Of a stretch of 26,974 nucleotides of DNA, positions 1-26,974 are shown piece by piece. The translations under genes and the position numbers were made by a program. This stretch comes from Macrostomum lignano (Eukaryota). Positions within the stretch are counted from its first letter, which is position 1. The number at the start of each line of letters is the position of its first letter. Location of the stretch: contig NIVC01000960.1 of assembly GCA_002269645.1 (NCBI GenBank), positions 1 through 26,974 of the forward strand. Reading direction: 5' to 3'. The notes under the pieces are model-generated. The model was not told the DNA's origin. It was given only the letters and a program-made list of their open reading frames with translations, and did not search any database.

Positions 1-18
1 GACAGCAGTTATGTAATT

Positions 19-31
19 AAGGTCTAATTAT
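19..31 (+). repeat. Target-site duplication, left copy (AAGGTCTAATTAT, 13 bp)
   Basis: Identical to 5782-5794. The first AAG is ambiguous with the element tail, so the TSD is 10-13 bp. Confidence 0.93.
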
Positions 32-283
32 GCACGCGAAGGTGTATTCAGCACGCCAGTGAAGTATGAGACAGACCAGGCCTAAGGGCTACGGTCTGCG
101 ATGCTTCACGCCTGCCCCTATATTCAGCAGGTCAAGGCTGGAGAGGGAGGTCTGCACCCGCTATTTGCCACTGGCAGCCGCAGACCCCCCCCCCTCACGC
201 TGTTTCACAAGTCGACCCAGGGTACTCGTCCCCGCGTGTGTTCAAGGCAGACCCTAGGGCTGCTGGACAGACTGGGCTCCGAC
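32..283 (+). ncRNA. HDV-like self-cleaving ribozyme at the LINE 5' end (predicted cleavage between T31 and G32)
   Basis: P1 GCACGCG(32-38)/CGCGTGT(233-239) with G32.U239 wobble; P2 CCCA(216-219)/TGGG(273-276), extended by GTCG(211-214)/CGAC(280-283); P3 GGG(220-222)/CCC(230-232); L3 TACTCGT(223-229); P1.1 AC(224-225)/GT(240-241); P4 GGCAG(246-250)/CTGCT(260-264) capped by CC-CTAG-GG; J4/2 CAGAC with putative catalytic C268; long hairpin-rich J1/2 (39-210). Confidence 0.85.
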
Positions 284-504
284 GCTGGCGACCCATCCAG
301 TGGCTTCGGCCGAATTTGGGTATGCGGGTCTGGCTTGCCAGCCTGCAGGCCGTGGTACTGCTTAACGTACCCCCTAATGCCTAAGGTGTTTGACCGTGCC
401 GATGGGCTGGAAGGCCGGGGGGTTGTCCGGTCGCTAGCGGTCCTTTTCTTTTTCTTCTTTCCTCTTTCTTTTGTGACTCAGCTCACTCCTTCCCGCTTTC
501 AGCT

Positions 505-1969
505 ATGGCGTCATCCGCCTCTTTAACCCCCGCTGAAGCCGGGCCCCGGCAACTCCGGCCGGTGACTCTGGCACCAGCGCCGCCCCACCGGGGGCAGATG
601 GGCTTGCCGCCGGCTCGGCTGGTGACATGCCCGCACGCGCAACCGGGCCCTCCGCTGAAGCCCGACGCACCCGCAACCAACGCCGCAACGAGCGGCGACG
701 GCGACTACGGGGTACTGCGGGCCGGCCACCGGCGGAAGGGGAACCTAGGGAGGGCGAGGCTGCTGTTGGGCCGAAAGGAACCACAGCAACCCCTGCCCCC
801 AGGATACAACCCCCGCTGGTGAGCCACCCAGTATACCTGCTACAAGCGCGGCCGGGCCTTCGGGAACCGCCGCCACCAACTACGCCTCAAAGGTCAAGCT
901 CCAACCGGCGGTCATCGTCTTCGGGGAAGAGCAGGACCTCACGGCCGACGAGCTCGACAGTGCCTGGCGCACCATCGATGCTGCGCTCATCGACCAGCTC
1001 CTGGCGGGCCGCCCTGTGAGCGTGGTCAAGTCTGCCAAGACCGACGGCTGCATCTTCATCTGGTGCAGCTCGGAGGAGAGCAGCCGCAATCTACGCGAGC
1101 TTCTGCCAAAGCTGAACTGGCCCAAGAAGCTCGGCAAGCTCGTCTTCGCCAGCGAGGGCGAACGACAGAAGACCCAGCGCTTTCGCGTCTGGATCCCGGC
1201 CGGCAGTGCCATTAAGTCCGGAGATCAGCTTAGGCAAATATTGCTAAAGCTGCACCCCGACCTTAAGGTCAACGGGCTCCTACACCACGCCACTTCCCGC
1301 AAGGAGAAGGGGGCTACGGTGATCCTAGGGCTCTCTGATGACTGGGCTAAGCGCTTGCCGCCTAAGTCCACAATTCATATTGGTCTGACTCAGCTGACCA
1401 TCCTCCGTTGCGAGGAGCGGAAAGCTGATGAAGCCAAGAATGCCAAAGCTTCCGAAACCGGAACTGGGGCCCAGGCTCCTCCGGCAAAGAAGCCGAGGCA
1501 AACGGCCGATCCTATGCCCGGTAAGGCAGTTCGCGCTGCTGAAACCGGAAATCGCAATCGCAGACCCGCCAGGAGCACCCGGAGGTCCGGCCTGATCCAG
1601 CGCGCGCTGGACCAGGCCAAGAACCTTCGTGCGCATCGTGAGCGGGCCCGCGCTTCTCGCGCTCCACCCCAACAGCCAGAAGGCCAGACTCTAAGCGGGG
1701 AGGCTCCGACCGACTGGTTCGAGTCTGTGACTCACCAGGAGGCTGGCGCCACCCGCATCGACCTGACCGACGAGGCAGAGGGGACGGGCAGTGACAGCAC
1801 CGAAGCACGCAGGAGAGGCGACGGTAACGTCCACGCTGGGCTCACGTCCGCGGAGGACTCCACAGCCACCCTAACTGCTGAGGACGCTGAAACTCCCATG
1901 GAGGTCTGCGGGTCACCCACCACTGAAAAGGAGGAGGATGACCTGCTCAACGATTCCCCAACTGCGTGA
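505..1969 (+). pseudogene. LINE ORF1 (LOA-type, DUF4780-like core), apparently split by two -1 frameshifts near 544-547 and 796-800
   Basis: The frame of the 1016..1969 ORF is open from 749: ...TNYASKVKLQPAVIVFGEEQDLTADELDSAWRTIDAALIDQLLAGRPVSVVKS...FRVWIP. The basic segment ARRTRNQRRNERRRRLRG is in the -1 frame (open 537-1019). The ATG at 505 has good Kozak context in a third frame. One extra C in each of two C-runs gives a ~488-aa ORF. The DUF4780 resemblance is recalled, not searched. Confidence 0.7.
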
Positions 1970-1971
1970 TA

Positions 1972-4900
1972 ATGATCAGCAACCAGGGAATCCATTGCCT
2001 GCAGATTAATCTGCAGCACTGCGTCGCAGCCTCGGTCAACCTTATGCGTTACGCCGAGCTCGACAAGCCGGGGCTCATCCTCGTCCAGGAACCCTGGACT
2101 CTCAGAGGTAAGCCTCAAAACGCCCCTGCTGGCTACAATTGTTTTTATACTTACCCTCGCGAGGCCAACCAGCCTCCCAGAGCTTGCATCTTTGCGAGCA
2201 AAACGCTCAGTGCGTGGCTCAGATCGGACCTGTCCAACAGGGACATCTGCGTCATCCAATCCGAGGACCTTCTTCCTGGGAAGACCACCCTCATTGCCTC
2301 GGTTTACCTACCAGGCGATGCTGCGGTCGTCCCCAGAGCCCTCGCTACGCTGGTAGAGCTCTGCTCTGCCAAAAACTACGAGCTCATGGTTGCCGGCGAC
2401 ATCAACGCCCACCACACTCACTGGGGCAGCACTGGCATTAATCAGAGAGGCGAAGACCTCCTAGCCTACGTTGCCTCTACGACCCTCGAGTTCTGCAACT
2501 CTGGGTCCACCCCTACCTTTGACAACGGACGGTGGTCGGAGGTGATCGACGCTACGCTCGCAACGCCCAGACTCTACCAGAGTATTGGGGCGTGGCGGGT
2601 GCTTCCAGTGTCCTCACTATCGGATCACAAGTTCATCTCCTTCAACCTAATGGCCGCGCGTAGCGCAACTCGTGTTATGTGGAGACGGAACGCCAGAAAT
2701 ACGGATTGGGAAACCTTCGGGCTCGCCCTGAAGGAATTCCATCGGTCTCCTGGCCAACCATCCACGATCACGTCGTGCCGAGAGGCGGATGAGTGCGCGA
2801 CTGTTTTGACAGAGACGCTAACCGCCGCCTTTGAGGCGTCCTGCCCTTTAAAAGCCTATAAAGGGAAAAAATCGGCGCCGTGGTGGAATCCCGAGCTCGG
2901 CAACCTCCGTCGCAGGGCTAAGAGACTCCACCGCAGAGCAACTAAAACTAAGAGCCCTGCAGACCAAACCGCCTATCATGAAGCAATTCATGAGTTTAAA
3001 AGGCAGGTTAGGAATGCAAAGGCTCAAAAATGGCGACAATACTGTGAGGAGCTAGAGGGCTCACGCCCCACCTCCAGAGTTGTGAAAGCGCTCACGCTGG
3101 ACAAAATGTCTAAGCTCTCCTCGGTCAAACGCACCGACGGTACGTCCACGGACAACCCAGGGGAAACGCTTGATGTAATGCTCACTGCGTTTTTCCCTAA
3201 CGAGCCAGCTAACCAGACCACTCCGGATCACTCGGAGGGAGGTCACGCGCTGGCTGCATCTATCATCACGGAGGACCGCATTGTGAGAGCGGCAAATTCC
3301 TTCAAGCCTTTCAAAGCCCCAGGACCCGACGGCATTGTACCGGCCCTTCTAAGAGAGGCGGTTAAATGCCCAGGCTTCCTGCGCAAACTTTGCAGCCTTC
3401 TTCGGGCATGCATCACGCTTGGTTATGTCCCGCAGGCATGGACCGAGGCAAAGGTGATCTTTATCCCTAAGCCAGGCCGCCCGGACTACCATTCTATCAA
3501 ATCCTTCAGACCGATCAGCTTGACCTCCTCCCTGGTCAAGCTGATGGAGAGACTGGTGCTTTGGCGCCTTCTCTCTGTTGAGCTGAAGAACAAACCTCTC
3601 AGCGAGAACCAGCACGCTTTTCGGGCGGGTCGCTCCACTGAAAGCGCGCTGCACGTCCTGGTCGATAAACTCGAGAAGGCCGTGCTTGGTAGTGGCTTTG
3701 CTCTGGGGATCTTCCTGGACATCATTGGCGCCTTCGATAACGTCCTCTTTGAGGCGTTCCGAAGAGCTCTTTGTGAGAGGCTAACGCACTCACATCTCAC
3801 CAGATGAATCATGTACATGATCAGCCATCGCACGGCCACCGCCAGTCTGCTGGGCTACCAGAGGACGGTCCCCGTCTGCAAAGGTAGCCCGCAAGGTGGG
3901 GTGCTGTCTCCAGTTCTCTGGAATATGGTCATCGATGAGCTCCTCCGGGATGTTCGGCCTGACCCCATTCTGAAAGTTGGATATGCGGACGATGTCACCG
4001 CGGTGGCATCTGGTCCGTCCCCTGATACCCTCAGGGACCTTCTTCAGAACTTCATCTACGCTGCTGAGCAATGGGCGGACCGCTGTGGTTTAAGGCTCTC
4101 TGAGACTAAGACCGCAGCGATCATGTTCACCAGCAGGACCAAGTGGCAGATTCGGCCGCTCACGCTTTACGGAAGGGAAATCCCCTTCTGCAAGCAGACT
4201 AAATGTCTGGGTATTACCCTGGACCACAGGCTGAACTGGTCTCCCCACGTTCAAACAAAAGCCAAAAAGGCCTTCGCAGTCCTCGCGCAATTGCGCAGGG
4301 CCGTCGGCACCACCTGGGGGCTCACCCCCAAGCGCCTCTGGTGGATCTACACTGCAATGGTTAGGCCCGCTATCTCGTATGGCGGCCTGATCTGGGCTAG
4401 CGCCCTGCAGATAAAGACCTGTCTAGAGGCTCTCAGGAGAGCGCAAGGGCGCGCTTGTCGCACGATCATGAGCGCCCCTCCGTCTGCTCCTTACGATGGC
4501 CTCAACGCCTTCCTCAACATTCCTCCGCTGGACATCTTTGTCCGCAGGGAAGCGGCTAAGACTGCCCGCCGTCTAGCTGACGCTGGCATTCGAATCCAGC
4601 CCCATAGGGCCATGGCTAAGCGCAAGCTTCTGCCCCACGCTGACCTCTGCCTCAAGGACTTGAGAGACAGCGGCGGGCTCCACGTCCTATCTGACGGCGA
4701 ACCCCGCACTCTCAACCTCTTTCAGCGCTACAAGGTCACCATCCCCTCTAGGGATGCTGCCAATGACCACTGGAATTTCCAGGAGGTCCATTGCTACACG
4801 GACGGATCCATCAAAGACGGTCGCGCCGGCTTTGGGGTCTGCATCATCATCAACGGCCGCGTAATTGCCACGCATGCCCAGCACACTGGTAGACTCTCCA

Positions 4901-5676
4901 CAGTCTTCCAGAACGAAGTCCTTGCCATCAGCTCTTGCGCTGCAGAGCTAAACGCCAAGGTTACGAGAGGAAAGACTATTGTCATCCACTCCGACAGCCA
5001 AGCGGCCTTACAGGCCCTTTGCCACACCACAACGAACTCCCGGACAGTCGCCGACTGCGCCCGGCAGCTCAACCTCCTGGCCAGAAGCAATACTGTCAGG
5101 CTGAAGTGGATCCCAGGGCACGCAGGGTTTCCGGGGAACGAGCTGGCAGACACCCTCGCCAAGAGGGGCGGCTCTGGCTCTTTTTTCGGCCCTGCCCCCC
5201 TGGTCCCTATGCCCTTGACAGTCATCAATCGTCAGATCGACGACTGGGCTGACTCCCTCCACAGGGACAGATGGGCGGGCACCCAAAACTGCCGGCAATC
5301 TCGTGCCGCGGTTCCTTGCCCGTCTCACAGGCTCAGAAACATCCTTCTGAACCAGAATCGGAAGGATATTCGAGCCCTTGTCATGACCCTTACCGGCCAT
5401 GGCTACCTCGCCAGGCACTGCTTCCTCCGAGGCGACCTCGAGAGCGAAATTTGCCCCTTTTGCGAGTGCGACAATGAAGATGCTCAGCACTTTGTCTGTC
5501 ACTGCCCTTTCTTTAATAGAGACCGGCTACGCTACCTCGGGCCGAACCCGTCCATTGACGAGGTTTGCCAGCCCGACAGCATCCCACGGCTCATCCAGTT
5601 CCTTCGGGCGACTAGACGAGCCAGTTTCTTCCCAACGGAAGATCACGCTGCAGGACGGACCGGCGGACCACCCTGA
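1972..5676 (+). pseudogene. LINE ORF2 (AP endonuclease - reverse transcriptase - RNase H - CCHC knuckle), interrupted by one in-frame TGA at 3805-3807
   Basis: APE: QINLQH, VQEPW, SVYLP, GDINAHH, IDAT, SDH. RT: KAPGPDG, FRPISL, QHAFR, FLDIIGAFD, PQGGVLSP, YADD, LGITLD. RNase H: YTDGS, QNEVLAI, HSDSQAAL, WIPGH, NELADTLAK. C-terminus CPFC..EDAQHFVCHC. The 1966..3807 and 3811..5676 ORFs are in the same frame. Confidence 0.95.
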
Positions 5677-5717
5677 CCGGCCCCACGCCTCTGCCTGTCT
5701 GCGGGCCTTCAGGGGCT

Positions 5718-5784
5718 AGCGGAATGGGCGACCCTCGCCTCCCCGCTGTGTCTACGGACCACCCTGCAGCTAAGTCAAGTCAAG
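5718..5784 (+). other. LINE 3' end: GC-rich stem-loop (5718-5747) and (AAGTC)n tail (5772-5784)
   Basis: AGCGG(5718-22)/CCGCT(5743-47) and GGGCGA(5726-31)/TCGCCT(5735-40) close a CCC loop; tail reads TAAGTCAAGTCAAG. Confidence 0.6.
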
Positions 5785-5794
5785 GTCTAATTAT
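5782..5794 (+). repeat. Target-site duplication, right copy (AAGGTCTAATTAT)
   Basis: Identical to 19-31; directly follows the AAGTCAAGTC tail. Confidence 0.93.
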
Positions 5795-5919
5795 AGCTGA
5801 CATTGCTTTGCTCTTTGAGCGAGCTTTGTTCAAGGCTATTCTATTGCTATTCTGAATTAGCAGTGGGGACTGGCATTATCTCCGCTCCTAGCTCTCTGTA
5901 TGCATTGTTCATGTACTGT

Positions 5920-6250
5920 CCTCTCCCCTCTCTTCTCTCAGCTCCCCCATCTTCTCCCTCCCCTCTCCTCTCTCCATCTCTTCTCTATTCTCTCCTCTCC
6001 CCTCTCCACTCTCCGCTCTCCACTCTCTCTTCTCCGCTCTCTCCTCTCCGCTCTCCCCTCTCCACTCTCCCCATCCTCTCTCTTCCTTCTCCTCTCTTCC
6101 ATCTTCTCTCCTCCATCTCCTCTCCCCATCTTATCTCTCCCCTTCTTCTTCCTCATGTCCTCTCTCCCCTCTCTTCTCCTCCCTATCTTCTTCACTCCCC
6201 CCTCCTCTCCCCCTTTCACCTTTTTAAAGTGCAACCTCCTTTTCTCCTTT
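5920..6250. repeat. CT-rich low-complexity polypyrimidine tract
   Basis: Almost exclusively C/T on the + strand; source of spurious S/L/P-rich ORFs. Confidence 0.9.
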
Positions 6251-6548
6251 CTGTATCTCTTGCTATATTAGTGTTTATATTCTTGTTGACATTCACTAAT
6301 CTGAAACACACCATACGCAACATGTCGTTAGGGAGCTACTCTTTGTCATCTTTTTACTAGTTCACTACTTGAAATTGGTTTACAATGCAATATTTGCGTA
6401 TTTCTTTCAAATTCAAATTTGCTTCGTTTATTACTTTCAAGTATCAAAACAAGAGAATCATTGTTAAAATGGCATTTTTAGAAAAATATGAGTCACTACA
6501 ACTCTCACACAAAATACTACAGAACACAGAAACTATGAGTCACTATTC

Positions 6549-7400
6549 TTAGAATCCCAATACCTATTCTTAGAATCTCGATATCTATTCTTATAATCCC
6601 AATACCTATTCTTAGAATCTCGATATCTATTCCTAGAATCCCAATACCTATTCTTAGATTACCGATACTTGTTAAAATCCTGATCCATATTCTTAGAATC
6701 CTGATCCTTATTCTTAGACCTGATCCTTATTCTTAGAATCTCTATACCATTCTATAGAATCCCGATCCTTATTCTTGGAATCCCGATACCTATTTTTAGA
6801 ATCCCAATCCTTATTCTTAGAATCCCGATCCTTATTCTTTGAATCCCGATCCTTATTCTTAGAATCCCGATACCTATTTTTAGAATCCCGATCCTTATTC
6901 TTAGAATCCCGATACCTATTCTTAGAATCCCGATTCTTATTTTTAGAATCCCGATACCTATTCTTAGAATCTCGATCCTTATTTTTAGAATCCCGATACC
7001 TATTCTTAGAATCCCGATCCTTATTCTTAGAATCCCGATACCTATTCTTAGAATCCCGATCCATATTCTCAGAATCCCGATCCATATTCTTAGAATCCCG
7101 ATCCATATTCTCAGAATCCCGATCCATATTCTCAGAATCCCGATCCATATTCTTAGAATCTCGATACCTATTCTTAGAATCCCGATCCTTATTCTTAGAA
7201 TCCCGATCCATATTCTTAGAATCTCTATACCATTCTTAGAAGCTGGATACCTATTCTTAGAATCCCGATCCTTATTCTTAGAATCCCGATTCTTATTCTT
7301 AGAATCCCAACCCTCAAAATCAAAAATCTATTTTTAGAATCCTGATCACTGTTAATCAATCCCAACTACCGATCCCAATTCTTAGAATCAATCAATCAAT
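6549..7400. repeat. 21-bp minisatellite (TAGAATCCCGAT[AC/CC]CT/TTATTCT-like), roughly 35-40 copies, degenerate at the edges
   Basis: 7-aa periodic ORFs (MDRDSKN / FLESRYL) reflect the 21-nt unit, e.g. TAGAATCCCGATACCTATTCT. Confidence 0.95.
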
Positions 7401-7418
7401 CATTCAATCACTTCTCAG

Positions 7419-7757
7419 GTAAGTGCGCTGTGATCAAGACCAGCACCAGACAGACCTACTTCTTGCCCGTCATCGGTTTGGTTCCGCCTGAGGAGCTGAA
7501 ACCAGCCGATCAGGTCGGCGTTAACAAAGACTCGTTTCTAATCTTGGAAAAGCTGCCAGCCGAATACGATTCCCGAGTCAAAGCTATGGAAGTTGACGAG
7601 AGACCAACGGAGCAATACAGCGATATTGGCGGTTTAGATAAACAAATCCAAGAACTAATTGAAGCCGTCGTGCTTCCAATGACTCATAAGGAGAGATTTA
7701 AGTCGATCGGGATTCAACCGCCAAAGGGCGTGCTGTTGTATGGCCCGCCGGGTACTG
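7419..7757 (+). CDS. PSMC3: 26S proteasome regulatory ATPase subunit 6A (Rpt5), internal exon (first exon in window; 5' exons absent)
   Basis: Acceptor TTCTCAG|GT AAG TGC; (G)[21 protein letters not shown]...[32 protein letters not shown]...[10 protein letters not shown](G); donor G|GTGAGT; length 339 = 2+336+1. Confidence 0.96.
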
Positions 7758-7844
7758 GTGAGTCAGGGAGAAAATATATTGTGAAAAACACTATGAGCCT
7801 ATAAGGGTTCACAAAGTTAATCGCCTTTAAATTTCCATTGGGAA

Positions 7845-8680
7845 AAATAGCCCCTGAATCTCAAATGGAGAAAATCGCCTCTGAATCCCAGATGGAGAAA
7901 ATCCCTCTGAATCTCAGATGGAGAAAATCGCCTCTGAATCTCAGTTAAGGAAAATCCCCTCTGAATCTCAATTGAGGAAAATCGCCTCTGAATCTCAGAT
8001 GAGGAAAATCCCCTCTGAATCTCAGTTGAGGAAAATGGCCTCTGAATCTCAGTTGAGGAAAATCACCTCTGAATCTCAGTTGAGGAAAATCACCTCTGAA
8101 TCTCAGTTAGGGAAAATCCGTCTGAATCTCAGTTAGGGAAAATCCCTCTGAATCTCAGTTGAGGAAAATCACCTCTGAATCTCAGTTAGGGAAAATCCCT
8201 CTGAATCTCAGATGAGGAAAATCACCTCTGAATCTCAGTTAGGGAAAATCCCTCTGAATCTCAGATGAGGAAAATCACCTCTGAATCTCAGTTGAGGAAA
8301 ATCACCTCTGAATCTCAGATGAGGAAAATGGCCTCTGAATCTCAGTTGAGGAAAATCACCTCTGAATCTCAGTTAGGGAAAATCCCTCTGAATCTCAGAT
8401 GAGGAAAATCCCTCTGAATCTCAGTTAGGGAAAATCCCTCTGAATCTCAGATGAGGAAAATCCCTCTGAATCTCAGATGAGGAAAATCACCTCTGAATCT
8501 CAGTTGAGGAAAATCACCTCTGAATCTCAGTTGAGGAAAATCACCCTGAATCTCAGTTGAGGAAAATCACCTCTGAATCTCAGTTAGGGAAAATCCGTCT
8601 GAATCTCAGTTAGGGAAAATCCCTCTGAATCTCAGATGAGGAAAATGGCCTCTGAATCTCAGTTGGGCAAAATCACCTGA
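7845..8680. repeat. 26-27-bp intronic minisatellite (AAAATCACCTCTGAATCTCAGTTGAGG), ~31 copies
   Basis: 9-aa periodic ORF (KIASESQLR); fills PSMC3 intron 7758-8758. Confidence 0.95.
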
Positions 8681-8718
8681 GAAACAACCCAAGGATTAAG
8701 TTACTGTTAAACACCTAA

Positions 8719-9722
<1,004 letters not shown>

Positions 9723-9816
9723 TAAGAAAGACAAAAAAGAGAATCGGCGCATACACACAGATAACACAAACAGATCTCAGATGCCTTGCCCTTCAATTGT
9801 ATCTCCAACCTTTCAG

Positions 9817-10155
9817 GTGATCGCAGCCACCAATCGAGTTGACATCCTCGACCCCGCCCTGCTCCGTTCGAGCCGACTGGATCGAAAAATCGAATTCCCA
9901 GCCCCGAACGAAGAAGCCAGAGCCAGGATTATGCAAATCCATTCGCGCAAAATGAACGTCAGATCCGATGTCAATTTTGACGAGTTGGCCAGGTGCACAG
10001 ATGATTTCAATGGCGCTCAGTGCAAAGCGGTCTGCGTTGAGGCTGGCATGCTGGCGCTGAGGCGTGGCGCCACTAGCGTCTCGCACGAAGACTTTATGGA
10101 CGCCATACTTGAGGTTCAGGCTAAGAAAAAGAGCAGCCTGAACTATTATGCTTGA
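9817..10155 (+). CDS. PSMC3: PSMC3/Rpt5 terminal exon
   Basis: Acceptor TTTCAG|GTG; [28 protein letters not shown]...[12 protein letters not shown]...[15 protein letters not shown]; TGA stop. Confidence 0.96.
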
Positions 10156-10176
10156 GATGGTTTGATTGACTACTGT

Positions 10177-10182
10177 AATAAA
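10177..10182 (+). terminator. Putative polyadenylation signal of PSMC3
   Basis: AATAAA about 21 nt after the stop codon. Confidence 0.65.
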
Positions 10183-11760
10183 ACTTGCGTCTCGAATGTG
10201 TTTAGTGTGCTAACAGTGTTCACTGGGGGTTGAGCAAGAATGCATCTATAACCTTACTGTACAAGCACCTGTGTTGCCGTCTAAATCAATGCATATTCCT
10301 GGTATTTTCTTTTTTGAATAATCTCCAACTCTTATCTCACCGAGTCACCGTCTCTCGTTCAAATCTCTTCCAATGTCTCTATAGTTTCGAATCACACTTT
10401 CATCTATTTTGTCACACCTTTTCCACTCTTTAAAGTCAGTCCTATCTTATTGGTTAGTTTCCTATTCAACGTATTGAGTATTATTTTTCACAATCAATAT
10501 TCGTACTATATGCATATATTCGTATACGCTGCCCTATACTAACTGTTGATTGCTACTTACAGTAGGATAAAACGCGCTAAAACTCTTTCAGTTGCAGCTC
10601 AGTTTATAATCCCGATAAATAGGAAGCAATAAAAACTTGCATATCTAGTATATCCTCTATTTTACTTATAGTAGTAGTTTAAGCAAAAGGTTATTCAGAC
10701 ATCGGTTAGTGATTTTTCAGTGTCTAGCATTTTTTGATTTTGTTAGTGTTTTACTTTTTTATCATTCAGTTCCGTAACTTGCTATACAACCTACTAAAAT
10801 GTGTCCACTAACTATACTGTATTTGTTATGACTTTAAATAACTTGAATAAACTTGATTTCAATTTAATAGCTCTATTTCAGTTGGTTTGAATTCAAATAA
10901 ATTTCTTGTTCTCTTTCAATCTTCGTTCCACCTCTATCTTAAAATTTTAGAAAACAAAGCTTTTATTAAAAGTTAGGTTAGTCTTTAATATAAGAGTTAG
11001 AAGTGAACTTATAATGCAAAGTTTTATAAATTTATAAATTAGTATTTTACTGATGAAAATCACAAAACGCATGCTCTAGTCTGGTAAAAAAATGAAAAGT
11101 CCAGGATATATGCATCAACCAGTAAGAATTATAGTAAACAGCAAATAAACTCATAAGGCAGAAGAAGCAAGTGTTAAAAAGTTAACATGCTCATACAATT
11201 AATTATTGACATTGAAATGTTATGATATTCTAGTATTTTTTCTGTTACATAAATACAAAGTATTGTTTAATGCCCTTTAATGGATTAGATTTCAGCATAG
11301 ATATTGTAAGTTCAATTACAACCAATATAATTATATTTAGCTTGGTAATTGGTATATAAGTAATTTGTTAAGCATGTCTGACTTCAAAATGATTTTACCT
11401 TTTACAGAGCCAGGTGAGAGAAAGATCGATTAAAAATATAAACTTAAAAATTTCGGAAATTTTAGTGTTTATTTTCATTGAAAACCTAAAGTTTGTTTTT
11501 ATACAAAATTCCATTAGGATATTCGATTTTTTAAAATTAGACTCCTTTTAAAAGAAGAAAAAAGAAAAAAGTAAGAAAGTGTACGATACAGATAAACACT
11601 GCTAAGATTGACAGACTGTTGTGATAATATGTTTATTATTACAAATTTTCGTATGCTCTGTCACTACTAATGCACAGCCAAATATTAAATAGCTATCTAG
11701 TATTTTATCATATTTAAAGTTCCTGTGTCTTAGATGTTACAGCAAACAAAAAGCAAACTG

Positions 11761-12360
11761 TTAGGACTTGTGAGAGTTGCAACACCATTGAAATGAGTCA
11801 GCCTGGCTAAGCTTCTTCCTGTTGGAGACACTTGTCCAAGAGCATTGGCAGCAGTATGCTGTGTGCTGCGGCGAATTAGATAGCTTCTTACTCAAGTTTT
11901 GCCTGTCAGGCATGAAGTTCCGAAAGAACATATAGTTTACAGACGATACCCAATGTTGACCGCGGAAAATTAAAACTTGAAAGTCGCACTTCATGCAATG
12001 CATATTGTCACAGGCTTTCTCCTGCATTAGGCTACAATGCCCATACTCCATCTCCTTTGGACCAGCCAGAAAAATAGACCTACACTTCAAAGTAGGTGTT
12101 TCATTCGAGTAGTCTTTGGCGGTCAGCGGTGCTTCAGTCGAAGATTTCTGTGGATGTGACTTGCTTTTCTTGCTATCAGATTCGATTTCGTCAAGAGATT
12201 TGAGCAGGTCGCTAGCATCGCTAGTTTTTGTTGCAGTTGTAGAGTTCACCTTAGTTGAATTGTTGGTCTTCACAGAGTTCACAGGAGTCAAAGTGGACTT
12301 TTTTTGCAATGAGCCTTCAATTTGATCCAGCAGATCGTCAACGTCATCTATTCCAGCCAT
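11761..12360 (-). CDS. CFAP418: Cilia- and flagella-associated protein 418 (C8orf37; retinal-maintenance domain), single-exon CDS, 199 aa (alternative start at 12375)
   Basis: N-terminal DDVDDLLDQIE; C-terminal Cys-rich domain ACDNMHCMKCDFQV...W...NYMFFRNFMPD...AYCCQCSW...W.C..H, matching the C8orf37 pattern as recalled; AATAAA on the - strand at 11632-11637. Confidence 0.88.
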   Translation of the reverse strand: MAGIDDVDDLLDQIEGSLQKKSTLTPVNSVKTNNSTKVNSTTATKTSDASDLLKSLDEIESDSKKSKSHPQKSSTEAPLTAKDYSNETPTLKCRSIFLAGPKEMEYGHCSLMQEKACDNMHCMKCDFQVLIFRGQHWVSSVNYMFFRNFMPDRQNLSKKLSNSPQHTAYCCQCSWTSVSNRKKLSQADSFQWCCNSHKS

Positions 12361-13930
12361 TTCAGCTTCTTTCATATAACTAATAGAAAAAATATGCCTG
12401 AAGTAAGTACGTTGAAATGCTGACAAAGCAAAAGATTTATTTATGCTGAAGGTTTATTTTTTCATACTATAATTACAAATAAATAAAAACACTAAATAGA
12501 AAATACGACGAAAAATATTTTATTTATTTTTATGAAATAACTACAAAACTTTGTTATTCTTTAACAAAACGTTATAAAGTACGGAATAAGTTGAAACCTA
12601 AATTGCTAGTATTCCGCATTGGGACGAAAGTTACAAATTGCTTAGTCGCTTAAGAGCCCCTGACTCGAAGAAAGATCGATTTTTATTATAAATTCATATT
12701 AATTTATTGCGTTCATTAAATTTGACTTTCTTAATTAGTAGCTAATCCTAAATTAGTCTAAAAACTGAAGATTTTTGATTGCACGAGGAGATATTTTTAA
12801 TATCTTCTTGATATTTTGTACCTGTAATACAAAACCAACATTCACGTATTACGTTGCTAGTATCCTTGTAGAATCCTCAATTAAATAAATGAAAGATTTT
12901 TTAATTGCACTAAAATATTGATTTTTGTGAATGGAACAGTAGGACAGTAGTAGCAAAAATCCTGAATATATATTTACTACAAAAACACCGTAAAGCACCG
13001 GAGATAAATTTGTCTTAACTTCAAGATTAACAAATTTCTGCATAATTATAAGTTGAATTTCGGGATTGCATGAGTTACAGATATCTTGCAAAGCTTTGAA
13101 ACTCACATTCAAACAAGTGAACAAAAATATTGTTACATTTTTTTTTCTAGGATAAACTCAAGATGTATTGAACCAGATAGATTGCGTTGACTGTACTGTA
13201 CCTGCGTGGAAATACAAGTAAAGTTTCGGAACAAAAAACACAAGTCATGGTTGGTTTTACTTCTAAAATTTAAGCGATAAATTATAAGTTCAAACAATTA
13301 TTTTCGATTACACTATTGAACTAGAAAGGTTTTTTACTGAAATTGAAACGGAGTGTTAACCAAATCGATTTCATTTATAATAATTTAAAAATAAAATACA
13401 AAGTATTTGACTTAATGCAATCCAGAATAATAACACAAAAAGTGATCATATTATATTAACCTTGAAACTTTATTACAACACAAAAATGGCATAACAGCCA
13501 CAGAAAGGAATTAGAAGTAGAGATAAGCGGAAATACATCGATGCATGCCCACAACAGGAATTGATTTCTGGTCGAATATATTTATGCCTCATATTTACAA
13601 ATCAGAATGTAGATATTTATAAACTTTATAGACTACTTGTACTATAAAGCGTGAGCGCAACTATACCGAGGATCAAAGCAGATTTAATGTTTAAGGCAGC
13701 AAGGTAAGATTCAGCGATAGAAGCTTACAATTTATTATTTAAATTCGCGCGAAAAAAAATCGAAATCTTATGACATCTCGTTTTCAGGGTTGCTAAAAGC
13801 AAACTAGGCCTTATTACAGTTAATGTGGTGACAAAATTAAGACATTGGAATAAGAGCGTTTGAATAGGCATAAAACATTTAGCTCGTATAATTGATCCGT
13901 AATTTAATGTCACGTAGAAAAAATGTAGTA

Positions 13931-14267
13931 CCTCTCAGGCATTCGATCAATAATCACAAAGCGAATAACGTATCCTCTGGTTGGTCGTCTCGGTGCTTAA
14001 GCGTACGCGAACGATCCGACGAAGAAGCAGCGGTGCCAGCGCTAGTATAGTTCTGTTGCTGTTGCTGTTGAAGAAACAAGTTGAAATCCGAGCTAGAAAC
14101 GCCTGACGTAGCTGTCTGGGATGCCGCTCCCCCCGCTGTTGCTATGCCGGTGCGCTGAGCCAGGCCGTTCTGCAGGCCGGTCGCCAGCTGCTGGCCACCG
14201 TCAGTGGCGCCTGCGTAGGCGGCAGCCCCGCTCATGCCAGCTCGGTTGCGATCGAATGCCTGAGAGG
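13931..14267. repeat. Perfect 18-bp inverted repeat (arms 13931-13948 and 14250-14267) bracketing the TOM1 terminal exon
   Basis: CCTCTCAGGCATTCGATC is the exact reverse complement of GATCGAATGCCTGAGAGG. Confidence 0.95.
13954..14259 (-). CDS. TOM1: TOM1-family terminal exon 5
   Basis: Acceptor CCTCTCAG|GCA TTC; ...GVSSSDFNLFLQ...EDTLFAL* matches the TOM1/TOM1L2 C-terminal (E/D)FDxFL and LFAL* signatures; AATAAA on the - strand at 13731-13736. Confidence 0.9.
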   Translation of the reverse strand, partial: AFDRNRAGMSGAAAYAGATDGGQQLATGLQNGLAQRTGIATAGGAASQTATSGVSSSDFNLFLQQQQQQNYTSAGTAASSSDRSRTLKHRDDQPEDTLFAL

Positions 14268-14499
14268 CAGGTAGATTCAAGTAAAAAGCATCAGATATGA
14301 GATTACTTGCTACTATTAAAGAGCTTGAAAATCCCCGGGTTATTCCAAAAAAATCACGACAGTTTCAGCTGAAGGATGTAGGGTGCTCATTGCTCATACT
14401 AAAGCCTTCAGGAAAATCTGGCACGGTGCCCCAACAACTGACTGAGGATCTGGAAGGCTCCGTGGAGCATTCCAGTCTCTAGGAGGATACTCACGAGTA

Positions 14500-15090
14500 A
14501 GGGCTGGCCCAGGAACTGAGAATCTGGGAGGCTGGCCCAGCAACTGACACTCTTGGAAGTGGCCCAGCAACTGACACTCTTGGAAGTGGCCCAGCAACTG
14601 ACACTCTGGGAGGCTGGCCCAGCAACTGACACTCTGGGAGGCTGGCCCAGCAACTGACACTCTGGGAGGCTGGCCTAGCAACTGACACTCTTGGAAGTGG
14701 CCCAGCAACTGACACTCTGGGAGGCTGGCCCAGCAACTGACACTCTGGGAGGCTGGCCCAGCAACTGACACTCTGGAGGCTGGCCCAGCAACTGACACTC
14801 TGGGAGGCTGGCCTAGCAACTGAGGATCTGGGAGGCTGGCCAAGCAACTGACACTCTTGGAGGCTGGCCAAGCAACTGATGAGATCTGAGAGGCTGGCCC
14901 AGCAACTGATGAGATGTGGGAGGCTGACCCAGCAACTGACACTCTTGGAGGCTGGCCCAGCAACTGACACTCTTGGAGGCTGGCCCAGCAACTGACACTC
15001 TGGGAGGCTGACCCAGCAAACTGACACTCTGGGAGGCTGGCCCAGCAACTGAGGATCTGGGAGGCTGGCCCAGCAACTGAGGATCTGGGA
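14500..15090. repeat. 28-bp intronic minisatellite (GGGAGGCTGGCCCAGCAACTGACACTCT), ~21 copies
   Basis: 28-nt spacing of CCAGCAACTG; in TOM1 intron 14260-15145. Confidence 0.95.
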
Positions 15091-15145
15091 GGGCTTACTA
15101 AAGAATAAAACAATGCATCTATGCTCAGCTAGCCGCTAACAGTAC

Positions 15146-15428
15146 CTGCCGACTGCTAGCAAACATGTCAAATTCATCAGACTGTTCCAATGGCTGCTGC
15201 TGTTGCACAGATTGCGAACCGGCTTGGGTAATCTGGAGGCCAGCCAACTGCTGCCCAATGGATGACGGCTTCGGCTCGTCTGGTGTAGAGAAATCAATCA
15301 GCGGTGCCGCCTGCGGCTCGGGAGGCTGCGATGAAGCTGGAACCGGAGGCGGCTGCTGCAGAGCATCAGGCCGATTGAACATGGGATTAAATGAAGGCTG
15401 CTGTTGTTGTTGTTGCACTTGTGGTTGC
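15146..15428 (-). CDS. TOM1: TOM1-family exon 4 (Q/P-rich; LIDF and DEFDMFA motifs)
   Basis: Acceptor TTCCGCAG|G; ...PLIDFS...QQLAGLQI...SDEFDMFASSRQ; donor CAG|GTACTG; phases consistent. Confidence 0.88.
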
Positions 15429-15584
15429 CTGCGGAATAAATAAAATGAACGAATATTAGCATCAAACAGTACCACGGGAGGTACCTTTTTAAGGTTCATA
15501 TGGATAATTCGAAAGTTACATTTGAATGTCAGTAGACTTTAAACTCAGTGATATTGAAAGTTTCTGTAACTAAAAGACATTTAC

Positions 15585-15935
15585 GGTTGGCCATACTTGA
15601 TGCTTAGTCAAAATTCAGAGTTGCTCATAAATTATGGGTTGGTCATGCGTAGTAGTAGGTCATACTTAGGAGCTGGTCATATTAAAGGGTTGATCATAAT
15701 GAGGAGTTGGTCATAAACTATGGTTTGCTCATGTTTTGGAGTTGGTCATACTCAAGAGTTGGTCATACTTAACAGTAAGTCATGCATAGGAGTAATTGGT
15801 CATACTTAGGAGTAATTGGTCATACTTAGGAGTAATTGGTCATGCATAGGAGTAATTGGTCATGCTTAGGAGTTGGTCATAAATTACGGGTTGCTCATAT
15901 TTTAGAGTCGGTCATAGTTAGGCGTTGGTCATAAC
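15585..15935. repeat. Degenerate ~17-22-bp intronic minisatellite (core TTGGTCATA; e.g. CATACTTAGGAGTAATTGGT)
   Basis: Recurrent TTGGTCAT/TTGCTCAT core; in TOM1 intron 15429-15967. Confidence 0.85.
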
Positions 15936-15967
15936 TTGATAAGCTATCAAACTTAAAGAAAACAAAC

Positions 15968-16197
15968 CTATTCGCCTCTCGATAACGTTCGAACCGATCG
16001 AATCGCAGAAATCCGTTGTTTAAATCGTCATTGATACGCAGCAGCTCTCCGACAACTTCGTCGTTGGCTATGACGTCCACTAGTTCAACAATTCTCTGCT
16101 GCATCTGCCGGTTAGTGCGATTTAACTCTTGCAGCAGTGACAGGTCCTCCGGTTGCACTGAGTCTGGTGACAGCTCGTTCAGCATCTCGTTGAATAC
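15968..16197 (-). CDS. TOM1: TOM1-family exon 3 (GAT domain)
   Basis: Acceptor ATCAG|GTA; VFNEML.EL.P.....EDLSLLQELNRTNRQMQQRIVEL...ELLRINDDLNNGFLRFDRFERYR; donor AG|GTTTGT. Confidence 0.93.
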
Positions 16198-16240
16198 CTG
16201 ATTGTGTGATGGGGCAAAATGCAATTGTATACAATCGTAA

Positions 16241-16483
16241 TCATGATGATGATGCTCATATAGTCAAAATAATAACAACCATGATGATCATATAGTCACA
16301 ATACTCATAACCATAATGATGATCATATAGTCACAATTCTCATAACCATGATGATGATCATATAGTCACAATACTCACAATCATGATGATGTTCATATAG
16401 TCACAATACTCATAACCATGATGATGATCATATAGTCACAGTACTCATAACCATGATGATGTTCATATAGTCACAATACTCAT
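16241..16483. repeat. 35-bp intronic minisatellite (CATGATGATGATCATATAGTCACAATACTCATAAC), ~7 copies
   Basis: CATATAGTCACA at 16289, 16324, 16359, 16394, 16429, 16464 (35-nt period); TOM1 intron 16198-16610. Confidence 0.95.
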
Positions 16484-16610
16484 TTTATTAAAATGCTCCA
16501 ATAAAAGTCACAAGACTTAAAAAAAAGTAATTCGTACTGTTAATACTCCTGCTCCTAAAGAAGATACTAATAGACTCACTATGCTCATAACAAAACTTTC
16601 GGTTAATCAC

Positions 16611-17103
16611 CTTAACATTTCCAAGCACAATGTCCAATTCTGAGCGCAGCTTAGCCAACTGTTCAGGACTAGGCGTTGCGATTGGTCTCGATCTTTGACC
16701 GGACACCTGTTGATGCTGCTGATGAGGCTGAGTAGAGTGATGCTGCTGCTGCTGTTTAGACTGCTGCTGCGGACGTCGATTTGGCGATACGGGGCCAGAA
16801 TCGGCGCCAAAGTCGTTGCTAGGGAGAACAGCTATCGAATCGTGATTAGTAGAAGCGGCAGCTGCAGAGGCTGCGGATCTGGCTGGGGTGTTGATCGGCG
16901 CCATGGAGTCCAGATCGGTCATAGGAAATTCGACGCCTTTGCTGCGCAATTCCTCAACCAGACGCTCGACTTCGCGCAGTTCTGGCCGACCGCGAAACGC
17001 ATCCGACCAGGCTTGGAGCAGGCCGAGCACTCGGTCCTGGATCTGCTGCGGCGGCTCGTTCTTGGGGCTGATGAGGCGGACCAGCTCGTCCAGGAAGTCG
17101 CGT
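16611..17103 (-). CDS. TOM1: TOM1-family exon 2 (VHS end, linker, GAT start)
   Basis: Acceptor TTCCCAG|A CGC GAC; RDFLDELVRLISPKNEPP..IQDRVLGLLQAWSDAF...GVEFPMTDLDSMAPINTP...EQLAKLRSELDIVLGNVK; donor AAG|GTGATT. Confidence 0.92.
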
Positions 17104-17174
17104 CTGGGAACGGAGATTTCAGAGGGGCGGCGAATGGGGTGATTTTAATCCTATCTGACGGCTAAGTAATGCAG

Positions 17175-17737
<563 letters not shown>

Positions 17738-17785
17738 TTATTTACCAAAAGATCAGCCAAATGGATCAACAAAAATAAAACTCAC

Positions 17786-18075
17786 TTAGCAACCAGCAGG
17801 TGAAATCTGAATCCGCAATTCTTGACGCAAGTCTCCAGCACACTCAGACTGTACTGGACAGCACTGTTGCTGCGCCCAGCCGATGTTGTTAATCGTCGAC
17901 GAAGCGCTCGAAGAGCATCGCGAGGCCCCTCTTCTAATTCGTTAACAGCATCGCATACGGCCATTAGCAGAGCCCAATCCTCTCCTGATTGGGCCCCATC
18001 GGTGGCCCGTTCAACCAACTGACCAACTGGTGTAGAAAATGGATTGCCTTGCAGAATGTTTGACACAGTCTGCAT
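17786..18075 (-). CDS. TOM1: TOM1/TOM1L2-family protein, coding exon 1 (VHS domain N-part)
   Basis: [27 protein letters not shown]...EDWAL...CD..NE.EEGPRDA..A...[15 protein letters not shown]; donor AA|GTGAG. The five exons total 1602 nt (533 aa + stop). TOM1 versus TOM1L2 orthology is not resolvable by eye. Confidence 0.93.
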
Positions 18076-18889
18076 GCTTGTTTGATTTTCCCAATTCTCG
18101 ATTGTAAACAATTTATATCGAATAGCTTAGCTAAAGAGGTCTGGCAGGAAAAATCAAAGGCATGAAGTGATAGCATTTTGAGTAAGATAGCTAGTTATTC
18201 ACCAGATAAGTTTGTCATATAGATTTCAGTAGTCTAGATTAGGCTCTACTTGGAGCATTATTATTATTGTTTGGCTTTCTTGCTTCTAAGGGCAGACATA
18301 AGTAGTTACATTTGGTGCAGTAGCTAAAGTTGAGGCAGCCTTATTTATTTTACAAGCGTATTTACCAGACAGGCCAAATCATTCACCCACTAATTGAGCA
18401 GTAGAGAATGCACAACAATTAGTTAATACAACAAGCTGTCTATGGCCAAAGCTCTATTAACTGCCTACAAATTATGGTAGGCAGTGAAGGCCATTAATTG
18501 CCTAAGCATTCTAAAGTTTATTATAAACAATACTAAAACAAAATATGGTATATTTTTGCAACCAACAAAACCATATGCATAATGACATTGTCTTATGAAT
18601 GTATTTTGATTGGCCTTTAACAATTATTTCAAAGCATTTTAATAATGACAAGCTGTTGAAACCCGCGGATTTTGAACCCGGGGAATTTCAATCCCTGAAC
18701 TATTTTTGCATGTATTCTAAAATCTGAGGTCTAACTCAAACAAAAACTTGTTAATAGTTACGAAAGAGTTAAACATAAAATAGAGTACACATTTGTGTAA
18801 AATTAGGATTTGAGGCAAACATTGATATTGTTGGCTAGGGTGCTGCGCAGAATGTCAGGCAAACTCTGGCAGTCTGGCTGGCCTCTGCC

Positions 18890-19182
18890 TCTGCATCTGC
18901 CTCTCTGTCTCCTTTTGCCCCTTGGATCCTTTGAAATTTCTATCTTCTCTTCTGTTTCCTCTCTTCTCTCTCGTCTCTTGTCTCTTCCTTCTCTTCTCAC
19001 TCCTTACTCTACCTTTTCAACACTTCCTTCATCTACTCCTCTCCCCTTTCTCATCTCTTCTCTCAACTGTCTCCTCTCCTCTCTCCACTCTCTCCTCTCA
19101 TCTCTTTCCTCACCTCTTTTCTCTCTTATCTCTTCCCATTACTCTCTGCTTGCTCCTCTCTCTTTCTGTCTCTGTCTCTCTT

Positions 19183-19257
<75 letters not shown>
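18890..19257. repeat. CT-rich low-complexity tract ending in (TCTGTC)n and (TC)n
   Basis: Pure (TC)n at about 19200-19257, abutting the Penelope-like fragment. Confidence 0.93.
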
Positions 19258-19259
<2 letters not shown>

Positions 19260-19906
19260 GGGACCAACAACCAATCTGGGTTTGCTTCCTAAAGGGTTCC
19301 ATCCCTGTGGGTCATCACGCTGCAAATGCTGCACCCACTCACCACCTGCTCTCTCCGCCCAGGGGCTGAAACCGGCTTCCGGTTTTTTAATCTCTCAGAG
19401 CCTGTCCTGTGGCTCCAAGAACATCATCTATGGCATCTCCTGCAACCAGTGCCACCCTGGGAAGATCTTCTATGTAGGGATGACAAGAAGAACAATGAGA
19501 TAGAATGAACCAACACAGGTCAAATATTAACAGGAGGGTCGTAACTTCGGGGTCAGAGCACTTTCTCACCCCCAATCACTCGATTGCAAACTTTGTCTCC
19601 ATTGCTATCGAACAAATTCTTAATAACAACAAAATCGAACTTAGGGAAGAAATCTGGATTAAAAAACTGGGGACTGACAAACCGCCGGGTACGAACATCA
19701 GGGTTGACAATCATCTTCTCCGACCCATCCCATTGGTCCTTCCTTTTCACCCATCTACGGTCTGGCTTGCCAACGAGATTGCTAAAAACTTTGATAAGCT
19801 ACAAAATAAACCAGGCTCCCGCATACTGCCCGCATTTACACGGCAACGTAACTTACAAAGCCTCCTGGCGCCCAATAGGTTCAAGTCTCAGCCAGGAAAC
19901 CATTGA
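19258..19906 (+). pseudogene. GIY-YIG endonuclease ORF of the Penelope-like element, frameshifted at ~19500
   Basis: ATG AGA TAG A ATG AAC; restoring a GA dinucleotide (ATG AGA GAT AGA ATG) gives TMRDRMNQHRS and joins the 18922..19503 and 19505..19906 frames. Confidence 0.85.
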
Positions 19907-20262
19907 ATATTTTAACCAATGCGCTATTTGTACCTATAGAACTACAATATTTATTCACTTTGTCGTGTATTTTATTCAAACTGCTTGATTGTACGCGCAA
20001 ATATCGATTTTTATGCTCCCACCCTCAATACCGCATTTTATTTAATCGTACTTCGAAAAAACAATTTTTTAATATACTAAATATACCGTCGCTTAAACTG
20101 ACCGGTTGAAAGCCTCTGGGACAAGTTAGAGCTAGAATGAACCCAGTTTAAATGTACACCCCTCATATGTACAGCAGCTCAGCAATTTTATTTGACTGAG
20201 AAAACTAATACTTAAAAGACTTAAGACTTAAAAGACTTGCACTGCATGAAACACTGATTTTT

Positions 20263-20300
20263 GGCCTGACGAAGAGCCCAGAGGCTCGAAACCGGTAGCC
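20263..20300 (+). ncRNA. Minimal type I hammerhead ribozyme (Penelope-type)
   Basis: Stem I GGC/GCC; core CTGACGA(20266-72)+A; stem II GAGCC-CAGA-GGCTC; GAAA(20288-91); palindromic stem III ACCGGT; GUA triplet with cleavage after A20297. Confidence 0.85.
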
Positions 20301-20659
20301 CATATTAAATTAATTAGTCTTTTGATTTTTTAAACACGCCGTGACCTCTCTTCTCTCTCTCTCTCTCTCTAAAATTGAATATAAACATGACAGCAACCCC
20401 AGCCCGTCTTTGCTTTAGACTACTAAGACCTCCCTTGTTGACCTGTATGGAAGAATGAGAGAGGGGGTCGTAAACATTCTGAAGGAAACTTATCCCTAGC
20501 CTTTCATTGCTGAATCGTGTCTGCGTGACTGGCGTCAGCTTCGTATGCAATCAACAAAGATTTTTATTACCCCCCTTCCCTTAATAAATTGGCTAGTAAC
20601 ATTAATAACTAATAATATTTAATAACATTAATAAACTAATAATTAATAACTAATAATCT

Positions 20660-21620
20660 CCTCTCTCATCCTTTCCCCTCTTTCCCTGTCCTCTTGATTC
20701 TCTCCCCTCCCCTCCCCTCCTCTTCCTCACTCACTTCTCTCTCCCTTTGTCTCACCTCTCCTCTTTTCTCTCTACTCTTCCATCTCTCGTCTGTTCACTC
20801 TTGTTTCTGCTCTCTTATCTCCCCTCTCTCATCTGTCATTACTCTCTTATACTCGTGTGTTCTCTCACCTCTCTCCTCTGTACTCTTCTTTTTCCCCTCT
20901 TTTGACTCCTCTCTTTTCTTTCTCCTTTCTTCTCTTCTCTTCCCTCTTCTACTCTCTCCCTCTCTTGTCTTCTCTCTTCTCTCTCCACTCTCCTCTCTTC
21001 TCTCATATATCGTCTGTTCACTCTCACCTTTGCTCTCTCATCCCCCTTTCTCTTCTGTCATCTCTACTCTCCTCTCTCCTGTGTACTCTTCTCTTTCCCC
21101 TCTTGTATACTCTCTCCCCTCTATTCTCTTCTCCCGTCTCTCTGCACTCTGCTCTCTCTTCCTTCATCTCTCATCTCTACTCTTCTCATCTTTCCTTTCA
21201 TCTCTCCCATCTCTATAACCTCATCTCTTTCATCTCTCCTCCTCTTTCCTTTACTCTTCCCTTCCCTCTCTTCTCTCTCAACTCTCTTCTCACTCCACTC
21301 TCCCCCTCTTATCTACTCTCTTCCCTACCCTCTCTAATCTCTCCTCTCGATCCTCTCTCATCTTCTCTCTGTTCTCTCATCTCTACTCTCTTCTCACTCT
21401 TCTCTACTCTCCTCTCCCATCGATCCTCTGTCTCATCTCTCCCCTCTTCTCTCTCCCTCTTCTCACCTTTACTATTTCCTCTCCCTCCTCTTGCTTCTTC
21501 CTCCCATATACTCTGCTGTCTGCTCTCTCCTTACCCCTCGTCTCTCCTATTATCGTTTATCTTTTTTCTTACCCCCCTCTCGCCCCTCCTCCCTTTCTAA
21601 TAGTCTATTCCTTCTCCTTT
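20660..21620. repeat. ~1-kb CT-rich low-complexity polypyrimidine tract
   Basis: Near-exclusive C/T on the + strand; source of spurious S/L/F/P-rich ORFs. Confidence 0.93.
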
Positions 21621-22101
21621 CTCATCTGCCCGCACATAAGCTGGATACTGGATTCTTTATCTGCTTTTGAAGTAAAAGTCTGCCCATTCCTGCTTGGAAA
21701 GCCAGTTTGTGGGACGTAGTACTCTCATGGCTGTTCTCATGCTTTGATCATGTCATCTTTCTTGCCAATTTGCAGTCCTGAAAGGAATTTGTGTATTTTC
21801 AGCTCCACTGCAGTCTGCATCAGTCTAACTAACAACCAAGGAAATACGCATTTCTTAGGAGGACATTTAAAATTTAAAGTACTTTTAAGAGAAACCTAAA
21901 ATTTCCATGGTGTGACTAATTTAGTAGGGTTGTATTGCATTGCATCGCCTTTTCATAAATCTTTCGCTTTTACAAACCATGCTGGATTCCCTCGATTTGC
22001 CATCCACTGTTAAACTGCTGCAGAGTTTGCCAATACAGAGGACAGTGGTTAGAATTTCTCACTAAACTGTCATGGCTAAACGTAGCCTCTCCACTCGTGG
22101 G

Positions 22102-22958
22102 TAGGGATTCCAATCCCGGGATCCCGGGATTGGGGCCAAAAATCCGGGATTTGAATCCCGGGATTTTTTGGGGATCGAATCCTGGATTGCAAACGTCTGG
22201 GATCGGGATCCCGGGATTTCAAGGCCTTAATTCCGGGATTGGTCCGGGATTAGAACAACCTTTCAATGCCTAAATTAGATAATTTAAAGTCTAAACGTTT
22301 ATTTGAATAATAAAACATTTATTTGTTTTTGCTGTTTCTCAATGAAACATTAAACATTTGCAAAGCTCCTGTCCTAATTGAGCTAAAAATTGTTAATGTG
22401 AACTGTAAATGATGGATAATTTAAACTTTTTTTCGTTTTCCACCACGAGACGAGACTGAGACTCTGAGAGTCGCGAGAACATTACTACTGCACGCGGCAC
22501 GCCGCACAGTCCGTCATGTATTATAATTTAAATTTTAATATTTTGACAATTACCTACAAAGATTTTACTCTTGTTAGTTGTTACTTAGTCTTGTACTCGG
22601 GCATCTTGAAGTTTAGGTATTTAAAATATTCCAAATTGTGCAAAAATCATGAGATTGCACAGAGACATCTTTCTAGGATACAGTAACAAAAGTCAACAAT
22701 AAAAACTTACAAAATTTAGCTATATACCTAATCTTCAAGAGACCTTAGGGATTCCAATCCCGGGATCCCGGGATTGGGGCCAAAAATCCGGGATTTGAAT
22801 CCCGGGATTTTTTTGGGGATCAAATCCCGGGATTTTTAATCCCGGGATTTCAAAAGCACCGGGATTCCGGGATTTTGAATCCTGGGATTTCAACAGCATC
22901 GGGATTTCGGGACTATTCAATACCGGGATTGTAAAATGTCAGGATTTTGGAATCCCTA
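22102..22958. mobile_element. hAT-like non-autonomous DNA transposon (MITE), 857 bp, with an internal duplicate of its left end at 22746
   Basis: 12-bp perfect TIR TAGGGATTCCAA / TTGGAATCCCTA; 8-bp flanks CTCGTGGG versus CTTGCGGG (6/8); subterminal (C)CCGGGAT repeats; no ORF. Confidence 0.82.
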
Positions 22959-23674
22959 CTTGCGGGGGTACAGAGAAGGCTATTAAAAAGTTATTCCAAA
23001 GCACTGTACATTTGCTATGCTAAATGTATACCAGTATATGCTAAAAACAAAAAATGTCCCTAAAAATGTATCCCTAAAATTATTGGTTTTCATGAGTAGA
23101 GTTTCCTAAAAAAATGTTTTCATACAAAAAGTCTAAAAATATTACAAATATTTTTATTTTCACAAGGCTAGCACGATTCATGACCATCTGCTAATGTGCA
23201 ACAAATGTGCCAACATCAAACATGATAAAAAGTTTAAAATTATTGATTAGATTCAATACCACCACAAAATAAATGGGTTGAAAGCCATGTACATCAAACA
23301 GTTAGACTACCCTGAATGTACAACTGACAGCAGTGACAGGAAGGGGGGCTAGTACTATTCTTAGAATTTTTTGACTATTCTACAGCTACTTAAACCTTGT
23401 TTTTAAACTCTTGGCCCATAATTTCATTTTATTACCTTCAAATTATTACAAAATATTGTCACCTGATGATGCTGAAAGTTAGCCTACAGCAAAACGTGAT
23501 TGTGAATAAAATAAATAATATTTTGTCAAAGAATGCAAATGTTTGCAATTATATTATTATTTTTTGCATTCCTAAAGCGAAGTAGCATTCCTAAAATTTA
23601 AATCTGATTTGTTACCAAGTGGTTAAATTTTGTTACCCAAGCAAGGGCGAAGTGGCTCAGCCTCAGTGCTGGCT

Positions 23675-24212
23675 CCATAGTCCAGATCATATAGTATACG
23701 CCCGAAAATTCGGGCGTGCATTTGCTTTGCACGCCAAAGTTGGCGTGCATAATTGGCGTGCAATGGCACACGCACTAAAAGTTGGCGTGCATCACTCCTG
23801 AGAAAATAGTATGCGTGTACACCTGGCGTGCACTTTATAGAATCACGCGTAAGAGTTATTGTAAAGTACGTAAGAAAAAAGATGAAAAAAGTTCATTTTT
23901 AAGCGCAAATTTCAAGCTTTCCGGGCTTTTCTAGCTCGTAAAAGACTATTTAAACAAATTTTTGCGTGTATAAACTTTCCGCTATAATAATATCGCCAAG
24001 AAAGCTTTAAAAGCAACAAAATTATTTAATATTAGGGTCTATTACGCAATTTAAAAAGGTCTTTAATTGTCACAACGTAAAAAACGTCATTATTTATTGT
24101 CGCAACACCGGCATATTTTTGAGAATGGGCGTGCACTAAATTTTTTTCGGCGTGCATTTTGTAATTATTCAATTTTTGTTCGGGCGTGCACCCAGCATGA
24201 TCCGGACTATGG
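23675..24212. mobile_element. hAT-like MITE, 538 bp
   Basis: 16-bp TIR CCATAGTCCAGATCAT / ATGATCCGGACTATGG (1 mismatch); perfect 8-bp TSD TGCTGGCT (23667-23674 and 24213-24220); repeated subterminal GGCGTGCA. Confidence 0.92.
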
Positions 24213-25591
24213 TGCTGGCTGTTATTACGAAGTAGAGATTGCATTCATTATCATATAGGCCGACCATTGTACCAAAAAATTAATAAGCTGTAGATTACAC
24301 AGAATTATTCTGTCGCCGAATTTGTCCATATTGAGTCTGTCGCCGAATTTGTTTGGCGCTTGTCGCCGAATTGGTCAGTCAGCACCCATTTGGAAGCCGT
24401 GGCCGACGGACGGCAAAATTTTTACAGGAAATCCTAAACTAAAATGAATTTATATTTTCATATAAATTATTTTAATTTTTTTTAATAAATTGTTAATTAG
24501 TTATATTTTAAAGGTTCTAGTAGGTAATAAATTTCTTAAAAAAGGTTTGTTTTAATACCTTAGTTTCTAAATTTAAAAACTAAGTTTTTGTGTGTAGGGT
24601 GCTATTTTTTAAATATATGCTCACTGAAAACCGTGTTATCTGATTTCTCTACTATCCTGTCTATCTCTAATCAGTTTAATAATTTATTGCTTTTAAAAAA
24701 GGGAACCGCAACTGTCTATATTAAATATTTAGGGCCTAGCCTAAAAAGCTAGTGGCCTAGTATTTATTTAGTGGGGCAAGTGTTTTACAAGCCTAATATT
24801 TATAAATTTAAATTAGTTGCTCCCATTTTTCCCACAATGGACCCAAGAATGTAAGTTTGGTTTTTTACAGGTCTTTAGGCCTATAATAGGTCTAATAGTC
24901 TAGTATATTTTCCTATTTCTACAGTAGGGTGCTGAGTTCAATAAGACAAAATAATTTTTAACTATGTCCTATTGTAGCTTTTTTTATTGTTGGCAGTGCT
25001 TATCCCCATGGTACCATAGGAATAATTTCTGTCTTATTCCAATGGTACATACATGCGCAACCTCCAAAATTTGATCAGCCATGCAATTTATTTTGAACAA
25101 AAAATGCAACTTAGTTTTTGGCCAAAAATGTGACTTAAGTGTGAAAGAAACCCTAAAGCAAAATTAATGCAACTTTGGGTAAACAACAGGAGTAACCATG
25201 ACTGTATTGTAAAGGCAGAATGCCTCATTATCTACTTAGTACTACTTGGGTATTTATTCAGGTGCAGATTTTTGTGATTTACCTTGGTTGGCCACCAAAA
25301 TGGTTGGTCAGATTGGCTGACTCGGCCAACTGTTGCGCATGTATAAATGGTATTGTGGGAATAATTTTCTGCTTATCTATATGGCACACTGACAAGAAAG
25401 TTGCTCCTAGGGGCCTCTTTTATATATGCCATATATAAATAGTTTATAGCTTATTGAAAGGAAATTTAAATTGACAATAAGAAGCTATTGATATATAAAC
25501 TCAAATCCATATACTAAAAATGAAAATCAGTTCTAAATTATAAACACTTACTAAAGTAATTTACTTTAAATCATATTCATAACTCATAAGT

Positions 25592-25768
25592 TAGGGCTGG
25601 ATCTAGAAGAGGGGCCTAGGGGGCCATGGCCCCTCCCTTAGCCACGACCAAAAAAAATTTGGTTATACTTTTTTGGACTGCAACTATGCAGGTCTATTTT
25701 CCAATATTGGGTTATAGTGTTTGGTATAGTTTGGCCTACTCCTCAAAATTTTTCTGGATCCATGCCTG
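25592..25768. mobile_element. Short degenerate MITE (hAT-like), ~177 bp
   Basis: Imperfect TIR TAGGGCTGGATCTAGA / TCTGGATCCATGCCTG; 8-bp flanks TCATAAGT versus TTATAACT (6/8); GC-rich island in AT-rich DNA. Confidence 0.55.
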
Positions 25769-26974
25769 TTATAACTTCTCATAAGTTATTAAAAAAGCAA
25801 TGTCAATGCCAAAAAGTTTTTATTTGCCTCAGTGTAAAATAGACGGATATAACAGAAAATTTAAATTTTTTTCTAGCAGTAATTTCCGAAGACACTAATT
25901 CTTCTACTGCATTTAATAGAGGAACTTATAGGAATTCTTCACAGCACTTTATAATCTTTCCACATACATCCGCCGAGGAGCAGCAGCAATGTTAGCTTTT
26001 TAGTAGCGATACTACTTACATACTACTTATATAAAAAGTGGCTTTATTATGGCTTTTCTTAACTAAAAAGAAGATGTTTTACCATTGCAAATTAGTTTTG
26101 AAGGCAAAATAATACAAATAAATGTATGCTTTAGCTTATTGAGCTATAGCAATTGCAATCCCAATAATAGTGACCCCTTGAATGCACGTAACCTTGGTCT
26201 GCAATTCAAACTCCTCATAAAAATGAACTGAATTTCATAAGAAATTTGTGTTTATTTCCATTTGTAAGTTTAATAAGGCAACTTCACAATATACAATTTT
26301 AAGTAGCAATTTATTTTTAAATACTTCTTTACACTTGTTTACAGATATAAATGTTCATCGGTAACTTTATTCACAATATACAATTTTACAATAAGAGATA
26401 GGCTCAATCAAAAATATACAAGCAATAGTATCAACAATTATTTACCTATATGTTTTTACAGTTAAAAAGCAAAGCAGACAATATACAATGTATGTAAAGA
26501 CAATAAGCAAAATATATGCTAACTTCAGTCTTCAGTTGCAGCTACTCAACAAGCAATAATATTGGAAAAAAAAACAAGAGCTTTTAAATAAATTAAAGTA
26601 CACAAAAAAAACATTTTCATTATGTTTCATTAAAAAAACACAATCAAAACTTTATATATATTCATTAGTCTAAAAAATATAATCATTCAAAGTTGAAAAA
26701 ATGTACAATTTTAAGAATATGCTATCAAGTTCCAGTAGCAAAAAAGTCACAAAATTGGTGAATTTTTTAACCTTTGTCAATATATAAGGAAAAAAATGGT
26801 ATAAAAATATATATACTTTTTATTGTTGTGGAGTAAACAAATAAAAAAGATTTCAGAAAAAGCAATTAACTTTTAAATAATAGTCATTTGAAATTTAATT
26901 TTGCTTCTATTTTTGATGTGCATTTTTCACTTTTGAAAAATTCAAATGCAAACCACAAGAAAGATACATTAGAA

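What the first reader, a model, noticed from the sequence alone, without database searches (positions are those of the whole stretch)
32..283. HDV-like ribozyme whose cleavage site is exactly the TSD/element junction of a LOA-like LINE
Seen: every element of the nested double pseudoknot is present in the correct order (P1 with a G.U wobble at +1, P2 with extension, 3-bp P3, L3 U-A-C-U-C-G-U, P1.1, P4, J4/2 C-A-G-A-C). The predicted cleavage point (T31|G32) coincides with the end of the left TSD, which was found independently. P1.1 is AC/GU rather than the usual CC/GG, a compensatory pair. J1/2 is a ~170-nt insert of hairpins (59-67/101-109, 72-77/93-98, 111-115/127-131, 149-155/180-186). Established: HDV-like ribozymes process the 5' ends of R2, RTE, LOA/Baggins and L1Tc/ingi retrotransposons. 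Inference: this family releases its RNA from read-through transcripts; whether this family or variant is described cannot be judged here.
Basis: partly seen in the sequence, partly recalled or inferred. Interest (0 to 1): 0.88.

Follow-up and report, generated by a model that had tools for sequence, protein, structure and literature searches.

The report
Self-cleaving ribozyme heading a flatworm LINE
The first 252 bases of a dead jumping gene (a LINE retrotransposon, most likely from the flatworm Macrostomum lignano) fold into an HDV-like self-cleaving RNA whose predicted cut site is exactly the element's first base, a well-known way for such elements to trim their own RNA, seen here in a host where I found no earlier report.

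Summary
An exact 13-bp target-site duplication (19-31 and 5782-5794) puts the element's 5' end at G32, the predicted cleavage site.

A strict HDV-type descriptor hits only position 32 in the window (both strands). It gave no hit in 11.5 Mb of dinucleotide-shuffled element sequence.

A closer relative (L011, 84% aa identity in ORF2) keeps the P3-L3-P3' core at 12/13 bases, against about 42-55% in the J1/2 segment and the downstream 5' UTR. Its helices are also kept.

More distant relatives (L004, L005, 36% aa identity) carry compact HDV-like ribozymes that Rfam detects weakly. In L005 the 13-bp TSD ends exactly at the ribozyme's first base; in L004 the junction is ambiguous by one base.

Weak points:
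- No Rfam hit for the window itself.
- No P1 covariation from close copies, because none could be fetched.
- J4/2 has one extra base and is poorly conserved in L011.
- The second P1.1 pair is lost in L011.
- The "LOA" clade assignment is untested.
- This copy is dead (ORF2 stop, ORF1 frame break).

Verdict: a real HDV-like 5' processing ribozyme with a 172-nt structured J1/2 domain. It is a new member of a known kind, of modest interest.

The parts
19..31 (+). Left target-site duplication, AAGGTCTAATTAT
   Evidence: Exact 13-mer repeated at 5782-5794, with only two copies in the window. The flanking bases differ on both sides.
32..5781 (+). Full-length but dead non-LTR retrotransposon (5' UTR, ORF1, ORF2 with APE-RT-RNase H, short 3' UTR, (AAGTC)2 tail)
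   Evidence: GC 56-64% against about 31-46% in most of the flank, apart from the tandem-repeat blocks. Pfam finds Exo_endo_phos_2, RVT_1 and RNase_H. Bounded by the TSD. 96% aa identity to a Macrostomum lignano UniRef protein.
32..283 (+). HDV-like ribozyme; predicted cleavage between T31 and G32
32..38 (+). P1 5' strand, GCACGCG
   Evidence: 7 bp with 233-239, first pair G32.U239. Duplex energy -10.4 kcal/mol.
39..210 (+). J1/2 peripheral domain, a closed multi-branched fold
   Evidence: Folded as 39-213: MFE -70.2 kcal/mol, z = -3.33, 0 of 200 shuffles fold as well. The closing stem 42-52/199-208 brings P1 and P2 together. The hairpin with its UGCC-NCU-GGCA tip is kept in L011.
51..56 (+). 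Second copy of the P1 strand (GCACGC), a possible decoy
   Evidence: 6 bp with P1', -9.1 kcal/mol. It is sequestered in the J1/2 fold.
211..219 (+). P2 5' strand including the GUC extension
   Evidence: Pairs with 273-283. The middle extension pair is U-A here, C-G in L011 and U.G in L004/L005.
220..232 (+). P3 (GGG/CCC) with L3 UACUCGU
   Evidence: 12 of 13 bases identical in L011. L3 differs at 1 of 7 positions from the L3 of the Rfam drz-agam-1 consensus as printed.
233..239 (+). P1 3' strand, CGCGUGU
240..241 (+). P1.1 3' strand, GU (pairs with C225 and A224)
   Evidence: Only the C-G pair is conserved in all four sequences.
242..267 (+). P4 hairpin (core 246-253/258-264, closing U242-A267)
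   Evidence: L011 has a perfect 7-bp P4, with G.U changed to G-C at the base.
268..272 (+). J4/2 CAGAC, with putative catalytic C268
   Evidence: The C is conserved in window, L011, L004 and L005. CNRAC is shared with L004/L005 (CUAAC), but L011 reads CGUG.
273..283 (+). P2 3' strand including the GAC extension
   Evidence: P2, P3 and P4 are recovered together in the nested MFE of 32-283.
505..1969 (+). ORF1, broken by a frame change
   Evidence: The start ATG aligns with the ATG of the open 506-aa ORF1 of L011. The window reads 505-822 in one frame and 845-1966 in another.
1966..5676 (+). ORF2 (APE, RT, RNase H, C-terminal Cys/His motif) with an in-frame stop at 3805-3807
5772..5781 (+). 3' tail, AAGTCAAGTC
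5782..5794 (+). Right target-site duplication

Best explanation
Bases 32-283 are the DNA copy of an HDV-like self-cleaving ribozyme. It forms the extreme 5' end of an APE-RT-RNase H LINE family of Macrostomum-type flatworms.

Proposed mechanism:
- When a full-length element is transcribed from any upstream promoter, the nascent RNA folds into the nested double pseudoknot.
- P1 (32-38/233-239) and P2 (211-219/273-283) are held together by a stable 172-nt J1/2 domain and an extended, interrupted P2.
- C268 in J4/2 catalyses attack at the T31/G32 phosphate and removes all upstream host sequence.
- The released RNA starts at G32 with a 5'-OH. It is the template for target-primed reverse transcription, so a full-length new copy begins at G32, directly after the TSD.

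Shown here: the pairings, the junction coincidence, the departure from chance, core conservation, and equivalent ribozymes at equivalent places in relatives.

Inferred: catalysis itself, the role of C268, dependence on read-through transcription, and any role in translation.

This particular copy is a dead element, so its ribozyme may or may not still cleave.
For: 1. All helices are present in canonical order, with G.U at +1.
2. The exact 13-bp TSD ends at T31, which equals the predicted cleavage site.
3. The strict descriptor gives 1 hit in the window at position 32, 0 hits in 2000 shuffles of the element, and 0 of 20000 anchored shuffles.
4. L011 has 84% aa identity in the ORF2 N-half with both ORFs open, and a homologous 5' UTR.
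   - P3-L3-P3' is 12/13 identical, against 55% for J1/2 and 42% for the rest of the UTR.
   - P2, the P2 extension, P3 and P4 all still pair.
   - Changes that keep pairing: U212-A282 becomes C-G, G246.U264 becomes G-C, and an AA/UU co-insertion lengthens P2.
5. Relatives L004 and L005 carry compact HDV-like ribozymes upstream of ORF1. Rfam scores them 31.2-31.9 bits for drz-agam-1 and 32.0-32.2 bits for HDV-F-prausnitzii, E about 0.01-0.02.
   - The L005 TSD (13 bp) ends exactly at the first ribozyme base; in L004 the junction is ambiguous by one base.
   - Against the window they differ by double changes in 3 of 7 P1 pairs and all 3 P3 pairs, and all of these still pair.
   - They share the CNRAC form of J4/2 and the GUC...GRC P2 extension.
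6. The J1/2 domain folds better than all 200 shuffles and closes on itself. This fits the published "pinch" role of structured J1/2 domains with an extended P2 (PMC4908430).
7. Cleavage at the element's 5' end is the published behaviour of R4, Dong, baggins, L1Tc and RTE ribozymes (PMC3774820).
Against: - The window gives no Rfam HDV-family hit at gathering or at E<=10, even when the 3' domain is searched alone.
- A covariance model built only from L004/L005 does not find the window's site. Homology between the two ribozyme lineages is therefore not shown.
- J4/2 has 5 nt instead of the canonical 4. It is the least conserved segment against L011 (4/9 identical), and L011 has no A after the C.
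- The second P1.1 pair is U x U in L011.
- L011's P1' ends in C, so its first pair would be G-C rather than G.U. Its P1 5' strand lies off the contig, so P1 covariation within the family is untested.
- Nested MFE folding does not recover P1. A 6-bp decoy (51-56) and a flank hairpin (30-35/42-47) compete with it.
- Six other loci fetched via ORF2 homologs (L002, L006-L010; 31-42% aa identity) and two loci that do not reach a 5' end (L001, L003) show no HDV-like motif.
- The copy is degenerate.
- The descriptor was designed after seeing the candidate.
Confidence: 0.82

Rival explanations
1. The ribozyme lineage is real, but this copy (or this large-J1/2 variant) no longer cleaves efficiently. 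It would be a fossil of the ribozyme that made its parent RNA, weakened by the extra J4/2 base, a short interrupted P2 and competing pairings.
For: The element is dead: ORF2 has a stop at 3805-3807 and ORF1 changes frame. J4/2 is non-canonical. A decoy P1 strand is almost as stable as P1, -9.1 against -10.4 kcal/mol. Contiguous P2 is only 4 bp.
Against: The insertion itself begins exactly at G32, so the parent RNA was cut or ended there. The catalytic core is the best-conserved part of the UTR. The extra J4/2 C is shared with L004/L005. The forced ribozyme fold plus P2 comes to about -103 kcal/mol, competitive with the nested MFE of -99.4 (rough estimate).
Confidence: 0.25
2. Chance look-alike. 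The GC-rich 5' UTR merely happens to fit an HDV-like topology, and the 5' end at G32 reflects an internal promoter's start site.
For: Loose topology descriptors hit many times in this window. Rfam gives no hit for the window. The independent covariance model fails to find it.
Against: The strict descriptor gives 0 hits in 11.5 Mb of shuffled sequence and 0 of 20000 anchored shuffles. The core is 12/13 conserved against about 42-55% in the J1/2 segment and downstream UTR. Helices are maintained through changes in L011. Relatives have Rfam-detected HDV-like ribozymes at their TSD junctions.
Confidence: 0.04
3. The fold is conserved mainly for another job, such as cap-independent translation initiation, binding of the element's own proteins, or 5' end protection. 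Cleavage would be secondary or absent.
For: HDV-like ribozymes of retrotransposons have been proposed to act like an IRES, and the R2 protein binds a pseudoknot within the R2 ribozyme region (PMC6765202). Further conserved blocks lie downstream in the UTR. The large J1/2 domain is partly conserved.
Against: These roles are additions to cleavage in the published systems, not replacements for it. The TSD-junction coincidence in three insertions (exact in two, ambiguous by one base in L004) is what cleavage predicts.
Confidence: 0.08

Closest known systems
[quoted passage not shown] 2011 and Sanchez-Luque et al. 2011, as cited in PMC3774820 and PMC6765202)
   Same: Sense-strand ribozyme occupying the first bases of the element. 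Cleavage falls at the element's 5' junction. The element is non-site-specific and leaves a TSD.
   Different: The host phylum is a free-living flatworm. The exact LINE clade is undetermined. J1/2 is far longer than in the compact forms, and J4/2 has one extra base.
R2 retrotransposon ribozymes (PMC3774820)
   Same: Double pseudoknot with conserved P3/L3/P1.1. P1 and P1' are separated by 23 to more than 700 nt, P4 is variable, and P2 often carries mismatches. The function is 5' processing of a co-transcript.
   Different: R2 is specific for the rDNA site, and by my own knowledge it carries a restriction-like endonuclease and a single ORF. In R2, cleavage often lies upstream within the 28S gene. 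Here it is exactly at the junction.
drz-Agam-2 type large HDV-like ribozymes (PMC4908430)
   Same: A structured J1/2 (P1.2-like) domain plus an extended P2 that together bring P1 and P2 close.
   Different: The domain here is a multi-branched 172-nt fold rather than a single helix, and P2 is interrupted by bulges. No kinetic data exist for it.
Rfam drz-agam-1 (RF01787) and HDV-F-prausnitzii (RF02682)
   Same: Relatives L004 and L005 match both models over their full length. The window's L3 differs from the drz-agam-1 consensus L3 at 1 of 7 positions.
   Different: All scores are below gathering: 31-32 bits against thresholds of 37 and 44. The window itself gives no hit.
Twister-variant ribozymes at the 5' end of Perere-3 in Schistosoma mansoni (PMC8501958)
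   Same: A flatworm LINE with a 5' self-cleaving ribozyme and a TSD immediately next to the cleavage site.
   Different: A different ribozyme class (twister) and an RTE-clade element. There the TSD supplies one strand of P1, whereas here the whole ribozyme lies inside the element.

Membership tests
HDV-like self-cleaving ribozyme | Nested double pseudoknot in the order P1, J1/2, P2, P3, L3, P3', P1', P1.1, P4, J4/2, P2' | tested here: met
   All helices were verified base by base. The only strict-descriptor hit in the window is at this site.
HDV-like self-cleaving ribozyme | Cleavage 5' of the first P1 nucleotide, a G in a G.U wobble | tested here: met
   G32.U239 in the window, and G.U in L004/L005. 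L011's P1' ends in C and its 5' strand is missing, so the wobble is not confirmed in the closest relative.
HDV-like self-cleaving ribozyme | Conserved L3 nucleotides (U at position 1, C at 3, C-G at 5-6) and a 3-bp P3 | tested here: met
   L3 reads UACUCGU, UUCUCGU, UCCACGU and UUCACGU in the four sequences. The block is 12/13 conserved between window and L011.
HDV-like self-cleaving ribozyme | Catalytic C opening J4/2, followed by N-R-A and then P2' | tested here: inconclusive
   The C is conserved in all four sequences. The window reads CAGA+C and L004/L005 read CUAA+C (one extra base), while L011 reads CGUG with no A.
HDV-like self-cleaving ribozyme | P1.1 of one or two pairs between L3 and the bases after P1' | tested here: met
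   The C-G pair is present in all four. The second pair is A-U, U x U, C-G and U.G respectively. Published ribozymes have one or two such pairs (PMC4908430).
HDV-like self-cleaving ribozyme | Score at or above the gathering threshold of a curated HDV-family covariance model | tested here: not met
   No hit for the window. Relatives score 31-32 bits against thresholds of 37 and 44. This is expected for a 172-nt J1/2 insert, but it remains unmet.
HDV-like self-cleaving ribozyme | Covariation supporting the helices | tested here: inconclusive
   Only four sequences from three lineages were available. All helix cells pair except A x C (P2 insert column, L004/L005). There are double changes in P1 (3 pairs), P3 (3), P2 (1) and the P2 extension (1). 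Homology of the two lineages is unproven, and there is no P1 data from L011.
HDV-like self-cleaving ribozyme | Mg2+-dependent self-scission giving a 5'-OH and a 2',3'-cyclic phosphate | not testable with these tools
   Needs a bench assay.
5'-terminal processing ribozyme of non-LTR retrotransposons | Cleavage site coincides with the 5' junction of full-length insertions | tested here: met
   Window TSD ends at 31 and P1 starts at 32. L005 TSD ends at 3024 and P1 starts at 3025. L004 TSD ends at 1078/1079 and P1 starts at 1079.
5'-terminal processing ribozyme of non-LTR retrotransposons | Element transcribed as part of a longer read-through transcript | not tested
   Only 31 nt of upstream flank lie in the window, and no expression data were available.
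LOA clade of LINEs | ORF2 with APE, RT and RNase H domains, plus a separate ORF1 | tested here: met
   Pfam finds Exo_endo_phos_2, RVT_1 and RNase_H, and ORF1 lies upstream. By my own recollection this layout is shared by the I, Tad, Ingi and Nimb clades, so it is not diagnostic.
LOA clade of LINEs | RT phylogeny groups the element with LOA/Baggins reference elements | not tested
   No reference LINE sequences were available. Named homologs carry only generic labels. ORF1 has no Pfam domain in the window or L011 and DUF4780 in L005.

The most novel reading that the evidence does not exclude
The 172-nt J1/2 domain may be more than a passive clamp. It carries decoy copies of the P1 strand (GCACGC 51-56 and CACGC 197-201 in the window). 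L011 has GCUCGC, which matches its own altered P1'. These could let the RNA switch between a cleaving and a non-cleaving fold, making 5' processing regulated, for example by co-transcriptional timing or by binding of the element's proteins. A milder version of this reading: one HDV-like ribozyme lineage with a conserved AAGUC/P2-extension signature has been inherited vertically across this LINE group in different animals.
Probability: 0.12. Interest if true: 0.6.

Novelty: new member of a known kind. Interest (0 to 1): 0.35.

Why it matters
It adds a free-living flatworm LINE family to the retrotransposons that trim their own 5' end with an HDV-like ribozyme. In schistosomes a twister variant does this job. 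It also gives a natural example of a very large, well-folded J1/2 domain combined with an interrupted, extended P2, and that could be used to test the published "pinch" model. For annotation, the ribozyme marks the true 5' end of full-length copies of this family. It does not change the current understanding of how these elements work.

Tried and rejected
Searches that found nothing for the window's ribozyme:
- Rfam at gathering over the whole window, at E<=10 over 1-500, and at E<=10 over 205-290 alone gave no HDV-family hit.
- A covariance model built from the L004/L005 3' domains did not recover the window's site; best hits had E>1 and lay elsewhere. I therefore do not claim sequence-level homology between the two lineages.

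Attempts to fetch close genomic copies for P1 covariation all failed:
- Exact-protein lookup.
- Metagenome DNA pattern and metagenome protein scan.
- Viral and prokaryotic-genome scans.

Other points:
- A loose topological descriptor gave 45 and 211 hits on the two strands, so I abandoned it as uninformative.
- Other relatives (L001-L003, L006-L010) showed no HDV-like motif by Rfam at E<=1 or by my descriptors. Several of these contigs may lack the 5' end.
- I inspected the L002 5' region by eye for a non-canonical core and found only a simple hairpin.
- MAFFT misaligned the two lineages, so I made the structural alignment by hand and checked it against the sequences.
- I considered reading C272 as part of P2 or P3 and rejected it, because it would break the P3/P1' adjacency.
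- A literature search found no report of ribozymes in Macrostomum LINEs. Ruminski 2011 and Webb 2009 are not held in the library.

Full report
**What is in the window.** The first 5.8 kb is GC-rich (56-64%). Most of the rest is AT-rich and crowded with minisatellites. The GC-rich block is a single non-LTR retrotransposon. Its ORF2 carries an AP-endonuclease domain, a reverse transcriptase split by one in-frame stop at 3805-3807, and RNase H. An ORF1 lies upstream; its start ATG is at 505 and its reading frame changes between about 822 and 845. The C-terminal half of ORF2 is 96% identical to a UniRef protein of the flatworm Macrostomum lignano, which is the likely source. The element is a dead copy.

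**The boundaries.** The 13-mer AAGGTCTAATTAT occurs exactly twice in the window, at 19-31 and 5782-5794. The bases on either side of the two copies differ. The element is therefore 32-5781. It ends in AAGTCAAGTC with no poly(A), and its first base is G32. I established this without reference to any RNA structure.

**The observation.**
- P1: GCACGCG (32-38) with CGCGUGU (233-239), opening with the G32.U239 wobble.
- P3: GGG/CCC, 220-222/230-232.
- L3: UACUCGU.
- P1.1: C225-G240 and A224-U241.
- P4: a hairpin within 242-267.
- J4/2: CAGAC, 268-272.
- P2: CCCA/UGGG (216-219/273-276), continued by G214-C277 and GUC/GAC (211-213/281-283).

The 172-nt J1/2 segment, folded as 39-213, forms a closed multi-branched domain. 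Its MFE is -70.2 kcal/mol with z = -3.33, and none of 200 shuffles fold as well. Nested MFE folding of 32-283 recovers P2, P3 and P4 together but not P1, which is the pseudoknotted helix. Forcing P1, P3 and P4 costs about 5 kcal/mol, roughly what the P2 duplex returns. This energy comparison is rough.

**Is it more than chance?** Topology alone is not enough. A permissive descriptor hits dozens of times in this window. A strict descriptor based on the canonical conserved features finds exactly one site in both strands, at position 32. Those features are G.U first, Watson-Crick P3, L3 = UNCNCGN, P1.1, P2 of at least 4 bp, and J4/2 = CNRA plus at most one base. The strict descriptor found no site in 2000 dinucleotide shuffles of the element (11.5 Mb) and none in 20000 shuffles anchored at +1. 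I wrote the descriptor after seeing the candidate, and it tolerates the extra J4/2 base, so these numbers are somewhat generous. Even so, a hit falling on the single base defined by the TSD is very unlikely to be accidental.

**Curated models.** Rfam gives no HDV-family match for the window at gathering, at E<=10 over 1-500, or at E<=10 over the 3' domain alone. A 172-nt insert in J1/2 and an unmodelled pseudoknot make this unsurprising. It remains a membership criterion that is not met.

**The closest relative with DNA.** Close genomic copies could not be fetched. One metagenome contig, L011, carries an element with 84% aa identity in the ORF2 N-half and 63% in ORF1, and both ORFs are open. 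Its 5' UTR aligns with the window from about base 121 onward, so the contig starts inside J1/2 and lacks the P1 5' strand.

Across this alignment the P3-L3-P3' block is 12/13 identical. J1/2 is 55% identical and the UTR downstream of the ribozyme is 42%. All remaining helices still pair in L011:
- The P2 extension changes U212-A282 to C-G.
- The base pair of P4 changes G.U to G-C, and P4 becomes a perfect 7-bp stem.
- An AA insertion before P3 is matched by UU before P2', lengthening P2.
- The 149-186 hairpin of J1/2 keeps its tip and inner stem, while the outer stem has a different sequence.

**More distant relatives.** Two elements from an ENA assembly (L004, L005; 36% aa identity in the ORF2 N-half) have compact HDV-like ribozymes upstream of ORF1. 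Rfam detects them just below threshold. They score 31.2-31.9 bits for drz-agam-1 (threshold 37) and 32.0-32.2 bits for HDV-F-prausnitzii (threshold 44), with E about 0.01-0.02 in a 30-kb search. Both insertions have 13-bp TSDs. In L005 the left copy ends exactly at the base before the ribozyme's first G. In L004 the junction is ambiguous by one base.

In a hand-made structural alignment that I checked against the sequences, they differ from the window by double changes in three of seven P1 pairs, all three P3 pairs and one P2 pair, and every one of these still pairs. They share two unusual details with the window: J4/2 of the form CNRAC, and a GUC...GRC extension of P2 beyond an internal loop.

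A covariance model built from these two sequences alone does not find the window's site. I therefore treat them as showing the same architecture at the same place, not as proven homologs.

**Weak points.**
- J4/2 is the least conserved segment between window and L011 (4/9). L011 reads CGUG with no adenosine after the C, although L011 looks intact.
- L011's P1' ends in C, which would make its first pair G-C.
- The window has a second copy of the P1 strand at 51-56 that pairs almost as well with P1' (-9.1 against -10.4 kcal/mol). L011 has an internal GCUCGC matching its own altered P1'.
- Six other loci fetched via ORF2 homologs at 31-42% aa identity (L002, L006-L010), and two loci that do not reach a 5' end (L001, L003), show no HDV-like motif. 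Some of these contigs may be 5'-truncated.

**Mechanism.** The best reading is the published one for this class. A full-length element transcribed from an upstream promoter folds co-transcriptionally. The structured J1/2 domain and extended P2 bring P1 and P2 together, as shown experimentally for large HDV-like ribozymes (PMC4908430). C268 then catalyses scission 5' of G32. The released RNA, free of host sequence, is reverse transcribed at a new target, so a full-length copy starts at G32 next to the TSD. Cleavage at the element's 5' end is reported for R4, Dong, baggins, L1Tc and RTE, and separations of P1 and P1' of 23 to more than 700 nt are reported for R2 (PMC3774820). A TSD directly next to a ribozyme cleavage site was used as evidence of in vivo cleavage for the twister variants of Perere-3 in Schistosoma (PMC8501958). 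Catalysis, the identity of the catalytic C and any role in translation are inferred, not shown.

**Clade.** "LOA-like" is not established. The APE-RT-RNase H layout with a separate ORF1 also fits, by my own recollection, the I, Tad, Ingi and Nimb clades. The relative L005 ends in (TAA)n and has a DUF4780 ORF1. I had no reference sequences for a phylogeny.

**Novelty and score.** I found no report of ribozymes in Macrostomum retrotransposons in the held literature. The mechanism, the position, the large J1/2 and the extended P2 all have precedents. This is a new member of a known kind. It is a sound reading by the first-stage reader, useful for annotation and as a natural test case for peripheral-domain effects, but it would not surprise a specialist. 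Interest 0.35.

Noticed in passing
window 5772-5794: The element's 3' tail is (AAGTC)2, and the TSD that follows begins AAGGTC. This microhomology between tail and target would let the nicked target anneal to the RNA 3' end during target-primed reverse transcription. In L005 the (TAA)n tail likewise runs into a TSD starting ATA.
   Followed up: partly
window 51-56 and 197-201; L011 76-81: Extra copies of the P1 5' strand lie inside J1/2. The window has GCACGC (6 bp with P1', -9.1 kcal/mol) and CACGC. L011 has GCUCGC, which matches its own changed P1'. These may be decoy or alternative pairings, or chance.
   Followed up: partly
window 284-504: Blocks of the 5' UTR downstream of the ribozyme are conserved with L011: ACCCATCCAG 291-300, GGCTTCGGCC 302-311 (a UUCG-type hairpin), CTGCAGGCC 343-351 and an 18-nt block GTCCGGTCGCTAGCGGTC 425-442. 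Their function is unknown; they could act in translation or protein binding.
   Followed up: no
window 11764-12426 (-): This ORF has a strong Pfam match to RMP, 'Retinal Maintenance' (PF14996, E = 5.5e-36). It is probably a host gene exon.
   Followed up: partly
window 9664-10152 (+): This ORF has AAA ATPase and AAA_lid_3 matches, so it is a fragment of an AAA+ protein gene. It lies next to a G-rich minisatellite of about 20-nt units at 9027-9800.
   Followed up: no
window 5900-21500: The flank holds many tandem arrays: 21-nt units at 6500-7360, 27-nt at 7819-8680, 28-nt at 14440-15120, 35-nt at 16211-16517, (CTAT)n at 17088-17800, and CT-rich low-complexity tracts at 5900-6200, 18940-19170 and 20680-21470.
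   Followed up: no
L005 3087-3122: The L005/L004 ribozymes allow two alternative J4/2-P2' solutions: a compact one (CUAAC + UGAGG) and a downstream one chosen by the Rfam drz-agam-1 alignment (CUGA + UGAAGAUGG). Only the compact one has a counterpart in the window and in L011.
   Followed up: partly
L004 1079-10292: The TSD-bounded insertion in L004 is about 9.2 kb and contains two sets of LINE ORFs (RT at 2553-4241, then APE-RT-RNase H at 5001-8470). This suggests a tandem or nested pair mobilised or arranged as one unit.
   Followed up: no

Follow-up and report, generated by a model that had tools for sequence, protein, structure and literature searches.

A LINE with a predicted HDV-like ribozyme at its 5' end, upstream of and co-oriented with PSMC3 exons in the flatworm Macrostomum lignano

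The LINE and the neighbouring PSMC3 exons

The window, i.e., the whole stretch of DNA that we analysed (Macrostomum lignano, GCA_002269645.1 NIVC01000960.1:1-26974; one strand, 26,974 nt), starts merely 31 nt before a full-length non-LTR retrotransposon, which is followed on the same strand, across a non-coding interval and a minisatellite, by the last three coding exons of a gene for the proteasome subunit PSMC3/Rpt5. The principal features are:

19-31: left target-site duplication, AAGGTCTAATTAT, an exact 13-nt direct repeat of 5782-5794
32-5781, + strand: full-length non-LTR retrotransposon, comprising a 5' UTR, ORF1, ORF2 (APE-RT-RNase H-CCHC) and a short 3' UTR ending in ...CTAAGTCAAGTC
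32-283, + strand: predicted HDV-like self-cleaving ribozyme (the first 252 nt of the LINE), with cleavage predicted 5' of G32
505-1969, + strand: ORF1, broken by two 1-nt deletions in homopolymer runs, at ~545 and ~805
1972-5676, + strand: ORF2 (APE, RT, RNase H, C-terminal CCHC), with an in-frame TGA (3805-3807) at a family-conserved Trp codon
5782-5794: right target-site duplication, AAGGTCTAATTAT, a 13/13 match to 19-31
5795-6542: LINE-satellite interval of unique AT-rich stretches and a CT-rich low-complexity block (5919-6212), with no PSMC3 exon
6543-7308: 21-bp minisatellite of ~37 copies, homologous to the array filling intron 2 of the paralogous locus L001
7419-7757, + strand: PSMC3/Rpt5 coding exon (exon 3), residues from about 110, phase 1, after an AG acceptor
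8759-9046, + strand: PSMC3 coding exon
9818-10155, + strand: last PSMC3 coding exon, stop codon included

The LINE is delineated by its Pfam domains (Exo_endo_phos, RVT_1 and RNase_H, all on the + strand), by ORF2 homologs with 61% and 57% identity across 99% of ORF2, by a GC content of ~60% as against 31-44% in most of the flanking sequence, and by the target-site duplication. A preliminary description of this DNA had drawn it as a full-length + strand element reaching ~5795; the strand and the completeness hold, and the real end lies slightly short of that, at 5781. Judged by domain order alone (APE-RT-RNase H-zinc knuckle), the element appears I/ingi-like, and the perfect target-site duplication points to a very recent insertion. 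The same description spoke of a full-length element RNA, a claim that is weakened by the condition of the copy: the two 1-nt frameshifts carry ORF1 from frame 1 through frame 0 to frame 2, and ORF2 has its TGA at the conserved Trp. Given the stop at 3805, this copy cannot encode the ORF2 protein, and its RNA could move only with proteins from sister copies. A continuous ORF1 is present in another M. lignano copy, within the gene model P0132; the window ORF1 shares 36% identity with that of L005 and 62% with that of L086, two homologs to which we return below. Neither AATAAA nor ATTAAA occurs on the sense strand of the LINE, so that transcription reading through it would meet no canonical poly(A) signal.

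On the PSMC3 side, the exons are 100% identical to an M. lignano model and 88-92% identical to animal proteins named '26S proteasome regulatory subunit 6A/T5', and they encode the Pfam domains AAA, AAA_lid_3 and Prot_ATP_ID_OB_C. Three earlier statements about this gene are confirmed. The first exon in the window does begin mid-codon: position 7419 follows an AG (7417-7418) and, with the base after it, completes a Gly codon (G|GT AAG...), the annotated model of a paralog using the equivalent acceptor; hence, an upstream exon is required. Between the LINE and 7418, and likewise in the rest of the window on either strand, N-terminal PSMC3 exons are absent, tblastn of the N-termini of two M. lignano paralogs against the window returning noise alone at E up to 100. 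Lastly, the LINE and PSMC3 are co-oriented, both on the + strand, with the LINE 1.6 kb upstream of the last three coding exons. This co-orientation, like the anatomy of the element and its target-site duplication, is directly established. The portrayal of PSMC3 as an essential gene fares less well: its identity stands, but PSMC3 occurs at five or more assembled loci in M. lignano, so that a cut in the pre-mRNA of one would be buffered.

Relative to the closest paralogous locus, L001, exons 3-5 are under strong purifying selection: they differ by 17 synonymous and 4 non-synonymous changes (pN/pS 0.07), they are intact, their splice sites are canonical, and frameshifts and stops are absent. The pS of 0.076 is comparable to the noncoding divergence of 4-10%, and many indels separate the introns of the two copies. 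At two residues invariant in four paralogous loci, and presumably unreplaced in human too, the window carries its own replacements (L->Q in PADLVGV and G->S in LLRSGRLD). The sole public gene model of this copy, P0002, is a 320-aa fragment from exon 3. That the window and L001 are one locus with assembly errors is ruled out by the 4-10% noncoding substitutions together with the 17 synonymous exon changes.

An HDV-like fold at the first nucleotide of the element

The 5' end of the LINE can be folded into a nested double pseudoknot comprising P1, P1.1, P2, P3 and P4, plus a 172-nt structured insert in J1/2. Its parts, all on the + strand, are:

32-38: P1 5' strand, GCACGCG, forming 7 bp with 233-239, with a G32.U239 wobble at the predicted cleavage site
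39-210: J1/2 insert, a three-arm domain folding independently, whose closing stem brings P1 and P2 together
about 60-108: J1/2 hairpin, highly conserved among elements
211-219: P2 5' strand (P2a 211-214, A215 loop, P2b 216-219), pairing with 273-283
220-232: P3, GGG (220-222) with CCC (230-232), around the 7-nt L3 UACUCGU (223-229)
233-241: P1 3' strand, CGCGUGU (233-239), then the P1.1 nucleotides G240 and U241
246-264: P4 hairpin of 7 bp with an A251 bulge and a CUAG loop
265-272: J4/2, GGACAGAC, with C268 as the candidate catalytic cytosine
273-283: P2 3' strand (UGGG, CUC loop, CGAC)

P1.1, which forms the second pseudoknot, consists of 2 bp with L3 (C225-G240 and A224-U241), while P2 consists of 8 bp with a 1x3 internal loop and crosses P1. 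Ribozymes of the HDV-like class have a P1 of 6-7 bp that begins at the cleavage site, mostly with a G, and a 3-bp P3 around an L3 of about 7 nt; their cleavage yields a 5'-OH and a 2',3'-cyclic phosphate. MFE folding recovers the non-pseudoknotted parts of the fold, including P2 and P4, and the J1/2 insert has an MFE of -70.2 kcal/mol (z -3.2). A second possible P1, of 6 bp, at 51-56 is found in the window and not in the homologs. The register of the fold coincides with that of the element: position 31 is the last of the target-site duplication and 32 the first of P1, i.e., the +1 of the ribozyme is nucleotide 1 of the LINE. In computational terms, the proposal of a ribozyme-led element is thereby borne out, with the predicted +1 exactly at the boundary set by the duplication.

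A permissive HDV descriptor finds ~8 distinct P1 starts in the 26,974 nt, and the chance of a match starting at the one nucleotide defined by the target-site duplication is thus ~3e-4. By themselves, home-made descriptors of this kind are too permissive for proof: the version with a long J1/2 gave 68 vs 88 matches on the two strands of 530 kb, and the compact version 58 vs 91 per strand of 534 kb. The Rfam scan of the whole window at the gathering score found no ribozyme family, and that of 1-700 at E<=10 found no HDV-like model (HDV_ribozyme, CPEB3, drz-Agam and others); for twister the window has no match, only a noise-level one to twister-sister on the opposite strand (E=8). Four related loci with compact HDV-like candidates likewise gave no Rfam match, and the negative is weak evidence since the Rfam models also miss these compact candidates; moreover, the models cannot span the 172-nt J1/2 insert, and an Rfam match is not defining for the fold class. 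A single-sequence covariance model of the window core retrieved only itself with default filters; with filters off, it retrieved the L005 core at E=0.08 along with an equally weak second match at L005 337-411.

Covariation was assessed in two homologs, L005 and L086, with that of P1 read from one (L005), L086 being cut off before the P1 5' strand. Base pairs were tabulated by script; MAFFT alignments of the core placed the L005 helices out of register. All helices present in the two homologs are fully paired, except for a U-U in P1.1 of L086, which has one pair only, and the helices with two-sided base changes are P1 (at 2 positions), P1.1 (in both pairs), P2a, P2b and P4. To elaborate, P1 of L005 (GCCUGC/GCAGGC, 1-6/189-194) has two positions changed on both sides relative to the window, and its P1.1 (C180-G196, U181-A195) differs from that of the window in both pairs with pairing kept. 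The P2 layout (4 bp, 1x3 loop, 4-6 bp) is common to all three elements across U-A to C-G and C-G to U-A changes; P4 is built from different sequence, with 9 bp in L005 and 8 bp in L086; and P3 is the same throughout. Both the fold and its covariation in the two homologs can be taken as shown. A C is located 3-4 nt before P2' in each of the three (C268 in the window, C228 in L005 and C143 in L086), and a catalytic role for it is predicted from this position in the fold.

The J1/2 insert of L005 (7-164), when folded alone, adopts the same closed three-arm architecture (z -2.8), and 41 nt of the J1/2 hairpin are 88% identical between the window and L005 while their ORF2 proteins are 61% identical. 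The L005 contig, of RNA or DNA origin, starts exactly at the predicted +1 and extends 530 nt beyond the 3' end of the element. Compact HDV-like candidates also occur in more distant relatives (30-39% identity), at the place in the 5' UTR where they would be expected (L034 16-88, L013 81-180, L043 201-272 and L028 from 143). Among 80 distant loci, nhmmer and blastn found no homologs of the 5' UTR, and the proportion of metagenome contigs from distant relatives that begin at a P1 (15/85, against a background of 0.16) carries no signal.

Which transcript might enter the element

From these results, we consider it probable that the window contains a recent insertion of an I/ingi-like LINE with an HDV-like ribozyme at element nucleotide 1, upstream of and co-oriented with PSMC3 exons. 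If the predicted ribozyme is catalytically active, it would cleave any upstream transcript that runs into the LINE at 31/32, and the element RNA would be left, as with R2 and L1Tc, uncapped and with a precise 5'-OH end. The element may depend on upstream transcription. A point against the ribozyme is its 172-nt J1/2 insert, which could make folding slower or lead it astray. It is also conceivable, albeit quite improbable, that the structure is instead a conserved structured 5' UTR (a protein-binding site, IRES-like element or internal promoter) that can by accident be drawn as an HDV-like fold. The silence of Rfam, the frequency with which permissive descriptors match by chance and the conservation of the J1/2 hairpin, rather than of the catalytic core, as the best-conserved piece of the 5' UTR would all suit such a structure, and the extended part of the R2 ribozyme binds the R2 protein, its fold being thought IRES-like (PMC6765202). 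However, covarying P1 and P1.1 pseudoknot helices are not predicted by a simple hairpin-based UTR, and the position of +1, which is element nucleotide 1 in the window and the first nucleotide of the contig in L005, the C kept in 3/3 homologs and the compact versions of the fold in relatives also speak for the ribozyme, which is itself compatible with a protein-binding or IRES role.

Which transcript would enter a ribozyme-led LINE at this site depends on whether it is intronic, as the preliminary description thought probable. This part of the description is sustained by the downstream exon and the sense orientation and undercut by the want of exon 2 in the window and the end of homology at the satellite. 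In L001, exon 2 ends ~40 nt before the 21-bp satellite; the homology of the window to L001 begins only at the satellite (6544), and exon 2 is missing from the place that the paralog predicts. The 750 nt between the LINE and the satellite, as well as the LINE flanks, have no match in four paralogous loci, and neither an empty site nor 5795-6542 occurs in these four loci or the rest of the window. Exact-protein look-ups with P0002, the neighbouring RMP-like protein and the ORF2 C-terminal ORF gave no record reaching left of the window. Exon 2, then, either lies further left, in an intron enlarged by insertions, or was recently lost, or has been mis-scaffolded. The purifying selection on exons 3-5 suggests that this gene copy was still whole a short time ago, which tips the balance somewhat towards an intronic LINE; we marginally favour the view that the transcription upstream of the LINE is that of PSMC3, with the LINE in intron 2.

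The fuller version of this view has an intact, expressed PSMC3 whose exons 1-2 lie left of the window, the LINE in its intron 2, a Pol II precursor of PSMC3 running through the LINE, and the ribozyme freeing the element RNA in competition with splicing; we regard this version as possible, at somewhat less than an even chance. The shared strand, the need of exon 3 for an upstream exon, the youth of the insertion and the lack of a sense-strand poly(A) signal agree with it, as do the intact exons 3-5, whose canonical splice sites and pN/pS of 0.07 imply a complete gene until very recently. Cleavage by the intronic Cpeb3 ribozyme can lower host mRNA (PMC10919898), and there are gene models fusing LINE copies to host exons, though these say nothing on orientation bias. 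Less readily explained are the absence of exon 2 where the paralog has it, the stop of paralog collinearity at the satellite, the start of P0002 at exon 3 and the two replacements at otherwise invariant residues; an internal 5' UTR promoter is also possible, L1Tc combining promoter and ribozyme (PMC3383444). Several of these observations would suit a window PSMC3 copy that is without its 5' exons, whether because the satellite was lately the site of a deletion or rearrangement or because of a scaffold mis-join or scaffold end, which would leave the LINE intergenic or in unrelated sequence and its co-orientation accidental. We lean against this account while taking it seriously: the point where homology breaks off coincides with a tandem array, a sort of sequence prone to rearrangement or mis-assembly, the LINE flanks and 5795-6542 are unmatched in the four paralogous loci, the public model is only a 320-aa fragment, the window begins 31 nt before the LINE, and the two window-specific substitutions are radical. 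Yet had the 5' exons been gone ever since the copies diverged (pS 0.076), ~28 non-synonymous changes would be expected on this lineage vs 2 seen, and with frameshifts and stops absent any loss of 5' exons must be very recent; the many intron indels between the copies, in turn, make an enlarged intron plausible.

Beyond this locus, copies of the LINE family are joined to host exons in several gene models of M. lignano, so that sense copies in or beside genes do exist. To read these fused UniProt models as a bias towards sense orientation would be circular, since only sense copies can fuse. Extending the intronic view to the entire family, one might imagine promoterless elements that sit sense-intronic in strongly expressed genes and are launched by Pol II read-through and the ribozyme, with the J1/2 hairpin recruiting element proteins or ribosomes to the uncapped RNA and hidden polyploidy (at least five PSMC3 loci) buffering the loss of host mRNA and letting insertions persist; we consider this scenario unlikely in its entirety.

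Relation to known ribozyme-bearing elements

HDV-like ribozymes at the 5' ends of LINEs are a feature of R2, L1Tc and a few insect elements. Such ribozymes free LINE RNAs from cellular co-transcripts (PMC4035085), and those of R2 and L1Tc have been described (PMC6765202); hence, the release mechanism is not new, being established for both (PMC4035085, PMC6765202). By itself, the M. lignano LINE is a well-documented but expected kind of feature.

Of these elements, the L1Tc/ingi-clade LINEs of trypanosomatids share with it the combination of APE, RT, RNase H and a C-terminal nucleic-acid-binding domain, as well as insertion that is little site-specific and generates a target-site duplication of about 12-13 bp. 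L1Tc, too, begins with its ribozyme, L1TcRz, which has been proposed to release the element from longer co-transcripts made by Pol II (PMC6765202, PMC4035085). In contrast, L1TcRz is compact (the first 77 nt) and also serves as an internal promoter (Pr77), whereas the M. lignano ribozyme spans 252 nt with its 172-nt J1/2 insert; further, the M. lignano host is a flatworm with monocistronic, intron-containing genes. With R2, the likeness is in: (i) a 5'-end ribozyme processing a host co-transcript, as is predicted for the M. lignano LINE; (ii) a long ribozyme (~184 nt in R2) with an extended region, which in R2 binds the element protein (PMC6765202); (iii) the uncapped RNA that is left, the R2 fold being thought IRES-like (PMC6765202). 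The machinery is different: R2 has a restriction-like endonuclease, a single ORF, a fixed 28S rDNA target and Pol I transcription, while the M. lignano LINE has an APE, two ORFs, an RNase H and a target-site duplication, and lies in a Pol II gene region.

Among flatworms, the LINE-linked ribozymes previously reported were twister variants only (PMC8501958), and our full-text literature searches found no paper tying HDV-like ribozymes to flatworms. Perere-3 of Schistosoma mansoni is, like the M. lignano element, a flatworm APE LINE with non-specific insertion, a target-site duplication and a 5' ribozyme, which in Perere-3 is active (PMC8501958); however, that ribozyme is a twister variant, whereas the M. 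lignano LINE has the HDV-like double pseudoknot. Should the LINE be intronic, the mammalian CPEB3 ribozyme would offer a further parallel, as a sense HDV-like ribozyme in the intron of a protein-coding gene with cleavage set against splicing (PMC10919898); CPEB3, though, is a single conserved compact ribozyme outside any active retroelement, and that of M. lignano is in a young, putatively intronic LINE.

The M. lignano element would thus add an HDV-like example in a transgenic laboratory flatworm, with a conserved J1/2 domain that folds on its own and is of unusual size. If the LINE is truly intronic, the window would be a natural locus at which to gauge the cost to the host transcript of a ribozyme in a sense-oriented intronic LINE, and the insertion-free paralogous PSMC3 copies would be its internal controls.

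Anatomy of the LINE and its predicted 5' ribozyme

The exact 13-nt direct repeat AAGGTCTAATTAT at 19-31 and 5782-5794 is the target-site duplication of a young, full-length LINE that shares its orientation with the downstream PSMC3 exons. The block between the repeats is GC-rich (about 60% versus 31-44% for most of its surroundings), lacks a canonical poly(A) signal in the sense direction and terminates in ...CTAAGTCAAGTC; its best ORF2 homologs are 61% and 57% identical across the entire ORF2.

Parts of the LINE (forward strand)
5' UTR, 473 nt
505 to 1969, ORF1
1972 to 5676, ORF2, with Exo_endo_phos, RVT_1 and RNase_H domains and a C-terminal CCHC motif

The ORF1 stop codons overlap the ORF2 start codon (1965-1975, TGATAATGA), an arrangement compatible with termination-reinitiation between the ORFs. 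This copy is not coding-competent: ORF2 has a TGA at 3805-3807 in place of a family-conserved Trp, and ORF1 has two frame changes at 1-nt deletions within homopolymer runs. The LINE copy within the M. lignano gene model P0132 reads through both ORF1 sites; the ORF1 indels could be assembly errors, an explanation less likely for the ORF2 substitution. In many M. lignano UniProt models (P0123-P0125, P0130-P0133, P0140, P0168), ORF1 or ORF2 of this family is fused to host domains (Peptidase_S8, LRR, protein kinase, ankyrin, lipoamide acyltransferase), and the fusion in P0132 extends to the translated 5' UTR. Gene-prediction errors set off by sense-oriented copies in or beside genes are the probable cause. 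Two full-length ORF2 proteins of this clade (P0138, P0150) bear the NCBI label 'MAG: Gammaproteobacteria bacterium', which most likely reflects eukaryotic contamination of metagenome bins.

An Rfam search returned no ribozyme family match. On manual reading with a scripted check, the first 252 nt of the LINE fit an HDV-like nested double pseudoknot. As modeled, the LINE RNA can fold as an HDV-like ribozyme with the predicted cut at the first nucleotide of the element.

Parts of the predicted HDV-like fold
32-38 / 233-239, P1, with G32.U239 at the predicted cleavage site
39-210, J1/2
211-219 / 273-283, P2 (4 bp, 1x3 loop, 4 bp)
220-222 / 230-232, P3 (GGG/CCC)
223-229, L3 (UACUCGU)
A224-U241 and C225-G240, P1.1
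246-264, P4
265-272, J4/2, including C268

The +1 of this fold is the nucleotide directly after the target-site duplication. With about 8 distinct P1 starts found by a permissive HDV-like descriptor in the 26,974 nt, one of them would coincide with this exact position by chance with a probability of about 3e-4. A second GCACGC at 51-56, 19 nt inside the LINE, allows an alternative 6-bp P1 with 234-239; in the model it might add some minor cleavage between 50 and 51 or rival correct folding, and it is not conserved in the related element L005.

Comparative support came from two contigs with homologous LINE 5' UTRs. The first, L005, a 6,492-nt Logan contig (run ERR14788467) with an ORF2 61% identical to that of the window, is alignable along the 5' UTR and presents the same fold in other letters: P1 is GCCUGC/GCAGGC, both P1.1 pairs are changed, P2b is longer and different, and P4 is a 9-bp hairpin of unrelated sequence. 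The second, L086, a JGI contig with an ORF1 62% identical, ends inside J1/2, so that the 5' strand of P1 is missing; it retains P2, P3, P4 and one P1.1 pair, with a P1 3' strand unlike that of the window. Across the three sequences the helix positions present are paired, the sole exception being a U-U in P1.1 of L086, and two-sided changes occur in P1, P1.1, P2a, P2b and P4; a C is located 3-4 nt before P2' in all three. The preliminary description of the LINE as ribozyme-led stands computationally, with the predicted fold beginning at the first nucleotide of the element and covariation in both relatives. Further, L005 starts exactly at the predicted +1 and extends 530 nt past the 3' end of the element, which would match the appearance of a ribozyme-processed read-through transcript if the run is RNA; were it RNA-seq, this start would be direct evidence of processing in a related element.

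The comparison also covered 80 more distant relatives of the LINE, all from metagenomes and at 30-39% identity; their 5' UTRs are not alignable with that of the window, and generic HDV descriptors were not discriminating among them. A search for the P3/L3 core recovered four loci with compact, canonical-looking HDV-like folds, all in the expected zone, some 2-2.5 kb before the ORF2 match.

Compact HDV-like candidates in distant relatives
L034, 16-88
L013, 81-180
L043, 201-272
L028, 143-~260
L035, from 1220 (possible further candidate)

These candidates, undetected by Rfam, share a G at +1, a GC-rich P3, a 7-nt L3 of the pattern U.Y.CGU and a 2-bp P1.1. From these sequence comparisons we conclude that this LINE lineage is characterized by a predicted 5' HDV-like ribozyme, all parts of which are intact in the window copy.

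Another part of the L005 5' UTR (337-411) also resembles, in sequence, the window's predicted ribozyme core (GGGACUCG...CCCC...CAAGGCUAGCCCUUGGG) and scores equal to the true positional homolog under a single-sequence model; it could represent a core that was duplicated or has degenerated.

The J1/2 domain and the proposed mode of action

The distinctive aspect of the window LINE is its unusually large, conserved J1/2 domain. The inserts of 172 nt in the window and 158 nt in L005 each fold alone into the same closed three-arm domain (folding z of -3.2 and -2.8, respectively), which in the model would place P1 beside P2. One hairpin arm (window 60-108, L005 29-77; GUAUGAGA..GACCAGGCC.AAGGGCUA.GGUCU.CGAUGC) shows the strongest conservation in the whole 5' UTR, with 88% identity over 41 nt versus only 61% for the ORF2 proteins of the same elements. 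Protein binding is one possible role; alternatively, the arm could belong to an internal promoter or an IRES-like element.

By analogy with R2 and L1Tc (PMC6765202, PMC4035085), a transcript entering the LINE from upstream would be cut co-transcriptionally, and the resulting uncapped 5'-OH RNA would serve as the retrotransposition template; the structured UTR may, on the same analogy, aid translation or protein binding. In this picture the entering transcript could be that of PSMC3, the LINE might have no promoter of its own, cleavage might be rapid enough to rival splicing, and the defective window copy might be mobilised in trans. In domain make-up and lifestyle L1Tc is the nearest known system, whereas R2 is nearest in having a long ribozyme, as is predicted for the window LINE, R2's being one with a protein-binding extension. 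The sole flatworm precedent, Perere-3 of Schistosoma, has ribozymes that are twister variants as against the HDV-like fold predicted here, and our full-text literature searches found no paper connecting HDV-like ribozymes with flatworms. The general idea of promoter-less LINEs riding host transcripts, also as parts of introns, is already set out in the literature (PMC8501958).

The PSMC3 copy and the position of the LINE

Three conserved coding blocks follow the LINE, and joined they give a 320-codon open frame with a terminal stop.

PSMC3 coding blocks
7419-7757, forward strand
8759-9046, forward strand
9818-10155, forward strand

The joined protein matches P0002, a 320-aa fragment model from M. 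lignano, at 100% identity; further M. lignano PSMC3 models agree with it at 98-99%, and animal proteins source-named 26S proteasome regulatory subunit 6A/T5 at 88-92%. These identities mark the window as M. lignano DNA in which a PSMC3/Rpt5 gene is represented by its 3' three-quarters. The preliminary description had the first exon in the window starting mid-codon after an acceptor, and indeed an AG at 7417-7418 precedes a split Gly codon, of which the exon has the second and third bases. It had also found no N-terminal exons between 5795 and 7418, which was borne out by tblastn: queries of the first ~110 residues from two M. lignano paralogs gave no credible match on either strand of the whole window. 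As M. lignano has at least five PSMC3 loci, the host cost of cleavage envisaged there would be diluted.

From 6544 rightwards, the window is collinear with its closest paralogous locus, L001 (NIVC01000029.1), in every exon, intron and neighboring gene. Given the exon identity of 97-99%, the noncoding substitution divergence of 4-10% and the coding differences (17 synonymous, 4 non-synonymous), the two copies are, on sequence grounds, true paralogs or homeologs, in agreement with the hidden polyploidy of M. lignano (PMC10468722).

Upstream exons of L001
10001-10009, exon 1
11868-12133, exon 2, ending about 40 nt ahead of the 21-bp satellite, with which intron 2 is filled

In the window, what stands ahead of the satellite (6543-7308) is instead an unrelated stretch of 750 nt, in part CT-rich and of low complexity, and before that the LINE. 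Neither this stretch, nor the LINE, nor the reconstructed empty site had a match in L001 or in the other paralog group with its three loci; therefore, exon 2 is absent from the position expected from L001. Insertions might have enlarged the intron, with exons 1-2 lying farther left than the window and the LINE being intronic, as the preliminary description held; we give this an even chance or slightly better. Had the 5' end been missing since the duplication, ~28 non-synonymous changes would be expected on the window lineage, and two are seen; the copy is also free of frameshifts and stop codons. There remains the account that the 5' part was deleted very recently, or that the scaffold was mis-joined at the array. 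The homology break coincides with this tandem array, the one public model of this copy (P0002) is a fragment beginning at exon 3, and both window-specific replacements strike residues otherwise invariant across four M. lignano paralogous loci and in human.

These replacements are L to Q (PADLVGV to PADQVGV; codon 31 of the partial CDS, 7511-7513) and G to S in LLRSGRLD (LLRSGRLDRK; codon 227, 9875-9877), and may indicate that constraint on this copy has relaxed. Each of the three PSMC3 introns in the window is largely a different minisatellite (a 21-mer at 6543-7308, a 27-mer at 7854-8674 and a G-rich 21-mer at 9092-9716), and L001 carries matching arrays in the corresponding introns; therefore, the arrays are older than the duplication. 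Farther right, the gene order also matches L001, with a 199-aa RMP-domain protein (11761-12360, reverse strand) and a gene at about 14000-18600 corresponding to the VHS/GAT-domain gene of L001. Near these genes are a 28-bp repeat (14502-15092), a 35-bp repeat (16246-16483) and a (TCTA)n array (17178-17735).

What the first reader, a model, noticed from the sequence alone, without database searches (positions are those of the whole stretch)
13931..14267. The TOM1 3'UTR begins with a perfect 18-nt antisense copy of its own terminal 3' splice site
Seen: in the pre-mRNA the acceptor reads CCUCUCAG|GCAUUCGAUC (14267-14250), and 5 nt after the stop the UTR reads GAUCGAAUGCCUGAGAGG (13948-13931). These are exactly complementary and extendable by G.U pairs at both ends to about 21 bp, in otherwise unique sequence, so chance is very unlikely. 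The stem would bury the AG and polypyrimidine tract and loop out the whole last coding exon. After splicing only the 10 exonic nt remain pairable, so the structure is pre-mRNA-specific. Inference: a cis-antisense switch for terminal-exon splicing or 3'-end coupling (possibly an ADAR substrate at the AG), or the footprint of a replication template-switch.
Basis: partly seen in the sequence, partly recalled or inferred. Interest (0 to 1): 0.75.

Follow-up and report, generated by a model that had tools for sequence, protein, structure and literature searches.

The report
Template-switch copy of splice site in UTR
The 18-base inverted repeat is real and not chance, but it is best read as the scar of one copying error that pasted an inverted copy of the last splice acceptor into the 3'UTR of some copies of a flatworm TOM1-like gene, with no evidence that it is a regulatory device.

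Summary
Bases 14250-14267 (3' splice site of the last intron plus the first 10 exon bases) and 13931-13948 (5 nt after the stop codon) are perfectly complementary and occur nowhere else in the window.

The window is a whole contig of Macrostomum lignano (assembly Mlig_3_7). The gene is the TOM1-like gene Mlig024558g3.

The assembly holds four copies of this locus:
- Three near-identical copies (0.3-1.1% apart) carry both arms.
- The fourth copy, L001 (5.6% diverged), keeps the acceptor arm (17/18) but has an unrelated 16-nt tract where the UTR arm should be. Its flanks are identical to the window.

The window-type tract is an exact reverse complement of its own acceptor, 301 nt away. The L001 tract has no template nearby. 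One template-switch event, or a templated repair insertion, therefore explains 8 substitutions plus 1 indel at once.

Folding predicts the 20-21 bp helix (-38 kcal/mol) with probability about 1 in pre-mRNA. A 13-bp remnant, not 10, persists in spliced mRNA.

Nothing shows selection or a splicing role: there is no conservation in the homeolog, no covariation, and the annotated transcripts are normally spliced. No outgroup could be reached, so polarity rests on parsimony.

Verdict: a mutational footprint, a new member of a known kind, of modest interest.

The parts
14250..14267 (-). Acceptor arm, the source of the copy. In mRNA sense it reads CCTCTCAG|GCATTCGATC: the last 8 nt of intron 4 plus the first 10 nt of the last coding exon (codons A-F-D-R).
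   Evidence: It is conserved 17/18 in homeolog L001 (CGTCTCAGGCATTCGATC). The exon junction ...SRQ|AFD... aligns with Lingula TOM1L2 ...SRQSFE....
13931..13948 (-). UTR arm, the copy. It reads GATCGAATGCCTGAGAGG and starts 5 nt after the stop codon. It is present in three locus copies and absent in the fourth.
13931..13945 (-). The 15 nt that actually differ from the homeolog. The window has CGAATGCCTGAGAGG; L001 has TAATAATATGCGAGCG. This is the inferred newly templated tract. The preceding GAT (13946-13948) is shared by both states and by the template, so it is a candidate 3-nt microhomology at the switch point.
   Evidence: The switch points themselves are inferred.
14260..15145 (-). Terminal intron (886 nt, GT..AG). 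If it were retained, the frame would read ...ASSRQ-VLLAAS-stop.
   Evidence: The annotation agrees.
13954..14259 (-). Last coding exon (306 nt including the TGA stop at 13954-13956). It forms the 301-nt loop closed by the helix.
15146..15148 (-). Last three bases of exon 4 (CAG). They are identical to the last three intron bases, so 13 bp of the helix survive splicing.
13731..13736 (-). AATAAA, the probable poly(A) signal, which places the UTR arm at the very start of a 3'UTR of roughly 230 nt.
   Evidence: Read from the sequence. The cleavage site is inferred, not shown.

Best explanation
The repeat is the footprint of a single templated mutation, a short-range template switch.

**Proposed event (inferred).** In an ancestor of the three near-identical copies of this Macrostomum lignano TOM1-like locus, DNA synthesis through the start of the 3'UTR left its template after ...TTATTGAT. 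It re-primed on the complementary ATC at the end of the acceptor region 301 nt upstream and copied 15 nt backwards along it, giving CGAATGCCTGAGAGG. It then returned to the original template at TACTAC. This replaced a 16-nt ancestral tract, which is preserved in homeolog L001 as TAATAATATGCGAGCG.

**Which arm is which.** The acceptor arm is the old, constrained sequence (splice site plus conserved codons). The UTR arm is the young copy.

**Consequence.** The event created, in one step, a perfect 18-nt complement that G.U and A-U pairs extend to 20-21 bp. The complement joins the terminal 3' splice site to the first bases of the 3'UTR.

**Function.** I see no evidence that the helix was selected or acts as a switch. 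The most likely status is neutral or mildly deleterious. If it has any molecular effect, the expected one is reduced or delayed use of the terminal 3' splice site in the copies that carry it.

**Shown:** the repeat, its restriction to one lineage of copies, the intact flanks, the one-sided availability of a template, and the predicted stability.

**Inferred:** the polarity (no outgroup), the switch points, the enzymology, and the neutrality.
For: 1. The arms are perfect and unique.
2. The assembly holds four copies of the locus. W, L002 and L003 carry both arms. L001 carries the acceptor arm (17/18) but not the UTR arm.
3. The W-L001 alignment has 8 substitutions plus 1 gap in the 19 columns of the UTR arm, against a background of 5.6%. 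The binomial probability of 8 or more in 20 is about 6e-6. Tens of identical bases lie on both sides.
4. The W-specific 15-mer has a perfect reverse-complement template in W and a 1-mismatch template in L001. The L001-specific 16-mer has no match better than 5/16 mismatches on either strand within +-2 kb of either locus, and none in 25 kb of L001. One event therefore explains W from an L001-like state, and no single templated event explains the reverse.
5. The acceptor arm must be the older one. It is shared by all copies, and its exon part encodes residues aligned with a brachiopod TOM1L2.
6. The pattern matches the published template-switch model, which makes perfect hairpin stems in one event (PMC5453318, PMC9435742, PMC8794818).
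7. Gene models for the carrier copies use this acceptor normally, and the annotation was built from RNA-seq and transcript assemblies (PMC5730564).
Against: - No outgroup species or independent read set could be reached. Polarity therefore rests on parsimony only.
- The L001 tract shares scattered bases with the reverse complement of its own acceptor (ATGC..GAG.CGTA), including one position that looks compensatory: C-G in W and G-C in L001. The similarity is not significant (22% of random windows score as well; shuffle p = 0.32).
- L001 has a different, discontinuous complement to its acceptor further down its UTR (-19.2 kcal/mol, P = 0.02-0.04 against shuffled UTRs). This could hint at selection for acceptor-UTR pairing.
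- The copy distance (about 300 nt) is at or beyond the range kept by some published template-switch screens, one of which discards events with switch-point distances above 250 bp.
- The helix is predicted to form with probability about 1, so an effect on splicing cannot be dismissed.
Confidence: 0.78

Rival explanations
1. The helix is a selected long-range RNA structure. By pairing the terminal 3' splice site with the start of the 3'UTR, it loops out the last coding exon and tunes terminal-intron splicing, intron retention or 3'-end formation. The template switch would then only be how the structure arose.
For: - The helix is predicted with pair probabilities of 0.99-1.0 in contexts of 426, 736 and 1422 nt, with a duplex energy of -38.4 kcal/mol.
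- It is retained unchanged in three copies.
- Homeolog L001 has its own weaker, discontinuous acceptor-UTR complement (L001 15338-15369, -19.2 kcal/mol, P = 0.02-0.04). The homologous stretch in W pairs worse than 98% of shuffles, as if it had been replaced.
- Long-range pairings that affect splicing are well documented in other animals (PMC8052449, PMC7797038).
Against: - The perfect arm is absent from L001, which keeps the same gene structure and an intact frame.
- The three carriers differ by only 0.3-1.1%, so their identity in 36 nt says nothing about constraint.
- There is no significant covariation.
- The L001 hint is post hoc and borderline.
- Even without the UTR arm, the AG is predicted to be mostly paired locally, so predicted pairing alone says little about splicing.
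- The annotation shows normal splicing at this acceptor.
Confidence: 0.1
2. The tract was copied in the same way, but by a different enzyme pathway. It is a templated insertion made during end joining of a double-strand break (polymerase-theta type: a deletion plus a short insertion copied from nearby), not a replication-fork template switch.
For: - The change is a deletion-insertion: 16 nt out and 15 nt in.
- There is possible microhomology at the junctions, GAT on one side and G on the other.
- The template lies within a few hundred bases.
- That this pattern is typical of theta-mediated end joining is my own background knowledge, not a tool result.
Against: Nothing in the sequence separates the two pathways. 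A net length change of only 1 nt and a clean return to the template are equally typical of replication template switching (PMC5453318).
Confidence: 0.25
3. The perfect inverted repeat is ancestral, and L001 lost its UTR arm.
For: - There is no outgroup, so polarity is formally open.
- L001 keeps scattered matches to the reverse complement of its acceptor.
Against: - Loss would need about 9 changes packed into 19 nt against a 5.6% background, or a complex event with no detectable template.
- The residual similarity is at chance level.
Confidence: 0.07
4. The repeat is an assembly or sequencing artefact of this contig.
For: - The assembly is based on long noisy reads and is highly redundant (PMC5730564).
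- Single-base gaps that look like consensus errors occur in exons of L002 and L003.
Against: - The identical arm pair is present in three separately assembled contigs. One of them (L002) has clearly different intron lengths, 1006 and 720 nt against 682 and 886 nt.
- A 15-nt precise replacement is not a known long-read artefact type. That last point is my own judgement.
Confidence: 0.02
5. The arms are terminal inverted repeats of a small DNA transposon, or they are a chance match.
For: In form it is an 18-nt perfect inverted repeat flanking 301 nt.
Against: - The interior is the conserved last coding exon of TOM1.
- There is no target-site duplication: the flanks are ...cctg and tact....
- The sequence is not repeated elsewhere in the window or the loci.
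- One arm exists without the other in L001.
- Chance expectation is about 26974 x 1000 / 4^18, roughly 4e-4 for any such pair in the window, and no shuffle reproduced it.
Confidence: 0.01

Closest known systems
Short-range template-switch mutations (four-point model of Loytynoja and Goldman; PMC5453318, PMC9435742) and their creation of perfect RNA stems in one step (Monttinen and Loytynoja, PMC8794818; de novo miRNA hairpins, PMC10710096)
   Same: - A tight cluster of substitutions and an indel relative to a close relative.
- The derived tract is an exact reverse complement of nearby sequence.
- The flanks are intact.
- The result is a perfect stem in a transcribed region.
   Different: - The arms are 301 nt apart, so the product is a long-range helix closing a whole exon rather than a compact hairpin.
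- The template is a 3' splice site and the copy lies in the 3'UTR of the same gene.
- Polarity is inferred from a homeologous copy in a neopolyploid genome, not from an outgroup species or a pedigree.
Quasipalindrome correction by intrastrand template switching (Ripley model; bacterial and yeast work, e.g. bioRxiv 10.1101/2023.08.09.552703, listed; the model itself is cited from my own knowledge)
   Same: A reverse-complement copy turns an imperfect or absent complement into a perfect one, with short microhomology at the switch.
   Different: A pre-existing quasipalindrome is not demonstrable here. The L001 tract's similarity to its acceptor is at chance level.
Conserved long-range complementary regions that regulate splicing (human PCCRs, PMC8052449; ATE1, PMC7797038; Dscam1 docking/selector pairings, PMC12962786)
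   Same: Complementary segments hundreds of bases apart in one pre-mRNA. One of them overlaps a splice signal, and an exon is looped out.
   Different: Those structures are defined by conservation, compensatory changes and mutational tests. This one is lineage-specific, perfect (hence young), and lacks covariation and any experimental support.
Polymerase-theta-mediated end joining with templated insertions (from my own knowledge)
   Same: A deletion plus a short insertion copied from flanking sequence, possibly in reverse complement, with microhomology at the junctions.
   Different: It cannot be told apart from replication template switching from the sequence alone.

Membership tests
Template-switch mutation (TSM) | A cluster of differences confined to a short tract relative to a close relative, with flanks intact | tested here: met
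   8 substitutions plus 1 gap in 19 columns, against a 5.6% background. Flanks are identical for tens of bases.
Template-switch mutation (TSM) | The derived tract is an exact reverse complement of nearby sequence in the same locus | tested here: met
   18/18 complementary to the acceptor 301 nt away.
Template-switch mutation (TSM) | The template sequence exists in the unmutated state | tested here: met
   The L001 acceptor is CGTCTCAGGCATTCGATC, 17/18.
Template-switch mutation (TSM) | The opposite direction has no templated solution | tested here: met
   The L001 16-mer has no match better than 5 mismatches within +-2 kb on either strand, and no other copy in the loci.
Template-switch mutation (TSM) | Polarity fixed by an outgroup or ancestral reconstruction | not testable with these tools
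   No other Macrostomum sequence could be retrieved.
Template-switch mutation (TSM) | Not in low-complexity or tandem-repeat sequence | tested here: met
   The arms lie outside all tandem-repeat rows and are unique.
Template-switch mutation (TSM) | The variant is real in reads or independent assemblies | tested here: inconclusive
   It is present in three contigs of one assembly.
Functional long-range RNA structure regulating splicing | Stable predicted pairing of the two regions in the pre-mRNA | tested here: met
   Pair probabilities are 0.99-1.0 in three contexts, with a duplex energy of -38.4 kcal/mol.
Functional long-range RNA structure regulating splicing | Both arms conserved in related sequences | tested here: not met
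   The UTR arm is absent in homeolog L001.
Functional long-range RNA structure regulating splicing | Compensatory substitutions | tested here: inconclusive
   One apparently concordant C-G/G-C position depends on an alignment that scores at chance level. The carriers are too similar to vary.
Functional long-range RNA structure regulating splicing | Effect on splicing shown by expression data or mutagenesis | not testable with these tools
   No RNA-seq access. The annotation only shows that the acceptor is used.
DNA transposon / MITE with terminal inverted repeats | Target-site duplication, multiple copies, non-host interior | tested here: not met
   There is no duplication at the flanks, the sequence is single-copy, and the interior is the conserved last TOM1 exon.
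ADAR editing substrate | A-to-I edits in a long duplex, with ADAR present in the species | not testable with these tools
   No read data. A literature search gave nothing relevant.

The most novel reading that the evidence does not exclude
Pairing between the terminal 3' splice site and the 3'UTR is a selected feature of this TOM1-like gene, and the partner site has turned over. Homeolog L001 would keep an older, discontinuous complement 58-89 nt after its stop codon (GAUCGA..AUGCCUG..ACGU, -19 kcal/mol). In the other lineage, a template switch would have installed a perfect complement next to the stop codon, after which the old site decayed: three substitutions, all at paired positions, and a 10-nt insertion. 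The two kinds of copy would then differ in how strongly the last intron is held back. That would make a natural pair of alleles for studying splice-site sequestration and coupling between splicing and 3'-end formation.
Probability: 0.1. Interest if true: 0.6.

Novelty: new member of a known kind. Interest (0 to 1): 0.3.

Why it matters
- It is a clean example of how one templated mutation can create a 20-bp RNA helix at a functionally sensitive place, a 3' splice site. The pre-event state is preserved in a homeologous copy in the same genome.
- Macrostomum lignano expresses both kinds of copy in the same cells and can be made transgenic. The locus is therefore a ready-made natural experiment on whether a strong downstream complement can hold back a terminal 3' splice site in vivo.
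- It does not open a new class of mechanism.
- For genome scanning, a perfect, unique, short-range inverted repeat inside a gene is more likely to be a young mutational scar than a regulatory element, unless relatives show conservation or covariation.

Tried and rejected
**Searches for an outgroup or independent data**
- A protein search with the last-exon peptide found nothing.
- A search with the C-terminal 225 aa returned only three distant hits and no Macrostomum fragments.
- Exact look-ups of the two plausible last-exon reading frames in read-derived assemblies found nothing.
- As a result, no outgroup and no independent read evidence were obtained.

**Ideas tested and not supported**
- A quasipalindrome ancestor: the L001 proximal tract against the reverse complement of its acceptor scores 12. 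22% of random windows score as well, and the shuffle p is 0.32. Not supported.
- Transposon ends: rejected. There is no target duplication, the sequence is single-copy, and the interior is a conserved coding exon.
- Known RNA families: no Rfam match at gathering threshold anywhere in the window.
- Other template-switch-like events between W and L001: none among inverted repeats of 12 nt or more within 1 kb in alignable sequence.
- ADAR in this species: the literature search was uninformative.

**Caveat on predicted pairing**
- The AG is predicted to be largely paired even when the UTR arm is left out, and also in L001. I did not treat predicted pairing on its own as meaningful.

Full report
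**1. The observation**

The minus strand of 13700-15400 shows the end of an intron...cctgCCTCTCAG, followed by GCATTCGATCgcaac. After the stop codon it reads TGAttattGATCGAATGCCTGAGAGGtactac.

The repeat finder gives arms 13931-13948 and 14250-14267, 18 nt, 100% complementary, 301 nt apart. With up to three mismatches the 18-mer occurs only at these two places. The expected count is 0.03, and 0 of 100 shuffles gave two matches. Among inverted repeats within 2 kb in the whole window, it is the only long one in unique sequence. A rough expectation for any perfect 18-nt inverted pair within 1 kb in 27 kb is 4e-4.

**2. The gene and the organism**

Five exons on the minus strand join into a 533-aa protein with a VHS and a GAT domain:
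- 18075-17786
- 17103-16611
- 16197-15968
- 15428-15146
- 14259-13954

The closest proteins are from the flatworm Macrostomum lignano; next come TOM1-like 2 proteins of brachiopods and molluscs at about 42-47% identity. My model is identical to PAA74282.1 (BOX15_Mlig024558g3). The longest contig recorded for that protein is 26,974 bases, so the window is that whole contig of assembly GCA_002269645.1.

The last exon is ancestral. The junction ...DEFDMFASSRQ|AFDRN... and the C-terminal ...LFAL align with Lingula TOM1L2.

**3. Comparison with other copies: the decisive evidence**

The assembly holds four copies of the locus.
- W (the window), L002 and L003 differ from each other by 0.3-1.1%.
- L001 (Mlig025100g1) differs from them by 5.4-6.5% in the 1.4 kb around the last exon.
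- All three close copies carry both arms perfectly.
- L001 has the acceptor arm with one mismatch (CGTCTCAGGCATTCGATC). After its stop codon it reads TTATTGAT-TAATAATATGCGAGCG-TACTAC, where W reads TTATTGAT-CGAATGCCTGAGAGG-TACTAC.

That is 8 substitutions and one gap in 19 columns between flanks that are otherwise identical. At the 5.6% background rate, the probability of 8 or more differences in 20 columns is about 6e-6.

The W-specific 15-mer has a perfect reverse-complement template in W and a one-mismatch template in L001. The L001-specific 16-mer has nothing better than 5 mismatches on either strand within +-2 kb of either locus, and no second copy in 25 kb. So a single reverse-complement copying event turns an L001-like state into the W state, and no comparable event does the reverse.

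The acceptor arm, shared by all copies and partly coding, must be the source. The UTR arm is the copy.

Intron lengths show that L002 is a truly separate copy from W: 1006 and 720 nt against 682 and 886 nt. L003 may be the same haplotype as W. This fits the three subgenomes reported for the DV1 line (PMC10733133). It also places the event after the split from the L001 lineage and before the split of the carriers. That placement is inference.

**4. Mechanism of origin**

The pattern has three features:
- a mutation cluster;
- an exact reverse complement of nearby sequence;
- clean flanks.

This is what the four-point template-switch model describes (PMC5453318, PMC9435742). That process is known to create perfect stems in one step in RNA genes and new miRNA hairpins (PMC8794818, PMC10710096).

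A plausible path: synthesis of the sense strand reaches ...TTATTGAT, the 3' GAT pairs with ATC at 14250-14252, 15 nt are copied back along the acceptor, and synthesis returns at TACTAC. The 3-nt and 1-nt microhomologies are read from the alignment, but the switch points are inferred.

A templated insertion during end joining of a break would leave the same scar, and I cannot separate the two. The distance of about 300 nt is somewhat larger than the limit used in one published screen, which discards events above 250 bp.

**5. What the RNA would do**

In pre-mRNA contexts of 426, 736 and 1422 nt, the 18 pairs have probabilities of 0.99-1.0. The outer G.U and U-A pairs have 0.93-0.99 and 0.70-0.80, and the inner G.U has 0.48. 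The duplex energy is -38.4 kcal/mol.

The helix covers the AG and the last 8-10 intron bases. It does not cover the upstream U-rich stretch.

Exon 4 ends in CAG, like the intron, so 13 perfect pairs remain in the mRNA (probability 0.98, -24.4 kcal/mol). They close a loop that holds the last 296 nt of the coding sequence, including the stop codon, and translating ribosomes would open it.

Predicted pairing by itself is weak evidence. The AG is predicted to be mostly paired even when the UTR arm is omitted, and also in L001. What sets W apart is an uninterrupted, very stable helix.

If that helix slowed splicing, the retained intron would end the protein after six extra residues (VLLAAS), removing the conserved C-terminal 101 residues.

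The annotation was built from RNA-seq and transcript assemblies, with transcripts at 95% identity or more sharing a name prefix (PMC5730564). It uses this acceptor in all carrier copies. So the site is used, though reads cannot be assigned to one of the near-identical copies from what I have.

**6. Is there any sign of selection?**

- The carriers are too similar for conservation of 36 nt to mean anything.
- L001 lacks the arm but keeps the gene structure and an intact frame.
- The L001 proximal tract shares ATGC..GAG.CGTA with the reverse complement of its own acceptor, including one position that would be a C-G to G-C swap. The alignment is at chance level.
- L001 has a different, interrupted complement to its acceptor at L001 15338-15369 (GATCGA, ATGCCTG, ACGT). 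It scores -19.2 kcal/mol, lies in the top 1.1% of windows in the locus, and has P = 0.02-0.04 against dinucleotide-shuffled UTRs.
- The homologous stretch in W (13856-13897) differs by three substitutions, all at paired positions, and a 10-nt insertion. It pairs worse than 98% of shuffles.

The L001 distal site was found post hoc and is borderline. I record it as the basis of the most novel reading, at about 10%.

**7. Comparison with what is known, and verdict**

The feature works like, and passes the testable criteria of, a short-range template-switch mutation. The outgroup criterion could not be tested.

It resembles regulatory long-range pre-mRNA structures (PMC8052449, PMC7797038, PMC12962786) only in geometry. 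It fails the conservation criterion and has no covariation or functional data.

It is not a transposon end, not a known RNA family, not an artefact of one contig, and not chance.

Novelty: a new member of a known kind. Interest is modest (0.3). The value lies in a clean natural pair of gene copies, with and without a 20-bp helix on a terminal 3' splice site, in an animal where transgenesis is available.

Noticed in passing
L001 15338-15369 (homologous stretch in the window: about 13856-13897, minus strand): Homeolog L001 has an interrupted complement to its own last splice acceptor, 58-89 nt after its stop codon (GATCGA..ATGCCTG..ACGT). It scores -19.2 kcal/mol, with P = 0.02-0.04 against shuffled UTRs. 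The window's version differs at exactly three paired positions plus a 10-nt insertion (CGAGCTAAAT, 13877-13886). It pairs worse than 98% of shuffles.
   Followed up: partly
window 17178-17735, 16246-16483, 15618-15933, 14502-15092: Each of the four introns of the TOM1-like gene holds its own tandem repeat: TCTA x 140, a 35-mer x 7, 17-20-mers, and a 28-mer x 21. Intron lengths differ between the four locus copies (for example, intron 1 is 682/1006/683/901 nt and intron 2 is 413/413/412/1517 nt), presumably through repeat-number change.
   Followed up: partly
L002 exon 4 (12971-13252) and L003 exon 1 (9891-10179): Each has a single-base gap relative to the window. This explains the frameshifted 440-aa and N-terminally shortened 496-aa annotated proteins (P0122, P0123). 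They are either long-read consensus errors or real decay of redundant copies.
   Followed up: partly
window 1016-5676, plus strand: A GC-rich non-LTR (LINE-type) retrotransposon. It has an ORF1-like frame (1016-1969), then endonuclease plus reverse transcriptase (1966-3807) and reverse transcriptase plus RNase H (3811-5676). The reverse transcriptase domain is split between two frames, so the element is probably broken.
   Followed up: partly
window 7430-10155 (plus strand) and 11761-12426 (minus strand): Neighbouring genes are a proteasome-type AAA ATPase, with minisatellites in its introns (7854-8674, 9092-9716), and a single-exon RMP (PF14996) domain gene. The gene order is the same in the other three locus copies.
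   Followed up: partly
window 22097-22930, and similar units near 18640-18700: A cluster of palindromic AATCCCGGGATT-type units, including a perfect 24-nt inverted pair (22110-22133 and 22754-22777). It is probably a small repeat family or a foldback element.
   Followed up: no
window 25332-25344 and 25049-25061: A 13-nt perfect inverted pair (ATACATGCGCAAC / GTTGCGCATGTAT, 270 nt apart). Both arms differ in L001 (ATACATGTACAAC / GTTGTGCATGTAT), so the arms changed partly in step between the homeologs.
   Followed up: no
window 13636-13658, minus strand: A second dense cluster of differences between the window and L001, about 300 nt past the stop codon. The window has CACGCTTTATAG-TACAAG and L001 has CACATTACTTTATGAATTACTTACTTACAAG. 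It looks like a small tandem duplication or a complex indel in L001 and was not analysed further.
   Followed up: no
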